Source: Bacteroidales bacterium
GTDB taxonomy: Bacteria > Bacteroidota > Bacteroidia > Bacteroidales > UBA12077
Reading direction: 5' to 3'
DNA length: 64,000 nt
Assembly: GCA_030637515.1 (NCBI GenBank)
Contig: DAOWGM010000059.1
Location: forward strand, 25,441-89,440
The notes under the pieces were generated by a model, which was not told the origin of the DNA, searched no databases, and worked only from the letters and a program-made list of their open reading frames with translations. Below, piece after piece: positions 1 through 64,000 of this stretch. How positions within the stretch are numbered: the first letter of the stretch is position 1; each line of letters opens with the position of its first letter. The translations under genes were made by a program, and so were the position numbers.

Positions 1-399
1 AAGAAGGTGTTCCATGTTATGGTTGAGTGTTTGCAAAACATTAGTAAACATGCAGATTCGTTTGGATCTGATGATTTTCTTTTTGCAGGTCGAGGCATAT
101 TTATGGTAAGTAAAGGAAAAGACGATTATCATGTGACAACAGGGAATGTCATTGAAAATGATAAAATCGAAGAACTTACCGAAATGCTAACCCATATCAA
201 CAGCTTAGACCGGGAAGGTCTGAAGCAACTGTATAAGAGTCAGATGAAAGAAGGAAGACTTTCCGAAAAAGGTGGTGCTGGGCTTGGTTTTATTGACATA
301 GCTCGAAAAACAGGCAATAAGCTTGAATATCACTTTTTACCAATTGACGAAGGAAGTTCATTCTTCTTATTAACATCATCAATTTCAAGAAATGCTTAA
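1..399 (+). CDS. SiaB-like GHKL-fold protein kinase (partner-switching kinase), 5' end cut by window edge
   Basis: Open frame runs from the window edge. The C-terminal ATP-lid-like 'EKGGAGLGFIDIARKTGNKLEYHF' is typical of small anti-sigma/SiaB-type kinases. It lies directly upstream of a DUF1987/SiaC-like gene. Confidence 0.55.
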   Translation, partial: KKVFHVMVECLQNISKHADSFGSDDFLFAGRGIFMVSKGKDDYHVTTGNVIENDKIEELTEMLTHINSLDREGLKQLYKSQMKEGRLSEKGGAGLGFIDIARKTGNKLEYHFLPIDEGSSFFLLTSSISRNA

Positions 400-417
400 T
401 AAAATAATTATGATATT

Positions 418-798
418 ATGGAAGTAATAAAAATAAAAGGTACTGACGATACTCCAACAATTATTCTTGATCAGAACAATGGAATTTTTGAAATTTCGGG
501 GAGATCACTTCCTGAAGATGTAACTACATTCTACGAGCCTGTTTTAAACTGGCTGGAAGATTATCAGGATGAAGCAAATGATAAAACAGTATTCGCATTT
601 AAACTTGTTTATTTTAATACTGCATCATCAAAACTTATTCTTGATATTTTAATGAAGCTTGAAGAATTGCATGAAAATGGTAAAGAAGTTTTAATTAAAT
701 GGTTCTTTCCTGAAGATGATGAAGATATGGAAGAAGCAGGTGAAGAATATGCAGATATAGTTGATGTACCATTTGAACAAGTAAGTTACACATTATAG
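418..798 (+). CDS. DUF1987 / SiaC-like regulatory phosphoprotein
   Basis: 126 aa. The N-terminus 'IKGTDDTPTIILDQNNGIFEISGRSLPED..FYEPVLNWL' and 'VYFNTASSKL' match the DUF1987 family pattern. 18-nt gap after the kinase gene. Confidence 0.65.
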   Translation: MEVIKIKGTDDTPTIILDQNNGIFEISGRSLPEDVTTFYEPVLNWLEDYQDEANDKTVFAFKLVYFNTASSKLILDILMKLEELHENGKEVLIKWFFPEDDEDMEEAGEEYADIVDVPFEQVSYTL

Positions 799-806
799 TT
801 AGCTTA

Positions 807-814
807 TATTTTTG
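807..814 (+). promoter_or_regulatory. Bacteroidota-type -7 box (TATTTTTG) upstream of the ABC gene
   Basis: Matches TAnnTTTG, 33 nt before the ATG at 848. Confidence 0.4.
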
Positions 815-847
815 TTTTCTTTTTATTGTCGGTTTTAACTTAAAATT

Positions 848-3800
848 ATGAGTGAAGAGATTTTAAAAGCCCTTATGCAATTGTTTGCAATAATTGCAAA
901 ACAAGACGAAGGAGTAGAATCCAGTGAAAGGGAGTTTGTTAAAAATTTCTTAACTCAACAGTTAAATAACGAAGCTGTACCTGAATACATTGCTCTTTTT
1001 GATGAAAAAGCAGGATTTACAGGTAAAAAAGTAGAAAAAGGGGAAAACGAAAAAGTAAAGTTAACATCAGTTAAAGACTCGGTAAGGATTTTAGGAATTT
1101 GTAAAAAAATTAATAAAACACTTACCCAACAACAAAAAGTTATTGTTCTCGTAAGACTTTTTGAATTGGTTAACGCCGACAGAAAGTTTTCAGAACAAAG
1201 AATGGCAATTATTAATACAGTTGCTGAAGTTTTTAAGCTTACCAAGGAAGAATTCTTAAGTATTGAAAGTTTTGTTATACACAACGAAATTTCAGAAATA
1301 GACAATGCTGACAACTTAATAATTAACGATAAAGAGAATCAATGCAAAGAAGCTAAACATGTTAAAGTTGAAGCTTTAGACGGCAATATTTTTATCCTGC
1401 AAGTTAAAAGTGTTGATCTCTATTTTATGCGTTATAATGGCAACGAAGATCTTTTTCTGAATGGGCTCCCGGTTAATAATTTAAGAATTTACCTTTTTGC
1501 AAGTGGTGGTACTATCAAGTTACAAAAAGGAAAACCTATTTATTACAGTGATATTGTTGCTCATTATTTAGCCGATAGCACATCAACAAAAATTTCTTAT
1601 ATAGCAAGAGATATTAACTTTGTTTTTCCTAATGGAGGTATTGGATTAAGAAATATTAATTTTTCTGAAGATCAAGGAAAATTAATTGGATTGATGGGTG
1701 CCAGTGGTGCAGGAAAAACTACTTTACTTAATGTTCTAACCGGATTAAATACTCCTACTTCAGGCGAAATTCTTATAAATGGGATTAATCTTCATAAAGA
1801 AAAAGAAAAGTTAGAAGGTGTAATTGGTTACATACCTCAAGACGATTTGTTAATTGAAGAACTTACCGTTTTTCAGAATCTTTACTATAATGCAAAACTC
1901 TGTTTTAATGATAAATCAGAAGAGGAAATAGTTGAGCTTGTTGATAAAACACTAACCAGCCTTGGCTTAATTGATCGTAAACATTTAAAGGTTGGATCTC
2001 CAATGAATAAGATGATTAGTGGAGGTCAGCGTAAAAGATTAAATATTGCTCTCGAACTTATTAGAGAACCTTCTATCCTTTTAGTAGATGAACCTACTTC
2101 AGGTCTTTCATCAAGAGACTCTGAGAATGTAATGGACTTGCTGCGGGAGCTTGCTCTTAAAGGAAAATTGATATTTGTTGTAATTCATCAACCATCATCA
2201 GACATATATAAAATGTTTGATAATATGATGATTCTTGATACAGGTGGCTATATGATATATTATGGGAATCCTGTTGAAGGAGTTATGTACTTTAAGCGAC
2301 TTGACGCTCAGATCAATAGCGATGTTGGGGAATGTCAAATTTGTGGTAATGTTAATCCCGAACTTATTTTTAACATTATAGAGGCAAAGGTAGTTGACGA
2401 ATTCGGAAAATACACACCAAAAAGAAAAATTTCTCCCCATAAATGGGAAGAAAACTTTAAAGAAAATGTTAAAATAGATGTAGTTGATCCAGTTCAAGAA
2501 GCTCCTCCTTCTACCTTAAGAATTCCTTCCTGGTTTAAACAGCTTAAGATTTACACAATTCGAGACTTTCTTTCGAAAATAAGCAACAAACAATATATAG
2601 CATTAAACTTACTTGAAGCTCCAATATTAGGATTCATGCTTTCGTTTATAATCAGATATATAGTTGACCCTAATTCTAATGTTTATATTTTCCGTGAAAA
2701 TGAAAATATTCAAATTTACATTTTCATGGCACTTATAGTAGTATTGTTTTTAGGGCTAACGGTTAGTGCCGAAGAAATTTTTCGTGATCGGAAAATACTA
2801 AAACGAGAAGCTTTTCTAAATTTAAGCCGGTCAAGTTATTTAATCTCTAAAATATTCATTCTTTTTACAATATCAGCTATACAGGCAATTTTATTTGTTT
2901 TAATTGCAAACGGTATTTTAGAAGTTAAAGCAATGAATTTCCAATACTGGTTTGCATTGTTTACTACAGCAGCTTTTGCAAACATGTTAGGACTAAATGT
3001 ATCTGCTTCGTTCAATTCTGCGGTAACTATATATATTCTTATCCCGCTGTTAATGATTCCAATGATGGTTTTAAGTGGGGCAATGTTTCCTTTCGATAAA
3101 ATGAATCGGTCAATTAGTAGTGTTAAGAAAGTTCCATTTATAGCAGAATTTATGCCAACAAAATGGTCTTTTGAAGCATTAATGGTAAACCAGTTTAAGA
3201 ATAACGAATTTGAAAAGAATTTTTATGAAATAGAAAAACGAGAAAGTAATGCCGATTTTAAACATGTTTATTATATTCCTGAATTAGAAAAATCTCTTAC
3301 ATATATTGAAGATAACTGGTATAAATCTCATGACAATGAAGAGGTAAAGGCAAATATAGTTAGTAGCCTGAATTTATTAAAAACTGAACTTCCTAAAGAA
3401 GAAAAAAGAACAGGAGTTATATTTGAGTCAGGTCATCAGCTAGATACAGCTTTACTTAATGATATTGTAATTGGCAAAACAAGAGAGTTTATTGAAAAAA
3501 TAGACTCTTATTATATGCTAATCTTCCAAAAAGCAAACAACGAAAAAAATAATATTATTGATCATCTTAAAAAAACAAACCCGCAATTGTACAGGGGGAA
3601 ACGTGATGCATACCATAACGAAAGCGTAGAAGATCAGGTTAAAAAAGTATTTGAAAAAAACAAGATTATCCGATACAAAGACGAATTAATACAACAGATA
3701 GATCCAATTTATAAAGATGCTGATGTTGAAGGATTCTTCAATTTTAGATCACATTTTTATGCACCACGAAAATATTTTGCAGGAAAATATCATGATACTT

Positions 3801-3916
3801 TCTGGTTTAATCTGATTTTTATATGGGTTATGACAATTTTTTTATACATTACTCTTTATTACGAATTACTGAAAAAATTACTTGATCTTCCTGAAAAGAT
3901 TAAGTTTAAAAAATAA
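848..3916 (+). CDS. Fusion ABC transporter: N-terminal TerB-like helical domain + beta-rich linker + ABCG-like ATPase + ABC-2 permease + long C-terminal extension
   Basis: Walker A 'GLMGASGAGKTTLLNVL', signature 'ISGGQRKRLNIALEL', Walker B 'ILLVDEPTSGLS'. About 6 TM segments follow the NBD (NBD-TMD order as in ABCG/ABC-2 exporters). The N-terminal approx 150 aa resemble the TerB fold ('ALMQLFAIIAKQDEGVESSEREFV'). Confidence 0.85.
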   Translation: MSEEILKALMQLFAIIAKQDEGVESSEREFVKNFLTQQLNNEAVPEYIALFDEKAGFTGKKVEKGENEKVKLTSVKDSVRILGICKKINKTLTQQQKVIVLVRLFELVNADRKFSEQRMAIINTVAEVFKLTKEEFLSIESFVIHNEISEIDNADNLIINDKENQCKEAKHVKVEALDGNIFILQVKSVDLYFMRYNGNEDLFLNGLPVNNLRIYLFASGGTIKLQKGKPIYYSDIVAHYLADSTSTKISYIARDINFVFPNGGIGLRNINFSEDQGKLIGLMGASGAGKTTLLNVLTGLNTPTSGEILINGINLHKEKEKLEGVIGYIPQDDLLIEELTVFQNLYYNAKLCFNDKSEEEIVELVDKTLTSLGLIDRKHLKVGSPMNKMISGGQRKRLNIALELIREPSILLVDEPTSGLSSRDSENVMDLLRELALKGKLIFVVIHQPSSDIYKMFDNMMILDTGGYMIYYGNPVEGVMYFKRLDAQINSDVGECQICGNVNPELIFNIIEAKVVDEFGKYTPKRKISPHKWEENFKENVKIDVVDPVQEAPPSTLRIPSWFKQLKIYTIRDFLSKISNKQYIALNLLEAPILGFMLSFIIRYIVDPNSNVYIFRENENIQIYIFMALIVVLFLGLTVSAEEIFRDRKILKREAFLNLSRSSYLISKIFILFTISAIQAILFVLIANGILEVKAMNFQYWFALFTTAAFANMLGLNVSASFNSAVTIYILIPLLMIPMMVLSGAMFPFDKMNRSISSVKKVPFIAEFMPTKWSFEALMVNQFKNNEFEKNFYEIEKRESNADFKHVYYIPELEKSLTYIEDNWYKSHDNEEVKANIVSSLNLLKTELPKEEKRTGVIFESGHQLDTALLNDIVIGKTREFIEKIDSYYMLIFQKANNEKNNIIDHLKKTNPQLYRGKRDAYHNESVEDQVKKVFEKNKIIRYKDELIQQIDPIYKDADVEGFFNFRSHFYAPRKYFAGKYHDTFWFNLIFIWVMTIFLYITLYYELLKKLLDLPEKIKFKK

Positions 3917-3959
3917 TATTTCGAGGTATTGAATATTTTTATATCTTTATGAGATGTGT

Positions 3960-3967
3960 TAAATTTG
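3960..3967 (+). promoter_or_regulatory. -7 box (TAAATTTG) upstream of the lipoprotein operon
   Basis: Perfect TAnnTTTG, 30 nt before the ATG at 3998. Confidence 0.45.
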
Positions 3968-3997
3968 CAATATAACTGAAAATCAATCAAGTCGATT

Positions 3998-4906
3998 ATG
4001 AGCAAACATTTGATATACATATTATTACCATTATTAATATTTGCAGCCTGCCAATCAGACAAGCAAAAAGACACTGATTTTGGTGCTGAATTTGAAATTC
4101 CTGACTCTGTAATATATGATGGTGAGCTAGAAATTTCACAACAAGCAATGGATGAAATTGTCCAAAATATATCATCACCGGTTGAAATTGCGGCACTAAT
4201 TAAATCTGTTGGAGTACCTTATTCAAAAAACTATTTAGCAAGTACAGACAACATTGATAATTACAATACAAGTTTTGAAAAAGCTCTTGGCTTAGGTATC
4301 TATGGTGCCGATCTGGGTTACCAAAATATGTTTAATAAAACAGGTTCAGTAATTGATTATATTTCTGCTATAAAAACACTTGCCGATGGAATTCGTGTAG
4401 GACAGTTTTTTGACTTCTCGACACTAAGGCGCTTAGTTTCTAATAATCAGAATCTTGACTCTTTAATGACAATTTCTGTTCAGAACTTTAATCAAATGGA
4501 CCGATATTTGAATGAGAATAATCGTAGTAATTTAAGTTCCTTAATAGTAACAGGTGTATGGATTGAAAGTATGTATTTATTATGTGAGTCTATAAAAGAA
4601 TCTCCAAATGCTGAGCTTTCTGAAAAAATAGGAGAACAAAAAATTATTTTAGGTAACTTAATGTTACTTCTAAAGAATTACGAAAGAGATCCTAAATTTA
4701 AAGATCTTATTGAGAAACTTACTGAGATTCAGTCTATTTTTAGAGAAGTAACAATTACTTACGAAAAAGCAGAACCAGAAATGATTGAAGAAGACGGGAT
4801 GCTAGTAATAAAACAAAACGATAAACAGTCAATTGAAATATCAAATGAAACATTATTTAAAATTATTGATAAGACTGTTGAAGTTCGAAATAAAATAATA
4901 TTGTAA
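3998..4906 (+). CDS. Hypothetical lipoprotein
   Basis: Lipobox-like signal peptide 'LLPLLIFAAC|QSD'. Mostly helical-looking 302-aa protein; no family recognised. Confidence 0.6.
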   Translation: MSKHLIYILLPLLIFAACQSDKQKDTDFGAEFEIPDSVIYDGELEISQQAMDEIVQNISSPVEIAALIKSVGVPYSKNYLASTDNIDNYNTSFEKALGLGIYGADLGYQNMFNKTGSVIDYISAIKTLADGIRVGQFFDFSTLRRLVSNNQNLDSLMTISVQNFNQMDRYLNENNRSNLSSLIVTGVWIESMYLLCESIKESPNAELSEKIGEQKIILGNLMLLLKNYERDPKFKDLIEKLTEIQSIFREVTITYEKAEPEMIEEDGMLVIKQNDKQSIEISNETLFKIIDKTVEVRNKIIL

Positions 4907-4908
4907 AT

Positions 4909-5358
4909 ATGAGAAGCATTTATATAATTTTTACCTTATTTGCAATTATCATTCTTGGAAATAGCAATAAGTTATATGCTCAATCCGGTCAAGAATTAGT
5001 TGATATATGCAACATGATTGCAGGTGAAGCAACTTATTTAAAGGATTTTCAGATAAAACTTGAAGCTGCGAAGCCCGGAGAGGAACCACCAACTGCAAGA
5101 CATTCAGTTGTATTAAGTAAAAACACAAAATATCGTTTTTCTATTTGTAATTCCAAAGATTATCCTGGGGAGGCAACCATTCTATTATATGACAATAACA
5201 GACTTTTAGGGCAAAACTATATTGTTGCTACCGGAAAAAGTTATCCAACATTCGATTTTAAATGTACACAAACTAGTGTATATCATATTTTTATCTCTTT
5301 TAGAGAAGGAGAACAAGGTATGGCTGTTGCATTACTATCCTTTGTAGAAAGATTCTAA
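4909..5358 (+). CDS. Hypothetical secreted protein
   Basis: Signal peptide 'MRSIYIIFTLFAIIILGNSNKLYA|Q'. 2-nt gap after the lipoprotein gene suggests an operon. Confidence 0.55.
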   Translation: MRSIYIIFTLFAIIILGNSNKLYAQSGQELVDICNMIAGEATYLKDFQIKLEAAKPGEEPPTARHSVVLSKNTKYRFSICNSKDYPGEATILLYDNNRLLGQNYIVATGKSYPTFDFKCTQTSVYHIFISFREGEQGMAVALLSFVERF

Positions 5359-5381
5359 CATCAATTAAGTATAATAAAATC

Positions 5382-5411
5382 ATAACAGCTCATCTAATAA
5401 TGAGCTGTTAT
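5382..5411. terminator. Hairpin between convergent genes (11-bp stem ATAACAGCTCA/TGAGCTGTTAT)
   Basis: Perfect inverted repeat. The loop contains the TAG stop of the minus-strand gene. T-rich flank on the + side. Confidence 0.45.
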
Positions 5412-6392
5412 TTGTATATATACTATTAATCCTATAAGAATAATGATAATACTATTTAAATACCAGTTTCTCTTTAAGGTATAAAAATAGTTGGTTAGAA
5501 GAAAGGAAATGGGAATACTGATAAGGTAAATTATTTCAAATGAAACATATTTAAAAAAGAAAAATAAGATCAAACATATAACAAATAACCACCAATTAAT
5601 TACAAAATATTTCCTTGTTCTAATTTTTTTCATTTGAAAGTTCATAATAAGAACATAACTGGCATTTAGTATAATAAATAGTAGAAATCCATAAAATAAA
5701 TAATATGCTAAGTGAATATTATTAAATTCTTTTATAAAGCTAAATCCTTCTTTAACATTCTCAAGTAACAGAGTCAATTCTGACAAATCAAAAACTACAA
5801 AATAAAAGACAAAAACAAATAAATATGGCGTAAGAAAGCCTAAAAGGCTAACAATCCATTCTCTTCCTATAAATGGTCTTAAAACAGATAAGGATATCCA
5901 AATTACAATAAAAAATACTGAAAAAGGAACCCAAAATAGAGATGCAATAGATATAAAGAATCCAGCTAAATAAAGCTTATTTAAGGCATATTCCTCTCTG
6001 TAAATACTAAAAATATAATCAAGAGACAAGAATATAAATATTGTCCCTATAAGTGTTGGATTAAATCTTTGTAAGGGAATAAAACTACCTGAAATCAAAA
6101 TATAAAAAAAAGCAGGTAAATATGTTCTATAGTTAATTAGTATATATTTCCTATTAAACTGTATCAGCAAAAAAGCCTGAAATAAAACAAAAGCAAAACC
6201 CACAAATATTGAAGCAAGAGAATTAACCGGGATGATATTTCCAAAAAGGCGATACAAAGGCATACTTAGTATATCACCTGATATCTCTACTACATTTGTA
6301 TTTAAGATAGATAAACCCCAAATTAGAATTCCTGCCAAAACAATAAAAATAATTACTCCGGGTCGGTTACTTTTTAGAATAGAAGAAATCAT
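5394..6392 (-). CDS. Polytopic membrane protein of unknown function
   Basis: 332 aa, about 9-10 hydrophobic segments. Sits immediately downstream of purD on the same strand (5-nt gap), an arrangement I recall from other Bacteroidota (DUF6427-like). Confidence 0.6.
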   Translation of the reverse strand: MISSILKSNRPGVIIFIVLAGILIWGLSILNTNVVEISGDILSMPLYRLFGNIIPVNSLASIFVGFAFVLFQAFLLIQFNRKYILINYRTYLPAFFYILISGSFIPLQRFNPTLIGTIFIFLSLDYIFSIYREEYALNKLYLAGFFISIASLFWVPFSVFFIVIWISLSVLRPFIGREWIVSLLGFLTPYLFVFVFYFVVFDLSELTLLLENVKEGFSFIKEFNNIHLAYYLFYGFLLFIILNASYVLIMNFQMKKIRTRKYFVINWWLFVICLILFFFFKYVSFEIIYLISIPISFLLTNYFYTLKRNWYLNSIIIILIGLIVYIQITAHY

Positions 6393-6397
6393 GTGTG

Positions 6398-7666
6398 TTA
6401 TTTTAAATCAAATCCAATGTCACTTCTGTAATATTTACCATCAAATTGAATTGAATCAACATTTTGATAGCTTTTCTTAAGTGCTTCGAAGATATCTTTA
6501 CCATAAGATGAAACTGCAATTACGCGACCTCCATTAGTAACAATATCGGAAGAATCGTATTTAGTCCCTGCATGAAATACTAATGAATCATTAATTTCAG
6601 GTATTTCTATTTTTTTACCTTTTTCATAATTGCCGGGATATCCACCAGAAACCATCATTACAGTTGCACAAGCTTCCGGATTAAATTCAATTTTAGCTTT
6701 TTCAAGTGTTTCATTCTTAACATGTAAAAACAGATCAACAATATCTGATTTTATTCTTGGAACTACTACTTCTGTTTCAGGATCGCCCATTCTTACATTA
6801 TATTCAATTACAAAAGGATCTTCTCCTACTTTTATTAATCCAAAGAAAACAAATCCTTTATAGTCTATATTTTCATTAATCAACCCCTCTATAGTTGGTT
6901 TAATAACTCTTTCTTCAACTTTATCCATAAACCCCTTGTCTGCAAAAGGAACTGGCGAAACTGCTCCCATACCACCTGTATTTAATCCTGTATCAGCTTC
7001 GCCGATTCTTTTATAATCTTTTGCTTCAGGTAATATCTTATATGATTTACCATCGGTTAATACAAAAACAGACAATTCTATTCCACTAAGGAATTCCTCA
7101 ATTACCACAGTATCACTTGCTTTCCCAAACTGTCCCTGAAGCATTTCTTCAAGAGATTTTTTTGCTTCTTCAAGATCTTCCAGAATTAACACTCCTTTAC
7201 CTGCTGCTAGTCCGTCAGCTTTTAATACATATGGAGAGCTTACTTCTTCTAAGAATGCTTTCCCTTCATTAATACTTGCTTTTGAAAAGGATTTATATGA
7301 TGCTGTTGGAATATTATATTTGCTCATGAACTCTTTAGCAAAATCTTTACTTCCTTCGAGTATGGCTCCTGCCTTAACCGGACCAATTACAGATATGTTT
7401 TTTAAGCTTTTATCTTCCAGAAAATAATCTGCAATGCCATCTACTAAAGGTTGTTCCGGACCAACAACAACAAGCTCAACATTTTTCTCTATAGCAAATT
7501 TCTTTATCTTACTAAAATCTGATAAATTGAGATTAACATTTTCACCAAGTTCTGATGTTCCGGCATTGCCGGGAGCAATATAAAGTTTGTCAATTTTTTC
7601 ACTCTGAGTTATTTTCCAGGCAAGTGCATGTTCACGACCACCAGAACCTAAAAGTAGTATATTCAT
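6398..7666 (-). CDS. purD: Phosphoribosylamine--glycine ligase
   Basis: 'MNILLLGSGGREHALAWK' N-terminus, ATP-grasp core, 422 aa. Confidence 0.95.
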   Translation of the reverse strand: MNILLLGSGGREHALAWKITQSEKIDKLYIAPGNAGTSELGENVNLNLSDFSKIKKFAIEKNVELVVVGPEQPLVDGIADYFLEDKSLKNISVIGPVKAGAILEGSKDFAKEFMSKYNIPTASYKSFSKASINEGKAFLEEVSSPYVLKADGLAAGKGVLILEDLEEAKKSLEEMLQGQFGKASDTVVIEEFLSGIELSVFVLTDGKSYKILPEAKDYKRIGEADTGLNTGGMGAVSPVPFADKGFMDKVEERVIKPTIEGLINENIDYKGFVFFGLIKVGEDPFVIEYNVRMGDPETEVVVPRIKSDIVDLFLHVKNETLEKAKIEFNPEACATVMMVSGGYPGNYEKGKKIEIPEINDSLVFHAGTKYDSSDIVTNGGRVIAVSSYGKDIFEALKKSYQNVDSIQFDGKYYRSDIGFDLK

Positions 7667-7689
7667 AATCTGCTAATTTATTTTGTAAG

Positions 7690-7697
7690 CAAAGATA
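7690..7697 (-). promoter_or_regulatory. -7 box (TATCTTTG on minus strand) upstream of purD
   Basis: Plus strand CAAAGATA. 23 nt before the purD ATG. Confidence 0.4.
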
Positions 7698-7745
7698 ATT
7701 AACGGAAAGTTAGCCAACAAATTAATTTATCACTGCATATTAACA

Positions 7746-7774
7746 ATAAAAAAGGGCTCTTTTTCAGAGCCCTT
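7746..7774 (-). terminator. Rho-independent terminator of the SprB-repeat gene
   Basis: 9-bp stem AAGGGCTCT/AGAGCCCTT with a 5-nt loop, followed on the minus strand by a U-run (plus-strand A-run 7748-7753). Confidence 0.7.
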
Positions 7775-7785
7775 AATTGCATTAT

Positions 7786-10700
7786 TTACTGTATAATAAT
7801 TTTTCTATTGATACTTACCTCTTTATTATAGAGTCGTATGAAATATATTCCTTTCGGATAATTAGCAACATTAACTTCCATCCTGCTTTTTTCACCAATT
7901 AAATTTAAGTCTCTTATAAAAACAACACTTCCTGATGCGTTTACAAGCTGTATAGTAAAGTCTCCCTCATATTCTGTTTTAACAAATAATCTATCTGAAA
8001 CAGGATTAGGATAAATACGAATTTTCTCATCAGAAAAATAATCAACAATACCATCTGGAGAATCTACTGATAAAGTACTTGAAGTAATAGGACCGCAAGT
8101 ATTATCATCAGTCACATCAACAGTATAATCTCCTGGCAATAACGAGTTAAAAACACCTGTAGAATTTGTAACACTACCTGGGTTAAGAGTGTAACTTAAA
8201 TCTCCTGTACCACCAGAAGCTGAAACTGTAACAGATCCATCTGCCACTGTTGAAGCTGAAGCATTTGTTGCACTTTCAGAATCAATTGTTATAACAGGAG
8301 GATTAGTAATATCAACACTATCTTCGTATTCACAATTATTTGCATCGCTCGCAATAAAGTAATACCTGCCTGCCGATAAGCCACTCTGATTTTTATCGGT
8401 TATCGCATGACCAGATCCGCCTGATGTTGTCCAGAAGTAATCAAAAGTAGGTGTTCCTCCTGAAACATTAAGTAATATAGCACCATCATTCTCATTATTA
8501 CAAGTAATATCATAAACATCTGGTACAATAACAATTAAGCCAGGTTGAGTAATATTATATGGTTTTGTTTGTTCACAACTATTTGCATCTGTTACGGTTA
8601 CAGTAAAAGAACCTGCAGGCATATCATCTGCAATTGCTGTAGCCTGTGATCCAGGATCATCCCACAAATATGAAAAGCCTCCGGCTCCGCCAGAAGCATT
8701 TGCTGTTACCTGGGCATCATTATTACCATAACATGTTACTCCATCATCGAGTACAATATCTATTAATATTGCTAGAGCATCAGTAATAGTTGCATTATCG
8801 GGTGTTTCACAAGAGTTTGCATCCGTAACTGTCACATTATAAGTATCGGCAATAAGACCAGCAATATCCTGAGTTTTATCTCCTGTTGACCAATTATATG
8901 TATACGGTTCAGTACCTCCGGTAACAGTTAAGTCAACATATCCCGAATTATCTCCATTACAATCTAATTGCGGAGGAACATCGGTTGATGTATTCAGAAC
9001 TAATGGTTCTATAATTGTTACAGAATCTGTTTTAGAACCACTATCGTCAGTTACAGTAACTAAATATTTCCCTGCACTCAGACCTGTTGCAGTTGGAGAA
9101 TTTAATCCTCCATCATGACTCCATACATATGATAATGTTCCTGAATATCCTAAGGATGTAATTGTAGCTTCTCCATCTCCTAAGCTATTGCATGATACAT
9201 TTTGAATATCTGATTCTTTAAAATAAATAAATAATTGAGTAGAATCAATAATAGTTAGCGAAGTATCCGCAGTACAGCCATTATCGTCCAAAACGGTAAC
9301 TGAATAAAGTCCTCCATCGGTTAAACCAGTAATATCCTCTGTACTTGCAGAGAATAAATTCGGCCCGGTCCAGGTATATGAAGCATATGATTCTGCACCT
9401 CCTGTAACCACAAGGTTAACTGCACCATCCTGTGCAACAGGGACATTATTTATGTGAGTTACTGTTGTTCCTGTGAATACAATTGTATCTGGCCCAGATA
9501 TATTAATTAATGTATCTGCCGTACATCCTTTTTCATCTGTTACAGTAACAGAATATGTACCAGTAGTCAGTCCGGTCTGATCTTCAGCAAGAAGACTAAC
9601 ACCTGAACCTCCGTTTGACTCAAACCAATAGTAAGTATTGCCACCATTACCTCCGCTAACATTAAGACCAATTGCTCCTTCAGTACTATAACTGCAAGAG
9701 GTAACTTGTGTTATGTTTGGGTTAAACAGAAATGTATCTGGTTCGGTAATATTAAATGTAACTGAATCTATGGAAGATGCATTGTCAGTTATGGTTACAG
9801 TATATTTACCAGCAGTAAGGCTTGATGCTGTTGAATCATTTAATCCTCCATCATGACTCCAGTCATAATTAATAGGAGGTACTCCAAAAAATGGTGTGAC
9901 AATGAGTTCTCCATCGTTCCCTTTACCACATGTTACATTTTGCTTTTTAGTAAAGGCAACTGTAAATGGCGGATCATATTTAGCAACTAATAAGCAAGAA
10001 TTACCTGGTATTGGATTAGTAAATAAACTATCGCCAACTTGAACTTCTGTTGCTCTAAAATAACCTGCTAAATATCCATTATTTTCAGAATCAGAATCTA
10101 TTTCAAGTCCGGAATCATTTTCAGAATCTGAGCCATCAATACTTATTGCCTTTAAATCATTTCCATCAGTATCAATGAGTCCTAAAAAGATATCGTAATC
10201 ATCAGTACCACTTGACTTCAGAGTATCTTCACCAAAGATTATTTCGTTAGAAAAGTATCCGGTACAATATAAAAATCCATTTTGATAATTAATTCCACGA
10301 GCCCAATCATGTGAGGTACTACCATAACCTTTTCCCCAAATTAAATTTCCGTTTTTATTATATTTATAAATAAAAATATCATCGCCTCCATTTGTAGTTA
10401 TTGCAGAAGAAAGCTCAGTTAAAGTTGAATCAATTTGTATGTTTGTTCCCTCGAAATAACCTGTAAAGTATATGTTGCCATAGTTATCTCTTGATAATGT
10501 ACCGGATAATGCTTCTGCATCTGTACTGGTTCTTCTGGTCCATAATCCGTTTCCAGAGATATCTGTCTTGTAAATAAATACATCGGTATAACCTGATCCT
10601 GTTGAAACTTCATCTCCAGTTTCAAAAGAACAAGTACCATCAAATACACCTAAAAAATAATAGTTTTCATTATAGGCTTTTAAATCTGTGAATTTTGAAC

Positions 10701-11343
10701 TTAAAGTAGTAGTTGGAATATCCTTTGCAAACAGCGTGTTTCCTTCATCGTCTAATTTTGTAATAAACATACCATAACTATTACTATACCTTATATCAGT
10801 GGGAAAGGTAATTGAATCACGATAAACTCCTGCAACTACCAAATCTCCGTATTTATCAATATCAATTGAAGAAACAAATTGCTTAGCTTCATTATATGCT
10901 ATCTTTTTAGCCCATATCTCATTTCCGTTTAAGTCATATTTTGCAAGAAATATATCTAAAAAACCATCTGAGTTTAATACTGTTGGGTCGAAAGTAATAT
11001 CCTGCTGAAAACCACCAACTAAATAAATATATGTTCCATCGGAAACCATACTGCTTCCAAAATCTAAACCTCCACCGCCTAATTGTTTAAACCAATCAAT
11101 TGTATAGTCTGATTTATATTTAACAATATAAGCATCTCTGGAATTAGCAATATAATCAGTTCCAACGTTAATTGTTCCTAAATAGTCGCCAAATACATAA
11201 ACATTGCCATCTATTACTTCCTGACTAAGAATTTGGTTTATGTCAGCTGTAGAACTAATATAGTTACTAAGAACAAAATCCTGACTATTTGCAGAATTAC
11301 ATACTAACACGCTTAATATCAGTAAATTTAAAAAATTTCTCAT
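7786..11343 (-). CDS. Large secreted protein: SBBP-like beta-propeller repeats + multiple SprB repeats + T9SS type-A C-terminal sorting domain
   Basis: Signal peptide 'MRNFLNLLILSVLVCNSANS|Q'. Repeated 'D.F..KY...GN..W' units in the N-terminal approx 460 aa. At least 6 'C.G..DG.......GG...Y.Y.W' SprB repeats. C-terminus 'IRIYPNPVSDRLFV...GIYFIRL'. Confidence 0.85.
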   Translation of the reverse strand: MRNFLNLLILSVLVCNSANSQDFVLSNYISSTADINQILSQEVIDGNVYVFGDYLGTINVGTDYIANSRDAYIVKYKSDYTIDWFKQLGGGGLDFGSSMVSDGTYIYLVGGFQQDITFDPTVLNSDGFLDIFLAKYDLNGNEIWAKKIAYNEAKQFVSSIDIDKYGDLVVAGVYRDSITFPTDIRYSNSYGMFITKLDDEGNTLFAKDIPTTTLSSKFTDLKAYNENYYFLGVFDGTCSFETGDEVSTGSGYTDVFIYKTDISGNGLWTRRTSTDAEALSGTLSRDNYGNIYFTGYFEGTNIQIDSTLTELSSAITTNGGDDIFIYKYNKNGNLIWGKGYGSTSHDWARGINYQNGFLYCTGYFSNEIIFGEDTLKSSGTDDYDIFLGLIDTDGNDLKAISIDGSDSENDSGLEIDSDSENNGYLAGYFRATEVQVGDSLFTNPIPGNSCLLVAKYDPPFTVAFTKKQNVTCGKGNDGELIVTPFFGVPPINYDWSHDGGLNDSTASSLTAGKYTVTITDNASSIDSVTFNITEPDTFLFNPNITQVTSCSYSTEGAIGLNVSGGNGGNTYYWFESNGGSGVSLLAEDQTGLTTGTYSVTVTDEKGCTADTLINISGPDTIVFTGTTVTHINNVPVAQDGAVNLVVTGGAESYASYTWTGPNLFSASTEDITGLTDGGLYSVTVLDDNGCTADTSLTIIDSTQLFIYFKESDIQNVSCNSLGDGEATITSLGYSGTLSYVWSHDGGLNSPTATGLSAGKYLVTVTDDSGSKTDSVTIIEPLVLNTSTDVPPQLDCNGDNSGYVDLTVTGGTEPYTYNWSTGDKTQDIAGLIADTYNVTVTDANSCETPDNATITDALAILIDIVLDDGVTCYGNNDAQVTANASGGAGGFSYLWDDPGSQATAIADDMPAGSFTVTVTDANSCEQTKPYNITQPGLIVIVPDVYDITCNNENDGAILLNVSGGTPTFDYFWTTSGGSGHAITDKNQSGLSAGRYYFIASDANNCEYEDSVDITNPPVITIDSESATNASASTVADGSVTVSASGGTGDLSYTLNPGSVTNSTGVFNSLLPGDYTVDVTDDNTCGPITSSTLSVDSPDGIVDYFSDEKIRIYPNPVSDRLFVKTEYEGDFTIQLVNASGSVVFIRDLNLIGEKSRMEVNVANYPKGIYFIRLYNKEVSINRKIIIQ

Positions 11344-11353
11344 GGCTTTAGTT

Positions 11354-11506
11354 TTATGAAACTTGGTATGAAGTAGCTTCTTTTGTTACATCATGGGTCT
11401 CTCCGCCTTCAGTCTTTCCCTTGTCCAGACAAATTAACTTTGGAGTCTCCCAATTTAGTTTTTCAGAACAACTATTAGTCTCTATTTTATTCCCCTTTTT
11501 ATCCAT
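11354..11506 (-). CDS. Candidate lasso-peptide precursor (50 aa, not in ORF track)
   Basis: Hand translation: MDKKGNKIETNSCSEKLNWETPKLICLDKGKTEGGETHDVTKEATSYQVS*. Same strand as and downstream of B2. 'WETPKL' resembles the YxxPxL RRE-binding leader motif, there is a Thr-x-Gly junction (T32-E33-G34), Asp/Glu acceptors follow, and the C-terminal Ser is as in kinase-associated lasso precursors. Confidence 0.6.
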   Translation of the reverse strand: MDKKGNKIETNSCSEKLNWETPKLICLDKGKTEGGETHDVTKEATSYQVS

Positions 11507-11646
11507 ATCAACACATTTGTTTTTGATCTCAATAATTATGCAATTTTACTAATATTCAAGTAAATTTATTACGGTTTTATTGATTCTACAAGTTTTTGTT
11601 ATAAAAAATAGTTTTCAATACATTCAATTATAATAATTTTTTTCTT

Positions 11647-12084
11647 TTAGCTGTAAAATCCAACAACAGAAAATTTTTCATATCCTTTCTTTCCACTTAT
11701 AAAATCACTGCCAATTTTAAGCCAGGCATGTGCAATCAGTTTACTATTTTTATCTTTTGACACACCAAGATAAATTGTCGATTTTATCTGGTGTTTTTCC
11801 AATACTTTTTTCACTGCAATTGCCTCTTCAAAACATTTTACTTTCCATGGCAATCTTTTTTTTAGTCTTCGTTTATTTTTTCTCAAGACATCTATTAATT
11901 GAAGCTGATTCTCATTAACATCGACTTCAATCTCTTTTTTAAATTCCCCAAGAACAGAACTAAACCATTTTAAAGGAATAATTCGAACAAGAACAAAAGC
12001 ATAAATCAACCAAAAAAATGTTTGGTTTAAAATTATACGTTCTTTTTTATCTATCTTATAATATTTCTTTAACAGTTTGAACAT
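11647..12084 (-). CDS. Lasso peptide biosynthesis B2 protein (transglutaminase-like leader peptidase)
   Basis: 145 aa. 'WKVKCFEEAIAVKKVL' (catalytic Cys), 'LIAHAWLKIGSDFISG' (His/Asp). The N-terminal hydrophobic helix is typical of the family. Confidence 0.85.
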   Translation of the reverse strand: MFKLLKKYYKIDKKERIILNQTFFWLIYAFVLVRIIPLKWFSSVLGEFKKEIEVDVNENQLQLIDVLRKNKRRLKKRLPWKVKCFEEAIAVKKVLEKHQIKSTIYLGVSKDKNSKLIAHAWLKIGSDFISGKKGYEKFSVVGFYS

Positions 12085-12117
12085 ATTTGATGTTCATATT
12101 TTTAAACGTTTTAAGAG

Positions 12118-12408
12118 CTAATATGTTACAACAATCAACTCTTTTTCAATTAAATCCATAATAAATGGAGCAATGTCTTTAAAACATTTGTTTTTATCAA
12201 TATTGTAATTTGCTGTAATCATTTCAATCAGAGTAACTATTTTAATAGGATTTTTAATATTATCCCAAATAAAAGTTCCGGTTTTACCTAAACCATAATA
12301 TTCTCCTTTTTCGATACTCATCATTACTTTTTCACCATCCAGATCGCTGGTAAGAACATCGTTTTTTCTTTGTATAATTGTATCTAATGTAATTTCTATT
12401 TTAGCCAT
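12118..12408 (-). CDS. PqqD-family lasso peptide B1 protein (RiPP recognition element)
   Basis: 'LDGEKVMMSIEKGEYYGLGKTGTFIWDNI....VTLIEMITANYNID' is a PqqD-like pattern. I prefer the ATG at 12408 (MAKIEITLD), 1 nt after the upstream TAG, over the track start at 12438. Confidence 0.8.
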   Translation of the reverse strand: MAKIEITLDTIIQRKNDVLTSDLDGEKVMMSIEKGEYYGLGKTGTFIWDNIKNPIKIVTLIEMITANYNIDKNKCFKDIAPFIMDLIEKELIVVTY

Positions 12409-12409
12409 A

Positions 12410-13276
12410 CTAATAAATAGGTTTATTGTTAGTATCAATATATTCGTATTTCATCATAACAGATTTATGTTTTGAAATAACTTCTTCAGTTGTTTTTTGA
12501 TTTAAACAATTTTTCCAATCACCCGTTTTCCCCTTTCTAAAAAATGACTTTGATTTAATCATCTTTTCTTTAAATCCGCCTTCTTTCTCCTGATTTGCAA
12601 GAACTGAAAAATCACTTTTTTTGATAGCTTCATGAATTTCTGAATCTGGCTTTTCAATTCCAATAAATTTTACTGCATCTTTAAAACTATCAAATGTGTT
12701 GCTTATCATATCTTCATAACGAATAAAATGAACTGGGATATTTTTTTGCTCTGTCCAGCTTTTTACATGATCTGACCAAGATCCTAAAATTTGCCGGAGT
12801 TGATTTTGAAGCTTGTCATTCTGATTACAAAAAGCAAAATTTGAATCATTCAATGTTTTAACCATTTTCTCAACTGGTTTGGCACTATGATAAGCAAAAG
12901 AAACCAAAACATCCAGTGGATTTCTGATAATATAAACCACTCCCCTTGTTATTTCTGATGGAAAAAGAGGTTCACCTCTTTCTGTTGCATAGTACTTATC
13001 GTGAACTTTCTTAAACAACAATTCATTGCTTTCAGCAGATTGCATTCGATACACTTCCGGTCGTAAAGAATCAATTTCATTAAAAGTTAAATCAGATGAC
13101 GAAAGACCAGTATATTCATCAAATATTTTTCTGGAACTGGAAATTGAAGTGTCAGCCAGATCGTTAATATTAGCAGGGACATCCGAATCGTTTAACAAAT
13201 TCGTAAGAAATACTCTAAACCAGGTATTCCCTGACTTTGGATAACTTGCAAGCCATATAATGTTTTTTTTATACAT
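12410..13276 (-). CDS. PAPS-dependent sulfotransferase (Sulfotransfer_1 type)
   Basis: 5'-PSB motif 'SYPKSGNTWFRVFL' and 3'-PB motif 'VVYIIRNPLDVLVSFAYH'. C-terminal 'FFRKGKTGDWKN' matches the family GxxGxW region. Confidence 0.85.
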   Translation of the reverse strand: MYKKNIIWLASYPKSGNTWFRVFLTNLLNDSDVPANINDLADTSISSSRKIFDEYTGLSSSDLTFNEIDSLRPEVYRMQSAESNELLFKKVHDKYYATERGEPLFPSEITRGVVYIIRNPLDVLVSFAYHSAKPVEKMVKTLNDSNFAFCNQNDKLQNQLRQILGSWSDHVKSWTEQKNIPVHFIRYEDMISNTFDSFKDAVKFIGIEKPDSEIHEAIKKSDFSVLANQEKEGGFKEKMIKSKSFFRKGKTGDWKNCLNQKTTEEVISKHKSVMMKYEYIDTNNKPIY

Positions 13277-14165
13277 CCAGATTTAGCTTTTTCAATAAAA
13301 AATCTCCAAATTCATTTAGCAATAATGGTGATTGAGGCCTGGTAACCTTATAAACCTTTATTTCAGGTAAAAGTTTATTTAAAACCTGAAAATGATCCTG
13401 TTGTTTATCGAGGCCTTGAACAAATCTGTAACGATATGTATTGTTTTTAACTGTATTAAATTTTTTAATTCCGGATAACTCTTCAAATTCAAATCCAGGT
13501 GAATTTTTAGTGTTTATAATGATAATATTTTTTAAAGGAAGAGGCTCATTATAATAGTTTTCATTAACGGGTAACTGAAATTTCATCATGTCAGGCCTTA
13601 TCTCTTCCAAAGATTCATCGTGCATTTTTAATTTTTGCAAAACATCGTTCCATAATTTCATTTTGGGAAATCCGGGAACAACTTCAAGATTATGATTTAC
13701 AACACTAATATCGTCAGCTAAAACCTGAAAAGCCTGACTAACAAAATAAGCTGCAATAGAAGACTTTCCTACTCCACTTAATCCTGTAAAGACGGTTGCC
13801 GATTTACCAAATTTTACGGCACTTCCATGAACCGGTAATAAACCTCGCTGAATAAATAATGCGCCAAAAGCCGAACCTAAAAGAAATAAACGAACTTCTT
13901 TATCAATTTCCTTTTTTAAAAGCTTTACACTTATTTGGTTTCCATTAGCGACATAGTACTTAGCTATATTATTAACTTCCAGTAAGAATTCATTTTTAGC
14001 TGCCTGATACATTACACCTTTATTAATTATTTTATCAAGCTTTGTGGGAGCTTCCCCAATCTTTATCTCCACATCAGGTGTACCCCCAGAAACCAATAAT
14101 TCTGGAATTTCAAAATCAGATTTAATAATTAATCCGAATGCCTTATATGTAAAGGTTTTTACCAT
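13269..14165 (-). CDS. HPr-kinase-like (HprK-related) lasso precursor kinase
   Basis: 298 aa. P-loop 'FTGLSGVGKSSIAAYF' in the C-terminal-domain position. The stop overlaps the sulfotransferase ATG (ATGTATAA). Confidence 0.75.
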   Translation of the reverse strand: MVKTFTYKAFGLIIKSDFEIPELLVSGGTPDVEIKIGEAPTKLDKIINKGVMYQAAKNEFLLEVNNIAKYYVANGNQISVKLLKKEIDKEVRLFLLGSAFGALFIQRGLLPVHGSAVKFGKSATVFTGLSGVGKSSIAAYFVSQAFQVLADDISVVNHNLEVVPGFPKMKLWNDVLQKLKMHDESLEEIRPDMMKFQLPVNENYYNEPLPLKNIIIINTKNSPGFEFEELSGIKKFNTVKNNTYRYRFVQGLDKQQDHFQVLNKLLPEIKVYKVTRPQSPLLLNEFGDFLLKKLNLDV

Positions 14166-14183
14166 TTCTTTTCTTGCTTAGCA

Positions 14184-14191
14184 CAAATTTA
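14184..14191 (-). promoter_or_regulatory. -7 box (TAAATTTG on minus strand) for the kinase-sulfotransferase-B1-B2 operon
   Basis: Plus strand CAAATTTA. 18 nt before the kinase ATG (14165). Confidence 0.5.
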
Positions 14192-14258
14192 CACGAAAAT
14201 GCCTTAAAAGTAAGTATTATTGGAGTTTTTGCCTGTAGAATTATCCTTTTCAATTGCT

Positions 14259-14266
14259 TATATTTG
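14259..14266 (+). promoter_or_regulatory. -7 box (TATATTTG) for the cyclase-nucleotidyltransferase operon
   Basis: Perfect TAnnTTTG, 15 nt before the ATG at 14282. It lies inside the track's longer ORF, which argues for the shorter start. Confidence 0.5.
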
Positions 14267-14281
14267 TTAAAAGTCTTTTTT

Positions 14282-16165
14282 ATGAACTCCATTTTCGGAA
14301 GAATAAATACTAGTAAAAATCAAATTGATCAATCTCTTTTTAACAATAGTATTGATGTATTATCAGTATTCCCTGATGTCAAAAAAGAAATCAGTATAGA
14401 TAATAATACAGCTTTAGGAGAGGTTCTTTTTCCTCCATTTATACAAGCAGGTATTCAACATTCATCGAAAAGAATTGTTTCTGATTCAAAGCTTTACAAC
14501 TTACCAGATCTTGTGCAAAAGTTAAATATAAATGAAAATCAAGCCGAAGAAGGTTTTGTTATTTTAAAAGCCTATGAAAAGTGGGGCAATGATTGTGTTA
14601 AATATTTTATTGGAGATTTTGCTTTTGCAATTTGGGACACGAATACGGAAGAACTCTTTTGTGCACGTGATCATTTGGGAGTAAAGCCTTTTCATTATTT
14701 TTTTAATGATGAAACATTTGTTTTTAGTTCTGATATCAGTGCTGTTCTCGCGCAAAAGGATCTTCAGTTTAGTATTGATGAACAATACATTGCAGATACT
14801 ATCTCAATTATAAGTTCGAAAAAAATCAGAACAAATTATAATGAGATTAAGAAGTTGCCTCCTGCCTCTTACTTATTTTTAAAAAATGAGAACTTAGAAA
14901 TTAAACAATACTGGGAATTACAAACTCAAAAAACCATTCAGAAAAAAGACTCGGAAATTATTGAAGATTTTAAAACTTTACTTTTAAAAGCGGTAAAGTG
15001 CAGATTAAATAATGATAATTCAACCGGGACAGAGCTTAGTGGAGGTATTGACTCTTCGTGCATTACTGCAATATCTTCCAAGTTTGCTCAAATAAAAACT
15101 TTTTCTCATGTTTTACCTGATCATTTATTGGAAAAAATACATCCTTTTAAAGATGAGCGTGATTATATAAATCTTCTCGATGATTATTGTAACATTCAGG
15201 ATCGATATTTTATAACTTCAGAAAACAAATCTTTACATCGTGCAATTGAAGAAAATGTAATTGATTATAAAGGAATTTCTCAACAGAACTTTGGAGTTTT
15301 TTCTGATTGTTTGTATCAACAAGCAATGAAAGGAAATGTTTCTGTATTGCTTTCAGGATTTGGTGGAGATGAAGTAGTTACTTCAAAATCTAAAGGGTAT
15401 CTTTCTGAGTTAGCTTCAAATAGACAGTGGAAAGAACTAAAAAAAGATTTGAAGAATCAAAAGCCCAATAAATACAGATATTTAAGAACTCTATTAAAGT
15501 ATTTACTAAAGTTTAAAGCTCCGTTTATTTACAAGTTTATTTCTTTAAGAAAATATAAAAGACCGTTTTGGATAGATAAATATGATAATTTGGCAATAAG
15601 CAAAGAGTTCTCCCAAGAATTTAATATTAAAGAACGATACTTATTGTATTACAAAAAACGAAACTGTTCATCTCTGCAAAAAAATGCTATTGAAAGAATT
15701 ACACATCCGCATGTTTCGCAACGACTTGAATACTGTTCGTTAATTGCACGAAAGTACGGAATCGAATATCGATATCCTTTGCTTGACATACGTTTAATTG
15801 AGTGTTATCTGGCAATGCCTACGAGATTAAAAGCACAAAACGGAATCGGAAGATATGCAATCAGAAAAGCAATTGAGGGAATTGTGCCTGAAAAAATCCA
15901 ATGGAGAAATGATAAAAGCGGAGCTACCATTCCAAGCATTTTTATGAGAATGATAAATGATAAAGAACAAATATCAGAACTTATAAATCGGGCAAAGAAA
16001 ATTGATATTATTAAAAAATACATCGATCTTGAAAAATTTGAAAGATGGTTTCATAAACTCTGTCAAAGATCTGAAAACAAACAAAAAAATATTAATCCGG
16101 CTGCTTTTTATAATTACTTAAAGCTAATTATATTTATAGAACAAAATCCTAATCTTTTTAAATGA
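14282..16165 (+). CDS. Lasso peptide isopeptide-bond-forming cyclase (asparagine synthetase B homologue)
   Basis: PP-loop 'TELSGGIDSSCITA'. AsnB-like N-domain 'GDFAFAIWDTNTEELFCARDHLGVKPFHYF'. The N-terminus MNSIFG lacks the Cys2 glutaminase nucleophile. Confidence 0.85.
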   Translation: MNSIFGRINTSKNQIDQSLFNNSIDVLSVFPDVKKEISIDNNTALGEVLFPPFIQAGIQHSSKRIVSDSKLYNLPDLVQKLNINENQAEEGFVILKAYEKWGNDCVKYFIGDFAFAIWDTNTEELFCARDHLGVKPFHYFFNDETFVFSSDISAVLAQKDLQFSIDEQYIADTISIISSKKIRTNYNEIKKLPPASYLFLKNENLEIKQYWELQTQKTIQKKDSEIIEDFKTLLLKAVKCRLNNDNSTGTELSGGIDSSCITAISSKFAQIKTFSHVLPDHLLEKIHPFKDERDYINLLDDYCNIQDRYFITSENKSLHRAIEENVIDYKGISQQNFGVFSDCLYQQAMKGNVSVLLSGFGGDEVVTSKSKGYLSELASNRQWKELKKDLKNQKPNKYRYLRTLLKYLLKFKAPFIYKFISLRKYKRPFWIDKYDNLAISKEFSQEFNIKERYLLYYKKRNCSSLQKNAIERITHPHVSQRLEYCSLIARKYGIEYRYPLLDIRLIECYLAMPTRLKAQNGIGRYAIRKAIEGIVPEKIQWRNDKSGATIPSIFMRMINDKEQISELINRAKKIDIIKKYIDLEKFERWFHKLCQRSENKQKNINPAAFYNYLKLIIFIEQNPNLFK

Positions 16166-17328
16166 TTGATTTTAAAAATCATATTGAACAAAAATTCACT
16201 GATGAGTTAAAACTTCTGATTTTTCTTTCTCAGGGTGATTTGAATGATATCTCTTTCTTAGGAAATTTAGACAAGATTGATTGGGATGAATTTGTAGAAT
16301 TGACAATAAAACATAGGTTAGTATCGCATGTGTTACAGCATTCGGAATTTTTAGCTGAGAAATTTCCAATCCCCACTTACGAAAAATTAATTGACACCAG
16401 ATTAAAACACTCCAAAACATCACTTAATTATGCAATTCACGCTATTCGGATATTTCAAGAATTTAAAGAAAAAAGTATTCCTCATATATTTTTTAAAGGG
16501 CCATTACTTTCTCTTGAATTATATAATGATATTGGATACAGAAATTTTGGTGATATTGATGTATTGGTTGAAAAGAAAGATGCTGAGAAAGCAAAAAATC
16601 TACTTGAAGACTTAGGCTTTACTTGTATTTATCCTAAAATTAAACTTACTGAAAAACAAAAAGAAGTAAATTACAGTATTAGCCATCATTATCAGTTTAA
16701 ACATCCTGTACAAACTATTCATATTGAGCTACACTGGAATATTACAAATCCGAAAACTTTTTTTGGAATAGAATCAAAAGATATTATTTCAAACTCCATT
16801 AATTTAAAAGTGTCGAACTATGAATTGCCTTATATTTCAAAAATTGAAAATATCGTTTTTCAGGCTGCACACGGATCTATTCATCAATGGTATAGATTGT
16901 TCTGGATAAAAGATTTTTCGAAACTGCTCACAATAGTTCATTCTGAAGATCTGAAAAAAGCGTATGATTTATCAAAGAAACTTAAGCTGCAAAACTGTTT
17001 TATTCAAGCATGCTTATTATCAAATTTGCTTTACAAAACTGAAGTTCCAGATTTTGAGAATTTTAAGATTAAGAAGAATCTGAATAAGATTCCATTAAGC
17101 TCAATCACTGGAAAAGATTTAAGCAAGCAAGGATTAAAAGGAAAAATTAAATTCGTTTTATACAGAATCCGTTTAAAACCCGATTTCAATTATTATTTCG
17201 AATTAATTTACAGGCTAAGAACTCATTTGTCGGATTGGGAATTAATAAAGCTTCCAAAAAATCTATTCTTTTTATATTATGCTTTAAGACCTTTCTTACT
17301 GATTTATAAATTTCTATTTAGAAAATGA
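16162..17328 (+). CDS. NTP_transf_5 (PF14907-like) nucleotidyltransferase-fold tailoring enzyme
   Basis: 'GYRNFGDIDVLVEKKD' nucleotidyltransferase signature and 'IHIELHWNI'. ATGA overlap with the cyclase stop. Confidence 0.7.
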   Translation: MIDFKNHIEQKFTDELKLLIFLSQGDLNDISFLGNLDKIDWDEFVELTIKHRLVSHVLQHSEFLAEKFPIPTYEKLIDTRLKHSKTSLNYAIHAIRIFQEFKEKSIPHIFFKGPLLSLELYNDIGYRNFGDIDVLVEKKDAEKAKNLLEDLGFTCIYPKIKLTEKQKEVNYSISHHYQFKHPVQTIHIELHWNITNPKTFFGIESKDIISNSINLKVSNYELPYISKIENIVFQAAHGSIHQWYRLFWIKDFSKLLTIVHSEDLKKAYDLSKKLKLQNCFIQACLLSNLLYKTEVPDFENFKIKKNLNKIPLSSITGKDLSKQGLKGKIKFVLYRIRLKPDFNYYFELIYRLRTHLSDWELIKLPKNLFFLYYALRPFLLIYKFLFRK

Positions 17329-17943
17329 AGTATCTGAAAAATCAATTGAGCTAAATTGAAATCCTTTCGCCGAATAAAATTTTAGTACTTCAGGCAAAAC
17401 ATATTTGAGATTTTTTTCTGCTTTTATAGTATCATGAAAAACAATAATAGATCCTGGGTTTACTGAATTTATTGTTTTTTTCAGGCATGTTTCTTTCTTT
17501 AAGCTATTGTTATAATCTCTTGTAAGAACATCCCACATTACTATTTTAAACTCTTTTTTTAGTTGTCTTATTTGTGATGGTTTTATTCTACCATATGGAG
17601 GTCGAAAAAGATTAGAATTAATATACTCTGAAGCTTTTCTAACATTCTGAAAATACTTTTCATTACTCGTACGCCATCCCTTAATATGAGAATAGCCATG
17701 ATTGCCTACAGAATGCCCTTCGGCAATTATTTGCTTGTAAAGTTTTTGATTATTTTCAACGTTCTTCCCTATACAAAAGAAAGTGGCTTTGGCATTATAT
17801 TCTTTTAAAACAGAAATAACCCATTCGGTTACTCCCAATGTTGGACCATCGTCAAATGTTAAAAAAAGCTCCTTATTCCGATCAGGGAAACTCCAGATTA
17901 AATCTTTAAAAAATCTTGCAACTATATTTTCTTTCTTTATCAC
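17314..17943 (-). CDS. Polysaccharide deacetylase (NodB/CE4 family)
   Basis: 'LFLTFDDGP', 'GHSVGNHGYSH', 'FRPPYG' CE4 motifs. Confidence 0.85.
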   Translation of the reverse strand: MIKKENIVARFFKDLIWSFPDRNKELFLTFDDGPTLGVTEWVISVLKEYNAKATFFCIGKNVENNQKLYKQIIAEGHSVGNHGYSHIKGWRTSNEKYFQNVRKASEYINSNLFRPPYGRIKPSQIRQLKKEFKIVMWDVLTRDYNNSLKKETCLKKTINSVNPGSIIVFHDTIKAEKNLKYVLPEVLKFYSAKGFQFSSIDFSDTSFSK

Positions 17944-17946
17944 CTT

Positions 17947-20900
17947 TTAATTAAACTGCTCAATATATTGCATAAACTTTTGCTCAATCTGACTATTTAA
18001 CTCCTGCTGATTATTACTTGCAGTAATTCTGTAAAGCTCCTGCAAAATATAAAGATCCATTTGTTTTTCCATCGTAATATCCTTCGTTCCAGATGCAAGC
18101 TGAGGTTTAAGATTAAAATAATAATCAAGCTCAACAAACATTTTGCTGCTAAGTCTTTCTACCAAAGAGTTTGCCTTTTCTGTTGCACCTGCATGATAAT
18201 ACGCTGATATAACAGAAAGTAAAGTACTATTGAATGGTATCTTATGATCAGGAAATAATTCCATACAACGATCAAGGACTAATAAAGCAGAATCGTTCTT
18301 TCCTTCTTCAATTAATTTCTCAGCTAATCTTCCAAAACTACTTCGTAGGTTTGAAAACATCCTGGTATTATTTTCATCAAAATAGATGTCGTTTTCTTCA
18401 ATTCCACCCCAACGAAATTTATTCATAATATTATCGTACATCAACTCAGAATCAACTTCACCGCTATGAAATCGCTCCTTCTTTGCTTCAACCGGAACCA
18501 ACTGATATGTTAATCCATCAACTTTAAAATATTTTTGCAGATTAAAATACTTCGTACTGGTTACAGTCATTGCCCAATAAACAGGTCTCTCCCAATTGTT
18601 TGTTGCTAAAATATCGAGCAACATTAATCCGTCTTTATATAAGTATCCTTGATTAAAATTCCATTGCATCTCGTCAACAATTCGATCTCTGTATTTTTCA
18701 TCTACAATACCTTTTTCAATAACATTATCAGGATCAATCTTTAATTTATATTTCTTAGATGGAATATAATTTATCATTTCGTTTGCTACAAAAGGAGATT
18801 TAATCTTTGTTTTAGCATCATCGCTCGCAATAAAATCAACCACATCTCTTACATTAACTGCTTGCCCAACCCTGTCGTAGATCGGTAAAATATCACGAAC
18901 TCCTTTATGATATTTATCGTGAGTTAAAGAGAATGGCATTCGTTCAGCTTCATATGATTTACGACTCATTTGATCAATATACCATGCAGCTCTTAAATAA
19001 CTTAAATTACAAACTTTTATATCTGTTCTAATTCCTTCAACTTCCTGAGCATACCAAAGTGGGAATGTATCATTATCACCATTTGTAAATAAAATCGCAT
19101 TCTTTTTACACGAATTAAGATAATTATATGCAAGATCACGAGCTGTATATCTTCCTGATCTGTCATGATCGTCCCAGTTTTCAGAAGCCATAATTCCAGG
19201 AACTAAAACCAAAGTAATTACTGTCACCAATATTGCAGAAATTGACTTTGGAGCTTTTTTGCTTAAATAGCTAATAAGTCCTGCTACTCCTAATCCAATC
19301 CAAATTGAGAAAGCATAATAAGAACCTGCAAAAGCATAATCCCTTTCACGAGGCTGTATAGGATACTGATTTAAATAAACAACTATTGCTATACCTGTTA
19401 ATACATATAACATTAATACAACCGCGAAGTCTTGTTTGTTTTGTTTATAATGAAACATTAATCCGACAAGTCCGAGTAAAAGCGGCAACATAAAATATTT
19501 GTTTCTGCCAGGATTATTTTTAAGATGCTCCGGAACCTGATCCTGATCACCCAATCTTGCATTATCTACAAATGGAATTCCACTTATCCAATTTCCTTTC
19601 AACACATTACCATGACCTTGAATATCATTTTGTCGTCCTGAGAAATTCCACATAAAATACCTGAAATACATATGACCAATCTGGTATTTTACAAAAAATG
19701 CAATATTATTTGCAAAAGAAGGATTAACTCTTTTTTCAACTTTGCCGGCTCCATTTCTTACAGAAATCTTCTTGTCCGATATATTAACCCATTTATTATA
19801 TTCATTAATGTGTTTCTTATCGCTGCTATACATTCTCGGGAAAAGTGATGTAAAACGCGGATCAAATTCTACTTCAATTTTATAATCAGCAATCTCATAT
19901 CTTCCATCTTTTTTAATATAAACAGGTTTTGTTTTTTTATTACTTATAGCGGGAGCATCAAAAGACTGACCGTAAAATAATGGTCTGTCGCCATATTGTT
20001 CGCGATTCAAATAATATAATAAATCAAATACATTGTCCGGATTGTTTTGATCCATAGGAGGATCAGCAGCAGAACGAATAATAACCATTGCAAATGAAGA
20101 ATAACCAATTAGAATTACGGTTAATCCCATAATTACAGTGTTTAAAACAACTTTCCCTTTGCGATGTGTATATTTTATTCCCCATACAATTAATCCAATA
20201 ACAAGGAAAACATAAAATAATGCTCCTGAATTATATGGCAAACCAAATCCGTTTACAAACAATAAATCAAACCACGATGCAACTTTCAGAAATCCTGGAA
20301 TAATAACATACATAATAGATGCAAGAAGTATTACAGAAATTACTAAAGCATAGAAAATACCTTTTTTCGTTACTTCGTATCTTTTAAAATAATAAACAAA
20401 AGCAATAGCAGGAATTGCTAATAAGTTCAATAAGTGAACTCCAATAGATAATCCAAGTAAATATGCTATAAAAATTAACCATCGGTTCGCATATTTGTTA
20501 TCAGATTCGTTTTCCCATTTTAAAATTGCCCAAAATACAACAGCGGTAAATAACGAAGAGGTTGCATAAACCTCAGCCTCAACAGCTGAAAACCAAAAAG
20601 AATCAGAAAATGTGTATGCTAAAGCACCAACAATTCCACTTCCTATAATTGTAATTATATTTCCAATTGAAAAATTATCTTCTTTAATAAAAATCTTTTT
20701 TGCAAAGTGCGTAATTGTCCAGAACAAAAACAAGATTGTAAAAGCACTCGACATTGCAGAAAGAATATTAACCATTTTTGCTGCATTTTCAGGTCCTGAA
20801 GAAAACAATGTAAAGATTCTTCCTAAAATCATAAAAAATGGTGCTCCCGGTGGATGTCCAACTTCAAGTCTGTATGCCGATGCAATAAATTCACCACAGT

Positions 20901-21003
20901 CCCAAAAGCTTGCAGTTGGCTCAATAGTTAACATATAAACTATTGCTGCAATTAAAAAAACTATCCATCCAATGAGGTTATTATAAAATCGGTATTGTTT
21001 CAT
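17947..21003 (-). CDS. DUF2723 family membrane protein (GT-C-like, putative glycosyltransferase)
   Basis: 1018 aa. N-terminus 'TASFWDCGEFIASAYRLEVGHPPGAPFF', many TM segments, TPR-like soluble C-terminus. Confidence 0.8.
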   Translation of the reverse strand: MKQYRFYNNLIGWIVFLIAAIVYMLTIEPTASFWDCGEFIASAYRLEVGHPPGAPFFMILGRIFTLFSSGPENAAKMVNILSAMSSAFTILFLFWTITHFAKKIFIKEDNFSIGNIITIIGSGIVGALAYTFSDSFWFSAVEAEVYATSSLFTAVVFWAILKWENESDNKYANRWLIFIAYLLGLSIGVHLLNLLAIPAIAFVYYFKRYEVTKKGIFYALVISVILLASIMYVIIPGFLKVASWFDLLFVNGFGLPYNSGALFYVFLVIGLIVWGIKYTHRKGKVVLNTVIMGLTVILIGYSSFAMVIIRSAADPPMDQNNPDNVFDLLYYLNREQYGDRPLFYGQSFDAPAISNKKTKPVYIKKDGRYEIADYKIEVEFDPRFTSLFPRMYSSDKKHINEYNKWVNISDKKISVRNGAGKVEKRVNPSFANNIAFFVKYQIGHMYFRYFMWNFSGRQNDIQGHGNVLKGNWISGIPFVDNARLGDQDQVPEHLKNNPGRNKYFMLPLLLGLVGLMFHYKQNKQDFAVVLMLYVLTGIAIVVYLNQYPIQPRERDYAFAGSYYAFSIWIGLGVAGLISYLSKKAPKSISAILVTVITLVLVPGIMASENWDDHDRSGRYTARDLAYNYLNSCKKNAILFTNGDNDTFPLWYAQEVEGIRTDIKVCNLSYLRAAWYIDQMSRKSYEAERMPFSLTHDKYHKGVRDILPIYDRVGQAVNVRDVVDFIASDDAKTKIKSPFVANEMINYIPSKKYKLKIDPDNVIEKGIVDEKYRDRIVDEMQWNFNQGYLYKDGLMLLDILATNNWERPVYWAMTVTSTKYFNLQKYFKVDGLTYQLVPVEAKKERFHSGEVDSELMYDNIMNKFRWGGIEENDIYFDENNTRMFSNLRSSFGRLAEKLIEEGKNDSALLVLDRCMELFPDHKIPFNSTLLSVISAYYHAGATEKANSLVERLSSKMFVELDYYFNLKPQLASGTKDITMEKQMDLYILQELYRITASNNQQELNSQIEQKFMQYIEQFN

Positions 21004-21156
21004 ATCCTGAATTATTGATTTAATAAAATTTAAGGTCTAAAATTAAAACAAATAACGATAAATTACGGAGTTAATTATAACTAATCTTTAATTTATAGCT
21101 TATTATGAATCTGATCTAATCTATTTTTCTTATTTTCGGAAACATATTATATATGT

Positions 21157-22278
21157 ATGAAGTTAAGAACTGTCCTGATTTTATTTTTTGTTTTAATTGC
21201 ATCTTATTGTTATTCACAATCAGGATACTCATACTATATTCATGATTATAAGATAAACCCAAGCGATTCAAATAAGCTTTTTCTTGAAATTGACAATACT
21301 AATTTTATTAAAAACAACGAGTATTTTGGACCTGTTGCCGAAGGTTATACTCTGTTAGGATTTAATTTATCACCAAAGATTCAATATTTCCCAAATTCAA
21401 GAATTAAACTAAGTGCAGGAGCAAATTTGCTTTCATATTACGGACGAGAAAATGAAATAAACGCTTCGCTTCTTCTTTCGTTCCAATATAAAATAAATGA
21501 GCATTTTGATTTTGTTCTTGGAAATATTTACGGAACGGTTAATCATAAATTAATAGAGCCTATCTACGATTTCGAACGTTTTTTAAATAATAATATCGAG
21601 AATGGAATTCAGTTTTTATGGAACTACGATCGCATTTTTACTGACCTTTGGCTCGATTGGGAACAACAAATTCTTCAGGGCGATCCTTTTCAGGAGATTT
21701 TTAATGTAGGTTTATCTTCTGAATTTATTCTGTTAAAAAAGGAAGATCGATATTCACTATCAATCCCTTTTCAGAATATTGTTAGGCATGAAGGAGGACA
21801 AATTAATAGCAATAATGGTGAATCGCTAAAAACAATATTTAATAATGCTACCGGATTATCATTTAAAAAAACAATTCATCAGAAATACCTAAAGAAAATA
21901 ATACTTTCATCATTTATTGTTAATTATCAGGATCTATCGCCAAACAAAAAACAATTATATATTGATGGTACAGGATTTTATCCAAGCATTGAATTAGGAA
22001 ATAATAGCTTTGATCTTCTTTTAGGATATTGGTATGGAAATCAATTTATTGCACCTTTAAGTAATCCTATTTTTGAATCTTATTCGCGAACAAAGTTTTT
22101 TGTAGAAGAACCTGTTCGTCAGCTTATAACAAGCAAGTTAAGTTATCAAAAGGATGTATTTAAAGGAATTAATTTAAGTGTGAGATTGGAATCTTATTAT
22201 GATATTTTAAACGTAAATATGGAATATGCCTGGGGAATTCTTATTGTAATTAATGATCGCTTTTTTCTGAAAGAATAA
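21157..22278 (+). CDS. Hypothetical secreted / outer-membrane-like protein
   Basis: Signal peptide 'MKLRTVLILFFVLIASYCYS|Q'. Alternating beta-strand-like pattern, aromatic-rich. No family recognised. Confidence 0.5.
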   Translation: MKLRTVLILFFVLIASYCYSQSGYSYYIHDYKINPSDSNKLFLEIDNTNFIKNNEYFGPVAEGYTLLGFNLSPKIQYFPNSRIKLSAGANLLSYYGRENEINASLLLSFQYKINEHFDFVLGNIYGTVNHKLIEPIYDFERFLNNNIENGIQFLWNYDRIFTDLWLDWEQQILQGDPFQEIFNVGLSSEFILLKKEDRYSLSIPFQNIVRHEGGQINSNNGESLKTIFNNATGLSFKKTIHQKYLKKIILSSFIVNYQDLSPNKKQLYIDGTGFYPSIELGNNSFDLLLGYWYGNQFIAPLSNPIFESYSRTKFFVEEPVRQLITSKLSYQKDVFKGINLSVRLESYYDILNVNMEYAWGILIVINDRFFLKE

Positions 22279-22777
22279 ATCTCCAAGGTTTGTGTTTCCA
22301 CTCTCCGGCATAATCAATTCCAATTCTTGGTGTAGTTTTGTATTTTAAATCATTTAAACCCTCAATGTTTTCAATCCAAATGCGATCAGAGTTTGTAAGA
22401 TCTTCGCCGTAAAAGGATTTATCAATATTCAGTTTCTTTGTCAACTTTCCCGGTCCATTAAAACCCTTTATTCCACGAATTAAAACTGCCTGAGGAATTT
22501 CATTAACAGACGTAACAATATTAAGCATCCAGTACATTCCATAAATCAGATAAACATACACCAAGCCACCATTATGGTACATAATTTCAGTTCTGGTTGT
22601 ACGCCCTTTACTTGCATGGCAGGCAAGATCTTCTTCTCCGCAGTACGCTTCAACTTCAGTAATCAGATATTTTTCGGAAATTGTATCATTAAATCTTCTA
22701 ACCAGACTTTTTCCCAATAACTCAGGTGCAACTTTCAGTGCATCGCGGGTGAAAAAATCACGTTGAAGCCTGATCAT
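22250..22777 (-). CDS. mpg: DNA-3-methyladenine glycosylase (AAG/Mpg family)
   Basis: 'APELLGKSLVRR', 'TEVEAYCGEEDLACHASKGRTTRTEIMY..GGLVYVYLIYGMYWMLN'. Confidence 0.85.
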   Translation of the reverse strand: MIRLQRDFFTRDALKVAPELLGKSLVRRFNDTISEKYLITEVEAYCGEEDLACHASKGRTTRTEIMYHNGGLVYVYLIYGMYWMLNIVTSVNEIPQAVLIRGIKGFNGPGKLTKKLNIDKSFYGEDLTNSDRIWIENIEGLNDLKYKTTPRIGIDYAGEWKHKPWRFILSEKSDH

Positions 22778-23250
22778 TAATATTCAATTTTATCTACTTT
22801 GCTTTGCCATTTATTAAAAGCCTGAATTGCTTCGTCTTTTAGAATTTGAATGGTAGGAATTTTTCTTTTTTCGATTGGTAAATCAAGTTCTTCGTAAATA
22901 AAAGAATCGTCAAAGTCAATATCTTTTGCATCTTGTTTTGTATTTGCATAATACAATTTATCAAGTCGCGCCCAATAAATTGCACCCAAACACATCGGAC
23001 AAGGTTCGCAGGATGAATAAATTTCGCATCCGCTTAAATCATGTGTTCCAAGCACTTCGGCTGCATTTCGAATAGCGTTAACCTCGGCATGTGCTGTAGG
23101 ATCATTGTTGGAAGTTACCCTATTTACTCCTTTGGCAATAACCTTTCCGTCTTTAACAATAACTGCTCCAAATGGTCCTCCGTTATTTTCAATATTTGCA
23201 ATTGAAAGACCAATTGCCTCTCTCATAAAATCTTCTTCTTTCTTTAACAT
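22777..23250 (-). CDS. Nucleoside/guanine deaminase (CDA-fold zinc deaminase)
   Basis: 'HAEVNAIR' and 'CEPCPMC' zinc motifs, 157 aa. Confidence 0.85.
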   Translation of the reverse strand: MLKKEEDFMREAIGLSIANIENNGGPFGAVIVKDGKVIAKGVNRVTSNNDPTAHAEVNAIRNAAEVLGTHDLSGCEIYSSCEPCPMCLGAIYWARLDKLYYANTKQDAKDIDFDDSFIYEELDLPIEKRKIPTIQILKDEAIQAFNKWQSKVDKIEY

Positions 23251-23255
23251 CCTTC

Positions 23256-24836
23256 TTAAATTTTAATTTCCTTTTTATATCCAAATAAAAAAAGCGAGTA
23301 AAAATACGAAAAAAAAGTTATTCCAATTTGTGTTTCAAGAGTATCTTCATTTAAAAAAGATAATAGAATAATTGCTAACAGAACCATTATATAATACTTG
23401 TTGTATTGATTTAATTTTAAAACAGGATAGAAAAGCGAGAATAATATTATAACAAAGCCAACTAATCCAAACGTAAGTAAAAAAGTTACGTATTGATTGT
23501 GCGCTCTTAATCTGTTCTTTATAGGTAAAGGACTTTTGTTTTTTTCATAGTATTTGTTAAAAGTATCCTGAATATCACCTGTGCCAACTCCAAACCAAAA
23601 ATTATCTTTTATTATATCAGAAGCAGTTTTTAAAAACTCGAATCTCTGAGTAATTGAACTTCCATAATTATTAAATCCTTTTTTATATGCATCAATTTCC
23701 CAAATAGCTTCATATATTTTCGGATATAATCTATATTTATCAGCAAATATGTAATTAGGAATTCCTGATTCTATATTTTGAATATCAATCTTGGTTAATT
23801 TCGAAACACCTACAGAATCTTTCTTGTATCCTTTCGAAGTTAAATATCTTATTAATGTATTTTTTATTAGATGATCTTTCTGATCTTTTTCATTGTATTT
23901 AATTGAACTTCTGCTATTCCATTCTTTTATCAATTCCTTCTGACAAAAGTAAATCCAGACATAATTCCCATTTTCAATTTGTCCTTTTTCTAAGGTATGA
24001 TAATATTTATTTCCCGACTGAGTGAGTTTTTCAAGTTTTTCAATATCGACTTTTTGTACTGAATAAAATTTAGAAATAGAATGAGTTAAGTAGGATGCTG
24101 ACAATAAGAAGATCGTAATTAAGCTAACCTGCAAAAATAGTTTTGGAACTATATCTTTTATTTTAAAAGAGTAATAACCAGAAACTATTAATAACAACAA
24201 AATAAAAATAATAATTCCAGTAAAAGATTTTAATAAAAATAGAAATACTGCAAGCCATAAAATCATTATCGTATAAATAACAATTTCTGTTTTTTTCAGA
24301 TGAAAATCTTTCGAAAAAAGGATATAAGCTAAAGAAAATATACTAAAGTTTATAAGCAAACTAAGGCGTATATGAGACATAAAAACAGAAATATCTCGTA
24401 TATCCTGAATCGGATAATTAATAATCCCAGTTAAAATTGATGTACTTAATAAAGATGAAGAAATAACCGCCAATGAAAACCAGATCAGAATAACTTTGAT
24501 TTGTTGTTTATTTAATTTTTCCGCAGTGCCAATGATAACAGGAAATAGCAATAATATTGCTTTATTTCCAATATCATGAAAAGCATATCCAAAGTTTTTG
24601 GTGTTAATAAGCCAAATTAAATGCACAAAAAATACTCCGGTAAATATCAAGATTGATTTGTTATTTTTAAGTCTGTTCCATTTTGCTTTGAACTCAAATT
24701 CCAAAATCCAGTTCGACAATAAAAATAGCATTGAAATACTTAGGGCAAATTTTGATATTGGAAGGCAAATAGCGACCAAAATCAGTCCCAAATAGTATAA
24801 CTTAAAATGATTAATTGGTAATTTAAAGATCCTCAT
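23256..24836 (-). CDS. O-antigen ligase/polymerase-like (Wzy_C) membrane protein
   Basis: 526 aa, more than 10 TM segments with a large periplasmic-type loop. 'RAHNQYVTFLLTFGLVG' is a Wzy_C-like motif. Confidence 0.6.
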   Translation of the reverse strand: MRIFKLPINHFKLYYLGLILVAICLPISKFALSISMLFLLSNWILEFEFKAKWNRLKNNKSILIFTGVFFVHLIWLINTKNFGYAFHDIGNKAILLLFPVIIGTAEKLNKQQIKVILIWFSLAVISSSLLSTSILTGIINYPIQDIRDISVFMSHIRLSLLINFSIFSLAYILFSKDFHLKKTEIVIYTIMILWLAVFLFLLKSFTGIIIFILLLLIVSGYYSFKIKDIVPKLFLQVSLITIFLLSASYLTHSISKFYSVQKVDIEKLEKLTQSGNKYYHTLEKGQIENGNYVWIYFCQKELIKEWNSRSSIKYNEKDQKDHLIKNTLIRYLTSKGYKKDSVGVSKLTKIDIQNIESGIPNYIFADKYRLYPKIYEAIWEIDAYKKGFNNYGSSITQRFEFLKTASDIIKDNFWFGVGTGDIQDTFNKYYEKNKSPLPIKNRLRAHNQYVTFLLTFGLVGFVIILFSLFYPVLKLNQYNKYYIMVLLAIILLSFLNEDTLETQIGITFFSYFYSLFLFGYKKEIKI

Positions 24837-24969
24837 TTTCTATTCAAATCAATTCCTTCAAAGATAATTAAAGATAGTGGAGATAAAAATAAGTCATTTT
24901 TTCCAAAAAAAAATTTGCAAATTAATCTGTTTAAATCATTTATTGGCTTTTTCAATTTAAAAAAATAAC

Positions 24970-24977
24970 TATATTTG
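24970..24977 (+). promoter_or_regulatory. Distal -7 box (TATATTTG) upstream of rplM
   Basis: TAnnTTTG preceded by AAAAAATAAC. The context resembles the proximal box 113 bp downstream. Confidence 0.35.
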
Positions 24978-25031
24978 CGCCTTGTTTTAAGGATTTTAAC
25001 AAGTAAATCGTGCGATTATTTGTAGGTCAAG

Positions 25032-25056
25032 TTATTAACAAATAATTTGTTAATAA
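25032..25056 (+). promoter_or_regulatory. Perfect 11-bp inverted repeat (TTATTAACAAA-TAA-TTTGTTAATAA) followed by TTTT
   Basis: Read directly. It lies between two promoter-like boxes upstream of rplM and could be an operator or an attenuator hairpin. Confidence 0.4.
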
Positions 25057-25082
25057 TTTTCTTGATTTATAAAAAATAATTG

Positions 25083-25090
25083 TATTTTTG
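25083..25090 (+). promoter_or_regulatory. Proximal -7 box (TATTTTTG) upstream of rplM
   Basis: TAnnTTTG, 66 nt before the GTG at 25157. Confidence 0.45.
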
Positions 25091-25156
25091 CACTCCGCAA
25101 AATGTAGGAAAATATAATGTATTAAGATATTAATTAAAAAGTTAGGAGTTTTAAAA

Positions 25157-25612
25157 GTGGATACATTAAGTTACAAAACAGTATCAGCAAACAAGGCAAC
25201 TGTTCAGAAAGAATGGATACTTGTTGACGCGAAAGACGAAATTTTAGGCCGGTTAGCTTCTAAGGTAGCAATAGTTTTAAGAGGTAAAAACAAAACTTCT
25301 TTTACTCCACATGTTGATTGTGGTGACAATGTGATTGTTATTAATGCGAGCCAGATTAAATTGACAGGAAACAAAATGACAGACAAACAATATGTAAGTC
25401 ATTCAGGTTATCCAGGTGGACAAAAATTTATTACACCCGAAGCACTACTTGCAAAAAAGCCTATTGCTGTAGTTGAAAAAGCTGTAAAAGGAATGCTACC
25501 AAAAAATCGTCTTGGTAGAGAATTATTTAGAAACCTTTATGTTTATGAAGGTGCTGAGCATGCTCAGGAAGCACAAAAACCAAAGAAAGTAGAATTAAAC
25601 TCAATTAAATAA
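25157..25612 (+). CDS. rplM: 50S ribosomal protein L13
   Basis: '[45 protein letters not shown]'. GTG start preceded by AGGAG at 25144-25148. Confidence 0.95.
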
Positions 25613-25617
25613 TTAGT

Positions 25618-26004
25618 ATGGAAGTAATAAACACTTTAGGAAGAAGAAAGGCGTCTGTTGCACGGGTTTATTTAAGCGAAGGAAAAGGTAAAATTACAAT
25701 TAACGGTCGTGATTTAGAAACTTTTTTCCCTACAAAACCACTTCAGTACATTGTTAATCAACCATTAGAGTTAGTTGAAGTTGCCGGTAAATTCGACATC
25801 AAAATTAACATTTTCGGTGGTGGAGTAAAAGGACAAGCTGAAGCAGTTCGTTTAGGAATCTCAAGAGCTTTACTTGAAGTTGATCCAGAATATCGTGATG
25901 CTTTAAAGAAAGAAGGATTTTTAACAAGAGATTCACGAGTTGTAGAACGTAAAAAACCTGGTCAACCAAAAGCGCGTAAGAAATTTCAATTTAGTAAACG
26001 ATAG
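25618..26004 (+). CDS. rpsI: 30S ribosomal protein S9
   Basis: '[21 protein letters not shown]' ... C-terminal '[11 protein letters not shown]'. Confidence 0.95.
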
Positions 26005-26043
26005 GATAATATTCTGTTGGATAATATTCCGTTTAGTATCTAA

Positions 26044-26079
26044 ATTGTTGAGACGTCCCGCGAGGAGCTACTCAGCAAT
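26044..26079 (+). promoter_or_regulatory. GC-rich hairpin in the rpsI-rpsB spacer (candidate rpsB leader / processing structure)
   Basis: 9-bp outer stem ATTGTTGAG/CTCAGCAAT (one G-U pair in + sense) enclosing GACGTCCCGCGAGGAGC. This is a conspicuous GC island in AT-rich DNA. Confidence 0.35.
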
Positions 26080-26118
26080 TGATTGATTAAAAGAATGTAA
26101 ACGTAAAAAATTAAGTAA

Positions 26119-27015
26119 ATGTCAAAAACAAATTTTAATGAATTATTAGAAGCAGGTGTACATTTTGGTCACCTGAAAAGAAAGTGGAATCCTGCAATGG
26201 CTCCTTATATTTTTATGGAGCGTAATGGAATTCATATTATTGATCTTCAAAAAACAGAAGTAAAATTAAACGAAGCCTGCAATGCCTTAAAACAAATTGC
26301 GAAATCAGGCCGAAAAATTTTATTTGTTGCCACTAAAAAACAAGCTAAAGATATCGTATCTGAAAAAGTTGAAAGTACTCAAATGCCGTATGTTACTGAA
26401 AGATGGCCAGGAGGTATGTTAACTAATTTTCCAACTATTCGTAGAGCTATTAAAAAAATGTCTACAATTGATAAAATGGAAACAGATGGTACTTTCAAGA
26501 ATCTTGCAAAAAGAGAAAAACTACAAATTACACGTCAAAGAGCTAAACTTGAAAAAATGTTAGGTAGTATTTCAGACATGACAAGACTACCTGCTGCAAT
26601 GTTTATCGTTGACGTTTCAAAAGAACATATTGCGGTTAGAGAAGCACAAAGATTAAATATTCCTCTATTTGGAATTGTTGATACTAACTCTGATCCAAGT
26701 CCAATAGATTTTCCAATTCCTGCAAACGATGATGCATCAAAATCTATTTCTTTAATCATGGATAAAATTGTAGATTCTGTTAAAGAAGGTTTAGCAGAAA
26801 GAAAAATGGAGAAAGAAAAAGAAGCATCAGCAAAAGAGAGTAAGAAGGCTGCTAAAGCACAAAACTCTGATGCTAAAAAGACAAGCGCAAGAAAAGAAGA
26901 AACTCCTGCTGAAGAAATAAAAACAGAGGCTGTAATTGAAGAAAAAAAACCAGCTAAAAAATCTGTTAAGAAAGAAGAAGTAAAAGCAGAAGATAAGAAA
27001 GAAACAAAAGAATAA
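26119..27015 (+). CDS. rpsB: 30S ribosomal protein S2 with Lys/Glu-rich C-terminal tail
   Basis: 'LLEAGVHFGH..RKWNP.M..YIF..RNGIHIIDLQKT'. About 70-aa KE-rich extension at the C-terminus. Confidence 0.95.
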   Translation: MSKTNFNELLEAGVHFGHLKRKWNPAMAPYIFMERNGIHIIDLQKTEVKLNEACNALKQIAKSGRKILFVATKKQAKDIVSEKVESTQMPYVTERWPGGMLTNFPTIRRAIKKMSTIDKMETDGTFKNLAKREKLQITRQRAKLEKMLGSISDMTRLPAAMFIVDVSKEHIAVREAQRLNIPLFGIVDTNSDPSPIDFPIPANDDASKSISLIMDKIVDSVKEGLAERKMEKEKEASAKESKKAAKAQNSDAKKTSARKEETPAEEIKTEAVIEEKKPAKKSVKKEEVKAEDKKETKE

Positions 27016-27040
27016 AGTTCAAACATAAAAAATATATAAA

Positions 27041-27865
27041 ATGGCTCAAATAACTGCAGCTGAAGTAAATAAGCTGAGAAAAATGACCGGTGCCGGAATG
27101 ATGGACTGTAAAAAGGCATTAGTTGAAGCTGAAGGTGATTTCGATAAAGCACAGCAAATTATTCGTGAAAAAGGAATGGCAATTGCTAACAAGCGTTCTG
27201 ACAGAGAAGTAACTGAAGGTGTTGTTTTAGCAAAAGCTGAAGGAAGTAAAGGCGCTATTATAGCATTAAATTGTGAAACTGATTTTGTTGCTAAAAACCT
27301 GGATTTTGTAAAGTTAGCAGAAAACATTCTTGAAACAGCAGTTGCAAATTCTCCTGCAGATCTTGAAAGTCTTGTTAACATGGAAATTGAAGGAATTAAG
27401 ATTTCTGATAAAATTATCGAGCAAACTGGTGTTATCGGTGAAAAAATAGATCTTACATATTTCGCTAAAATTGAAGCTGGACAAGTTGCAGCATATATTC
27501 ATAGTGATAAAAAATTAGCAACTCTTGTTGGCTTAAATAAAGTTGGCATAGAAGAACAAATTGGTAAAGATGTTGCAATGCAAGTTGCTGCAATGGACCC
27601 TGTTGCTGTTAATAAAGATCAAGTTTCTCCTGAAGCAATTGAAAAAGAACTTGAAATTGGAAGAAATCAAGCTATCGCTGAAGGAAAACCAGAAAATTTA
27701 GTTGACAAAATTGCTCAAGGTAAATTAGGAAAATTCTTTAAAGAAAGTACCTTGTTAAATCAAGCCTTTATTAAAGAAAATAAGATGTCTGTTGAGCAGT
27801 ATTTACAACAAGCAGATAAAGATTTAACTGTTACAGAATTTAAAAGATTTTCAATTAAGCAATAA
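27041..27865 (+). CDS. tsf: Elongation factor Ts
   Basis: 'ITAAEVNKLRKMTGAGMMDCKKALVEAEGDFDKA' UBA-like N-terminus. Confidence 0.95.
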   Translation: MAQITAAEVNKLRKMTGAGMMDCKKALVEAEGDFDKAQQIIREKGMAIANKRSDREVTEGVVLAKAEGSKGAIIALNCETDFVAKNLDFVKLAENILETAVANSPADLESLVNMEIEGIKISDKIIEQTGVIGEKIDLTYFAKIEAGQVAAYIHSDKKLATLVGLNKVGIEEQIGKDVAMQVAAMDPVAVNKDQVSPEAIEKELEIGRNQAIAEGKPENLVDKIAQGKLGKFFKESTLLNQAFIKENKMSVEQYLQQADKDLTVTEFKRFSIKQ

Positions 27866-27886
27866 TCTTTTTTATATAGAATTATC

Positions 27887-27917
27887 AAGGGAGTTCTTTT
27901 TGAACTCCCTTTTTTTA
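27887..27917 (+). terminator. Rho-independent terminator after tsf
   Basis: Stem AAGGGAGTTC/GAACTCCCTT, T-rich loop, then TTTTTTT. Confidence 0.8.
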
Positions 27918-27946
27918 TTTTAATTTTATCGTAAAATAAAGCTAAA

Positions 27947-28891
27947 ATGAAAATAACAATACTTGAACCAATTGGAATTACACCCGATTCTTTGATAAAA
28001 ATAAAAGCCGGTTTTGAATCTTCAGGTCATGAGTTTATTACATATAATAATAGACCTGATAATGATGCAGAGATAATAAAACGGGCGCAAAATTCAGACG
28101 TACTCATATTAAGCAACCTTCCTCTATCCGAAGATGTAATAAATCAATGTGGAAGCTTAAAAATGATTTCTGTTGCATTTGCAGGGGTTGATCATATCCC
28201 AATGGATTTATGCCGAAAAAGAACCATATTAGTTTCAAATGCTGCAGGATATTCAAATCATGCTGTTGCAGAATTAGTTATAGGATCAGCAATTAATCTG
28301 TACAGGAAAATAAATTGGTGCGATTCTCAAACAAGAAAATCTGCTACTCGTGAAGGATTCTTAGGATCTGAATTATATGGAAAAACATTTGGAATAATTG
28401 GTCTCGGAGAAATTGGCACACAAGTAGCACATATTGCAAATGCCTTCGGTTGCAAAGTGCTTGCTTATTCAAGAACAAAAAAAGATATCGCTAATGTTAA
28501 ACTCTCAGATTTAAAATCGGTTTTAAAAAAAAGTGATATCATTTCTATTCATGTGCCGTTAACTAATGTAACAAAACATTTAATTGGTGAAAAAGAATTA
28601 CAATCATTAAAACCAACATCAATTTTAATTAATACCGCCAGAGGTGCAATTGTCGACAATGTAGCACTTTCCAATATCCTTAAAAACAATATGATTGCCG
28701 GAGCTGCGATTGATGTTTATGAGAAAGAACCTCCTTTAGAAAAAGATTATACATTATTTGATGCACCGAATACAATTTTACTTCCACATATTGGATATGC
28801 AACAAAAGAAGCAATAGAATTACGAGGAGAGATTGTAATCGAAAATATTAAAAGTTGGATTAAAGGAAATCCACAGAATGTAATGAATTAA
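27947..28891 (+). CDS. D-isomer-specific 2-hydroxyacid dehydrogenase (NAD-binding)
   Basis: 'GKTFGIIGLGEIGTQVA' Rossmann motif and 'INTARGAIVD', 'LLPHIGYAT' family motifs. Confidence 0.85.
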   Translation: MKITILEPIGITPDSLIKIKAGFESSGHEFITYNNRPDNDAEIIKRAQNSDVLILSNLPLSEDVINQCGSLKMISVAFAGVDHIPMDLCRKRTILVSNAAGYSNHAVAELVIGSAINLYRKINWCDSQTRKSATREGFLGSELYGKTFGIIGLGEIGTQVAHIANAFGCKVLAYSRTKKDIANVKLSDLKSVLKKSDIISIHVPLTNVTKHLIGEKELQSLKPTSILINTARGAIVDNVALSNILKNNMIAGAAIDVYEKEPPLEKDYTLFDAPNTILLPHIGYATKEAIELRGEIVIENIKSWIKGNPQNVMN

Positions 28892-28901
28892 ATCCTTTCG
28901 C

Positions 28902-29042
28902 ATGGATGAGTTCGAATTATTAAAGCAAACGGTACAGCAATGTGATAAATGTTTGTTAAGTAAAACAAGAACAAATGTTGTTTTTGGTGAAGGTAATAGA
29001 AATAAAGATATTGTGTATATTAATTTCTTAGACCAAATCTAA
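28902..29042 (+). pseudogene. Orphan N-terminal fragment of a family-4 uracil-DNA glycosylase
   Basis: MDEFELLKQTVQQCDKCLLSKTRTNVVFGEGNRNKDIVYINFLDQI*. It carries the 'C..C.L...R...VFGEGN' motif but stops where 'F.GEAPG' should follow. Full-length proteins are about 190-200 aa. Confidence 0.6.
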
Positions 29043-29196
29043 TTTATTGATGATTTATTCAAAAAATGACAATTTAAATGTAGCCTTAAAAATTTATTTC
29101 ATTTTTTTCTTTATTTTGGAAATTTGAAAACATAACTTTAACCTTATTTTAAAATAGTACTTAAAAATAGCTATATAAATTTTAATTAAATTACTT

Positions 29197-30204
29197 ATGA
29201 GAAAAATAAGAGCTTTTCTATTAATTTTAGGACTTTCGACTTTATTTCTAATTTCATGCGATGATGAAGATAACCCCTTTATTAACGAAGTACCTATAAT
29301 TAATGAACAAATATTCAGCATTAATGAGAATTCGCCTAGTGGAACAGTTGTAGATACGGTATTAGCCGTTGATAATAATTCTACCCAAGATTTATCATTT
29401 AATATTATTGGGGGAAACTCAAATGATGTATTTAATATTGACGAAAACACAGGTATACTGTATGTAAATAATGTCAAATACTTAGATTACGAAACTACCC
29501 CAGTGTTTGAATTAACTATAGAGGTTACAGATAATTATGAAACTCCTCTGTCAATTTCAGGTAAAATAACAATTAATATATTAGATATTCAACCAACTAA
29601 TACTGGGCTTATTTCATATTATTCTTTTGAAAATAATGTTCAAGATATATTTGGTGAAAATAACGGTTATGGAATTAACATAAGTTATATTTCGGGTTAT
29701 CCAAATAAAAATAATGCTGTTTCTTTTAATGGAATTGATAGTTATGTAAGTTTACATAACGAATTTGACTATGAGACAATGACATTAAGCTTATGGTTTA
29801 ATCCGCATGAAATTACAAGTGAATATGGCATTGTTTACACATCAGATAATCCAACGTTAAAATATGGTTTACAAAACATTCTAGTCTTAAAAAATGATGA
29901 AGGTGTAAATCTTCTCTCTGTTAATGTTTCAGGTCAAAACTACAATGCTGATCTTGAAGAAGGAGAATGGTATAATATTACAATAATGCGAAACAATAAG
30001 AATTACAATTATTATTTAAATGGAGAAATTGTTCAGTCTGGTTCTTTTGAAAACTACCTTACTTCTCAGGATGGATCCTCAAGCGCCATACTTGGATCTT
30101 TAAGAACATTAGACAAGAATTACTTTAAAGGACAAATAGATGATGTAAGAATCTATAATAGGGAACTAACCAAAGCAGAAATTAAAACAATCTTTCAAGA
30201 ATAA
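29197..30204 (+). CDS. Lipoprotein with cadherin-like repeat + LamG/concanavalin-A-like lectin domain
   Basis: Lipobox 'LFLISC|DD'. Cadherin pattern 'INENSPSGTVVDTVLAVDNN..LSFNIIGGN..DVFNIDENTGILYV...LDYE....FELTIEVTDN'. LamG_3-type ending 'FKGQIDDVRIYNRELTKAEI'. Confidence 0.75.
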   Translation: MRKIRAFLLILGLSTLFLISCDDEDNPFINEVPIINEQIFSINENSPSGTVVDTVLAVDNNSTQDLSFNIIGGNSNDVFNIDENTGILYVNNVKYLDYETTPVFELTIEVTDNYETPLSISGKITINILDIQPTNTGLISYYSFENNVQDIFGENNGYGINISYISGYPNKNNAVSFNGIDSYVSLHNEFDYETMTLSLWFNPHEITSEYGIVYTSDNPTLKYGLQNILVLKNDEGVNLLSVNVSGQNYNADLEEGEWYNITIMRNNKNYNYYLNGEIVQSGSFENYLTSQDGSSSAILGSLRTLDKNYFKGQIDDVRIYNRELTKAEIKTIFQE

Positions 30205-30272
30205 TAATTGCCTTAGTAAAGATAATAAACTATCTGACCACAAACAGTCTGTAGAAATTTTTTAAATTGTAA

Positions 30273-30297
30273 AAGGCTGTCCTTAAAAGACAGCCTT
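30273..30297. terminator. Bidirectional terminator hairpin between LamG gene and queA
   Basis: Stem AAGGCTGTC/GACAGCCTT with a 7-nt loop. T-runs on both strands. Confidence 0.65.
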
Positions 30298-30321
30298 CAT
30301 TTTATATGTCATTAAACAGAT

Positions 30322-31371
30322 TTATAGTATCAACATTGCGTCTCCGTATGTTCCAAATCTATACTCTTCTTTTATAGCAGCTTTATAAGCAGCCATTGTT
30401 GCATCGTAACCACCAAAAGCACTTACCATCATAAGTAAAGTAGAATATGGAAGATGGAAGTTTGAGATCATCATGTTTGGAACTCTTACCTGGTATGGTG
30501 GAAAAATGAATTTATTAGTCCATCCATCATAAGGCTTAAGATGTCCCTGTGTAGAAACAGAAGACTCAAGAGTTCTAAGAACTGTTGTTCCAACAGCTAT
30601 TATATTGCTTTTACTGTCTTTTGCTTTATTAACCTTTTCAACAGCTTCTTCTGAAATATGAATTTTTTCAGAATCCATTTTATGTTTCGTGAGATCCTCA
30701 ACATCAACAGATCGAAAATTACCTAAACCAACATGTAAAGTTATCTCGGCAAAATCAACACCTTTTATTTCCAGGCGTTTCATTAATTCCCTACTAAAAT
30801 GCATTCCTGCTGTTGGGGCAGCAACTGCTCCTTCGTGCTTTGCATAAATTGTCTGATAACGATCTTTATCCTCTGGTTCAACCTCTCTGTTAATAAACCT
30901 TGGCAAAGGTGTTTCTCCTAATTCATACAATGTCTTTTTAAACTCTTCGTATGATCCATCATATAAAAACCTTAAAGTTCTTCCTCTGGATGTTGTATTA
31001 TCAATTACCTCAGCAACTAATGAATCATCTTCTCCGAAATACAATTTATTACCAATTCTTATTTTACGAGCAGGATCAACTAAAACATCCCAAAGTCTTT
31101 GTTCGCGATTTAATTCACGTAAAAGAAATACTTCAATCTTTGCTCCCGTTTTTTCTTTATTACCATAAAGGCGTGCAGGAAAAACTTTGGTATTATTAAA
31201 TACCATAACGTCCTTATCATTAATATAATTAACGATGTCTTTGAAAATTTTATGTTCCAATTTCCCTGTATCTCTATGCACGACTAACATTCGTGCTTCA
31301 TCCCTATTTTCTGACGGAAATTTTGCAATAAGTTCTTTTGGAAGATTAAATTTAAACTGAGATAATTTCAT
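30322..31371 (-). CDS. queA: S-adenosylmethionine:tRNA ribosyltransferase-isomerase
   Basis: '[19 protein letters not shown]...RDEARMLV', 'TAGMHF', 349 aa. Confidence 0.95.
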
Positions 31372-31434
31372 TAATTTAAATTATTTTATGATTATACATG
31401 AATGACCTGCTTATACGCAGGAATATTGAATTAG

Positions 31435-32160
31435 TTACAAATTTGATAAAACTTCTTCTATTTCCTCGATTGTTAATGAAGATTCTAATTTATAACTTCC
31501 TATACGAGTTCTTATTAATTTTATTAAATGTGCACCTGACTCTATCTTTTTTCCTAAATCGTGAGCAAGAGAACGTATATATGTTCCTTTGCCACACACT
31601 ATTCTTAATGTAATATTCGGTAAATCAAAATTCACCAATTCAATTTCAGATATTGTTATTTTATTTGCCTTAAGTTCAAGCTCTTCTCCTTTTCGAGCAT
31701 ATTCGTAAGCTCTTTTTCCGTTAACATTCTTCGCTGAATAAACAGGAGGTATCTGATCTTGTTCACCAATAAACAAATTTAATGTCTCTTTAACCAGCTC
31801 TTCTGTAATATGATCGATAGGAAAAGACTCGTCATATTCTGTTTCTAAATCATAAGAAGGAGTTGTTTTACCAAGTTCAATTGTTGCAACATACTCCTTT
31901 TCATCTGCCATTAATTCGCTGATTGTTTTTGTGGCTTTTCCTGTACACACAAGAACGAGTCCTTCAGCTAATGGGTCAAGAGTTCCGGCATGACCAACTT
32001 TAAAACTTTTCATTCGAATATTAAACTCTTGTCTTAACTTTTTTCCAATTTGATTTTTTACCTTTTTTACTACATCGAAAGATGTCCATTCGTATGGTTT
32101 ATTAACAGGGATAACTTTTCCTGTCTGAAATTCTTCTATGTTTTTAACTTCAAATTTCAT
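31435..32160 (-). CDS. truB: tRNA pseudouridine(55) synthase
   Basis: 'KPYEWTSFDVV.KV......KVGHAGTLDPLAEGLV' with the catalytic Asp motif. Confidence 0.95.
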   Translation of the reverse strand: MKFEVKNIEEFQTGKVIPVNKPYEWTSFDVVKKVKNQIGKKLRQEFNIRMKSFKVGHAGTLDPLAEGLVLVCTGKATKTISELMADEKEYVATIELGKTTPSYDLETEYDESFPIDHITEELVKETLNLFIGEQDQIPPVYSAKNVNGKRAYEYARKGEELELKANKITISEIELVNFDLPNITLRIVCGKGTYIRSLAHDLGKKIESGAHLIKLIRTRIGSYKLESSLTIEEIEEVLSNL

Positions 32161-32952
32161 CTAAACAATTGAATATATTATTGCAACTATACCAACTATA
32201 AAACAATACAAAGCAAAATATGTAAGCTTACTGTTTTTTACGAGTTTTATCATCCAACTACATGCTAACAAACCCGTTAAAAAGGCTGCAATAAATCCAA
32301 TTGCTGTTGGAATTACCATATCTGATGATAAGGTAAAATCGGATGAAAATAAATCCTGTGCCATTTTACCCAAAATAAGTGGAACGACCATTAAAAAAGA
32401 AAAACGTGTAGCTTTTGTACGGTCTATACCAAGCAAAACAGATGTGGAAATTGTAGCTCCCGAACGAGAAATTCCAGGCATTATAGCTATTGCTTGTGAT
32501 ACCCCAATTAATAATGCTTTGCTATAGGATACTCCCTTTTCGGTAGTTTTTGCTTTATCTGCTAAAAACAATAGTACTCCTGTAACTAACAACATAAAGG
32601 CAACGAGAATAATATTACCATCAAACAGAGATTCAATCTGTTCGTTAAAAACAACTCCAATAAATGCAGCAGGAATCATGGATAAAATTATTTTAATAGA
32701 AAAAATGGTTTGCTCATTCCATTTAAACTGCACTAAGCCTAAGATAATTTCCCATATCTCTTTTCGAAATATAACTATAGTGCTTAAGGCAGTTGCACCA
32801 TGAAGCATAACTGTCATAAACATGCTTTCCTGTGGCAAAGCTTCATTGCTAAAAATTGCCTTTACCAATTCCAAATGTCCACTGCTACTAACAGGCAAAA
32901 ACTCTGTAAGCCCCTGAATAATTCCAAGGACCAAAGCTTCAATCCAATCCAT
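32161..32952 (-). CDS. uppP: Undecaprenyl-diphosphate phosphatase
   Basis: 'GIIQGLTEFLPVSSSGHL' and 'PGISRSGATIS' BacA motifs. Confidence 0.95.
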   Translation of the reverse strand: MDWIEALVLGIIQGLTEFLPVSSSGHLELVKAIFSNEALPQESMFMTVMLHGATALSTIVIFRKEIWEIILGLVQFKWNEQTIFSIKIILSMIPAAFIGVVFNEQIESLFDGNIILVAFMLLVTGVLLFLADKAKTTEKGVSYSKALLIGVSQAIAIMPGISRSGATISTSVLLGIDRTKATRFSFLMVVPLILGKMAQDLFSSDFTLSSDMVIPTAIGFIAAFLTGLLACSWMIKLVKNSKLTYFALYCFIVGIVAIIYSIV

Positions 32953-32970
32953 AATATATTTTTAAAGTGC

Positions 32971-33231
32971 TTATTCTTCCGTTTCTTTAGGTTTTTTCAT
33001 TATTGCATAAATTTCAAAAATGAAACCTATTAAAACTATAATTGGTGCAAGTGTAATTCGTCTGAAACTAAATATTTCCTCGTTAAATTCATTCGGGTTT
33101 TCGGCTTTCCCTCCAATCATTAAAAGAAAACCAAATACTATAATAGCAAAACCAATTATTAAAAGAATGTAATTTTCTTTTGCAAGAGCAAATTCAATCT
33201 TCTTTTCTTCTGGCTTATTCTTCTTTGACAT
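32971..33231 (-). CDS. DUF3098-like small membrane protein
   Basis: 86 aa, two TM segments. Conserved position between ftsX and uppP in Bacteroidota. Confidence 0.7.
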   Translation of the reverse strand: MSKKNKPEEKKIEFALAKENYILLIIGFAIIVFGFLLMIGGKAENPNEFNEEIFSFRRITLAPIIVLIGFIFEIYAIMKKPKETEE

Positions 33232-33247
33232 TTCTAAATTATTTTAA

Positions 33248-34126
33248 TTAATAATACAATTTGTCCACTTTCATTCTTAAATACTTGGATACAGCAAAAA
33301 AAGTTAAAACCCAGTTAATTAATATCCCAAATATCAATACACATAAGAATAACATACCGATAATTTCCACATCCTGAAAGCTTATTATTTCCTTAAATTC
33401 TTTTTGTGCAGCATACAATAAACCGGTTAAAAAGCCCATTGCAAGTATTGCTGCAAGAATCCCATTTCCTGCGCTTTTATATAAGAAAGGTCTTCGAATA
33501 AATCCTCGCGTCGCACCAACAAGCTGCATGGTATTTATCAAAAATCGCTTTGAATATACTGAAAGCCTGATTGTGCTGTTTATTAAAGTTATAGCAACTA
33601 AAAACAATAGTCCGCTGAATATTAGTATTATAAGACTTATTTTTCTGATGTTTTCATTAACAAGGCTTATTAATGATTTCTGATAAAAAACTTCTTTTAT
33701 CTGCTCGTATTGTTTAAATTCTTTTTCAATAACCACGATGCTATCCTGATTTGCATACTCTGCATACATGTGAACTTCTATTGAGGCTAATAATGGATTA
33801 AAGCCAAGAAACTCTACAAAATCTTCACCCAATTCTTTCTGCAGTTCTTCTGCAGCTTCTTCTTTTGTAATATATTTCGTTGATTTTACATATTCAGCTG
33901 CATCGAGGCTTTTTTGTAGTAAAATAACATCAACCTCTTTTACATTCTCTTTTAAAATAACAGAAAAACCTATGTTTTCTTTTACATACTCCGATAAGCG
34001 TTTAGCATTTAATACCAGAATACCCATAAGTCCCAAAAGAAAAAGCACTAGAGAAATGCTAATTAAAGAAGTAAAGTAAGAACTTCTTAATCTGCGTTTT
34101 GTGCTGTTTGTTTCTTTTTTTCCCAT
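33248..34126 (-). CDS. ftsX: Cell division protein FtsX-like permease
   Basis: 4-TM FtsX topology with a periplasmic loop. I prefer the ATG at 34126 (MGKKETNS...) over the TTG at 34156. Confidence 0.8.
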   Translation of the reverse strand: MGKKETNSTKRRLRSSYFTSLISISLVLFLLGLMGILVLNAKRLSEYVKENIGFSVILKENVKEVDVILLQKSLDAAEYVKSTKYITKEEAAEELQKELGEDFVEFLGFNPLLASIEVHMYAEYANQDSIVVIEKEFKQYEQIKEVFYQKSLISLVNENIRKISLIILIFSGLLFLVAITLINSTIRLSVYSKRFLINTMQLVGATRGFIRRPFLYKSAGNGILAAILAMGFLTGLLYAAQKEFKEIISFQDVEIIGMLFLCVLIFGILINWVLTFFAVSKYLRMKVDKLYY

Positions 34127-34202
34127 TCCTTTTTTTATAATCGTGCAAAGATACAAATAAATATGTTATTGATCGCCTTAATATATCTGAATAACAAACT
34201 GT

Positions 34203-36638
34203 TTATTTGTCGTTTTTATTATAAAATATTACAAGTTCTCTTCCAAAAACCGAAATTAAAAATAACAATAATATAAGTGATCCAGCTAAAGAAACTTTAC
34301 TGCCCTTATTATACGAATCGGGTTCAAACTTAAACTCAATGGTATGATTACCTTCAGGTATAACCATTGATCTTAATACATAATTAACACTAAAATAATC
34401 TGCAATATTTCCATCGATATATACATTCCATCCTTTTGGATAATAAATCTCAGAAAAAACAGCAAGTTTTTCATCTGCACAATTTGCTGCGTATGTTAAG
34501 TGATTTGGTTTATAATCTTCAAGTCTAATAAATGATGTGGTATCATTAATAAAATTCTTTCCTTGAACAAACTCTTCAAACCTCTGATCAACAATTGCTT
34601 CTTGAGAAGGATTAAACTCACTTAAAGCTTGAAGCTCAGCATCAGCATCGGGAACAATTCTATAATCTTCAACAAACCATGCATTTCCTAAGGCTTCCTG
34701 ATTATATTGTGCAACTGGTTGTCGGTTATTATCAGGAACAATAAAATATTTTGTATTAAGCATGTTTAATACATCCATATTATTTTTCGAGATCTGATGT
34801 TCGATCAACTCTTGATATCTTCTCATTTTTGCCCCATGATACCCACCAATTGATTTATGAAAATATGAAGTGCTTGCATCGTTAAAAGGATCAATAGTTA
34901 AATTTAAAACTCGGAAGTTTGGATCTCTATCCTGTAAAATTCTTTGATTGGCCGGAGACATTTTATAAGGTTCCTTCGCTTCTCTTTTACTTATAAAATT
35001 ATCGTTGTTTAAATACCTTCTATCAATTGCCCACATATCAATTAGTATTAAAACTATTAATGCAGCAAAAGCGTAATTCTTTTTCAACTTGTTCTTTATA
35101 AAAGCATAGATTACTATTGCCGAAAGTAAAATAAACATGAATGATCGGAATGCATCGGCACGTAATAGCATTTTTCGGTCTTCTCTTAATGCATCAACAA
35201 AAGCTTTTGCTCCTTGTGCAATAAGTCCTTCATCAGATGTTGCTGAAAAATCATAAAATAAACCAGGAAGTATAGCAAAAAACAATGTAATTCCTCCGGT
35301 TATATAGAATGAATACTTAAATGCTTTTTCAAGTTTAATTTTATCAACGCTTTTCTCAAAAACTTCTTTAAGTGCAAGAATTGCCATTAATGGAATTGTA
35401 AATTCAGCAATTACTAATGTTGTTGAAACAACTCTGAATTTATTATACCCAGGAACATAATCAAGGAAGAAATTTGTAATTAAAGGGAAGTTATGTCCCC
35501 AAGCGAGAATTATTGATAATGCTGTTGCTGAAATTAACCACCATTTTAATTTAGGATCGAGAATGAAAATACTCAACACAAAGAAAAACATGATTATTGC
35601 TCCAAAATAAACTGGTCCGGAAGTAAAAGGTAGGCTTCCCCAATATACATATGGAGCATGCTTAACAAATTGCGAAGCATTTTTTGCTCCTTGCATTCCT
35701 TTAATTACTTCGTAAACAGATGAGTTTTCCCCAACATTTACAGAACTACCGCCTCCTTTAAAATTTGGAATTAATAATGTTAAAGTTTCATCAATACCAT
35801 AACTCCAATCTGTTGCGTAATCTTTATCAAGTCCTGATGTTCTATTTTCTTTATCGCTTGTAAGTTCTGTTTTACCCCTAATAGAATATTTTCCGTATTC
35901 TAAAACGGGTAATGTTTTTTCAAGATTTGTTGCTAATGCAAGTAATCCAACAATAATTAATAAAGCTGTCGCTTTTAAAAACGGCACCCATTCTTTTCCT
36001 TTTATTGTATAAACAAATTCTACAACACCAAAAATTAATACAATCATTAATGTATAATATGTGATCTGTAAATGATTAGCAATAAGCTGCAATGCTAAAA
36101 ACAATGAAGTAATTGCCGAACCTAACAATATTTTTCCTCTGTAAGTTTGATATACTCCTGCAATTATAGGTGACATATACGCTATAGCCGTAACCTTACT
36201 ATTATGACCTGCCGAAATTATTATAAAGAAATACGATGATAATGCAAAGGCTATAGCTCCAGCAAAGCTTAACCAAGGATTTACACCAAATATTAATAAA
36301 GCAATATAAAAGCCTAAAAAACACAAGAATAATTGTGAAGCAGGACGTTCAAATATTTTTAAAACTTTGTCGATATGCTTAATTAAATTGCTTTTTGACT
36401 GAACAGAAATTAAATAAGCAGGCATACCTCCAAACGCACTATTTGTCCATAAAGCCTCTTCACCAGTCGCCTCCCTGAAATCTCGAATCTCTTTAGAAAT
36501 TCCTAAGAAAGTTGTTTTATCATGTTGTTGTATAACTTTTCCTTCGAGCAAGGGACTGAAATAAATAAATGATATTGCAATAAATATTACCACAGCAATA
36601 AAATGTGGTAATAATTTATTTATAAACTGCTTATTCAT
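34203..36638 (-). CDS. YfhO family membrane protein (GT-C-like glycosyltransferase)
   Basis: 811 aa, many TM segments plus a C-terminal soluble domain and a terminal TM. Family-typical N-terminus 'FSPLLEGKVIQQHD'. Confidence 0.75.
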   Translation of the reverse strand: MNKQFINKLLPHFIAVVIFIAISFIYFSPLLEGKVIQQHDKTTFLGISKEIRDFREATGEEALWTNSAFGGMPAYLISVQSKSNLIKHIDKVLKIFERPASQLFLCFLGFYIALLIFGVNPWLSFAGAIAFALSSYFFIIISAGHNSKVTAIAYMSPIIAGVYQTYRGKILLGSAITSLFLALQLIANHLQITYYTLMIVLIFGVVEFVYTIKGKEWVPFLKATALLIIVGLLALATNLEKTLPVLEYGKYSIRGKTELTSDKENRTSGLDKDYATDWSYGIDETLTLLIPNFKGGGSSVNVGENSSVYEVIKGMQGAKNASQFVKHAPYVYWGSLPFTSGPVYFGAIIMFFFVLSIFILDPKLKWWLISATALSIILAWGHNFPLITNFFLDYVPGYNKFRVVSTTLVIAEFTIPLMAILALKEVFEKSVDKIKLEKAFKYSFYITGGITLFFAILPGLFYDFSATSDEGLIAQGAKAFVDALREDRKMLLRADAFRSFMFILLSAIVIYAFIKNKLKKNYAFAALIVLILIDMWAIDRRYLNNDNFISKREAKEPYKMSPANQRILQDRDPNFRVLNLTIDPFNDASTSYFHKSIGGYHGAKMRRYQELIEHQISKNNMDVLNMLNTKYFIVPDNNRQPVAQYNQEALGNAWFVEDYRIVPDADAELQALSEFNPSQEAIVDQRFEEFVQGKNFINDTTSFIRLEDYKPNHLTYAANCADEKLAVFSEIYYPKGWNVYIDGNIADYFSVNYVLRSMVIPEGNHTIEFKFEPDSYNKGSKVSLAGSLILLLFLISVFGRELVIFYNKNDK

Positions 36639-36746
36639 AATAGTTATTGTTAATATATTAAAACAAAACGGAAACTTTAAAAATAATATAAATATTGCAA
36701 TATTCTTAAAATTATTTAATTTGATTCATTTCATACTTTTTCTTAG

Positions 36747-36754
36747 TATTTTTG
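36747..36754 (+). promoter_or_regulatory. -7 box (TATTTTTG) for the glycan locus operon
   Basis: TAnnTTTG, 18 nt before the ATG at 36773. It overlaps the track's TTG start at 36752, which argues against that start. Confidence 0.45.
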
Positions 36755-36772
36755 GGGTTTAAACAAAGGAAT

Positions 36773-37969
36773 ATGCAAAATATCGGAATAGTTGTTGATA
36801 ATGAATTCAACACAGATATTAGAGTTGTGAATGAATGTAGATCATTGTTAGAAAATGGATTTAATATTTTTGTGCTTTGTTTTAATTATGGCCAGCATAA
36901 AAATCTTGAAATGGTCCATGGGTGCCAGGTAATTAGAATACCTGTTAAACGAAAGATTCGGAACATTCTGTTTGCATTTAACAATACTGTGGAGCTTTAC
37001 AATATTTTCTGGAAAATTCACATAAAGAAATTTATTAAAAAATTTCCTGTTGACGCTCTACATGTCCATGATTTATATTTATCAAAACCAGCTTTTTATG
37101 CTACAAAAAATTCTACCATATCTTTTAATCTTGATTTACACGAGAATTACCCTGCTGCTATAAAAGGCTACAAGTGGATGTTTAAGTTTCCATCGAAATA
37201 TTTTGTAAATGCAAGAAAGTGGCAAAAGCTTGAACGAAAATATTTAAATTATCCTGAAAAAATTATTGTTCTTAGTGAAACTTTCAGAGATGATCTTATT
37301 AATAAATATTCCTTCCTGAATCAAAATAAATTCATAGTATATCCTAATGTTGCGGATTTAAAAGAATTAACGGGCTTTAAAATTGACAACTCTATTCTTC
37401 CAAAAAAGAATGATTTTATTTTATTTTATTTTGGTGTTATATCGGAAAGAAGAGGAATTTATACTGTTATTAATTCTTTAAAAGAATTAAAATCTACTTT
37501 ACCAAATCTCAAACTTCTATTAATTGGTCCTGTATATAAATCTGAGCGAGCAGTTTTTAACCAAACTATTAATGATCAGGAAATAAAAGATATGATAATT
37601 TATTATCCATGGAAAGATATAAGCTTACTTCCATCGTATATAAATATAAGTGATATTTGTCTGTCTCCGATTATAAAAAATGATCAGCACGAATCGGGAG
37701 TCGCAAATAAAATTTTCCAATACATGCTTTTTGAAAGGCCGCTTATTGTTTCAAACTGCAAACCACAGCAAAAAATTATTTTAGAAGAGAATTGCGGGCT
37801 GGTATTTGAAAGTGATAACTCAAACGATCTGTCTGATAAAATTAAAGAACTTTATAATGATGAGAAATTGAGAAAAGAAATGGGAGTAAATGGGAAAAAA
37901 GCAATAGAAAATAAGTATAACACACAAATCGCAGGAGAGAATTTAGTTAATTTGTATAGAAATTTATAG
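36773..37969 (+). CDS. Glycosyltransferase family 4
   Basis: GT-B fold. 'HESGVANKIFQYMLFERPLIVSN' is an EX7E-type motif. Confidence 0.8.
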   Translation: MQNIGIVVDNEFNTDIRVVNECRSLLENGFNIFVLCFNYGQHKNLEMVHGCQVIRIPVKRKIRNILFAFNNTVELYNIFWKIHIKKFIKKFPVDALHVHDLYLSKPAFYATKNSTISFNLDLHENYPAAIKGYKWMFKFPSKYFVNARKWQKLERKYLNYPEKIIVLSETFRDDLINKYSFLNQNKFIVYPNVADLKELTGFKIDNSILPKKNDFILFYFGVISERRGIYTVINSLKELKSTLPNLKLLLIGPVYKSERAVFNQTINDQEIKDMIIYYPWKDISLLPSYINISDICLSPIIKNDQHESGVANKIFQYMLFERPLIVSNCKPQQKIILEENCGLVFESDNSNDLSDKIKELYNDEKLRKEMGVNGKKAIENKYNTQIAGENLVNLYRNL

Positions 37970-37972
37970 TAA

Positions 37973-38854
37973 ATGAGTTTTAGAAAAAGATTTATTGTCA
38001 CATTAGATGACATCTACTGGTTCATTAAAGCCGGAAAATCAAAAAAGAAAGTTTCTGCTTCCGAATTAAAATCGGATTTAAATAATTACATTCAATCTCC
38101 AGTTTTTTTTCTTTCAACAGGGAGATGTGGGACAAAATGGTTCTCCGATCTTTTAAGCTCAAATAAATCGTTAATGGTTCTGCATAATCCTAAACCATCA
38201 TTCGCAAATCAAAATAATTTAGTCTACCAGATATTTAAAAATAATGAAGCCTCTGACTCAGAAATAAATCTTGTAAAAGAAATATTTCTTACTGGTCGCG
38301 AACAATATCTGCGCTATTCTTATAAAACTCAAAAAAGATATATCGAGACAAATAATTACATAAGCTTCTTTGCTCCTGCTTTAATTAAAATATTCCCTGA
38401 TGCTAAATTTGTACATTTATACAGGCATCCTGGTGAGTTTGTCCGCTCAGGTATTAGAAGGAATTATTACGATAAAGAAAATCCAAATGATGTAAAAAGA
38501 ATTACACCAATTAGTGAACATTTACAAGAAAGTTGGGGAAACATGAATCAACTGGAAAAAACATCTTGGTTATGGAATGAAACAAATTCATTTATTGAAA
38601 AATTTAAAAATGAGCATTCGGCAAACTGTTACGATTTCAATTTTAATGAATTAAACCTCAAGAATGTTACTTCCCTTATGAATTTTTTGGATATCAAAGT
38701 TCCAGAATCTAACATTAAAAGAACATTAAATAAAAAATCCAATGCTCAAAAAGCAGGATCCTTTGCTGAATATAAGGACTGGGATTCAAATCAAAAGTTA
38801 GCATTAAAAGAAATTTGTAATGATTTATCCAAAAAATACAACTATAAAATTTAA
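37973..38854 (+). CDS. Sulfotransferase-family protein (second one in the window)
   Basis: 5'-PSB-like 'FFLSTGRCGTKWFS' and 3'-PB-like 'FVHLYRHPGEFVRSGIRR'. Confidence 0.6.
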   Translation: MSFRKRFIVTLDDIYWFIKAGKSKKKVSASELKSDLNNYIQSPVFFLSTGRCGTKWFSDLLSSNKSLMVLHNPKPSFANQNNLVYQIFKNNEASDSEINLVKEIFLTGREQYLRYSYKTQKRYIETNNYISFFAPALIKIFPDAKFVHLYRHPGEFVRSGIRRNYYDKENPNDVKRITPISEHLQESWGNMNQLEKTSWLWNETNSFIEKFKNEHSANCYDFNFNELNLKNVTSLMNFLDIKVPESNIKRTLNKKSNAQKAGSFAEYKDWDSNQKLALKEICNDLSKKYNYKI

Positions 38855-40038
38855 TGGATCCCCAAATAATTAAGGCATACAAACAGCTTGAAGAATGGAT
38901 TGATAAAAATGGTCCGTTTAGTTATGATGTTTCAGATATTAAAGCATTACCCTTTTTTATTTTTATAATAAATCTGAGCCGCAAATCAAAATTTGCAAAA
39001 AATCTAACTGCTCCCATAATTTATTTAAGTGATAATTATTCAAATCTTCTTAGAAAAATATTCATTGTAAAGAAAAATATTTTTCCTCAGGGACAAGCTC
39101 TAATTGCAAGAGCATTTTTTGCTAAATACAATCTTACAAATGATAAGTCATATCTTGAAAAAGCTATCAAAATACTTGAATGGTTAAAAGAGAACACATC
39201 TCAAGGTTATAAAATGTATTGCTGGGGTCAACCATATAACTGGTATTCAAGAAAATTATTCCCGACTAATATTCCGAGAGCAACAGTTACATCACAGGTA
39301 GCAAATGCCTTTCTTGATGCATATGAAATTTTGCGTGACAAAGAATATCTCAGAATTGCAGAAAATTCTTGCGACTTTTTTATTGAAGATCTGAATTGGA
39401 AAGAAGATGCTGATGGATTTATTTGTTTTAGTTATACAAGTGTTGATAATTATCATATTCATAATGCCAGCATGTTGGCAGCAGCAGTGCTTATCCGAAC
39501 TTGGAAGTATTCAGGAATCGAAAAATATAAAGAATATGGCCTGAAAGCTATGAATTTCACAATAAAACACCAGAATGAAAATGGTTCATGGTATTATTGG
39601 GCACCACCCGATAAAATTATGGGTAAAATAGACAGCTATCATACTGGATTTATTATAGAGTCTCTTGAATCAATAAAAAAGAATCTTGGCTCAGAATTTA
39701 CTGATAATGACACCTTAAAAAATGGCCTGGCGTTTTATATTAATAACTTTTTTGCAGATGGAGAAGTTCCAAAAATGACTTTCAAGTCTGTACATCCAAT
39801 TGATATTCAAAGCTGTGCGCAAGCTATCATTACTTTTGGAGAGTTACAATCAAGCTTCCCAGAGCTAACTGAAAAAGCTGAAAAGATTGCTTTATGGACA
39901 ATCAATAACATGATGGATAAAAAAGGTTATTTTTATTATCGAATTTATAAAAACGGAAGAATTGATAAAACGCCTTATATTCGTTGGTCGGAATCATGGA
40001 TGTTAAGAGCATTAACTTTTTTATTACAAGACAAATAA
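38854..40038 (+). CDS. Hypothetical protein, probably (alpha/alpha)-toroid fold glycan-modifying enzyme
   Basis: Repeated helix-pair pattern with aromatic turns ('CWGQPYNWYS','NENGSWYYW','KKGYFYYR'). TAATG overlap with the sulfotransferase stop. Family not recognised with certainty. Confidence 0.4.
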   Translation: MDPQIIKAYKQLEEWIDKNGPFSYDVSDIKALPFFIFIINLSRKSKFAKNLTAPIIYLSDNYSNLLRKIFIVKKNIFPQGQALIARAFFAKYNLTNDKSYLEKAIKILEWLKENTSQGYKMYCWGQPYNWYSRKLFPTNIPRATVTSQVANAFLDAYEILRDKEYLRIAENSCDFFIEDLNWKEDADGFICFSYTSVDNYHIHNASMLAAAVLIRTWKYSGIEKYKEYGLKAMNFTIKHQNENGSWYYWAPPDKIMGKIDSYHTGFIIESLESIKKNLGSEFTDNDTLKNGLAFYINNFFADGEVPKMTFKSVHPIDIQSCAQAIITFGELQSSFPELTEKAEKIALWTINNMMDKKGYFYYRIYKNGRIDKTPYIRWSESWMLRALTFLLQDK

Positions 40039-40046
40039 TTTCACAA

Positions 40047-40895
40047 ATGATAATTTCAGATTTAAAATATATTTGGAGAAGGATTAAGCTGATAAAAAAG
40101 ATTTCACAGCTTAATATTGATAATGCTGGAATTGATGAAGAAGGAATCCCTTTTGTAAAATTAAATAATGGTCCGGTTTTTTATGGTTTGCTGTCAAAAC
40201 CAAAGCTCAGAAAATATTATAATCTAATGCCCACAAAAACAAAAGCAGTTTTACCTTTTGAATGCTTTTTAGTAGCAAACGATATTGTTATAAGATATTA
40301 TGAAGGAGGATTACAACTGGGAGGACCGGCAAAAGAACTTTACTATTCTGCTAAAACTGGTGATTATATTGCTGAAATGGGAGCTTATATGGGTTATTAC
40401 ACAGTCTATCTTTCAGAAAAAGTTGGTGCTGAAGGAAAGATAATAGCGATTGAACCAATGCCCGACAATTTAAAAATACTTAAAAAGAATATAGAAAAAA
40501 ACAATCTTTCGAATGTAACTATCGTTCCTAAAGGAGTGTGGAAAGAAAAAAATAAAATAACTTTTCAACGAAATAAAGGAGATCATCAATCAGGAAGTAT
40601 TGAATTAAATTACGAAGATAATGACTCATTAGAAATCCCTGTTGACTCACTTGATAATATTTTAAAGGAACAAAACGTTTCGCATATTGATTTTATGCTA
40701 ATTCAATTGAATGGTGTAGAAATTGAGGCCCTGGAAGGATTAAAAATGATTAAGCCAGACAATCTGGCAATTGCGGCACGATACAATAAAGATAAAGTTC
40801 CTGCTGCAAAAGTAATTTCAGATATACTAAATGCCAGAGATTACGATTGCAATATCGTTAAAGATGATTTTGTTTTTGCCAAACTGAAAAAATAA
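40047..40895 (+). CDS. FkbM family methyltransferase
   Basis: 'IAEMGAYMGYYTVYLSEKVGAEGKIIAIEPMPDNLKILKKNIEKNNLSNVTIVPKGVW'. I prefer the ATG at 40047, after the upstream stop. Confidence 0.8.
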   Translation: MIISDLKYIWRRIKLIKKISQLNIDNAGIDEEGIPFVKLNNGPVFYGLLSKPKLRKYYNLMPTKTKAVLPFECFLVANDIVIRYYEGGLQLGGPAKELYYSAKTGDYIAEMGAYMGYYTVYLSEKVGAEGKIIAIEPMPDNLKILKKNIEKNNLSNVTIVPKGVWKEKNKITFQRNKGDHQSGSIELNYEDNDSLEIPVDSLDNILKEQNVSHIDFMLIQLNGVEIEALEGLKMIKPDNLAIAARYNKDKVPAAKVISDILNARDYDCNIVKDDFVFAKLKK

Positions 40896-40902
40896 ATCCG
40901 GT

Positions 40903-41622
40903 ATGCAAAACTTAAAAATTACAATAATTGGAAATTCTGTTTCCTTAAGAACCAGACCTGTTGAAAAGCATCCGGATAATAAAAATTATGGAAAATTACT
41001 GGAGGAATTTCTTTGCCAGAATGCTTCTGATAAAAACATAGTGATAAATAACAAAGCTACAGGTGCTTATACCGTATACAATGTATTAACAAAAATTGAT
41101 GATTTCGTTAATACATTCCCTGATTATTATATCATTAACCTTGGTGTAGTTGATGCTTCGACAAGAGAAATCCCTTTGTGGTTTTATCGGTTAGCCAGTA
41201 GTAAAAAAAAAGGTTTTGTTTATAAACTATTATCGTTTTTTTATCGTGGATTGATTATAAAAGCCCGTCCTGCATTTGTAAAGCTGAGAGGAAAAAGGTC
41301 ATGGATTTCTTCAAAAAAATATAGAAAATACTTTTCTCATTTAGTAAAAACATTGATTAAAGAAACAAATGCAAAAATTATTGTAATGCCAATAAATCCG
41401 GCAAATAATAGAGTAGAAAAAGAACTTCCTGGATCCTTAAAAAACCACTTGTTATATACAAAGTTAATGAAAGATATTTCATTAGAATTTTCTCAGCATT
41501 TCTTAGAACTTAATAATTTAAATTCTGAAGAACATTATCCTGATGGTGTTCATTATTCAATTTCGGGTCATAATGTTGTAGCGCAGGAGCTTGGTAAAAT
41601 CATATTAAAAGAAAATAATTAA
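40903..41622 (+). CDS. SGNH/GDSL-like hydrolase (possible glycan O-acetyl esterase/transferase)
   Basis: Block I 'ITIIGNSVS' (GNS instead of GDS) and block V 'PDGVHYSISGH'. Confidence 0.6.
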   Translation: MQNLKITIIGNSVSLRTRPVEKHPDNKNYGKLLEEFLCQNASDKNIVINNKATGAYTVYNVLTKIDDFVNTFPDYYIINLGVVDASTREIPLWFYRLASSKKKGFVYKLLSFFYRGLIIKARPAFVKLRGKRSWISSKKYRKYFSHLVKTLIKETNAKIIVMPINPANNRVEKELPGSLKNHLLYTKLMKDISLEFSQHFLELNNLNSEEHYPDGVHYSISGHNVVAQELGKIILKENN

Positions 41623-42998
41623 TGGAAGGGTTTTTAAGTAAGAATCAAATTGATTATGTGTTCTTCCATTTAAATCTTACAATGGAATTAGATGATTCTC
41701 TAAAATCATATTTTTATTTCAATAAGAAAGAGTCTCTTGATAATCTTGCAAACAAAATTATATTCAACCTTTCCCCATCTCGAATTGATAATAATTCCAT
41801 CAATATAGTTAATGAAATTCCTGTTCTTTTCCCAATATCAGAAACAAAAAAGTACTATTCTATAGAAGGTGACAATCTGGTTTTTCATCATGATATATTA
41901 AAAAGTTGTTTCTATTTATTGTCAGGATATCAAGAATATAACTCTTCTGATAAAGATAGTTTTGGTAGATTACCATATGAGAATTCGATTCAAAAAAGAT
42001 TAGGAATAACTCTAATACCTGTTGTAAATTATTACTTCAATATCATTGCTGAAGGAATCACTTCTTTTTTAAGCCAAAAGGGTATTGAAGTAAAACGAAA
42101 AAACCTATTTAGGAATTTTGGTTTTTTTCTTACTCACGATATCGATAATGTTGATTACTACACTTTTAATCGATTTCTATATAAGATTAAAGAATTAACC
42201 GGTTTTACCAAAAGCTATTATTCGTTTAAAGTCAATATCAATCATTTGACTAAAACATTTCTTGAGCTTTTAAAGTTCTCAAAAAAGCAAAACCCAGCAT
42301 GGAATTTTAGCTATTTAAGAAACCTGGAAAAACAAAATGATTTTCGATCGGCATTTTATTTTTTAGAAAAAGACAGCAAGAACAATGATTCTAAATACAG
42401 TTTTTCAGAAGCAAGGATCAAAGAATTATTTCGGTACTTAAGAAAAGAAAATTGTGAAATTGGATTGCATGGTACAGTTGGTTCGTTTTTTAATGAGAAA
42501 AAGCTAAATCAGACTCTTATAAATTTAAATAAAAATACTCCTGAAAAAGCAACAGGAATTAGGCAACACCGACTATTATACAAGCTACCTCAAACAGCTT
42601 TAATTCATGAAAAAGTTGGATTAAAATATGATACAACGTTATGTTTTGCTGAACATGAGGGGTTTAGGAATTCATTTTGTTTTCCTTTTAAATTATATGA
42701 TTTCGAAAATGACAGAATGATAGATCTATGGGAAATTCCTTTAAATGTTATGGATGTAACTCTATTTCATTATCGAAAGTTTACTACTCAGGACGCAATG
42801 CCTGCCATTGTTAAAATTATCAATGAAATAAAAAAATTTAATGGTGTTTTTACTTTATTATGGCATAATGATTTCTTTGATGAGGACAGATATCCGGGAG
42901 TAACAGACTTTTACAAAACCCTTTTAAAGATAATTAAAAACGAAGATCCTGAAAATGTTTTAGGAATTGAGATAATTGATAAATGCTTGGAAAATTAA
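41622..42998 (+). CDS. Polysaccharide deacetylase-like protein (divergent)
   Basis: 'FFLTHDIDNV', 'EIGLHGTVGS', 'GIRQHRL' loosely resemble the CE4-type metal/catalytic motifs. Confidence 0.4.
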   Translation: MEGFLSKNQIDYVFFHLNLTMELDDSLKSYFYFNKKESLDNLANKIIFNLSPSRIDNNSINIVNEIPVLFPISETKKYYSIEGDNLVFHHDILKSCFYLLSGYQEYNSSDKDSFGRLPYENSIQKRLGITLIPVVNYYFNIIAEGITSFLSQKGIEVKRKNLFRNFGFFLTHDIDNVDYYTFNRFLYKIKELTGFTKSYYSFKVNINHLTKTFLELLKFSKKQNPAWNFSYLRNLEKQNDFRSAFYFLEKDSKNNDSKYSFSEARIKELFRYLRKENCEIGLHGTVGSFFNEKKLNQTLINLNKNTPEKATGIRQHRLLYKLPQTALIHEKVGLKYDTTLCFAEHEGFRNSFCFPFKLYDFENDRMIDLWEIPLNVMDVTLFHYRKFTTQDAMPAIVKIINEIKKFNGVFTLLWHNDFFDEDRYPGVTDFYKTLLKIIKNEDPENVLGIEIIDKCLEN

Positions 42999-44455
42999 AA
43001 CATACAGCAAAACAAACTTTCATTTATAGCTTAGGAAATATCAGTTCTAAGTTAATTGGATTTATTCTTTTGCCTCTATACACTGGTTATTTGCAAACTG
43101 AAGAATATGGAATTTTTGCTATTCTAGAAGTTACCAGTACTATAATGGTTGCTGTACTTAGTTTTAAACTTTCAACAGCCATGATGCGTTGGTGTTCTTC
43201 TGAAAACATAGGAGATAAAGCAAAATCATTGCTTTTTACAACCTATAGCAGCTCATTTTTCATTATTATTCTGTTAAATCTCACTCTTCAACCTTTTCGT
43301 GAATCCTTTTCTAATTTATTCTTTAGCACTAATATTTATAGTGAATATTTTTTAATTCTTCTTTTATCAGTTTCATTTGAAATCCTTAATTTATTTTCTT
43401 TTGATCTTTTACGCCTAAAAGAAAAATCATTTTTTTATATATCTGCCTCTATTTTAAGAATAGTAACAATCCTGGTTTTAAATATCTATTTTATTAAATA
43501 TGTAGGATTAGGTGTTAAAGGAATTATTCTTAGCCAGTTAATTGGTAATGTCTTGATATATATTATTACGCTTCCATTTATTATAAAAAACATGATTCTT
43601 AAGTTCGATTTACCTGAATTGAAGAAAATGTTTCAGTACGGAATTCCTCTTATTTTTTCAACTATTTCGATGATGATGATCACAATGGGCGATCGTTATA
43701 TTATCAAATATTTTTCAAACTATTCAGATGTTGGAATTTATTCATTGGGATACAAAATAGCAAGTGTTACCAATGTTCTTATTATTCAATCATTTCAAAC
43801 AGGGTTCTTACCTATTGCATATAAAAATTTCGACAAACCTGATGCGCAAAGATTCTTCTCAAAAATCTTAACTTATTATACCTTTGTTTTAGTATTAGCG
43901 AGCCTTGGAATATCCTTATTTTCTCAGGAAGTTATTGATTTGTTTTCAAAAAATTCAGACTACAATATCGCATATACAATTGTTCCATTTATTTCTCTTG
44001 CTTTTATTTTTAAAGGAGTTCAGTACGTATATTCATTAGGTTTGCATTTTGCTAAAAAAACAAAATACAATGCATATATAGTTCTTTGTGCTGCAATAAT
44101 AAACTTTATAATTAATATCCTGTTAATTCCACGCTATGGAATATATGGAGCAGCAGTAGCAACTATAATTTCGTGGATAATCATGTCAACTGCATTTTAT
44201 AAATTCTCATTTAAATATTATAAAGTTAAATACGAAATTAAAAAAGTAGTTCTTTTAATAGTTACAGGAATTGCACTTTATAGTATCTCTTTATTTTTTA
44301 ATGATTTTATTTTTTACACTAAAATAATTGCTAAATCAATCCTTATTATTTCATTCCCGTTTTTACTATGGATATTTAGATTTTATGAGAAAAATGAACT
44401 CGAAATATTAAAAGGATTTGTTAAGAAAGTTTTTTCAAGGAAAATTTCTGATTGA
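42983..44455 (+). CDS. Oligosaccharide flippase (Wzx / MOP superfamily)
   Basis: 490 aa, about 12-14 TM segments. N-terminus 'KQTFIYSLGNISSKLIGFILLPLYT'. Confidence 0.8.
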   Translation: MLGKLKHTAKQTFIYSLGNISSKLIGFILLPLYTGYLQTEEYGIFAILEVTSTIMVAVLSFKLSTAMMRWCSSENIGDKAKSLLFTTYSSSFFIIILLNLTLQPFRESFSNLFFSTNIYSEYFLILLLSVSFEILNLFSFDLLRLKEKSFFYISASILRIVTILVLNIYFIKYVGLGVKGIILSQLIGNVLIYIITLPFIIKNMILKFDLPELKKMFQYGIPLIFSTISMMMITMGDRYIIKYFSNYSDVGIYSLGYKIASVTNVLIIQSFQTGFLPIAYKNFDKPDAQRFFSKILTYYTFVLVLASLGISLFSQEVIDLFSKNSDYNIAYTIVPFISLAFIFKGVQYVYSLGLHFAKKTKYNAYIVLCAAIINFIINILLIPRYGIYGAAVATIISWIIMSTAFYKFSFKYYKVKYEIKKVVLLIVTGIALYSISLFFNDFIFYTKIIAKSILIISFPFLLWIFRFYEKNELEILKGFVKKVFSRKISD

Positions 44456-44502
44456 AGATATAAAAAGAGCTTAAATTATTGATAATTTCATATCAACTTA
44501 AT

Positions 44503-44510
44503 TATCTTTG
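44503..44510 (+). promoter_or_regulatory. -7 box (TATCTTTG) upstream of the PIG-L gene
   Basis: TAnnTTTG, 20 nt before the ATG at 44531. Confidence 0.4.
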
Positions 44511-44530
44511 TTTAATAACCACAAATTTTA

Positions 44531-45166
44531 ATGCTGATGTATAATAATATTTTAGTTTTAGCACCTCACACAGACGATGGAGAATTAGGTTGTGGAGCAA
44601 CTATTGCAAAATATCTTAGCGAAGGAAAAAATGTTTTTTATGCTGCATTTTCAATTTGTGAAGAATCTGTTCCTGAAGGTTTTCCAAAAGACATACTTGA
44701 AACAGAAGTAAAAAAAGCAACTTCGGTACTTGGTATTAAAAAAGAAAATCTGATTATATACAAATTTAAAGTTCGCAGATTCCCCGAGTTCCGACAGGAA
44801 GTTCTTGAAGAATTAGTTAAACTTAACCGTAAAATTAAGCCTGATCTTGTAATTATGCCATCATCTTTTGATATTCATCAAGATCACAAAACTGTTTTTG
44901 AAGAAGGGCGCCGAGCATTTAAGAACTGTTCAATTTTGGGTTATGAGTTTATGTGGAACAACTTTTCTTTCAATTCTACTTGCTCAATTGTTGTTAATCA
45001 GGAGCAAATCAATAAAAAGATTGAATCCATAAACGAATATAAATCACAAGTAAAACGATTTTATGCAAGTGAAAAAATGGTAACAGGGCTTGCCAATTAT
45101 CGCGGTCTTCAAATCTCAAAAGAATATGCTGAAGCTTTTGAAGTAATCAGATGGATTATTCCTTAA
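44531..45166 (+). CDS. PIG-L/LmbE family N-acetylglucosaminyl deacetylase
   Basis: 'VLAPHTDDGELGCGATIAK' and 'HQDH' zinc motifs. Confidence 0.85.
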   Translation: MLMYNNILVLAPHTDDGELGCGATIAKYLSEGKNVFYAAFSICEESVPEGFPKDILETEVKKATSVLGIKKENLIIYKFKVRRFPEFRQEVLEELVKLNRKIKPDLVIMPSSFDIHQDHKTVFEEGRRAFKNCSILGYEFMWNNFSFNSTCSIVVNQEQINKKIESINEYKSQVKRFYASEKMVTGLANYRGLQISKEYAEAFEVIRWIIP

Positions 45167-46259
45167 TGTTTTTGAGATTTTCTTTTTGGTTTGAACTTAA
45201 ACTTCCAAAAACCAAATCCTGAATAGCAAAATTATCATCAAAAGGTACGAGATCAATAAGTTTCTTCTCGGTATCGAAAATTACAAAACAGTTTCGGTTA
45301 GAATCTATTGACACAACCAAACTACCTGAAATTACTGAATTTTGTATCCATTCAAAATCCAAAAGCAATTCGCTTTTACCTTCAATATTTTGAAATTTAT
45401 AGTGCTTATTGTTATTTAAATTCCCAGTGACAAAAGATCCTCCTGTTGTACTTGTTGCAACATATTCATTATTTCTCCTTTTACCACCGTGCGGACTTTT
45501 TAAACCATCCAGGAGCTTTGTGCTCTTTCCTGACTTTATATCAATTGAAAATACACTGCCTTCGTGAAAAAAAGTAGCTATGACTTTATTTTTGTCATTA
45601 GGATCGTAAACAACTGAATTTATAAATGCAGCCCTTTGTGATGTCGGTAAAGTTTGGTTTTTCGGATCCGTAATTAGGATATGTTTTTTACCTTCGGCTT
45701 TATATTGTGCAGATTCTTCAATGTTCCTTGTTAAGTACAATTTTTCGCCTGTTTCAGGATCTAAACCATGATTAAATCCATTTTCCCATGCAAACCATTC
45801 AAATGTTTTTTTATTAGTTAGAAAATCATATTCAAATATAACATCGTAACCCGAAGAACTTATTAAAACCTTTGATCCTCTTATATCAATTGTATGAATA
45901 AAACTGAACCATGGATCTTGAATTACTTCTGTTCCATTTTCATGAATAACATAAACTCGGTTCTCAGAAGAAACTGCCAATACATTATTTTTAATATCAA
46001 TTCCTCTGGGTTCGGGAACTTTCAGAAAAATTTCTTGATTGACTATTTTTCCATTCTTTATTTGAATGCCAGCGACTCCTCCTTCAGTAACTTCACGTCT
46101 AACAAAACTTCCTGTACGCTTTGATTTTTTATCTTTTGTAGTAAGATATCGGTTTCTTATTGCCTGCAAATCAAAGCTTTTAATACTTATTAAAAGATTT
46201 AACTCATCATAGAAAGAATTGTTCTTTTTAAATTCGGAGAGATCAATGTATTCGGTCAT
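45156..46259 (-). CDS. Hypothetical protein (beta-rich, possibly propeller-like)
   Basis: 367 aa, no signal peptide. 4-nt start/stop overlap with the upstream GT4 gene. No family recognised. Confidence 0.5.
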   Translation of the reverse strand: MTEYIDLSEFKKNNSFYDELNLLISIKSFDLQAIRNRYLTTKDKKSKRTGSFVRREVTEGGVAGIQIKNGKIVNQEIFLKVPEPRGIDIKNNVLAVSSENRVYVIHENGTEVIQDPWFSFIHTIDIRGSKVLISSSGYDVIFEYDFLTNKKTFEWFAWENGFNHGLDPETGEKLYLTRNIEESAQYKAEGKKHILITDPKNQTLPTSQRAAFINSVVYDPNDKNKVIATFFHEGSVFSIDIKSGKSTKLLDGLKSPHGGKRRNNEYVATSTTGGSFVTGNLNNNKHYKFQNIEGKSELLLDFEWIQNSVISGSLVVSIDSNRNCFVIFDTEKKLIDLVPFDDNFAIQDLVFGSLSSNQKENLKNIKE

Positions 46260-47572
46260 TTTTTTAAAAGTATATTTAGTTGATCTGCAAATTGATTTGC
46301 CTGATGTTTTCTTGAAAACTTTTGATTATCAGTTTCAGGGTACTTAAATAATTCACCTGAATTATTAAGCCAAAGAGAATAATACTTTTTGATTTGTTCT
46401 TTTATTTTATTTTTTTCAGTATACCCTACCATTTCATCTCTACCCGAATCTCTAAGAATTTCTGAAGCATTTCCGTCAACAGGACCAATAGATAAAACAG
46501 GAGATCCAGAAGCAATATATTCAAATAGTTTTCCTGTAATTATTAGATTATTCGAATCGGTATCAGGTATAATAAATAACAATAAACCAGAATTTACCAT
46601 AAGCTTTACTGCATCCGAATGAGAAACATATGTATTTGTCTTAACTATATCTTTTAAATCAAACTTTTCAATAAACTCAAATAGTCCAGAATTTAAATTA
46701 CCTGTCAGATTAATTACGAAATTAGTACTAAACTCAAGGAGTTCATTTTTTAGTTCTGAAATTGCTTCCCAAAAAGCTTTAATATTTTGATTCGGTTTAA
46801 AATTTCCAACATAAGAAAGTGTAAAAATTTCCGTTTTCTCAGGAATTGTTTCAGGAATATCTTCAGGATCAAAACCATTATAAACGACTTCTATTTTCTT
46901 CGCTCGATCTTTAAATTCTTCCATTAGTCCTTTACTAACAACAGTTACTAAGTCAGAATTCATAAGAACAGAATCTTCCAACTTTCTGTCCTTAATTTTT
47001 GTTCTTTTTGTTCGAGGGAAAAATTTATTGTAAAAAATATTTGTCCAAGGATCTCTAAAATCTGCAATTAAGGACAATCCATACTTCTTCTTTAATTTAA
47101 GACCAATTAAATGAACACTATGAGGAGGTCCTGTAGTAATAATAGCCTCTATTTTATTTTCTTCAATTATTTTGCTTGCTTCTTTTAATGCAAATCGGCT
47201 CCATCCTTTTCTCGCATCAGGAATAAAAAAATTGGCGCGAATAAATAAGGTAAGCTTCTTGAAAAATCCTTTGTTATTTTCAAAACCAATTAATCCTGTC
47301 CCAACCTGTTTTCCTTTTTTCCCTGATAAACGATTATAAATTTCAAAAGGTTCAAATGTTTTGGTTTTAATTACCTGCAGCGAATCAACTTCGTATTCAA
47401 GACTTTGATCAACAGACGAAGAACTTGTATTTTCAACAGTTAGTATAACAGGCTGCCAACCAAAATCAGAAATATATTTCGATATTTTTAAAAAACGTTG
47501 TACTCCAGGCCCTGAAGCCGGAGGCCAGTAGTAAGTTAATATTAGAACTTTTCTTTTAGCTGTGTTTTCCAA
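46256..47572 (-). CDS. Glycosyltransferase family 4
   Basis: 'KVLILTYYWPPASGPGVQR' N-terminus and 'GKLFEYIASGSPVLSIG' motif. Confidence 0.8.
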   Translation of the reverse strand: MENTAKRKVLILTYYWPPASGPGVQRFLKISKYISDFGWQPVILTVENTSSSSVDQSLEYEVDSLQVIKTKTFEPFEIYNRLSGKKGKQVGTGLIGFENNKGFFKKLTLFIRANFFIPDARKGWSRFALKEASKIIEENKIEAIITTGPPHSVHLIGLKLKKKYGLSLIADFRDPWTNIFYNKFFPRTKRTKIKDRKLEDSVLMNSDLVTVVSKGLMEEFKDRAKKIEVVYNGFDPEDIPETIPEKTEIFTLSYVGNFKPNQNIKAFWEAISELKNELLEFSTNFVINLTGNLNSGLFEFIEKFDLKDIVKTNTYVSHSDAVKLMVNSGLLLFIIPDTDSNNLIITGKLFEYIASGSPVLSIGPVDGNASEILRDSGRDEMVGYTEKNKIKEQIKKYYSLWLNNSGELFKYPETDNQKFSRKHQANQFADQLNILLKK

Positions 47573-47586
47573 ATTCCTGATTTATT

Positions 47587-49140
47587 TTAATAAATCTTTT
47601 TCAACAATTTTTTCATACTCACTTTATCATCAACAATCTTAGAAAGTTCTGTAATTGAAACTCTTTCCTGTTTCATTGTATCACGATCACGAATTGTCAC
47701 CGTATTATCTTCAAGAGTTTGATGATCAATAGTTACACAATATGGAGTTCCGATGGCATCTTGTCTACGATAACGACGACCAATAGAATCTTTTTCATCG
47801 TACTGACATGTGAAATCAAACTTTAATTCATCTAAAATCTCACGTGCTTTTTCAGGTAAACCATCTTTCTTAATTAATGGTAATACTGCCAACTTAATTG
47901 GAGCTAATGCAGGAGGAATTTGTAAAACAACTCTGGTATCTGATTCTCCATTTTCTTTTGTAAGTTCTTCCTCTTTTAAGCAAGCTGATAATATTGTTAA
48001 GAAAGTTCTATCCAGTCCAATTGAAGTTTCAACTACATAAGGAACAAAGCTTTCTCCTGACTCAGGATCGTAATACTGCATCTTTTTACCTGAGAACTTC
48101 TGATGTTGAGATAAATCAAAATCAGTTCTTGAATGGATTCCTTCCAGTTCTTTAAACCCAAATGGAAATTCAAATTCGATATCATAAGCTGCATTTGCAT
48201 AATGAGCTAATTTATCATGCTTATGAAATCTGTATTTTTCTTCTGGTAAGCCCATTGCTTTATGCCAGTTTATCCTCACTTCTTTCCAATGTTCAAACCA
48301 TTCCATTTCTGTTCCAGGCTTAATAAAAAATTGCATTTCCATCTGCTCAAATTCACGCATACGGAAAATAAACTGGCGGGCAACTATTTCATTTCTAAAA
48401 GCTTTACCAATTTGTGCAATACCAAAAGGAAGCTTCATGCGACCTGTTTTCTGCACATTAAGATAATTTACAAAAATACCTTGAGCAGTTTCAGGACGTA
48501 AATAGATTTTACTTGCGCCATCAGCTAAGGAACCTAATTGTGTTTCGAACATCAGGTTAAACTGACGCACATCAGTCCAGTTTTTAGAACCAGAAACAGA
48601 ACAAGCAATTTCACAATCAATAATGATTTGCTTTAATTCAACAAGATCATCTGCTTCTAATGCTTTTACTAAACGAGCTTGTATTTCATCAATCTTTGCC
48701 TTGTTTCGTAAAACATTTGGATTTGTTTCCAAAAACTGCTTTTCATCAAAAGTGTCTCCAAATTTCTTCCGACCTTTTTCAACATCCTTATTTATTTTTG
48801 CCTGATATTTTTGAATATGATCTTCAATTAAAGCATCTGCACGATATCTTTTCTTAGAATCTTTATTGTCAATTAATGGATCGTTAAAAGCACTTGTATG
48901 ACCTGATGCGTTCCATATCTCAGGATGCATAAATATAGCTGTATCAATTCCAACAATATTTTCATTCATTTTAACCATTGCATCCCACCAATACTTTTTA
49001 ATGTTGTTCTTTAATTCAACACCCATCTGTCCATAGTCATAAACAGCACTTAATCCATCATAAATTTCACTTGATTGAAAAATGTAACCGTACTCTTTTG
49101 CGTGTGCAATAAGTTTCTTAAATTGATCGTCTTGAGCCAT
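47587..49140 (-). CDS. glyQS: Glycine--tRNA ligase (homodimeric class II)
   Basis: 'AKEYGYIFQSSEIYDGLSAVYDYGQMGVELKNNIKKYWW', 517 aa. Confidence 0.95.
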   Translation of the reverse strand: MAQDDQFKKLIAHAKEYGYIFQSSEIYDGLSAVYDYGQMGVELKNNIKKYWWDAMVKMNENIVGIDTAIFMHPEIWNASGHTSAFNDPLIDNKDSKKRYRADALIEDHIQKYQAKINKDVEKGRKKFGDTFDEKQFLETNPNVLRNKAKIDEIQARLVKALEADDLVELKQIIIDCEIACSVSGSKNWTDVRQFNLMFETQLGSLADGASKIYLRPETAQGIFVNYLNVQKTGRMKLPFGIAQIGKAFRNEIVARQFIFRMREFEQMEMQFFIKPGTEMEWFEHWKEVRINWHKAMGLPEEKYRFHKHDKLAHYANAAYDIEFEFPFGFKELEGIHSRTDFDLSQHQKFSGKKMQYYDPESGESFVPYVVETSIGLDRTFLTILSACLKEEELTKENGESDTRVVLQIPPALAPIKLAVLPLIKKDGLPEKAREILDELKFDFTCQYDEKDSIGRRYRRQDAIGTPYCVTIDHQTLEDNTVTIRDRDTMKQERVSITELSKIVDDKVSMKKLLKKIY

Positions 49141-49276
49141 ATTCTATTCTTTTTTAATCTCTTTTTTATTAATCAGACAAAAATAATCGAAATAGTTTTT
49201 AAATCATAACATTATTATCATATACCTATAAAGCGTATAATTACCTTAAAATCTATATTTTTTCAATAACAATTTC

Positions 49277-49284
49277 TACCTTTG
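49277..49284 (+). promoter_or_regulatory. -7 box (TACCTTTG) upstream of nadB
   Basis: TAnnTTTG, 27 nt before the ATG at 49312. Confidence 0.4.
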
Positions 49285-49311
49285 CTTATTAGCATTTAAA
49301 CTCCTTTAAAT

Positions 49312-50892
49312 ATGATAAGAGAAACCGAATTTTTGGTTTTAGGATCTGGTATAGCAGGATTAAGTTTCGCACTAAAAGTTGCAGAATTTGGAAAAGTGAT
49401 TTTGATTAGTAAAACATCGCTTGAAGAATCGAATACTAAATATGCTCAGGGAGGAATTGCTGCTGTTACTTATGAACCTGATAATATAAAAAAACATGTA
49501 GAAGATACTCTTATTGCAGGTGATGGTTTATGCAATCGTGAGATTGTTGAAATGGTAGTAAAAGAAGCTCCTGCTCAAATACAACAGCTTATTGACTGGG
49601 GAGTAAGTTTTGATCGGAATGAAAAAGGAGCATATGATTTAGGTAGAGAAGGAGGACATTCTGAATACAGGGTATTACACCATAAAGATAAGACAGGAGA
49701 AGAAATTCAAAATTCATTAGTAAAAAGAGTAAAAGAACATCGTAATATTGAAATATTAGAAAATCATTTTGCGGTTGATCTAATTACACAACATCATTTA
49801 GGAAAATTAGTAAAACGCAATCAAAAAAATACAGATTGTTACGGATCCTATATTCTTGATTTACAAACAGACCAGGTAAACACTTTTCTTTCTAAAATTA
49901 CTTTAATTGCAACCGGAGGAACTGGTAATTTATACGAGTCGACCACTAATCCGAAGATCGCCACAGGTGATGGAATAGCCATGGTTTACCGTGCAAAAGG
50001 AGTTATTGAAAATATGGAGTTTATGCAGTTCCATCCAACTTCACTTTATAATCCTGGCGAAAAGCCTTCTTTTTTAATCACAGAAGCTCTTCGTGGTTTT
50101 GGAGCTATACTAAAAACCACAAAAGGAGAAGAATTCATGCAGAAATACCATAAAAAGGGATGTCTTGCTCCACGTGATATAGTAGCACGCGCGATTGATT
50201 ATGAGATGAAAATATCTGGTGATGATTATGTTCATCTGGATTGCTCACATCTTAATGCTAAAAAATTAAAAGATCACTTTCCAAATATTTACAATAAATG
50301 TTTATCTCTAAATATTAATATTACTAAAGACCCTATTCCCGTTGTTCCAGCGGCACACTATATGTGTGGCGGAATAAAAGTTGATAAAAATGGATGCAGT
50401 GCGATTAACCGTCTTTATGCAATAGGAGAAGTTTCCTCAACAGGACTACATGGAGCCAACAGACTGGCATCAAATTCTTTATCTGAAGCTGTTGTTTATG
50501 CAGACAGGGCCGCAAAAGATGCAATAAAAAAAATAGTTCATCAGGAGATTAACAAAAATATTCCGGAATGGGATTCTCAAGGAACAACATATCCTGAAGA
50601 AATGATTATGATTACTCAGAATTACAAGGAAATGCAACAAATAATGAGTAATTATGTAGGAATAGTAAGATCTAATCTTCGATTAGAAAGAGCCTTACGA
50701 CGATTAGAAATCATTTATAAAGAAACTGAAGAATTATATGAAAGGTCTATCCTTTCACAAAAACTTTGCGAGCTAAGAAACCTGATTAACGTTGGTTATC
50801 TGATATTAAAAATGGCTCAGGGCCTGCACGAGAGTAGAGGCTTACACTATACCATTGACTATCCTAAAAAAGGATCTGTTAGTGAATTTTAA
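49312..50892 (+). CDS. nadB: L-aspartate oxidase
   Basis: FAD motif 'VLGSGIAGLS', 'YAQGGIAA', 'HPTSL', 'GLHGANRLASNSL'. Confidence 0.95.
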   Translation: MIRETEFLVLGSGIAGLSFALKVAEFGKVILISKTSLEESNTKYAQGGIAAVTYEPDNIKKHVEDTLIAGDGLCNREIVEMVVKEAPAQIQQLIDWGVSFDRNEKGAYDLGREGGHSEYRVLHHKDKTGEEIQNSLVKRVKEHRNIEILENHFAVDLITQHHLGKLVKRNQKNTDCYGSYILDLQTDQVNTFLSKITLIATGGTGNLYESTTNPKIATGDGIAMVYRAKGVIENMEFMQFHPTSLYNPGEKPSFLITEALRGFGAILKTTKGEEFMQKYHKKGCLAPRDIVARAIDYEMKISGDDYVHLDCSHLNAKKLKDHFPNIYNKCLSLNINITKDPIPVVPAAHYMCGGIKVDKNGCSAINRLYAIGEVSSTGLHGANRLASNSLSEAVVYADRAAKDAIKKIVHQEINKNIPEWDSQGTTYPEEMIMITQNYKEMQQIMSNYVGIVRSNLRLERALRRLEIIYKETEELYERSILSQKLCELRNLINVGYLILKMAQGLHESRGLHYTIDYPKKGSVSEF

Positions 50893-50900
50893 AAAGAAAA

Positions 50901-50922
50901 GGCGACCGATGGTCGCCTTTTT
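50901..50922. terminator. Bidirectional terminator between nadB and the C25 peptidase gene
   Basis: GGCGACC-GAT-GGTCGCC stem-loop flanked by an A-run upstream and a T-run downstream. Confidence 0.8.
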
Positions 50923-50924
50923 TG

Positions 50925-53900
50925 TTATTCTTTAATCAGTTTTTGTTTATAGACCTTTTCTCCTGTGTCAATTTGAATTATATAAATTCCATTCGAACAA
51001 TCAGAAATATCTATATTAACCTCTGAACTTTCAGAAACTCTATTTAGAATTTGTTTGCCATTAATATCATAAACAGAAATCTTCGACTTTGTTAATTTTT
51101 CTCCCTGAATTATTATAATTCCAGAAGTAGGATTTGGATAAATCTTAAAATCATCTGAATTTAGAATCTCATCTTCAATTGATGTTGATAATAAAGAAAC
51201 TTCACAAGTAACATTTTCATCTACAACATTCATGCTCCCGGCTTTTGAATAAAATCCAAAGGCACTAATTTTATAAGAATAAGTTCCGGCTATTAAATCA
51301 TATGAAGTTTCTCCCTGATCATTTGTTGTTTGTTCCTTAGAATAATTAACTAATACACTTGCGCCTTCAACATTATTTGTTCCATCATCAACTTTAAATT
51401 TAACTACATATCTTTCAGGCTCATATACGTTTATCGTATAGTCTTCAACTTCTCCATAACTTGTTACCCCACAAGGATTTAAGACTCCGCCGTACTGCAC
51501 CCTCACTCTCATAGTAGTTTCACCTACCGATGCATCCAAAGGAACTACAATTGTACCGGTACCGGTACCAGAAGAATATGAGATTGTAATTTCTTCATCT
51601 TCATCATCAAAATCTTTATCTTGATTCCAGTCAATCCAACAACCCATTATATCTAAATCATAAGGATTCCCATTTGTCATTACAATTTCATATGACATTT
51701 CCTGACCTAAATCTGTTGATATTGCTGTAAAATCCTGATAATTACTACAAGCCGAAGAATTATCAATTGTATTTAATATTACCTGTCCTATATACAATAA
51801 ACAATCTCCGTTTGCATCACAATATTTAGCTTCTTCAACATTTATTAAATCATCATATCCAAGAGTATCATCTCCAAATGCATTTATAACTTTTAGTCCT
51901 ACATTATAAGTACCTAAGTCATTAAATGTAACAGTCGGATTTTGTTCAGTGGAAGAGGCTGGCGTTCCACCTTCAAAGCTCCAGATCCATGATGTTGGTT
52001 CGTTTAAAGAATAATCAGTAAACTGAACTGATTCGCCAGGAAGAATTTTGGTATTGCTCGGTAAAAATGATGCTGATGGCGGAAATTCACAAGTACCGTT
52101 AACTGTTATATTAACTACATATGGTTTATGGTTATCTTTAGAGATTGTTACTATCCCCGGATCAGTTGAATTACCTGCATAATCAAAATTAATTGTTGCA
52201 TTTCCTCCAGAAACAACTTCTTTCCCAACTAACTTACCATCTATAACTAAAGTAACTAAGGAACCTTCAACAGTACATCCTGATATTGAAAAAGATGTTG
52301 CATCACAATCTATTAAAGACGGTACTGTAGCTGAGATTAAATTATTGTTTGGATTTTCTGTCCATATTTTCATTGCAGGATCACCAAAATAATGAAATAA
52401 CTCATAAGTATATGTATTATCACCATAATTTTGAACCATTGCGTACAAGCCTTGATTTACAACATCTCCCATTGTACGAATATCGTTTCCTGCACCGATG
52501 GTATAATTAGTTCCGGTTCCATAAGAACCAAAATCAGGAGATATTCCTGGATCTGACCATATCGCATCTATCATTCCTTCTGAAAGGGCATCATTATAAC
52601 CACTATAACTGTAATATGCAGCACCTACCACTCCAACAGCTCCTTTGTTTTCCATTCTTAAAAATTTTTCGGCAAAACAATTATCCAATTGAAATTCTCC
52701 CGTATGACAATTCATACTAAAGATAACCGGAAGCAAATCTCCATTTGAAAGGTTGGTCATAGAAGAAGTAGTGTAGTATGGATGAGCCCAACCTGAGCCT
52801 CCACTATAACCATGATCTCTATGAAATACCATGAATTTTCCGGCATCAATTGCTGATGTTATTTCAGTACTTCCTCCACTCCAATTAAATGAAGGATCTC
52901 TAAGTTCGGTAGGTAGTAACTGCCCATCAGAATAATCTCCATTATTGTAACGTAAAGTAGTTACATCTGCAGTTCCAGCACCAGTTTCTCTAAAGTATAT
53001 TCTTTCTGAAGTATAACCGTAATTACCTTGTAAATAATCTCTAATCTCTTCGCTTGTGTGACAAAAACGTCTGTCTGCATATCCATCATTGTTATCTGTG
53101 TCCTGCCATTGTGCACAGTTTAATATATTTTGATAATATCCTGTATTTGTAGTTGGAGTTTTTTCGTAATTAATAATTTTATCAATAACAACATCAGCTT
53201 CTGCACTTGTTGATACGGATATTCTTCCATGTGCCATATCTGGAACATGGTCAAGTCCTTCATCCATACATGCATAATATAGATCCGTTGCAAAATCATC
53301 ACCTTCGGGTTCTTGCTTAATAGTTCCTGGTACTGCATAAGAACCTGTATGATCACCAATAATTACAAAATAATCCGGTTTTATTGTCCATGTATTATAT
53401 CTTGCGTGCACAGCATCTTTAACCTCTTCGGCTGTCCATGAAGATTTAGAAACAACATCAACCGAATAACCAAGTTGACGTTTCCAATTTGCTAATTTTT
53501 CCGCTTGCGAAATATATTGCGAATGCGTGATAATAATGTAGTTTTTTCCTCCTCCTGATTTATTTTTTTTTTGATTCTCCGCAGAAAATCCATCAGGTAT
53601 ACTTTCAGAGTTAATTACACTCCGCTTTAATAAATTTGTATAATGCAGTGTGTTTTCAGTTGCTATATAATCAAAAGACTCTTCTCCACCAACTGTTTCT
53701 AATCTGTATTTTATATTAGTATAAACCCTTATTTTACCTGTAACAGGATTAAATTGTACTGGTCTTATCTGAGTGTTAGCAAGACCTGTTCCTCTGTTTA
53801 TACCCACACTAACAATTTCAACTATATTTTTTGGGAAGAATTCATCCTTTGAATAAACCACAAGATCCTTTTTGAACTTTGGGCTAGGTGCACCTTCAGT

Positions 53901-54320
53901 ATCTCTGGCAGGTTCAAGTGTTGGATGAACCATATATCCATCGTATTCGTAATACTTAGCATCGAGAATAATTATTTTCCCTATAGCTCCTTTTGGCATT
54001 GCAATAATATCACTATATGCAGGCATAGCAGGTGCGCCAATTTGCGACATTGTTCCAAAACCATCAATATAAAAATAATTATACGTAGATTTTTCAACTT
54101 CAGTCTCTGAAATAAAAGCTCCTGTAAAGGTATACCCTATTTCCACATCATTTGATTTTACACTCTCATAAGCTCTTTGTGGTTCTGTTTCAATTTCCGT
54201 CTTAGCTTCCTTTATTCCATCTTCAAAAGAAAGGTATGTGTTTTGAGAAAATGAATTTATTGATAAAAATAAAAACATTGCTAAACACAAAACTGATTTT
54301 TTAAACAATAAATGTTTCAT
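50925..54320 (-). CDS. Peptidase C25 (gingipain-like) with PKD domain, GEVED domain and T9SS C-terminal sorting domain
   Basis: Signal peptide. 'NYIIITHSQYISQAEKLANWKRQLGY', candidate catalytic 'FHRDHGYSGG' / 'FSMNCHTGEF'. PKD 'VQFTDYS...WSFEGGTP..S.EQNPTVTF...GTYNVGLKV'. 'YGEVEDYTINV'. C-terminus 'FKIYPNPTSGIIII...GIYIIQI'. Confidence 0.85.
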   Translation of the reverse strand: MKHLLFKKSVLCLAMFLFLSINSFSQNTYLSFEDGIKEAKTEIETEPQRAYESVKSNDVEIGYTFTGAFISETEVEKSTYNYFYIDGFGTMSQIGAPAMPAYSDIIAMPKGAIGKIIILDAKYYEYDGYMVHPTLEPARDTEGAPSPKFKKDLVVYSKDEFFPKNIVEIVSVGINRGTGLANTQIRPVQFNPVTGKIRVYTNIKYRLETVGGEESFDYIATENTLHYTNLLKRSVINSESIPDGFSAENQKKNKSGGGKNYIIITHSQYISQAEKLANWKRQLGYSVDVVSKSSWTAEEVKDAVHARYNTWTIKPDYFVIIGDHTGSYAVPGTIKQEPEGDDFATDLYYACMDEGLDHVPDMAHGRISVSTSAEADVVIDKIINYEKTPTTNTGYYQNILNCAQWQDTDNNDGYADRRFCHTSEEIRDYLQGNYGYTSERIYFRETGAGTADVTTLRYNNGDYSDGQLLPTELRDPSFNWSGGSTEITSAIDAGKFMVFHRDHGYSGGSGWAHPYYTTSSMTNLSNGDLLPVIFSMNCHTGEFQLDNCFAEKFLRMENKGAVGVVGAAYYSYSGYNDALSEGMIDAIWSDPGISPDFGSYGTGTNYTIGAGNDIRTMGDVVNQGLYAMVQNYGDNTYTYELFHYFGDPAMKIWTENPNNNLISATVPSLIDCDATSFSISGCTVEGSLVTLVIDGKLVGKEVVSGGNATINFDYAGNSTDPGIVTISKDNHKPYVVNITVNGTCEFPPSASFLPSNTKILPGESVQFTDYSLNEPTSWIWSFEGGTPASSTEQNPTVTFNDLGTYNVGLKVINAFGDDTLGYDDLINVEEAKYCDANGDCLLYIGQVILNTIDNSSACSNYQDFTAISTDLGQEMSYEIVMTNGNPYDLDIMGCWIDWNQDKDFDDEDEEITISYSSGTGTGTIVVPLDASVGETTMRVRVQYGGVLNPCGVTSYGEVEDYTINVYEPERYVVKFKVDDGTNNVEGASVLVNYSKEQTTNDQGETSYDLIAGTYSYKISAFGFYSKAGSMNVVDENVTCEVSLLSTSIEDEILNSDDFKIYPNPTSGIIIIQGEKLTKSKISVYDINGKQILNRVSESSEVNIDISDCSNGIYIIQIDTGEKVYKQKLIKE

Positions 54321-54486
54321 ATAATAATCTATAGGTTAATAAAATGTATATTTTTCAAAATGTGAAGATAGTAAATTTATTATACGAGCTTTGAAAAAAA
54401 TAAAAAAATGTTCAAATTTAAGCTGAAGTCTTATAGTTTTTTGGCAAGTAACTTTATGAAAAAAACTATATACCTTAAAAAAATAG

Positions 54487-54494
54487 TAGTTTTG
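54487..54494 (+). promoter_or_regulatory. -7 box (TAGTTTTG) upstream of lpxK
   Basis: TAnnTTTG, 35 nt before the ATG at 54530. Confidence 0.4.
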
Positions 54495-54529
54495 TACTAA
54501 GAAAATATTTTCTTCATTTCAATAAGCTA

Positions 54530-55633
54530 ATGAATAAACCATTACGAAATATATTAAGTCCGGTTTTATTCCCGTTAAGTTTGCTTTACGGTTTCATCAT
54601 TTATATCCGAAATCGATTATTTGATTACAATCTGTTTAAATCAAATCAATTTAATATTCCTTTAATTTCCGTTGGCAATATTACTGTTGGAGGAACAGGG
54701 AAAACGCCACATATTGAGTATCTAACCAACTTACTTAAATCTGAATTTAAAGTTGCTACATTAAGCAGAGGATATAAAAGAAAATCGAAAGGTTTTATTT
54801 TATCAACAATAAACTCTACAGATACTGAAATTGGTGATGAACCAAAACAAATTAAACAAAAATTTCCAGACATTGATGTAGCAGTTGATGAAAGCAGAAC
54901 ACGAGGGATTAATAAATTAATTCAACAGAAAAACCCTGATGTAATTTTATTAGATGACGCTTTCCAACATAGAAAAGTAAACCCTGGTTTATCTATCCTA
55001 TTAATTGATTTTTCAAGACCCATAAACAAAGATTTTATGCTGCCTTTTGGCAATTTGAGAGAACAGGAATTTGAAAAAAGACGGGCTAAAATTATCATTG
55101 TAACCAAATCTCCCAATGATTTAAAGCCAATTGAACGAAGAATTATCTTTAATGAAATAAAGCCCTACCCTTTTCAACATGTATTTTTTACATGCTTTGA
55201 TTACGGTAAAATAACTCCCGTCTTTGGTAATTCTGAGAACAAAATTGAAGATAATATTTCCAAAAATTACGAAGTATTATTAGTAACAGGAATTGCAAAT
55301 CCAAAACCCTTAAAAAAATATATTTTGGAAAATATTTCCAAAAATATTCATAATTTAGAATATTCGGATCATTACTCTTTCAAAGACTCTGATTTTAAAA
55401 CAATTACACGAAAATTTAAAGAGATCGGTTCAGATAATAAAATCATCATTACAACAGAAAAAGATGCAATGCGTTTGCAAAAATTTAGTAATATTGCTGA
55501 TAATCTGAAAGAATCGTTTTTTTATATTCCGATTCAGGTTAAATTTTTAAATAACCGAACAGATAATTTTAATCAACAAGTCATTGAATATGTTAGAAAG
55601 AATAAAGAGCACAGTTTCCTATATCCAGGATAA
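54530..55633 (+). CDS. lpxK: Tetraacyldisaccharide 4'-kinase
   Basis: 'ISVGNITVGGTGKTPHIEYL' P-loop and 'LLDDAFQHR'. Confidence 0.9.
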   Translation: MNKPLRNILSPVLFPLSLLYGFIIYIRNRLFDYNLFKSNQFNIPLISVGNITVGGTGKTPHIEYLTNLLKSEFKVATLSRGYKRKSKGFILSTINSTDTEIGDEPKQIKQKFPDIDVAVDESRTRGINKLIQQKNPDVILLDDAFQHRKVNPGLSILLIDFSRPINKDFMLPFGNLREQEFEKRRAKIIIVTKSPNDLKPIERRIIFNEIKPYPFQHVFFTCFDYGKITPVFGNSENKIEDNISKNYEVLLVTGIANPKPLKKYILENISKNIHNLEYSDHYSFKDSDFKTITRKFKEIGSDNKIIITTEKDAMRLQKFSNIADNLKESFFYIPIQVKFLNNRTDNFNQQVIEYVRKNKEHSFLYPG

Positions 55634-56399
55634 GACAAAATTTCAACCAGAAGTTGGAATTATTTTAGGAACAGGTTTAGGTGGATTGGTTAAAGATATA
55701 AAGATTGAACATTCTCTTGATTATGATACAATTCCTGATTTTCCGGTTTCTACGGTAGATGGTCATCATGGAAGATTAATTTTAGGTGAATTAGGCGGCA
55801 AAAAAATTGTTGCTATGCAGGGACGTTTCCATTTTTATGAAGGATATCCGATGGAAATGGTAATTTTCCCGGTACGTGTAATGAAATTTTTAGGAATAAA
55901 AACATTGTTTGTTTCAAATGCAAGTGGTGGAGTAAATCCTGATTTCGAGATTGGTGATTTAATGATTCAGAACGATCATATTAATTTAATTCCAAATCCA
56001 TTAATTGGAAGACACATACCTGAGTTTGGTGCTCGTTTCCCTGATATGAGCGAAGCTTATGATCCTGTTTTAATAGAAAAAGCAAAAGAAATAGCAAAAA
56101 AGAATAACATAAAAGTTCAGGTTGGATGCTATGTTGCAACAACAGGACCTACTTTTGAAACTCCAAAAGAATATCAGTATTTTAGAATTATTGGTGGCGA
56201 TACTGTTGGGATGTCAACTGTTCCAGAAGTTATTGTTGCCCGACAAATGGGAGTTCCTTGTTTTGCAATATCAATTATTACTGATTTAGGTGTCCCGGGT
56301 AAAATTGTTGAAGTAACTCATGAGGAAGTTCAGAAAGTAGCTTCAAAAGCCGAAACCAAAATGACCCTCATAATGGAAGAATTAATATCTCAATTATAA
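55590..56399 (+). CDS. Purine nucleoside phosphorylase (trimeric PNP/MTAP family)
   Basis: 'PEVGIILGTGLGGL', 'GRFHFYEGY', 'NASGG', 'GPTFETPKE', 'GGDTVGMSTVPE'. I prefer the ATG at 55590 over the TTG at 55584. Confidence 0.9.
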   Translation: MLERIKSTVSYIQDKTKFQPEVGIILGTGLGGLVKDIKIEHSLDYDTIPDFPVSTVDGHHGRLILGELGGKKIVAMQGRFHFYEGYPMEMVIFPVRVMKFLGIKTLFVSNASGGVNPDFEIGDLMIQNDHINLIPNPLIGRHIPEFGARFPDMSEAYDPVLIEKAKEIAKKNNIKVQVGCYVATTGPTFETPKEYQYFRIIGGDTVGMSTVPEVIVARQMGVPCFAISIITDLGVPGKIVEVTHEEVQKVASKAETKMTLIMEELISQL

Positions 56400-56426
56400 A
56401 GTAATCAGACACATAAAACTTCACAC

Positions 56427-56485
56427 TTCGACAAGCTCAGTGTGACAGAGGAATTTAAAAAAGTTGTCATATTGAGCAAGTCGAA
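56427..56485 (+). repeat. Imperfect 20-nt inverted repeat (hairpin) downstream of the PNP gene
   Basis: TTCGACAAGCTCAGTGTGAC ... GTCATATTGAGCAAGTCGAA. 18 of 20 positions pair in the + sense RNA, including two G-U wobbles. 19-nt loop. T-run at 56497-56503. Confidence 0.5.
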
Positions 56486-56527
56486 ATATGAACAACTTTT
56501 TTTATTTTTAGTTTCTTCCTATCAATT

Positions 56528-57694
56528 ATGAAAAACCAGAAAAAATTTCAGTTAAAGAATGTCATTTCCATTTCTTTTGCCCATTTCGTGCACGATACTT
56601 ATTCTGCTTTTCTTGCCCCAATAATTCCTTTATTAAAAGCGAAATTAGGAATAAACAATACCCTGGTCAGTTTTATGTTTGTTGCCCAGCAAATTCCTTC
56701 TTTACTAAATCCTTTTATAGGAATAATAGCTGATAATTTAAAAATCAGATACCTTGTTATTTTAGCTCCTGCAATTACCACAATTTGTATGAGTTTTCTG
56801 GGAGTAGCACCTCATTATATTATTATTCTTGTTTTGCTTTTTGTAATGGGCTTAAGTAGTGCTATGTTTCATGTTCCAACTCCTGTGCTAATCAAGAAAA
56901 TTTCAGGCGACAGAATTGGAAAAGGCATGAGTTTTTATATGCTTGGAGGTGAGGCTGCACGAACAGTTGGCCCTCTGATTATTGTTGCTGCCGTTAATGT
57001 TTGGGGCCTAGAAGGAACATACAAACTTATTCCGTTTGGATTATTTGCATCACTGATTCTTTACTTCAGACTAAAAAATATAAATATTTCAGAGGATCTA
57101 AAGGGAAAGAAATCATTAGATGGAATTAAAACAACTTTTAAAGAACATCTTCCGTTCTTTATTCTTATTGCAGGAATTATGTTTTTCAGGGGATTTATGA
57201 AAACCTCTATTTCAAGTTTCTTGCCTACTTATTTAGATGAAAAAGGAGGCTCGTTACTGTTGGGCGGTATTTCTTTATCTGTTTTTGAATTTGCTGGTGC
57301 AGCTGGAGCTTATCTTTCAGGAACATTTTCAGATAAAATAGGACGATTAAGAATGCTAACAATAATTATTCTTGTTTCTCCATTTTTAATGCTCCTTTTT
57401 ATTTATTCAGAAGGAACAATGATGTTTCCTGTTTTACTTGTGCTGGGATTTTTCCTTATTTCATCAACTCCTGTTCTGCTTGCTCTGGTTATGGATATTG
57501 ACTCTGAGCATCAGACCTTTTTAAGTGGTGTGTTTATGTTTATTTCTTTTGTTTCTTCTTCAGCAACTGCTCTTTTTGTTGGTGTTTTAAGTGATTATAT
57601 CGGATTAGTTGCTACATATAAGGTTGCATCTATGCTGGCATTTCTGGCAATTCCGTTTGTTTTAATTCTTCGAAATAAATACAAAAAACTATAA
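56528..57694 (+). CDS. MFS transporter
   Basis: 388 aa, about 12 TM segments. The 'GIIADNLKIR' loop is typical of the MFS motif A region. Confidence 0.8.
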   Translation: MKNQKKFQLKNVISISFAHFVHDTYSAFLAPIIPLLKAKLGINNTLVSFMFVAQQIPSLLNPFIGIIADNLKIRYLVILAPAITTICMSFLGVAPHYIIILVLLFVMGLSSAMFHVPTPVLIKKISGDRIGKGMSFYMLGGEAARTVGPLIIVAAVNVWGLEGTYKLIPFGLFASLILYFRLKNINISEDLKGKKSLDGIKTTFKEHLPFFILIAGIMFFRGFMKTSISSFLPTYLDEKGGSLLLGGISLSVFEFAGAAGAYLSGTFSDKIGRLRMLTIIILVSPFLMLLFIYSEGTMMFPVLLVLGFFLISSTPVLLALVMDIDSEHQTFLSGVFMFISFVSSSATALFVGVLSDYIGLVATYKVASMLAFLAIPFVLILRNKYKKL

Positions 57695-60334
57695 TCTGGC
57701 AGCAACAACAACTGATTTTTTAAATTGCTTAACATTTCCATCCAAATCAAAAATTTCGATGTAAACAACATATATTCCTATTAGTGCTTTTTGATTTTTA
57801 TCATCAAGTCCATCCCAAGTAATAACACTTTCAATTCCCATTAATTGGTTATTAGCAAGATATCGAACTAATCTGCCTTTTGAATCAAATATTTTAATAT
57901 TAGCAACATATCCCGGCTCATCTAGTAAAAATGTAATATTTGTAACATCCTCAAAACCATCATTATCAGGTGAAAAAACTTCTGGATCAATATTAACCTC
58001 TTCTGTAATATCTTCTTCATCTAAAAACTGTGAATTCTCGTAAGCTGGAGTTGCAAATCCTGCCAATTCTGATGCTGAATGCCAATTTGTTTTATCAACC
58101 GATGATCGATTATAATTTATACGTTCTAACGAAACACCTTCGTCAGTTGCTAAAAGAGAAAATTGCATATCCTCATCATAAGATAGCTTATCAATAATCG
58201 TCAGAGACTTATTTAACAACAAAACTATTCCGTTATCATCATTCATTGATGGCAAATCCATATCAATAAAACCATCTGGATTTGAAGTGTAATATTGTTC
58301 TTTTATAAAACCTTCATCTTCTGTTAATACAAGATAATCTCCTGGGAAAATAAGAAAACCTTCATCTGTAATATGTTCAATTCCAGAATATTCTCCAGTT
58401 TCAATATCTAAGGTTGCGATTCTAAGATCTTTAATATCAAATATTTTTTCTGATCTATTATATATCTCAATAAAATCAGAACCGTCAGGTATCGGATTAA
58501 ATAAAATTTCATTTATAACTACATCGTTTTCTTCAAAATCAACCGGAATAGCAAATCGTGCCGTATTTTTATCTGCGATTTCGTTTCCTGCACAATCCAA
58601 AATTCCTCCACTTATTTCCAAAGTATATACCAAACTTGCACTAAAAGAATTTGTAAAATCAAGAGTTGTTGACTTATTATCAGGAGCAACAAGATTAACT
58701 GAAGTAGGATTTCCAATACTATGATCAACAGAATAAATTCCTGTTTGATTAACTGAGCCACTTTCCAAACTTTCATTAAAAAACAACAGAATACTATTTT
58801 CACTTAGAACAGTAATTCTTAAAAGTTCTGGAGAATCTAAGTCCGGATTTGAAGCGTAAACTGAATTTTCTTGTCCTGGCGTTCCTCCTGTTCCACTTTC
58901 TGAAGCAATCCAGTTATTTTCTTCACCACAAGGATTTAAAGGATCTATTTGCTCCAAGGACCAACCACCTTCAGATTTATATTCATCTTGATACCAATCT
59001 TCTGTATAAATTACTGTAGAAATAATATCATCTGACTCATCCTGAATAATTAATGTTTGTCCTGAGTTAGTAAGAGAAAGTGAACTTAAGGTTATTGTAT
59101 TCCCAAAACCCGAGAATTCAGATTCATCATCTTCGTCACAAACAATATAATATTTGTTTGATTTTACGATAACTGAAGGGAAATACTTTATTGTTGATCC
59201 CATTTTTAATGTCCAACCAGTTATGTTAATATCAAAATCTGAAGTATTATAAATCTCAAGATATTCAACTTCAGGTAAGCTAACAGCCGGATTAGGATCA
59301 GCCATAATTTCGTTTATTACAATATCGTAAGGCTGAGGAGTATAATAATGAAATTCTATTGTGGTAAGACTCATTGCATTACCTTCGATATCTTCAACAT
59401 CTTTTATTTCAATCTCATAAAACTCTCCATTCTCAATATCATTGTCGAATATAAGTTCTGCAAGCCTTCCTGTTTCATCAACACTTACCGAAGTGGGTCT
59501 TCCAATTCCATTATTTACCAAATAATTTAATGGGTTTACTGCAATTGTTGAATCTACTTTTTCATTAAACTCTAATTTTAAACTATTTGACGATAAAACA
59601 TAAAGCGAATCAACTACTGGAGGATCATTATCAACATAAATTTCTCCAGTTATAGAGATATCATCAATCCACAATTTTTGATCTCTACCTGAAGTATACT
59701 CATGATAAATTCCAAAGTAATCTGTAAATAAGTATGAATCCTCAAATCCAGAACCAACATTTGCTAAACTGTTAAAATCTCCGTCAAGATTATAATTAAT
59801 TTCCCAAACACCAGTAGCTGATCTTGAAACCTCAATTGCAGGCGCTTCTGTAGTACCTACATCCTGTTGCCAGTTAACTGTAGTTTTAAGAATCTCGCTT
59901 GCACCTCCTGAGGTAATCTTCCATAATTTTAAAGTATCTGTTAATCCTGTATAATTTACTCCCACTACATATCCATTAGCTGAGCCAGATGGATACATTT
60001 GTGTTGAATTAGCATCACTTGTAATAAATACACCCCAATTATTTGAGGAAGAAGGATCATAACCATGCATCAACCTAAATCTCCATTTTGTAATACCAGC
60101 ATTTAAATCTAATGTCACTAGTTCAACTGATATGCGATCTCTATCATCAACAGTATTATCAAATATATGTTGTAATGAATACGAACCGTTTAGAGGATCT
60201 ATATCTGAAGCTGCCCAACGGTCTGCTGTACTTTGGGTCCAATTAGTTATATCACCATCTTCAAAATCGTCAGTTAACTGGGCAAGTACAGTTACAGGGA
60301 AAAACAAACACAGAATTAATAGTCTTTTAATCAT
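57689..60334 (-). CDS. Secreted protein with two lamin-tail domains and a C-terminal beta-sandwich (FlgD-Ig/T9SS-like) domain
   Basis: Signal peptide 'LILCLFFPVTVLA|Q'. LTD signatures 'DIVINEIMADPNP..EVEYLEIYNTS' and 'DVVINEILFNPIPDGSDFIEIYNRS'. C-terminus 'FSPDNDGFEDV...GIYVVYIEI'. Confidence 0.7.
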   Translation of the reverse strand: MIKRLLILCLFFPVTVLAQLTDDFEDGDITNWTQSTADRWAASDIDPLNGSYSLQHIFDNTVDDRDRISVELVTLDLNAGITKWRFRLMHGYDPSSSNNWGVFITSDANSTQMYPSGSANGYVVGVNYTGLTDTLKLWKITSGGASEILKTTVNWQQDVGTTEAPAIEVSRSATGVWEINYNLDGDFNSLANVGSGFEDSYLFTDYFGIYHEYTSGRDQKLWIDDISITGEIYVDNDPPVVDSLYVLSSNSLKLEFNEKVDSTIAVNPLNYLVNNGIGRPTSVSVDETGRLAELIFDNDIENGEFYEIEIKDVEDIEGNAMSLTTIEFHYYTPQPYDIVINEIMADPNPAVSLPEVEYLEIYNTSDFDINITGWTLKMGSTIKYFPSVIVKSNKYYIVCDEDDESEFSGFGNTITLSSLSLTNSGQTLIIQDESDDIISTVIYTEDWYQDEYKSEGGWSLEQIDPLNPCGEENNWIASESGTGGTPGQENSVYASNPDLDSPELLRITVLSENSILLFFNESLESGSVNQTGIYSVDHSIGNPTSVNLVAPDNKSTTLDFTNSFSASLVYTLEISGGILDCAGNEIADKNTARFAIPVDFEENDVVINEILFNPIPDGSDFIEIYNRSEKIFDIKDLRIATLDIETGEYSGIEHITDEGFLIFPGDYLVLTEDEGFIKEQYYTSNPDGFIDMDLPSMNDDNGIVLLLNKSLTIIDKLSYDEDMQFSLLATDEGVSLERINYNRSSVDKTNWHSASELAGFATPAYENSQFLDEEDITEEVNIDPEVFSPDNDGFEDVTNITFLLDEPGYVANIKIFDSKGRLVRYLANNQLMGIESVITWDGLDDKNQKALIGIYVVYIEIFDLDGNVKQFKKSVVVAARL

Positions 60335-60417
60335 GAGTATATCGATTAAATATTTAATTTTGAAAGATACAAAAAATGATTTTGAGTATTTTTAAATAAC
60401 ATATAATAATTTTTAAA

Positions 60418-61407
60418 ATGAAAATAGCTGTTGTAGGAGCAACCGGATTGGTAGGAACGGTAATGTTAAAAATGTTGGTTGAAAGAAACTTCCCTTTTAC
60501 TGAAGTATTGGTAGTTGCTTCTGAAAAATCGATTGGTAAAAAAATCAGTTTCAATAATTCTGAAATTGAAGTAATAGGAATAAAACAGGCTATTTCCTTA
60601 AAACCAGATATTGCTATTTTTTCTGCAGGTGGAACTACATCCTTGAAATGGGCTCCAGAATTTGCTAAAGTTGGTACAACCGTAATTGACAACTCATCGG
60701 CTTGGAGAATGCACGAAAATATTAAACTTGTTGTTCCGGAAATTAATGCTTCGGAATTAAACAAAGAAGATAAAATAATTGCCAACCCAAATTGTTCAAC
60801 CATTCAGATGGTTCTTGCTTTGGCTCCATTACACGAAAAATATAAAATAAAAAGGCTCGTTGTTTCTACCTACCAATCGGTAACCGGAACAGGCGTTAAT
60901 GCGGCTGAACAGCTTGAAAATGAAAGGAAAGGCATTAAAGGAGAGATGGCTTATCCGCATCCGATAGATTTAAATTGCATTCCACACGGTGGTGATTTTG
61001 ACGAAACAGGATATACTTCGGAAGAAACCAAATTGGTGAATGAAACTCGAAAAATATTAGGTGATCAAAGCATAAATGTAACAGCTACTGTTGTTCGAAT
61101 TCCGGTTTATGGAGGACATTCTGAGGCTGTAAATATTGAATTCGAAAATGATTTTGATATTACAGAAGTAAAAAAAACACTTTCAGATTTTCCTGGAATA
61201 ACCGTTCAGGACGATCCAGCAAATAATATTTACCCGATGCCAAAATTTGCTCATGGGAAAGATGATGTTTTTGTTGGCAGAATTCGTCGTGATTTATCTC
61301 AAGCCAATAGTCTTGATATGTGGATAGTTTCAGACAATTTACGTAAAGGCGCTGCAACAAACGCTATTCAGATTGCCGAGTATTTGATTAAAAAGAATCT
61401 GGTATAA
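60418..61407 (+). CDS. asd: Aspartate-semialdehyde dehydrogenase
   Basis: 'MKIAVVGATGLVG', active site 'IANPNCSTI', 329 aa. Confidence 0.95.
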   Translation: MKIAVVGATGLVGTVMLKMLVERNFPFTEVLVVASEKSIGKKISFNNSEIEVIGIKQAISLKPDIAIFSAGGTTSLKWAPEFAKVGTTVIDNSSAWRMHENIKLVVPEINASELNKEDKIIANPNCSTIQMVLALAPLHEKYKIKRLVVSTYQSVTGTGVNAAEQLENERKGIKGEMAYPHPIDLNCIPHGGDFDETGYTSEETKLVNETRKILGDQSINVTATVVRIPVYGGHSEAVNIEFENDFDITEVKKTLSDFPGITVQDDPANNIYPMPKFAHGKDDVFVGRIRRDLSQANSLDMWIVSDNLRKGAATNAIQIAEYLIKKNLV

Positions 61408-61430
61408 TCCAGAGGTATCAATACTAATAT

Positions 61431-62624
61431 CTAATAAAGAAAATTATTGTAAGGATAACGAACTGCGTGAATCTCTTTAACCTTGTCGTAAATTAATTTC
61501 TTGAAGTTTTCAACATTTGCTTTTTGTTTGGCAGAGATAAATATACAATGATCGTTGTTTTTTGCCATCCAAGTTTTTTTAAGCTCTTCCAATGAATAAT
61601 TACTCTGAGTCTTCGGAGTTAAATCGTCATCATCTTTTTTATCAAAAGTATAGGCATCAATCTTATTAAACACAATATATGATTCAGTTTCAGCAGAGCC
61701 TATTTCCTTTAGCGTTTCTTGTACAACTTGAATTTGATCTTCGAAATTAGGATGAGAAATATCTACAACGTGAAGTAAAATATCGGATTCCCGAACTTCA
61801 TCTAAAGTTGATTTAAACGATTCAACCAAATTATGAGGAAGTTTTCGAATAAATCCAACAGTGTCGGATAAAAGAAAAGGTAAATTTTCAATAACAACTT
61901 TACGTACGGTTGTATCAAGTGTAGCAAAAAGTTTATTCTCAGCAAAAATTGCTGACTTGCTCAACATATTCATTATGGTTGATTTACCAACATTTGTATA
62001 TCCAACCAATGCAACCCGAATCATTTTACCACGATTCTTACGTTGAGTTGCCATTTGCTTATCAATCTTTTTTAATTGTTCCTTTAAAAGTGAAATTTTA
62101 TCGCGAATAATTCGGCGGTCAGTTTCAATTTCTGTTTCCCCCGGACCACGCATTCCAATACCTCCACGTTGACGCTCCAAGTGAGTCCAGAGTCCTGTTA
62201 ACCGAGGTAATAAATATTCATATTGTGCAAGTTCTACTTGTGTTTTTGCATGTGCCGTTTGAGCTCTTTTTGCAAATATATCGAGTATTAAATTCGTTCT
62301 ATCAATTATCTTACACCTAAGAACTTTTTCAATATTACGAAGTTGTGTTGGCGACAAATCATCATCAAAAATAACCATATCAATATCATTATCCTTAACG
62401 TAATATTCTACTTCTTCAAGTTTCCCTTCGCCAATAAATGTACGTGCATTTGGAATGTTTACCTTTTGAGTAAATTGCTTTACGGGAATAGCTCCAGCTG
62501 TTTCCGTAAGAAAAGCCAGCTCTTCGAGGTATTCTTGTACTTGTTCTGAGTTTTGTTCTTTATTTATTACTCCAACCAACACTGCCTTTTCGGGCTCAAT
62601 CGCTGTATTAATATTTTTGGGCAT
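61431..62624 (-). CDS. hflX: GTPase HflX
   Basis: HflX N-domain plus G1 'LVGYTNVGKST', G3 'DTVGF', 'NKID'. Confidence 0.95.
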   Translation of the reverse strand: MPKNINTAIEPEKAVLVGVINKEQNSEQVQEYLEELAFLTETAGAIPVKQFTQKVNIPNARTFIGEGKLEEVEYYVKDNDIDMVIFDDDLSPTQLRNIEKVLRCKIIDRTNLILDIFAKRAQTAHAKTQVELAQYEYLLPRLTGLWTHLERQRGGIGMRGPGETEIETDRRIIRDKISLLKEQLKKIDKQMATQRKNRGKMIRVALVGYTNVGKSTIMNMLSKSAIFAENKLFATLDTTVRKVVIENLPFLLSDTVGFIRKLPHNLVESFKSTLDEVRESDILLHVVDISHPNFEDQIQVVQETLKEIGSAETESYIVFNKIDAYTFDKKDDDDLTPKTQSNYSLEELKKTWMAKNNDHCIFISAKQKANVENFKKLIYDKVKEIHAVRYPYNNFLY

Positions 62625-62703
62625 CTTTCTATTTTCGATTGTTAATTAAAAAATGTGTTTGCAAAGGTAATAAATTTGCAATTAGGTTATATAGCAAATA
62701 AAA

Positions 62704-62735
62704 AAAGCTGCATCCAGTTTATTGGATGCAGCTTT
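62704..62735 (-). terminator. Rho-independent terminator of the TonB-like gene
   Basis: 13-bp stem AAAGCTGCATCCA/TGGATGCAGCTTT, followed on the minus strand by a U-run. Confidence 0.8.
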
Positions 62736-62754
62736 CATTAACTTAAACTTTTGT

Positions 62755-63426
62755 TTATTGTAATTCGAATGATATTATTATTCCATACATTGCTCTTACA
62801 TTTTTACCCGCTTGAATTGCCGGCTCCCATTTTGGCGAATTTTGAATAACTCGTAATACTTCTTTGTCAATTGAAGAATGTACTCCACGCAATATTTTAA
62901 TTTGTGACAACGAACCGTCTAAATCAACAACAAACTGAGCTTGAACTTTACCTGTTAAACCATTTTCTTGAGCATCAACAGGGAACTTAATATTATCAAT
63001 GATATATTTTCTAAAGGCATTATCGTCTTTCCCCATAAATTTTGGATACTCTTCAACCTTATAATAAATTGGCTCTTCAACCACTTCTTCAGGCTCTTTA
63101 AAATCAATTATCTCAATTGCATCTCCTTCTCCTATTTCAGAGATTAAAAGACTTAAATCAACTTCAGGAACTTCAAATTCATCCGGAGTAATTTCAAATT
63201 TTGGCACTTTAACCTTTTTAGGTACTTCAGCTTTTGGCCTTGTTACCGGAGGTAAAATACATAAATCATCATAGTTGGTATTAATAATGTATTCTTTTGG
63301 AATTTCAACATTTGATTTCCATTCAAATGCAGCTAGAATTACTGAGAGGGCAATCACCAGACCTATTTGTATAAAAATAGTCCGTAAATTTTCGAGGTTT
63401 GCTCTTTTCGATTTTTTTGCTTTCAT
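62755..63426 (-). CDS. Energy transducer TonB-like protein
   Basis: N-terminal TM, Pro/Glu/Lys-rich spacer 'PKAEVPKKVKVPKFEITPDEFEVPEV', TonB_C-like 'LTGKVQAQFVVDLDGSLSQIKILRG'. I prefer the ATG at 63426. Confidence 0.75.
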   Translation of the reverse strand: MKAKKSKRANLENLRTIFIQIGLVIALSVILAAFEWKSNVEIPKEYIINTNYDDLCILPPVTRPKAEVPKKVKVPKFEITPDEFEVPEVDLSLLISEIGEGDAIEIIDFKEPEEVVEEPIYYKVEEYPKFMGKDDNAFRKYIIDNIKFPVDAQENGLTGKVQAQFVVDLDGSLSQIKILRGVHSSIDKEVLRVIQNSPKWEPAIQAGKNVRAMYGIIISFELQ

Positions 63427-63624
63427 GGTATCAGGGTTTAAGGTTAAACATTTCTTTCCCACAAATTTTCGCTAAAAGCCGGCTTTGTTATATTATACGT
63501 TTTATAACAGAAAAGATTGTTGATTTAACTTTTTTTAACGAAAATCTTTTTCTCTTAACTTTAAAATTAAATGGGTAATTAAAACACCTTATTATAATCA
63601 ATAAAATAAAAATTTAAAAAACAT

Positions 63625-63642
63625 TTGGAATATTCATTCCAA
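63625..63642. promoter_or_regulatory. Inverted repeat TTGGAAT-ATTC-ATTCCAA (candidate TetR operator)
   Basis: 7-bp arms, read directly. It lies about 18-35 nt upstream of the TetR-family GTG start, overlapping the promoter region. Confidence 0.4.
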
Positions 63643-63647
63643 GTTAT

Positions 63648-63655
63648 TATGTTTG
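63648..63655 (+). promoter_or_regulatory. -7 box (TATGTTTG) immediately upstream of the TetR gene
   Basis: TAnnTTTG ends 4 nt before the GTG at 63660, which implies a leaderless or nearly leaderless mRNA. Confidence 0.4.
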
Positions 63656-63659
63656 CATC

Positions 63660-64000
63660 GTGAATAAAAAAGACAACATATTAAAAGCTGCATTAAAGTT
63701 ATTTGTGGAGCAAGGAGAACAAGCCTCCTCAATGAAATGGATTGCTAAAGAAGCAAAATGTGGAATAGGAACAATGTATAATTATTTCCAATCGAAAGAT
63801 GAATTAATTAATGAGCTATATGTTGAAATAAAAACCAAACTATTTACTAATATTCTTGAAGAACTAAATCATAGTGCTCCGGTAAAACAGCAATTTGTAG
63901 AAACATGGCTTAAGGCAATGAATTTTGCAGTATCTAATCCCTTAGAATACACATTTCTGGAAATATTTTCACATTCACCAAAAATATCAAAACAAGCATC
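63660..64000 (+). CDS. TetR/AcrR family transcriptional regulator (3' end cut by window edge; not in ORF track)
   Basis: Hand translation from the GTG: MNKKDNILKAALKLFVEQGEQASSMKWIAKEAKCGIGTMYNYFQSKDELINELY..., the classic TetR N-terminal HTH. Confidence 0.75.
   Translation, partial: MNKKDNILKAALKLFVEQGEQASSMKWIAKEAKCGIGTMYNYFQSKDELINELYVEIKTKLFTNILEELNHSAPVKQQFVETWLKAMNFAVSNPLEYTFLEIFSHSPKISKQA

Follow-up and report, generated by a model that had tools for sequence, protein, structure and literature searches.

The closest described systems are the clusters for paeninodin (Paenibacillus dendritiformis C454) and for the ThcoK/SyanK polyphosphorylated lasso peptides, which combine split B1 and B2 genes, an Asn-synthetase-like cyclase and an HprK-like kinase with a precursor bearing a WxxPxL leader and a terminal Ser; the WxxP leader is a hallmark of the paeninodin type (PMC13381572). 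Homologous kinases of lasso peptides and of linear polyphosphorylated peptides (LPP) phosphorylate Ser (PMC8498205, PMC13381572). The pseudomycoidin cluster of Bacillus pseudomycoides DSM 12442 pairs the kinase PsmK with the PF14907 enzyme PsmN, and its product carries a phosphorylated C-terminal Ser with one or two hexoses (PMC8498205). Phosphorylation of the C-terminal Ser by the kinase and addition of hexose to that phosphoserine by the PF14907 enzyme had both been stated in an earlier sequence-only reading of the locus described here, and both are backed by the same review (PMC8498205). In the LPP clusters (LppK, LppB, LppS, LppN) a ribosomal peptide is likewise acted on by an HprK-like kinase together with a discrete RiPP recognition element (RRE) and a PF14907 enzyme, but they lack the cyclase and B2 protease present here, relying on a signal-peptidase-like protease, and their leaders are YxxP where that of the present locus is WxxP. 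LppN was inactive in a heterologous host, and the activity of this enzyme type has been established in vitro in no system (PMC13381572).

Sulfotransferase genes have been noted in lasso clusters together with HPr-kinase genes in 2014 (Letzel et al., PMC4289311) and together with nucleotidyltransferase genes in 2016 (Zhu et al., as cited in PMC8498205). Those clusters hold HPr-type kinase, sulfotransferase and nucleotidyltransferase families alongside lasso machinery, as here; they come from Firmicutes and anaerobes and begin with the sulfotransferase gene, and in both cases the product is uncharacterised, whereas the present host belongs to the Bacteroidales. The gene combination is neither unusual nor unnoticed, because of these reports and because the kinase-sulfotransferase module is widespread across phyla. 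Literature searches found no characterised sulfated lasso peptide, in line with the sequence-only reading, and its statement that no lasso peptide isolated from an AT-rich Bacteroidota host is known to it is consistent with the literature, in which solved lasso structures span only three phyla, Bacteroidota not among them.

Gene content and layout of the Bacteroidales cluster

Positions 11354-17328 of the window (the whole 64,000-nt stretch of DNA analysed), from an uncultured, AT-rich Bacteroidales bacterium, hold paeninodin-like split-B lasso-peptide genes in two divergent, translationally coupled operons: kinase K, sulfotransferase S, RRE B1, protease B2 and a 50-aa precursor A on the minus strand, and cyclase C and PF14907 nucleotidyltransferase N on the plus strand. 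All seven ORFs were found with the coordinates, motifs and junctions that had been described for them. The identification as a split-B lasso cluster, also proposed earlier, is upheld by profile HMMs, structural evidence for K, the PDB match of B1, and synteny with a conserved small precursor ORF in related genomes, where the genes are not scattered.

The discrete PqqD-type RRE B1 (12118..12408, minus strand, 96 aa; PF05402 E 1.1e-13), whose ATG at 12408 follows the TAG of S after 1 nt, scored 95.5 bits against the NCBIfam profile NF033536 lasso_PqqD_Bac (cutoff 80). Its top PDB match, and so the closest solved RRE, was the paeninodin-like PbaB1 (9x90_B, E 8.8e-19), against E 0.12 only for the LPP RRE (LppB). 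B2 (11647..12084, minus strand; PF13471 E 4e-15) is a transglutaminase-like Cys/His leader peptidase, with the Cys in VKCFEEAIAV and the His in IAHAWLKIG, and scored 66.5 bits against NF033537 lasso_biosyn_B2 (cutoff 33). The 627-aa macrolactam synthetase C (14282..16165, plus strand; PF00733 E 2.9e-38) is Asn-synthetase-like, with the PP-loop SGGIDS within ELSGGIDSS and an N-terminus, MNSIFG, that lacks the Cys2 glutaminase nucleophile; its top NCBIfam match was the lasso cyclase NF033535 (371.5 bits, under that model's cutoff of 525), ahead of asparagine synthase TIGR01536 (229.8 bits). N (16162..17328, plus strand; motif GDIDVLV), of the PsmN/LppN type, matched PF14907 with E 2.7e-46 and 158.6 bits (cutoff 31.2). 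Its first 4 nt (16162-16165) are shared with the end of C, which fits the ATGA junction reported for it, and it lies in the cyclase operon, whereas the pseudomycoidin N gene lies between B2 and an exporter. B2 and N form a fusion in L030 (Anaerolineae) and L038 (Candidatus Leptofilum), both Chloroflexota-type loci, and N is therefore tied to the lasso machinery.

The 116-bp divergent intergenic region (14166..14281) contains two Bacteroidetes-type -7 boxes (TAnnTTTG), one facing K (14184-14191, minus strand) and one facing C (14259-14266, plus strand); the sole other match in 11354-17328, at 11435 on the plus strand, lies antisense within the coding region of A. The gene that starts 10 nt past the stop codon of A (7786..11343, minus strand) encodes a secreted protein of 1185 aa with a signal peptide, an N-terminal SBBP-type beta-propeller, SprB repeats (E 1.7e-39) and a type IX secretion system (T9SS) C-terminal sorting domain (Por_Secre_tail, E 5e-16), and is probably co-transcribed with the K-S-B1-B2-A operon. 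A gene for a T9SS-secreted SBBP/SprB surface protein follows the precursor gene, at 10-30 nt, in 15 Bacteroidales loci. An intrinsic-terminator-like hairpin (7752..7774, minus strand; AAGGGCTCT-GAAAA-AGAGCCCTT, then a T-run), located 12 nt past the end of the gene for the 1185-aa protein, is the only strong minus-strand intergenic site of this kind from K to 7752 and probably marks the end of the minus-strand transcription unit. The promoter boxes and this single terminator are predicted to delimit the operons.

No ABC exporter or immunity gene is present in the cluster or adjoining it, and this lack of a dedicated exporter distinguishes it from the paeninodin type, as do the Bacteroidales host and the sulfotransferase translationally coupled to the kinase. 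Neighbouring genes encode a polysaccharide deacetylase and a TMEM260-like glycosyltransferase. The Bacteroidales cluster looks chromosomal and vertically inherited. The cluster and the genome around it have the same GC content, and the orthologues of its proteins in locus L002 are 55-71% identical. No ORF is interrupted, and the PAPS-binding loops, Walker A, PP-loop and Cys/His motifs are all in place. The arrangement is far beyond chance; dozens of independent genomes share this gene set in synteny.

The kinase and sulfotransferase pair

K (13269..14165, minus strand) is a P-loop kinase with the Walker A motif GLSGVGKS, quoted earlier as GLSGVGKSS. Profile searches placed B1, B2, C, S and N in the families predicted by the sequence-only reading; K was the only weak case, its PF07475 match (E 5e-5, 23.3 bits) falling under the gathering score of 33.3 and TIGR00679 giving E 2.4e-4. 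The AlphaFold model of K (pLDDT 92.5) matched PEP carboxykinase (E 8e-9, TM 0.6) and HPr kinase/phosphatase (E 1.5e-6) in Foldseek, which points to a PEPCK/HprK fold. As described before, the stop of K overlaps the start of S, in ATGTATAA, the overlap being 8 nt.

S (12410..13276, minus strand; PF00685 E 7.7e-30) is a PAPS-type sulfotransferase (Sulfotransfer_1) with the motifs YPKSGNTWF and IIRNPLDVLVS. Its PDB matches were cytosolic SULTs and the glycopeptide sulfotransferases Teg12, Teg14 and StaL (E 1e-12 to 1e-7), with which its PKSGxTW and RKGxxGDW motifs align; RaxST was not among them. The family alignment shows K14, H92, R118, S126 and R247-K248-G249 to be invariant, the PAPS-binding motifs are intact, and the invariant Lys-x-His is a candidate catalytic pair. 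A second sulfotransferase is encoded in a polysaccharide locus of the window, implying that PAPS is also used elsewhere in it.

The loci collected around S are the best-scoring of at least 580, and more distant family members may have other contexts. Within this set K lies beside S in all 80 testable loci, from many phyla (80 of 83; in the other three a contig end cuts K off), and in 66 loci it is directly upstream on the same strand, with gaps of -14 to +27 nt and two exceptions at 138 and 144 nt. Forty-five of these best-scoring loci are complete, S being flanked by 7 kb or more in each direction, and contain K (45), B1 (40), C (39), B2 (33) and N (25), with N and C occurring together in about half. 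The characterised clusters for paeninodin, pseudomycoidin and LPP have K but no S, and therefore S depends on K and not the reverse. Of all the cluster's proteins S is conserved best (55% identity in locus L003, against 23-39% for the others). The architecture is not rare, and in this set the pair is near-obligatory and widespread across phyla. The 2014 and 2016 reports differ from the present data in this near-obligatory pairing in many phyla (among the best-scoring of at least 580 loci) and in the Bacteroidales version joined in an operon with a T9SS cargo gene.

Precursor peptide and possible sulfate acceptors

Precursor A (11354..11506, minus strand; 50 codons, 50 aa, MDKKGNKIETNSCSEKLNWETPKLICLDKGKTEGGETHDVTKEATSYQVS) is annotated as a gene in the source assembly and has homologues downstream of B2 in related loci. 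Its leader contains W19-x-x-P22-x-L24 and T32, followed by a predicted core that runs from G35 to the C-terminal Ser50 and in which E43 would be the ring acceptor. W19, P22, T32 and G35 are invariant in the aligned precursors of the 15 Bacteroidales loci, with Asp or Glu 7-8 residues past G35 and a C-terminal Ser in 13 of the 15, and three further precursors conform to this pattern. The core, of 16-17 aa, is shorter than in the paeninodin type. Where it begins relative to the invariant Thr is ambiguous: cleavage before the invariant G35 is favoured, with cleavage before G34 as the alternative. A start at G35 puts Thr at -3, departing from the usual Thr(-2) rule at lasso cleavage sites, to which paeninodin conforms; the G34 register follows the spacing of PbaA (W at -15) but then needs a 10-residue ring, for which we know of no precedent in lasso peptides.

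The kinase-sulfotransferase clusters share no conserved hydroxyl residue other than the C-terminal Ser, the expected K site. Tentatively, and with slightly less than even confidence, S together with K would sulfate the C-terminal tail on the hydroxyl of a Ser or a Thr; otherwise the acceptor may be a sugar or a phosphate, or S may not act on the peptide at all. S may instead build on the decoration of the C-terminal Ser, sulfating either the hexose added by N, which would give a sulfo-glycosyl-phosphoserine, or the phosphate, which would give a phosphosulfate mixed anhydride. This proposal is possible, if rather doubtful. It would fit the constant company of S and K in the testable loci examined (among the best-scoring of at least 580), usually with translational coupling, the occurrence of K elsewhere without S, the C-terminal Ser as sole near-universal hydroxyl, and the core of locus L086, which lacks aromatic residues even though the S of that locus and the S of the window share 72% identity. 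Sugar hydroxyls are normal Sulfotransfer_1 acceptors, as in heparan-sulfate sulfotransferases, but with N within 7 kb in only 25 of the 45 complete loci a sugar cannot serve as acceptor in every locus unless some genomes encode N at another site. Against a phosphate acceptor, we know of no sulfotransferase that uses a phosphate monoester. That N builds on a phosphate in pseudomycoidin provides a precedent for extending this decoration (PMC8498205). Sulfation of the tail tyrosine Y47 is improbable, although the nearest solved relatives of S are phenol/tyrosine-ester SULTs and glycopeptide phenol sulfotransferases, and PAPS-dependent sulfation of peptide natural products by Teg12, Teg14, StaL and, on RaxX (RaxX sulfatyrotide), RaxST resembles the role proposed for S. 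These enzymes act on phenolic hydroxyls, whereas no Tyr is conserved in the kinase-sulfotransferase precursors, and Tyr therefore cannot be the general sulfation site. Most Bacteroidales cores do have Tyr or Phe 3-4 residues past the ring-closing acid, but the residue is Phe in L022 and missing in L086, many precursors of other phyla lack Tyr (for example L023, L026, L027 and L054), and this position makes more sense as a steric plug in a short-loop lasso than as a site of modification.

The tight coupling of K and S, and the NCBI name 'adenylyl-sulfate kinase' of the orthologue P0136, would also suit a K that supplies PAPS to S in the manner of an APS kinase in place of acting on the peptide. 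This is extremely unlikely: the top 50 Foldseek matches of K were PEP carboxykinase and HPr kinase/phosphatase throughout, with no adenylyl-sulfate kinase among them, the homologous lasso and LPP kinases phosphorylate Ser, and the C-terminal Ser that those kinases need is kept in most precursors. A cryptic or decaying cluster, or one whose S and N belong to an unrelated pathway (modification of surface polysaccharide or protein, for example), would agree with the missing exporter, the deacetylase and glycosyltransferase neighbours and the other sulfotransferase chemistry in the genome. It is very unlikely, given the intact ORFs with their expected motifs, the linkage of the seven genes through block inversions and in phyla without those neighbours, the high conservation of S and the B2-N fusions.

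Proposed pathway and product

We infer the catalytic steps of the cluster from homology. As in characterised homologues, B1 would bind the W19-x-x-P-x-L leader and K would phosphorylate Ser50, once or several times, on the still-linear precursor. B2 would then cut shortly past T32, the favoured cut before G35 releasing the core GETHDVTKEATSYQVS, and C would link Gly1 to Glu43, forming a 9-residue ring round the short tail ATSYQVS with Y47 as the likely plug. N may put a hexose or another NDP-derived group on the phosphate, as PsmN does in pseudomycoidin, and S would act as a PAPS-dependent O-sulfotransferase in partnership with K, the two probably forming a K-S complex that is recruited to the precursor once B1 has bound it; this third enzyme is absent from the pseudomycoidin cluster.

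The locus is, with good confidence, a functional, chromosomally fixed, paeninodin-like split-B lasso cluster operating by a pathway of this kind. From the three tailoring enzymes we infer a product that would carry phospho, glycosyl and sulfo groups together. If the pathway holds, it would yield a small lasso peptide of strongly anionic character, and the cluster represents a solid genome-mining lead.

Gene content of the split-B lasso cluster

The cluster at 11354-17328 comprises seven genes in two divergent operons, and all seven open reading frames claimed in the sequence-only reading, with every peptide motif quoted for them, were recovered in an ORF listing of 8-21 kb of the window. The minus strand carries the putative HprK-like kinase K (13269-14165), the sulfotransferase S (12410-13276), the RRE protein B1 (12118-12408, from its ATG), the leader peptidase B2 (11647-12084) and the 50-codon precursor gene A (11354-11506), and the plus strand carries the asparagine-synthetase-like cyclase C (14282-16165) and the PF14907 nucleotidyltransferase N (16162-17328). 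The translational coupling described for these genes is also present: the stop of K and the start of S overlap within ATGTATAA, the TAG stop of S lies 1 nt from the ATG of B1, and C shares its last 4 nt (16162-16165) with the start of N. The 116-bp intergenic region between K and C contains one Bacteroidetes-type -7 box (TAnnTTTG) towards each operon. All seven ORFs, including the 50-aa A, are called as genes in the Bacteroidales metagenome-assembled genome GCA_023136955.1.

Profile searches against Pfam and NCBIfam placed B1, B2, C, S and N in their predicted families. The cyclase matches PF00733 (E 2.9e-38), and its top NCBIfam match is the lasso cyclase model NF033535, at 371.5 bits under a strict cutoff of 525 and well above the score of the asparagine synthase model; it has the PP-loop SGGIDS and an N-terminus, MNSIFG, without the glutaminase Cys. 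B1 matches the 'lasso PqqD chaperone, Bacillus type' model NF033536 (95.5 bits, cutoff 80) and PF05402 (E 1.1e-13), and its closest solved relative is PbaB1, the RRE of a paeninodin-like lasso pathway (PDB 9x90, E 8.8e-19), compared with an E of only 0.12 for the RRE of linear LPP peptides. B2 matches NF033537 (66.5 bits, cutoff 33) and PF13471 (E 4e-15) and retains both the catalytic-type Cys (VKCFEE) and His (AHAW). The genes by which a split-B lasso cluster is recognised, namely a cyclase, a discrete PqqD-like B1, a transglutaminase-like B2 and a short precursor, are therefore all found here, and the identification is further supported by the predicted fold of K, the structural relative of B1, synteny and the conservation of the precursor.

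N, which matches PF14907 (158.6 bits, cutoff 31.2, E 3e-46), is a feature that the cluster has in common with pseudomycoidin-type clusters. B2 and N are fused in one ORF in two Chloroflexota-type loci, L030 (Anaerolineae, 10005-11948) and L038 (Candidatus Leptofilum, 10139-11881), and similar fusions have been mentioned for Firmicutes (PMC8498205).

Precursor family, cleavage site and ring

Candidate precursors occur downstream of B2 or beside C in most of the homologous loci anchored on S (the best of at least 580). Across 15 aligned Bacteroidales precursors, W19, P22, T32 and G35 never vary, an acidic residue (Asp or Glu) follows 7 or 8 residues after G35, and an aromatic residue usually stands 3-4 positions past this acid. 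The window precursor has W19-E-T-P22-K-L24 in its leader, followed by T32, G34/G35 and E43, and ends in YQVS. It displays the hallmarks of lasso precursors, with a [Y/W]xxPx[L/I/V] leader motif, a Thr near the cleavage site, a small first core residue and an acid (Asp or Glu at core position 7-9). The leader Trp of paeninodin-type precursors (PMC13381572) is represented by W19, and the phosphosite of that type by the C-terminal Ser, which is found in 13/15 of the aligned Bacteroidales precursors, in all three added relatives and in most candidates from K-S loci of other phyla. A PDB search with the precursor sequence gave chance-level matches only.

Some precursors depart from this pattern. 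Those of two Bacteroidales loci that encode both K and S, L012 (10991-11101) and L018 (10760-10870), end in TSGNN and TSETN; either the kinase would accept an internal Ser or the C-terminus would be trimmed. Tandem precursors are also found in other hosts, with four in the Anaerolineales locus L042 (12753-13567), Cys being present in the cores of three of them, and another three in the Saprospiraceae locus L067 (10099-10699).

The core of the nearest relative, whose S is 82% identical, differs from that of the window only at H38Y and D39N, and since D39 is replaced there, the comparison rules out D39 as ring acceptor and leaves E43 as the predicted one. For the cleavage site, the alignment favours G35 as residue 1, giving a predicted core GETHDVTKEATSYQVS with a Gly1-Glu9 ring: the first residue would then be invariant and each orthologue would form a ring of 7-9 members, a size already known, with a Thr at -3 as the point against this assignment. 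Cleavage one residue earlier, with G34 as residue 1 and GGETHDVTKEATSYQVS as the core, would keep the W(-15) spacing reported for PbaA and preserve Thr(-2), reportedly the spacing in paeninodin. However, it is disfavoured relative to cleavage before G35, as it would produce a 10-membered ring in the window and three other sequences, a ring size that is unknown, and would make the first core residue Asp in two sequences and Thr in one. The calculated neutral monoisotopic mass of the predicted lasso peptide is 1732.790 Da for GETHDVTKEATSYQVS and 1789.812 Da for GGETHDVTKEATSYQVS; for the former, the decorated forms would have masses of 1812.757 (HPO3), 1812.747 (SO3), 1892.714 (phosphate and sulfate), 1974.810 (phosphate and hexose) and 2054.766 Da (phosphate, hexose and sulfate).

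The kinase-sulfotransferase pair and its predicted chemistry

Sequence matches of K to the HPr kinases are confined to the P-loop region of that family and fall below threshold (PF07475 23.3 bits against 33.3; TIGR00679 E 2.4e-4). A structure predicted after alignment of 30 K homologues (mean pLDDT 92.5) matched PEP carboxykinases (E 8e-9, TM about 0.6) and HPr kinase/phosphatases (E 1.5e-6) in a Foldseek search of the PDB, with no adenylyl-sulfate kinase among the top 50 matches. The tight coupling of K to S, together with one NCBI protein name, had raised the possibility of an APS kinase, which was rejected on the confident PEPCK/HprK fold of the model. The name in question, 'adenylyl-sulfate kinase', is attached to a K orthologue that is 76% identical (P0136), and the predicted fold indicates that it is a misannotation.

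S matches PF00685 (E 8e-30). The proteins to which it aligns include cytosolic sulfotransferases and three glycopeptide sulfotransferases, Teg12, Teg14 and StaL, and its PAPS-binding loops are intact. The motifs YPKSGNTW, IIRNPLDVLVS and FFRKGKTGDWKN align to solved SULTs, and the Sulfotransfer_1 hallmarks are present, including the PKSGxTW loop that binds the 5'-phosphosulfate, the RNPxD...S and RKGxxGDW 3'-phosphate elements and a catalytic-type Lys-x-His. Residues K14, K90, H92, R118, S126, R247, K248 and G249 are invariant across 11 family members. No other protein of the cluster is as conserved as S, which is 55% identical to its counterpart in the Bacteroidales locus L003; the corresponding values for B2, B1, K, C and N are 23-39%. 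Greater conservation than that of the core machinery across the clade is unusual for a tailoring enzyme.

The distribution of the pair was surveyed by tblastn with the window proteins and by iterated HMM searches. S has thousands of protein homologues, and a scan of species-representative genomes gave at least 580 loci, the best 80 of which were fetched. Among these best of at least 580, K was found in 80 of 83 S-anchored loci, the other three ending at a contig edge, and in 66 it immediately precedes S in the same orientation, at a gap of -14 to +27 nt except for two gaps of 138 and 144 nt. Forty-five loci from the same best-scoring set extend at least 7 kb in both directions from S, and these encode K (45), B1 (40), C (39), B2 (33) and N (25), with K, N and C all accompanying S in 23. 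The hosts of the K-S pair include Bacteroidales, other Bacteroidota, Chloroflexota, Desulfobacterota, Acidobacteriota, Cyanobacteria, Negativicutes and Proteobacteria, among others. Cultured carriers of the pair include Sporomusa silvacetica DSM 10669 (L035), Mucilaginibacter sp. E4BP6 (L076), Petrachloros mirabilis ULC683 (L037) and Octadecabacter dasysiphoniae G9-8 (L039). Because these genes co-occur across many phyla, the three-enzyme combination is a recurrent architecture, the tight K-S pair being its most constant feature. Its novelty had therefore been overstated in the sequence-only reading; HPr-kinase and sulfotransferase genes were noted in lasso clusters in 2014 (PMC4289311), and in 2016 lasso clusters of Firmicutes were described as containing genes for sulfotransferases and nucleotidyltransferases, according to the review PMC8498205, which also describes work on these enzymes as still in the pipeline. 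The clusters for paeninodin, pseudomycoidin and LPP contain K without S (PMC8498205, PMC13381572). The gene pattern constrains the relationship, such that S depends on K and not K on S, and the coupling provides a hypothesis for the order of action, with K first and then S.

By analogy with characterised homologues (PMC8498205, PMC13381572), B1 would bind the leader, B2 would cleave it and C would form the macrolactam, and K would phosphorylate the linear precursor at its C-terminal Ser, perhaps repeatedly. In pseudomycoidin, the PF14907 enzyme adds hexose to the phosphate (PMC8498205). Of the hydroxyl residues in the candidate K-S precursors examined, only the C-terminal Ser is nearly universal. 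For the remaining enzyme, our best guess is recruitment of S through K and sulfation of a Ser/Thr hydroxyl in the tail. S may alternatively act on the sugar or phosphate of the C-terminal cap, a tentative proposal that we consider unlikely, and for the sugar the absence of N from about 45% of the complete K-S loci (n=45, from the best of at least 580) counts against it. That S is a tyrosine sulfotransferase is less probable still, to the point of being very doubtful, and a conserved Tyr as the general sulfation site was rejected, given that the core of the Bacteroidales locus L086 has no aromatic residue at all and many precursors from other phyla are free of Tyr.

Genomic setting and significance in the Bacteroidales

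The syntenic clusters expected in related genomes were found: in the Bacteroidales the whole lasso block and its flanks are syntenic, with the small precursor ORF conserved. One flank consists of a polysaccharide deacetylase and a 1018-aa TMEM260/DUF2723-like membrane protein (17314-21003, minus strand), a pair kept beside the lasso block in L002, L003, L008, L012-L019 and L033; the 3' end of the deacetylase gene overlaps that of N by 15 nt in convergent orientation. The other flank is a gene for an SBBP/SprB-repeat protein with a T9SS sorting domain (7786-11343, minus strand), which follows A at a gap of 10-30 nt in 15 Bacteroidales loci; those sharing this pair with the window are L002-L004, L006, L008, L012, L014, L015, L018, L019, L033 and L084-L086. 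The lasso block and the SprB gene are inverted as a unit relative to the deacetylase/TMEM260 flank in L008, L019 and L033, so that the pair stays joined through the inversion. In the window the gap is 10 nt and lacks a terminator, the only strong intergenic minus-strand terminator (7752-7774) lying after the SprB gene, and the two genes are probably co-transcribed. Such an operon link between a lasso precursor and a T9SS surface protein was not met in the lasso literature searched for other questions. A protein search found the N-terminal domain to be a generic SBBP beta-propeller common in T9SS cargo, and a reverse association with lasso clusters at the level of this domain therefore cannot be specific.

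Two departures from the common layout were observed. In L048, L050 and L073, which have a different layout, a SprB-repeat gene lies beside the cluster and not directly after A. In L085 (4284-6140), a Bacteroidales locus from a close relative, K and S no longer overlap and are about 210 nt apart. S is separated from B1 there by a 65-aa DUF559 fragment, suggesting that DUF559 entered by local insertion or that the operon was rearranged internally.

The surrounding genes are housekeeping genes (purD, rpsB, tsf, queA, truB and uppP) and GC is about 30% throughout, without a compositional break at the cluster; this setting argues for vertical inheritance of a chromosomal cluster and not for a recently acquired island. 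A polysaccharide biosynthesis locus at 36752-47572, with GT4 glycosyltransferases, an FkbM methyltransferase, a Wzx-type flippase and a PIG-L deacetylase, also includes a second sulfotransferase (Sulfotransfer_3, 37973-38854) and a D-glucuronyl C5-epimerase-like gene (38854-40038). These genes suggest a sulfated, possibly glycosaminoglycan-like, surface polymer and, to judge from the second sulfotransferase, the genome uses PAPS-type chemistry elsewhere. A crude regular-expression scan for ABC ATPase motifs, indicative only, gave no match near the window cluster and matches in 16 of 75 loci elsewhere.

A broader reading, which we regard as a long shot, would make K-S a dedicated module building, at the C-terminal Ser, a modification unknown in any ribosomal peptide, and would make the Bacteroidales product a conserved, chromosomally fixed partner of the co-transcribed SBBP/SprB surface protein and not a strain-variable antibiotic. 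The modification could then be a sulfated phosphoglycosyl cap or a phosphosulfate mixed anhydride, yielding a highly anionic peptide, and the product would have a role at the cell surface or in gliding or adhesion.

Bacteroidetes have been flagged as an underexplored source (PMC7533575) and a putative lasso cluster is known from Amoebophilus; Pseudomonadota, Actinomycetota and Bacillota account for all solved lasso structures, with none from Bacteroidota. Literature searches on sulfated lasso peptides found none, in agreement with the initial statement that no characterised product is known to include the sulfotransferase step. The lasso class and two of the three tailoring steps are understood, and the sulfotransferase step had been noticed earlier. 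Lasso peptides attract interest both as antibiotics and for the high stability of their scaffolds, and each new tailoring reaction widens the range of products. The nearly obligatory pairing of S with the lasso kinase in many phyla points to a conserved and unstudied chemistry, for which the Bacteroidales clade offers many natural core variants. The fixed chromosomal site among housekeeping genes, the lack of a detected exporter and the probable co-transcription with a T9SS protein hint that some lasso peptides may serve the physiology of their producer rather than warfare.

Follow-up and report, generated by a model that had tools for sequence, protein, structure and literature searches.

We propose that a 50-codon open reading frame on the minus strand of the DNA analyzed here, a window of 64,000 nucleotides from an uncultured Bacteroidales bacterium, is the precursor (A) gene of a paeninodin-type lasso peptide pathway encoded in a B1/B2/C/kinase cluster. 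This assignment, which we hold to be very probable, had been put forward in a sequence-only reading of the window. It is supported by comparative evidence, namely homologues sharing its motifs, codon changes showing purifying selection on the leader, syntenic counterparts in related loci and a profile alignment to characterised paeninodin precursors. The precursor would be ordinary in kind, save that the Glu predicted to form the ring lies one residue too distant for both lasso rules to hold together.

The reading frame and its gene cluster

The frame runs from an ATG at 11506-11504 to a TAA at 11356-11354 and encodes MDKKGNKIETNSCSEKLNWETPKLICLDKGKTEGGETHDVTKEATSYQVS; recomputing the translation gave exactly the peptide that the sequence-only reading had derived by hand. 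It is co-oriented with B1 and B2, and the end of the B2 frame at 11647 leaves the 140-nt gap reported earlier. Its description as unannotated is true only of the track of open reading frames then used, since NCBI already holds the identical protein as [quoted passage not shown]. The precursor gene and its neighbours are the following.

11354..11506, minus strand: putative precursor gene, lasA-type, 50 codons plus TAA (translation, homologues, synteny, codon changes)
11536..11594, minus strand: conserved upstream boxes AACTTGTAGAA (11584-11594), AATAAATTTACTTGA (11556-11570) and AAAATTGCATAA (11536-11547), from an alignment of the B2-A intergenic region of 5 loci
11647..12084, minus strand: B2 leader peptidase, transglutaminase-like Cys protease (NF033537, 66.5 bits, cutoff 33; PF13471)
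12118..12408, minus strand: B1, PqqD-like RRE (NF033536, 95.5 bits, cutoff 80; PF05402)
12410..13276, minus strand: PAPS-type sulfotransferase, Sulfotransfer_1 (PF00685, E 7.7e-30)
13269..14165, minus strand: HprK-like peptide kinase (PF07475, E 5e-5, under the gathering score; weak matches only)
14282..16165, plus strand: lasso cyclase, Asn-synthetase-like, likely start at ATG 14282 (NF033535, 371 bits, cutoff of 525 not reached; PF00733, GATase_7)
16162..17328, plus strand: NTP_transf_5 nucleotidyltransferase-family protein, possible PsmN counterpart (PF14907, E 2.7e-46)

The likely start of B1 is the ATG at 12408, although the program listing the frames extends it to a TTG at 12438; its homologues are 93-96 aa long. 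The cyclase gene, whose homologues encode 621-629 aa, is divergent from the precursor frame at a distance of 2.7 kb, and the NTP_transf_5 gene is translationally coupled to it. The sulfotransferase carries the motifs YPKSGNTW and RKGKTGDW, and its nearest solved structures are the cytosolic SULTs, Teg12, Teg14 and StaL (E 1e-12 to 3e-15). These enzymes share its PAPS-binding motifs, and their substrates are glycopeptide aglycones or small phenols. The HprK-like identity of the kinase is weakly suggested by motifs and by faint profile matches: against the HprK entries of the PDB its profile gave E 0.006 over the Walker-A/ADD segment, and H113-G114, G128-x-S-G-V-G-K-S135 and D151-D152 are invariant among 6 orthologues. 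A single-sequence AlphaFold2 model of this protein was unusable (pLDDT 33.6). Scanning a genome collection with the kinase returned, among the matches listed, two close relatives, one of them ending at a contig edge, and no distant cluster.

Between 7786 and 21003 no lasso-type (PadeD-type) ABC exporter was found, and the nearest ABC protein (848-3916) is of the TerB-ABC2 type. The conserved boxes at 11536..11594 are a candidate dedicated promoter. A sigma-70 scan of 11200-14400, not designed for Bacteroidota promoters, found promoter-like sites no commoner than in shuffles, and no terminator-like site was detected in the same interval. The sole match of an Rfam scan of 11000-12200 was a snoRNA at chance level (E 0.14), so this region contains no known RNA element.

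The absence of a second precursor-like small frame was confirmed among the frames of at least 20 aa within and between the cluster genes. A 49-aa frame (14143-14292, minus strand) and a 22-aa frame (11628-11696, minus strand) were considered as precursors and rejected; neither has a leader motif, a Thr-Gly junction or an acidic core, and both lie partly over coding or extension regions.

A conserved leader followed by a hypervariable core

At least 140 homologous peptides of 45-60 aa were collected from Bacteroidales metagenomes. The pattern W-x-x-P-x-L-x-x-L-x4-T-x-x-G is present in 140/140 of them, an "invariance" of the leader motif that is partly circular because the profile used to fetch the homologues itself encodes this motif. 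The last residue is Ser in all but one of the 140. An alignment of the small frames beside homologous clusters had been called for in the sequence-only reading, and W-x-x-P-x-L, the Thr and the C-terminal Ser proved invariant or nearly so. Within the junction T-x-x-G, also found in 140/140, the residue at T+2 is G in 124 peptides, N in 7, S in 6, T in 2 and D in 1. The cores behave differently, as 137 of the 140 are unique and core identity falls to 24-45% between loci whose enzymes are 52-90% identical. When a 20-codon leader block was compared from locus to locus, we counted 5-12 synonymous versus 1-3 non-synonymous codon differences; the leader is under purifying selection. A conserved leader joined to a hypervariable core is a pattern typical of the precursors of ribosomally made, modified peptides, and the comparison indicates that the frame is a real, conserved gene. 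Residue by residue, the peptide (all features on the minus strand) can be described as below.

11408..11506, minus strand: leader, residues 1-33 in the register with Thr at -2 (alternatively residues 1-34, to 11405), from alignments A1/A3 and hhalign to paeninodin leaders
11435..11452, minus strand: W19-E-T-P22-K-L24, a Trp variant of the RRE-bound YxxPxL motif (conservation; paeninodin alignment)
11402..11413, minus strand: junction T32-E33-G34-G35, with Thr and second Gly invariant (paeninodin family: T-M-[A/G]-G)
11357..11407, minus strand: predicted core GGETHDVTKEATSYQVS, 17 aa (16 aa if cut after G34), hypervariable among homologues
11378..11380, minus strand: E43, predicted isopeptide acceptor, kept in at least 90% of the family and paired with the ring Asp9 of paeninodin
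11366..11368, minus strand: Y47, conserved aromatic at acceptor +4, candidate plug and/or O-sulfation site
11357..11359, minus strand: S50, C-terminal Ser, which the HprK-like kinase is predicted to phosphorylate

In alignments A1 and A3, the first 15 or so residues of the leader are variable and rich in Lys and Glu, while residues 16-33 are conserved. The resemblance of WETPKL to YxxPxL, remarked on earlier, is well founded: W19 never varies, at least 90% of 46 representatives keep P22 and L24, and the segment aligns with Y5-S-K-P8-S-L10 of paeninodin. Likewise, the parallel drawn between the terminal Ser and paeninodin-type systems gains from the Ser-ended homologues and from the HprK-like kinase in the cluster. 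Y47 is kept in at least 90% of the first 15 homologues, and most others have an aromatic residue at the same spacing.

Could the frame have arisen by chance, or could it encode a conserved peptide foreign to lasso maturation? Its 50-codon length is by itself weak evidence for a gene, since 337 of 5000 shuffles (6.7%) of the 303-nt, 28% GC intergenic region yield an ATG frame of at least 50 aa. A chance open frame within AT-rich intergenic DNA is nevertheless already refuted by the comparative data, which leave it a negligible probability: 140 homologous peptides are known, their leader substitutions are mainly synonymous, and both the start context M-[DE]-x-K and a stop immediately after the Ser are kept. 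Synteny bears on the second question. The absence of conserved counterparts by homologous clusters would have counted against the frame, yet a peptide gene occupies the same position in all 10 other loci whose peptide neighbours could be inspected, each with the order kinase-sulfotransferase-B1-B2-peptide; the divergent cyclase and nucleotidyltransferase are visible too in 9 of these 10. The inspected loci in which the peptide gene follows B2 include one on a 4.6-Mb contig with a different far flank. Co-location alone is however weaker than it seems, because the homologous loci represent one lineage with extensive synteny, and linkage to B2 could have been inherited rather than kept for its function. 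Moreover, a gene of SprB-repeat type IX secretion (T9SS) starts 10 nt downstream of the frame, and 7-46 nt behind it across the loci, with no terminator-like site in between, and no curated family model matches the window peptide. One could thus imagine a small conserved protein or upstream peptide, for example one with a regulatory or leader role, transcribed together with the SprB/T9SS gene. We consider this very improbable: it would account neither for a leader that resembles paeninodin's in the same register, nor for an invariant T-x-x-G and terminal Ser beside an HprK-like kinase, nor for the contrast between leader and core, and the cluster, with no competing small frame, would then be deprived of any substrate.

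Comparison with paeninodin and other known systems

Alignment of the family with the paeninodin-family precursors by hhalign gave a probability of 86% (E 5e-6) and paired Thr32 with Thr(-2), Gly34 with Ala1, Gly35 with Gly2 and Glu43 with Asp9, V40 being a one-residue insertion. The NCBIfam paeninodin model NF033524 does not match the window peptide even at E <= 10; relative to its cutoff of 27 bits, a distant member of the family, P0046, reaches 19.3 bits (E 6.9e-4) and paeninodin itself 57.1 bits. The paeninodin precursor reads MKKQYSKPSLEVLDVHQTM/AGPGTSTPD..., with the cut at the slash. It has in common with the window peptide a leader of the form W/Y-x-x-P-x-L-x-x-L-D-x3-T (PadeA, NF033524) with a W/Y-to-T spacing of 13, a T-x-[A/G]-G junction and a C-terminal Ser, and the two systems share a split B1/B2, a cyclase and an HprK-like kinase.

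The differences are also clear. The window peptide has a longer leader (33-34 aa versus 19 in paeninodin) and a shorter core (16-17 aa versus 21-26 in the paeninodin family). Its acceptor is a Glu at a T-to-acid distance of 11, versus 10 in paeninodin, so that with Thr at -2 the acceptor falls at core position 10, whereas most other Bacteroidales members have it at position 9 as paeninodin does. The paeninodin system possesses a PadeD-type ABC exporter, which the window cluster lacks, and belongs to Firmicutes (Paenibacillus/Bacillus), whereas the host here is a Bacteroidales. Finally, unlike paeninodin, the Bacteroidales clusters always contain a sulfotransferase and an NTP transferase.

A parallel for the latter enzyme may be drawn with pseudomycoidin from Bacillus pseudomycoides (PsmA/K/N), whose cluster also combines a kinase with an NTP-transferase-family gene. 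Its T-x-A-G junction is of the same type, and its C-terminal Ser receives first a phosphate and then hexose. The Ala1-Asp9 ring, the C-terminal phospho-Ser and the PsmN-dependent hexoses have been described, the ring being confirmed by NMR, and PsmN is an uncharacterised NTP transferase needed to hexosylate the phospho-Ser (PMC6993621). The NTP_transf_5 protein of the window is possibly a counterpart of PsmN, to which we liken it by family description. Pseudomycoidin differs by its D transporter, its 9-residue ring and the lack of a sulfotransferase. Kinase-linked LasA peptides predicted in silico in rumen Firmicutes (PMC7533575, Table 3) share W-x-x-P...T-x-x-G and a Ser-rich C-terminal region, and with Thr at -2 most of them place their conserved Asp at position 10, which is the identical problem; they differ by cores of 21-44 aa, Asp acceptors, ABC transporters and two-component regulators.

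Cleavage register and ring size

The sequence-only reading had combined a Thr-Glu-Gly junction, with Thr at -2, and several Asp/Glu acceptors following the Gly residues. The Thr stood the comparison, being invariant in 140/140, but the two statements are not self-consistent, because placing Thr at -2 puts the one conserved acceptor at core position 10 and not at 7-9. In this register the core acids of the window peptide are at positions 3, 6 and 10 only. Nor are there several acceptors: E43 alone is conserved among homologues, and E36 and D39 are unfit to close a lasso ring, being too near the N-terminus (core positions 3 and 6, or 2 and 5). A 9-residue ring needs a cut after Gly34, which moves Thr to -3; with Gly35 as first residue, Glu43 is position 9. 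Over the family, an acid is found at core positions 7-9 in 123/140 peptides with Thr at -2 versus 140/140 when counting from the invariant Gly35, and the conflict is therefore common to 17/140 members, the window peptide included. The RODEO pattern, which we take to be T-x-(6-8 residues)-[DE], does not match at T32, in agreement with this problem. The computed masses are 1807.82 Da (linear) and 1789.81 Da (cyclised) for the 17-residue core, and 1750.80 Da and 1732.79 Da for the 16-residue core.

It is a close call, and at about even confidence we favour the register of the solved relatives, with a cut at E33/G34, Thr at -2, GGETHDVTKEATSYQVS as the core and a 10-residue Gly34-Glu43 macrolactam. 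In its support, paeninodin and most relatives in Firmicutes show the same W-to-T spacing of 13, the distance from T to the acid is 10 or 11 even with the Gly shifted to T+2 or T+4, and family cores such as GGPGIGTES are close to GGPGIATPD of the paeninodin family. Closure of a 10-residue macrolactam is within reach of a lasso cyclase: the enzymes of Thermobifida fusca achieved it in vitro on an engineered fusilassin/fuscanodin analogue, although this was an artificial substrate variant handled by actinobacterial enzymes and no natural product (review PMC8498205). The contrary point is that the characterised natural lasso rings in reviews all contain 7-9 residues (PMC8498205; PMC6993621).

The same precursor could instead be cut by B2 at G34/G35, with Gly35 as core residue 1, Thr32 at -3 and a 9-residue Gly35-Glu43 ring, and rings of 7, 8 or 9 residues across the family. 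We regard this as a serious contender of somewhat less than even probability. It places an Asp/Glu at 7-9 in every member, where the register with Thr at -2 leaves 17 without, and it fits the invariance of the Gly at T+3 beside a T+2 that varies (G/N/S/T/D), as expected if T+3 forms the ring. On the other hand, the profile alignment sets Gly35 on core position 2. For characterised systems, Pan et al. (2012) are cited for Thr at -2 as the conserved residue on which the protease depends. The range of natural ring sizes in reviews also speaks for G34/G35 (PMC8498205; PMC6993621), and the in-silico study of kinase-linked Firmicutes precursors likewise chose Thr at -3 (PMC7533575). Both solved relatives, which have the same T-x-x-G, are nonetheless cut after T+1, giving Ala1-Gly2...Asp9 in paeninodin and the Ala1-Asp9 ring in pseudomycoidin, and the logic of starting at the Gly, when applied to a paeninodin-type precursor of B. 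cereus (PMC7533575), yields a core at odds with those experiments. The ring-size distribution was discarded as a test, because the mode plus or minus 1 results in either register and it does not discriminate. We also rejected the idea that precursors with an acid at 10 only form one clade, since the nearest cyclase (75% identity) and the nearest B2 (84% identity) to those of the window serve a precursor with an acid at 9.

If the cut at E33/G34 is retained, the Gly34-Glu43 ring would be the first natural lasso ring of more than 9 residues, and sulfate and phospho(-hexose) groups on the 7-residue tail would keep it threaded, if at all; this is a tentative proposal which we put at rather less than even. 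That the product is instead a branched, unthreaded cycle, or is threaded only through the bulky phosphate, hexose or sulfate groups on that tail, seems unlikely, even though the tail beyond Glu43 (ATSYQVS, 7 residues) is short with a single aromatic and the cluster codes for three tailoring enzymes. Threading is found in several characterised lasso peptides of 15 residues whose tails are 7 residues long, and the Tyr kept at acceptor +4 could act as a plug. On the other hand, purified wild-type pseudomycoidin, with its 9-residue ring, behaves as a branched cycle, and its authors proposed that C-terminal modifications help to hold the threading (PMC6993621).

Proposed maturation pathway

By homology with the characterised systems, the PqqD-like B1 would bind the leader at W19-x-x-P22-x-L24-x-x-L27 and B2 would cut near the invariant T32-E33-G34-G35. 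The Asn-synthetase-like cyclase would then activate the side chain of Glu43 and link it to the new N-terminal Gly. The kinases of paeninodin and pseudomycoidin phosphorylate the C-terminal Ser (PMC8498205; PMC6993621), and lasso kinases work on this residue in linear precursors (PMC8498205); the HprK-like kinase would similarly phosphorylate the side chain of Ser50, with the linear precursor, as for paeninodin, its probable substrate. The NTP_transf_5 protein may attach a hexose to the Ser50 phosphate, like PsmN in pseudomycoidin. Finally, the PAPS-type sulfotransferase is predicted to add a sulfate, for which Tyr47 is the most plausible target, although the choice of residue is a guess.

Implications

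At face value the result is routine: a lasso cluster gains the A gene that it seemed to lack, and GenBank already records this gene as a hypothetical protein. The result also defines a Bacteroidales precursor family of at least 140 members with an invariant leader and cores that are nearly all unique, which annotation pipelines label hypothetical because it scores under the curated paeninodin model. To our knowledge no lasso peptide has been isolated from Bacteroidota, and a literature search found none; another search, for sulfated lasso peptides, was equally negative. As the kinase is always accompanied by a PAPS-type sulfotransferase and an NTP-transferase-family protein, the cluster suggests a lasso peptide tailored in three ways (phospho, glyco, sulfo).

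The textbook rules that clash here, Thr at -2 and a ring of 7-9 residues, are also in conflict in many predicted Firmicutes precursors. If the 10-residue ring is true, it would extend to about 12% of the Bacteroidales family and to most of the kinase-linked precursors predicted in rumen Firmicutes, and standard mining rules, which expect the acceptor at 7-9, would mis-split or reject such precursors. Either outcome, natural 10-residue rings or a shifted protease register, would alter the rules by which lasso precursors are predicted.

The probable precursor gene and its neighborhood

A sequence-only reading had proposed as lasso precursor a 50-codon ORF that follows the end of B2 by 140 nt on the same strand. 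Re-translation gave exactly the same peptide, and both spacing and strand were as described. The ORF had also been called unannotated, which proved wrong, since an identical protein is present in public records as 'MAG: hypothetical protein KAR57_01785 [Bacteroidales bacterium]'. The cluster comprises the following features.

11354-11506, minus strand: precursor ORF, translation MDKKGNKIETNSCSEKLNWETPKLICLDKGKTEGGETHDVTKEATSYQVS, then TAA
11647-12084, minus strand: leader peptidase B2 (NF033537, 66.5 bits against a cutoff of 33)
Probable start ATG 12408, minus strand: PqqD-type chaperone B1 (NF033536, 95.5 bits against a cutoff of 80)
Sulfotransferase (Sulfotransfer_1, E 7.7e-30)
Kinase, weakly HprK-like (PF07475, E 5e-5, below the gathering score)
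Opposite strand to the precursor: Asn-synthetase-like cyclase (NF033535, 371 bits, below the cutoff of 525)
Opposite strand to the precursor: nucleotidyltransferase-family protein (PF14907)

For the cyclase, ATG 14282 (627 aa) is the most likely start rather than the mechanical ORF start in 14174-14281 (plus strand), and for B1 it is ATG 12408 (96 aa) rather than a position upstream in 12409-12438 (minus strand); their homologues measure 621-629 and 93-96 aa, respectively.

The length of the precursor ORF is not significant by itself, because 6.7% of shuffles of the 303-nt intergenic region (28% GC) contain an ATG ORF of at least 50 aa. As the earlier reading held, no other precursor-like small ORF was found in the cluster. 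Ten other loci containing the neighbors of the peptide were compared (L001, L003, L004, L006, L007 and L011-L015). A conserved counterpart is present in every one, following kinase-sulfotransferase-B1-B2 (10/10), and the divergent cyclase and NTP transferase are visible in 9/10. This co-location evidence is weaker than the count implies, because all these loci, titled or named as Bacteroidales or Bacteroidota MAGs, share one lineage with extensive synteny. L011, on a 4.6-Mb contig, has a far flank unlike the others. Conserved boxes in the spacer between B2 and the precursor (11536-11594) could be a dedicated promoter; no known RNA family was found in the precursor region.

The gene that starts 10 nt past the precursor stop (7786-11343, minus strand) encodes a protein of 1185 aa with SprB repeats and a C-terminal T9SS sorting domain. 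No terminator-like site was found between the two genes, which may be co-transcribed. The same order, with a gap of 7-43 nt, occurs in all eight loci listed (L001, L004, L006, L007, L011, L013, L014 and L015), including L011 with its different flank, and the SprB protein measures 1108-1444 aa there where complete. No lasso-type ABC exporter (D gene) was found within 7786-21003. The nearest ABC protein, a 1022-aa TerB-ABC_tran-ABC2_membrane fusion (848-3916, plus strand), lies about 7 kb from the cluster; its gene is syntenic in most related loci and missing downstream of the SprB gene in the displayed L011 region. A 1018-aa TMEM260-like (protein O-mannosyltransferase-like) membrane protein and a polysaccharide deacetylase are encoded at 17314-21003 (minus strand), and these genes border the cyclase/NTP-transferase pair in most of the related loci seen. 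The sulfotransferase-B1 junction varies among loci: the genes are adjacent in the window, separated by 230-340 nt in L011 (8766-9105) and L014 (5948-6178), and interrupted in L015 by a PDDEXK_3 (nuclease-like) gene (5681-6052).

A conserved precursor family

A word-indexed search returned 14 homologues of the window peptide. Searching 1.84 billion representatives exhaustively with a profile gave 32, and a profile search of 90%-identity clusters gave 154 matches, 120 of them listed. The family has at least 140 members, and our counts rest on the 140 sequences analyzed. In the conservation check suggested by the earlier reading, W-x2-P-x-L-x2-L-x4-T-x-x-G is present in 140/140 and the C-terminal Ser in 139/140, while 137/140 cores are unique. 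The motif invariance is partly circular because the search profile encodes the leader. A codon-level comparison is free of this circularity: across the 20-codon conserved leader block, pairs from five loci differ by 5-12 synonymous versus 1-3 non-synonymous codons. Compared with six related loci, the window shows 52-90% identity in the enzymes, 50-79% in the leader and 24-45% in the core. A conserved leader joined to a fast-evolving core is the usual mark of precursors of ribosomally made, post-translationally modified peptides. The sole member lacking the terminal Ser, P0122 (66 aa), runs about 16 residues beyond the usual core end (…IDSITLILPEP), as if through loss of the stop codon or faulty assembly.

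Relation to paeninodin

The paeninodin precursor (from a secondary source) is split into MKKQYSKPSLEVLDVHQTM and AGPGTSTPDAFQPDPDEDVHYDS, and its close relatives all show T-M-[A/G]-G-P-G...T-P-D. Alignment of the Bacteroidales and paeninodin families with hhalign (86% probability, E 5e-6) pairs window W19 with paeninodin Y5, P22 with P8, L24 with L10, T32 with T18 (-2), E33 with M19 (-1), G34 with A1, G35 with G2 and E43 with D9, leaving V40 as a single inserted residue. The NCBIfam paeninodin model reaches the distant member P0046 (E 6.9e-4, 19.3 bits, cutoff 27). It gives no match to the window peptide, which is thus a paeninodin relative and a non-member by the curated criterion. Altogether, the ORF is a real, conserved gene, and the conserved family, the synteny and this alignment make it very probably the lasso precursor gene, as originally claimed.

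Cleavage register and ring size

The earlier reading placed Thr at -2 and counted several acceptors. T-x-x-G is indeed found in 140/140, the position of Thr depending on the register, but only Glu43 is conserved as acceptor. Placing Thr32 at -2 gives the core GGETHDVTKEATSYQVS, with Glu43 as residue 10 and the remaining acids at 3 and 6. A core that begins with the invariant Gly35 has Glu43 as residue 9 and puts Thr at -3. In the reviews read, natural lasso peptides have rings of 7-9 residues throughout (PMC8498205, PMC6993621), and the window peptide demonstrably cannot obey both canonical precursor rules together.

We give cleavage between Glu33 and Gly34, with a ring of ten residues, about an even chance of being correct. 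Cleavage between Gly34 and Gly35, with a nine-residue ring, is a serious possibility, if short of an even one; it begins the core at a Gly that does not vary in the family, and it puts an acid at 7-9 in 140/140 sequences and so respects the ring limit in every member, whereas the Thr(-2) register does so in 123/140 and leaves 17/140 with an acid at 10 only. A rumen study also chose a Gly-start split, in silico, but this choice contradicts experiment for its paeninodin-type entry (PMC7533575). In favor of the Thr(-2) register, the two solved relatives, paeninodin and pseudomycoidin, share the T-x-x-G junction, and cleavage in both follows T+1. Gly35 falls at core position 2 in the profile alignment, and family cores such as GGPGIGTES are close to the paeninodin-family GGPGIATPD. 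The W-to-T spacing is 13 in 24/28 predicted Firmicutes precursors, as in the window (PMC7533575), and their T-to-Asp distance is 10 or 11 even with Gly at T+2 or T+4, a constancy that suggests a Thr-anchored cut. A ten-residue ring has been achieved in vitro with the fusilassin enzymes, according to a review (PMC8498205). Other cleavage outcomes seem quite improbable. The spread of ring sizes, mode plus or minus 1 in both registers, is undecisive.

At least four loci whose clusters are intact (the window, L011, L014 and L015) have precursors with an acid at 10 and none at 7-9 in the Thr(-2) register. They are scattered in the cyclase and B2 trees, and the nearest cyclase to that of the window (L006, 75% identity) is partnered by a precursor with the acid at 9. 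The spacing thus shifts frequently while the enzymes change little, and the variant is no decayed gene. Most kinase-linked rumen Firmicutes precursors place the conserved Asp at core 10 in the Thr(-2) register (Table 3 of PMC7533575), and with this matching conflict the register question extends past the window. The split published there for a B. cereus paeninodin-type precursor, between MTMA and GPG..., conflicts with the experimental Ala1 start of paeninodin and pseudomycoidin.

Tailoring enzymes and proposed maturation

Cytosolic phenol SULTs and the glycopeptide sulfotransferases Teg12, Teg14 and StaL come closest to the window sulfotransferase, which contains the PAPS-binding motifs YPKSGNTW and RKGKTGDW. 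Our literature searches found no sulfated lasso peptide; sulfotransferase and nucleotidyltransferase genes are recorded in Firmicutes clusters, the sulfotransferase being uncharacterized there (PMC8498205). The HprK segment H-G-x13-G-x-S-G-V-G-K-S...A-D-D is also present in the kinase, in agreement with the two metal-binding Asp residues that were mutated in PsmK (PMC6993621). Kinases of the paeninodin and pseudomycoidin systems act on the C-terminal Ser (PMC8498205, PMC6993621). In pseudomycoidin, which has an Ala1-Asp9 ring by NMR, the NTP-transferase-family protein PsmN is required for the hexose on the C-terminal phospho-Ser, and threading is not stable without modification (PMC6993621).

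By homology, B1 would bind W19-x-x-P22-x-L24, B2 would cleave at the T-E-G-G junction and the cyclase would couple the new Gly amine to Glu43. The kinase would phosphorylate Ser50, whose phosphate the PF14907 protein could hexosylate, and the sulfotransferase would probably O-sulfate a hydroxyl, the conserved Tyr47 being the best candidate. Since the tail has seven residues and a single aromatic, these modifications may keep the peptide threaded, as likewise proposed for pseudomycoidin (PMC6993621).

The window holds a paeninodin-type, kinase-tailored lasso system of a kind already known. It is new in its particulars: the Bacteroidales lineage, a peptide below the curated family model, a cluster without exporter and an obligatory sulfotransferase. 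If the ten-residue ring is real, the finding would be of greater interest.

Follow-up and report, generated by a model that had tools for sequence, protein, structure and literature searches.

The window, that is, the whole stretch of 64,000 nucleotides of Bacteroidales DNA that was analyzed, carries on its reverse strand an open reading frame of 50 codons and a TAA stop (positions 11354-11506), which is translated into the 50-residue peptide MDKKGNKIETNSCSEKLNWETPKLICLDKGKTEGGETHDVTKEATSYQVS. The last 21 codons of the frame (11357-11419, reverse strand) encode GKTEGGETHDVTKEATSYQVS. With Thr32 placed at position −2, the peptide is divided into a leader, M1 to E33 (11408-11506), and a core, G34 to S50 (11357-11407), which reads GGETHDVTKEATSYQVS. 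The elements of the precursor all lie on the reverse strand. The predicted binding motif for the B1 recognition element, W19-E-T-P22-K-L24, occupies positions 11435-11452; its Trp is invariant across the family, and its Pro and Leu are at least 90% conserved. The leader-core junction T32-E33-G34-G35 (11402-11413) is defined by its conservation across 71 precursors. Three codons of the core deserve attention: that of Glu43 (11378-11380), the putative isopeptide acceptor and the only acidic core residue that is conserved across the family; that of Tyr47 (11366-11368), a candidate steric plug at the acceptor +4 position, where the relatives usually have an aromatic residue; and that of the C-terminal Ser50 (11357-11359), a putative phosphorylation site occupied by Ser in 71 of 71 precursors.

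As the frame is found 140 nucleotides downstream of a B2 protease gene within a full lasso cluster, and as it has 70 further distinct homologues, it is a real gene and not a chance reading frame. The precursor has no match in Pfam or NCBIfam, even at an E-value of 10. A scan for sigma-70 promoters and terminators around the gene, with a model unsuited to Bacteroidetes, performed no better than on shuffled sequence, and Rfam and tRNA scans of the whole window were empty.

The B2 leader peptidase (11647-12084, reverse strand) is a transglutaminase-like Cys protease of 145 residues (NF033537, 66.5 bits with a cut-off of 33; PF13471), whose C84 and H119 are invariant in the 27 family B2 proteins compared. 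It is preceded by the gene of B1, a PqqD-type RiPP recognition element (12118-12438, reverse strand; NF033536, 95.5 bits with a cut-off of 80; PF05402). This frame is drawn from a TTG at 12438, and its true start is probably Met11 at 12408. The best match of B1 in the PDB is PbaB1 (9x90, E = 1e-18); the actinobacterial TbiB1 matches at 2e-8. PDB sequence searches gave no solved homologue of B2, and for the cyclase only generic Asn synthetases. Two further genes complete the reverse-strand group. A sulfotransferase (12410-13276; PF00685, E = 7.7e-30), a tailoring enzyme, is kept in all 31 related loci that have enough flank. An HPr-kinase-like P-loop protein (13269-14165), the candidate kinase for the C-terminal Ser of the precursor, is likewise kept in all related loci; its assignment draws on PF07475 (23.3 bits, below the cut-off of 33.3), on weak matches to TIGR04352 and TIGR00679, and on a GLSGVGKS P-loop.

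The forward strand carries an Asn-synthetase-like lasso cyclase (14282-16165; PF00733, 132.6 bits) with an SGGIDS PP-loop. Among the NCBIfam models, that of the lasso cyclase, NF033535, scores best (371 bits, below the cut-off of 525). The frame listed from a TTG at 14174 is probably too long, as homology begins near Met37 (14282); a start at that Met would leave 116 bp of intergenic sequence, from which the operons of the kinase and of the cyclase diverge. The next gene (16162-17328, forward strand; PF14907, 158.6 bits) encodes a nucleotidyltransferase-fold protein of the NTP_transf_5 family, conserved in related loci. PsmN, without which no hexose is added to the phospho-Ser of pseudomycoidin, has been assigned to the same uncharacterized family (PMC6993621). 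The predicted functions of B2, the PqqD-type B1, the sulfotransferase, the HPr-kinase-like protein, the cyclase and the NTP-transferase make up a complete lasso gene cluster. No ABC exporter is present among the genes adjacent to it. Tyr47 was considered as a general target of the sulfotransferase and was rejected: one related locus keeps the enzyme (L014, 5518-6381) with a core, GGPSTAPFEDTTNDPTPS, that has no Tyr, so that the near-invariant Tyr is not a general target.

A gene for a giant secreted protein (7786-11343, reverse strand) begins about 10 nucleotides past the precursor stop codon. In L002 and L003, too, it is the gene next after the precursor, and its orthologue in L001 (10166-14284) contains SprB repeats together with a T9SS domain, Por_Secre_tail. 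The synteny of the window with L001 extends beyond the cluster to genes for a TMEM260-like protein, a deacetylase, the SprB/T9SS protein, purD and DUF6427. The lasso cluster lies in the same chromosomal slot of distinct Bacteroidales genomes, between purD/DUF6427 and the deacetylase and TMEM260-like genes (window 5394-22278, L001 1-20153). The enzymes of the two loci are 55-69% identical and the cores are wholly unlike, GGETHDVTKEATSYQVS in the window and GGPVADTESYTGDLS in L001. The locus is vertically inherited and has a hypervariable core.

Homologues of the precursor were collected by word index and by a full HMM search over 1.8 billion representatives, which gave 45-46 relatives. Only 32 clusters at 50% identity score at E ≤ 0.001, and the precursor family is therefore small. 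The loci L004-L039, each of which holds a single precursor, were found by scanning GTDB genomes and JGI metagenomes, and 25 more distinct precursors were read from such loci. The resulting 71 distinct precursors, that of the window included, come almost all from uncultured Bacteroidales (MAGs). Wherever the contigs of the related loci are long enough, the same enzymes adjoin the homologue in the same order.

The leaders of the 71 precursors follow the pattern W-x-x-P-x-L-x-x-L-x4-T-x. Position 32 is Thr in every one of them. Position 33 is E in 62 and otherwise variable (E/F/K/D/N/L/G). Position 34 is Gly in 64, Asn in three, Thr in two, and Ser and Asp in one each. Position 35 is Gly in 70, the exception being L035, which has G-S in place of G-G. 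A hypervariable stretch then leads to a single conserved Glu, which is usually followed by an aromatic residue at Glu+4. The cores are short, 14-20 residues. Six members (L014, L027, P0008, P0022, P0033 and P0034) lack any aromatic residue after the acceptor Glu, and no steric plug is evident in their tails, of which ESTTGNAVS and EDTSSSDGS are examples. This suggests that the aromatic-free members are either unthreaded or use the C-terminal modification as the plug.

The initial annotation had stated that canonical cleavage after T32-E33 places the acidic residues of the core at positions 3, 6 and 10, and translation and counting bear this out: from G34 they are E3, D6 and E10, with none at 7-9. 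Glu43 is residue 10 from G34 and residue 9 from G35, so that an Asp or Glu acceptor at core position 7, 8 or 9 is absent from the window peptide with Thr at −2 and appears, as E9, only when counting starts at Gly35. Most relatives do have such an acceptor, E9, in the canonical register. Of the 70 distinct cores, counted from position 34, 52 have the conserved Glu at 9, four have it at 8 and 14 have it at 10. The initial annotation named as its refutation a conserved acidic residue at 7-9 from a conserved T-x-G junction in the homologues. The alignment does not refute it for this peptide, and the family analysis strengthens the case: most relatives carry E43 at 9, the window peptide and 13 others carry it at 10, and none of these 14 long-spacing cores has an Asp or Glu at positions 7-9. 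E36 and D39 were also examined as acceptors and are ruled out, as position 36 is mostly non-acidic and even the closest relatives (P0002-P0004, L021) have N or K at position 39.

On a tree of the B2 proteins the long spacing turns up at least four times in separate lineages, represented by the window with L021, by L005, by L010, and by L032 with L033. Near-identical leaders are combined with different spacings in three pairs of precursors, P0009 and P0014, P0016 and P0006, and L033 and L038. The nearest enzyme set to that of the window, L004, serves a core with the 9-spacing, and the two sets are 74% identical in the cyclase, 84% in B2, 89% in B1 and 89% in the kinase. The additional residue is therefore a recurrent and maintained variant and not a one-off defect. 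An aromatic residue is present at acceptor +4 in 14 of the 14 long cores and in 35 of the 56 others (Fisher's exact p = 0.007, uncorrected for phylogeny).

The length of the ring depends on which residue is residue 1, and several lines of evidence point to Gly34. The precursor contains the [Y/W]xxPx[L/V/I] leader motif, and Thr is at −2 if G34 is residue 1. For comparison, the sequence of the paeninodin precursor PadeA is MKKQYSKPSLEVLDVHQTM, up to the cleavage site, followed by AGPGTSTPDAFQPDPDEDVHYDS. This sequence reproduces both masses published for the in-vitro cleavage of the paeninodin precursor by B1 and B2, 2416.99 Da for the core and 4814.21 Da for the GP-precursor (PMC5067487). From this agreement, paeninodin has P−12, L−10 and T−2, and its core begins A1-G2 and has its acceptor at D9. 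A 2026 paper on the crystal structure of PbaB1-PbaA numbers the paeninodin-like leader W−15/P−12/L−10/L−7 (PMC13381572). With G34 as residue 1, the W19, P22 and L24 of the window motif become W−15/P−12/L−10, and W19, P22, L24 and L27 together correspond exactly to W−15/P−12/L−10/L−7. The paeninodin precursor HMM, NF033524, aligns the family member P0045 in the same register, with cleavage between T-G and G-G. All of 117 cluster representatives of the paeninodin family have Gly as residue 2 and the acceptor at 9, and their residue 1 is A, G or S. As Gly2 is invariant in all 117, the invariant Gly35 looks like residue 2; position 34, which is 90% Gly, behaves as residue 1, and the variable position 33 behaves as the −1 residue. 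The junction predicted after T32-E33 and before G34 is therefore the one supported by homology, because the leader register is that of the experimentally cleaved paeninodin type and because the B1 protein is nearest to PbaB1. The initial placement of a conserved T-x-G junction holds in this family, with Thr in 71 of 71 and Gly at position 35 in 70 of 71, and the register is that of paeninodin.

The window cluster resembles that of paeninodin from Paenibacillus dendritiformis in the split B1 and B2 proteins, in the candidate HPr-kinase-like enzyme, in the C-terminal Ser, in a leader of the form W/Y-x-x-P-x-L-x-x-L-D-x3-T-x with identical spacing, and in the Gly at residue 2. Most relatives of the window peptide also have the acceptor at position 9, as paeninodin does, whereas the window peptide has one extra ring residue. 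The two systems differ in their hosts, Bacteroidales and Bacillota, in the acceptor, which is Glu here and Asp in paeninodin, and in the core, which is short and hypervariable here and fixed as AGPG..PD in paeninodin. Unlike the paeninodin cluster, that of the window includes a sulfotransferase and lacks an adjacent ABC exporter. NF033524, whose core is [A/G/S]-G-P-G-x3-P-D9, does not match the window precursor and gives P0045 20.7 bits, below the cut-off of 27; of this core the window family shares only Gly2. The window cluster is predicted to work in the manner of paeninodin and pseudomycoidin, and its precursor belongs outside the NF033524 family.

The pseudomycoidin cluster of Bacillus pseudomycoides (psm) likewise has a kinase and a protein of the NTP_transf_5 family (PsmN), both of which act on the C-terminal Ser. 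It differs in having an Ala1-Asp ring that is aligned with A1-D9 of paeninodin, in having no sulfotransferase listed, and in coming from the Bacillota. In microcin J25 the ring begins at the first Gly of a T-x-G-G junction cleaved before that Gly; unlike the window system it has a fused B protein, an 8-residue ring, a long loop and no tailoring enzymes. The proposed ring size is supported as feasible by a ring-expanded variant of fusilassin (fuscanodin), made in vitro with Thermobifida fusca enzymes. It has a 10-residue macrolactam, and the cyclase, whose natural ring is of 9 residues, takes variants that are longer or shorter by one. That variant is an engineered substrate of actinobacterial origin with a Y−17/P−14/L−12 leader and no C-terminal modification, in all of which it is unlike the window peptide.

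By combining these data, a pathway for the maturation of the peptide can be proposed. The B1 protein would bind the leader through W19-x-x-P22-x-L24, as PbaB1 binds PbaA. The B2 protease would then cut after Thr32-Glu33, freeing Gly34, if the W−15/P−12/L−10/T−2 register is taken as a guide. The HPr-kinase-like enzyme is expected to phosphorylate the invariant Ser50, a modification of the C-terminal Ser that has been shown for paeninodin and pseudomycoidin (PMC6993621; PMC9266682), and the NTP-transferase-fold protein and the sulfotransferase may add further groups. The cyclase would activate Glu43 and join it to the amine of Gly34. As the window peptide has one ring residue beyond the ancestral x1-G2-x6-E9 layout, this closure would form a macrolactam of 10 residues. 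Tyr47 and the modified C-terminal Ser would hold the tail in place.

The proposal that the frame encodes the precursor of a paeninodin-type lasso peptide of an uncultured Bacteroidales, the product having a 10-residue macrolactam, is about evenly poised between right and wrong, and the particular closure from Gly34 to Glu43 in the window peptide carries the same even balance. The way in which so large a ring might be tolerated is suggested by the tail. The C-terminal modifications of the Ser of pseudomycoidin have been proposed to help keep its tail threaded (PMC6993621). Because six members of the Bacteroidales family have no aromatic residue in the tail, a modified C-terminal Ser may be the plug here, as proposed for pseudomycoidin, and with such a plug the usual upper limit on ring size would relax. 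The C-terminal modification is probably what holds the tail. The broader reading, that the window peptide and about 20% of its Bacteroidales family are natural lasso or lariat peptides with a Gly1-Glu10 macrolactam, tolerated through a bulky phospho-, glyco- or sulfo-modified C-terminal Ser rather than through side-chain plugs alone, falls just short of an even chance.

Several considerations weigh against the 10-residue ring. No natural lasso peptide is known to have one; the Tyr plug may be too small for it; conservation is higher at position 35 than at position 34; and with Gly35 as residue 1 the rings of the family become 7, 8 and 9, exactly the known range. The last two lead to the main alternative, namely that Gly35 is residue 1 throughout the family and B2 cuts after position 34, with the invariant Thr at −3. 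Most members would then have a ring of 8 residues, a few a ring of 7, and the window peptide one of 9 (Gly35-Glu43), so that the three spacings would span the range of all characterized lasso peptides. Gly occupies position 35 in 70 of 71 precursors, and position 34 is G64/N3/T2/S1/D1. A ring closed from N, T or D as residue 1 is rare or has no known example; for Asn1 the first demonstration came only in 2025 (PMC12670498). Cleavage after position 34 would nevertheless break the Thr(−2) rule, for which the documented exceptions are only Ile/Val(−2) (PMC10368454), and the −2 site would be held by a residue that varies widely (E/F/K/D/N/L/G). The leader would shift as well, to W−16/P−13/L−11, which is neither the W−15/P−12/L−10 of paeninodin nor the canonical Y−17/P−14/L−12. 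In the sister paeninodin family Gly2 is invariant anyway (117 of 117), and L035 has G-S rather than G-G at the junction. In BsfA from Bradymonas sediminis, whose cluster also contains a kinase, the Thr(−2) rule is broken by an Ile at −2, the register having been set by the YxxPxL alignment (PMC10368454); there the identity of the −2 residue changes and the register is kept, whereas a start at Gly35 would keep the Thr and shift it to −3. On balance this reading is unlikely, though it has to be reckoned with. The two products would be 57 Da apart, with predicted masses of 1789.81 Da for the Gly34-Glu43 ring and 1732.79 Da for the Gly35-Glu43 ring.

The initial annotation had left two options, a cleavage in a shifted register or a ring of, for example, 10 residues, and the choice between them stands after the analysis of the family. 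Besides these, a third outcome is possible, in which cyclization is poor or absent or a host peptidase trims Gly34. Cleavage would be canonical and the long-spacing cores poor substrates, whose products would be linear, branched-cyclic and unthreaded, or Gly35-Glu43 rings formed after an aminopeptidase has removed Gly34. A change of one residue in the ring usually cuts lasso production sharply (PMC13352647), and unmodified pseudomycoidin has been reported not to be threaded, while host proteases can remove its leader (PMC6993621). Against this, the +1 spacing is present in at least four lineages and persists through diversification of the core (L032, L033); the cluster genes are intact in those long-core loci with enough contig (L005, L010, L021); and all 14 long cores keep the Glu, the aromatic residue at +4 and the C-terminal Ser. 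The recurrence, the intact genes and the kept features of the core point to selection on a functional product, and the poor-substrate explanation is improbable. The remaining candidate of the initial annotation, a ring of 7 residues from Gly30 to Glu36, or an acceptor at Glu36 or Asp39 in some other register, follows from the arithmetic of the single window sequence alone and can practically be dismissed, since the family alignment, in which position 30 is G/S/A/E/R/M/K/D/T and neither E36 nor D39 is conserved, refutes a start at Gly30, which would moreover place the conserved Thr inside the ring.

A 10-residue ring in the window peptide would be larger than that of any characterized natural lasso peptide. 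Reviews and tools up to 2025-2026 still state 7-9 as the natural range, and when the literature was searched for natural 10-residue lasso rings, nothing relevant came up. The claim that either outcome, shifted cleavage or larger ring, would be new agrees with the literature that could be searched, in which no natural precedent for either was found. Only three phyla are represented among the lasso structures in the PDB; the Bacteroidota are not among them, and no lasso peptide of that phylum has been structurally characterized.

Rings of 7-9 residues and Thr(−2) are two rules built into the tools for lasso mining and structure prediction (RODEO-type scoring, LassoPred), and in the window family at least one of the two appears to fail in nature. 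Counted in the canonical register, one in five members has no acceptor at 7-9, and precursors of this sort would therefore be overlooked or wrongly annotated. Should the ring be of 10 residues, the known lasso scaffold space would be widened and ring size would be linked to locking of the tail by post-translational modification; if cleavage is shifted, the understanding of B2 specificity would change. The family also provides natural enzyme sets that are near-isogenic (74-89% identity) and yet act on cores of different ring spacing, which is useful for the question of how cyclases measure ring size.

The leader pattern also caught a different RiPP family, represented by L020 (precursor at about 3663-3800) and L040-L047. 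The leader of these precursors, ...KKKWETPKLICLYRGRPEEAVL, is followed by a Cys-rich core with a terminal Thr. Among the neighbors in L020 (2116-7821), which showed no lasso genes, are those of two radical-SAM enzymes, of a PqqD protein and of a protein of the NTP_transf_5 family. As the Cys-rich family also carries it, the W-x-x-P-K-L-I-C-L leader is common to two RiPP classes, which resembles the sharing of a leader by paeninodin and LPP (PMC13381572).
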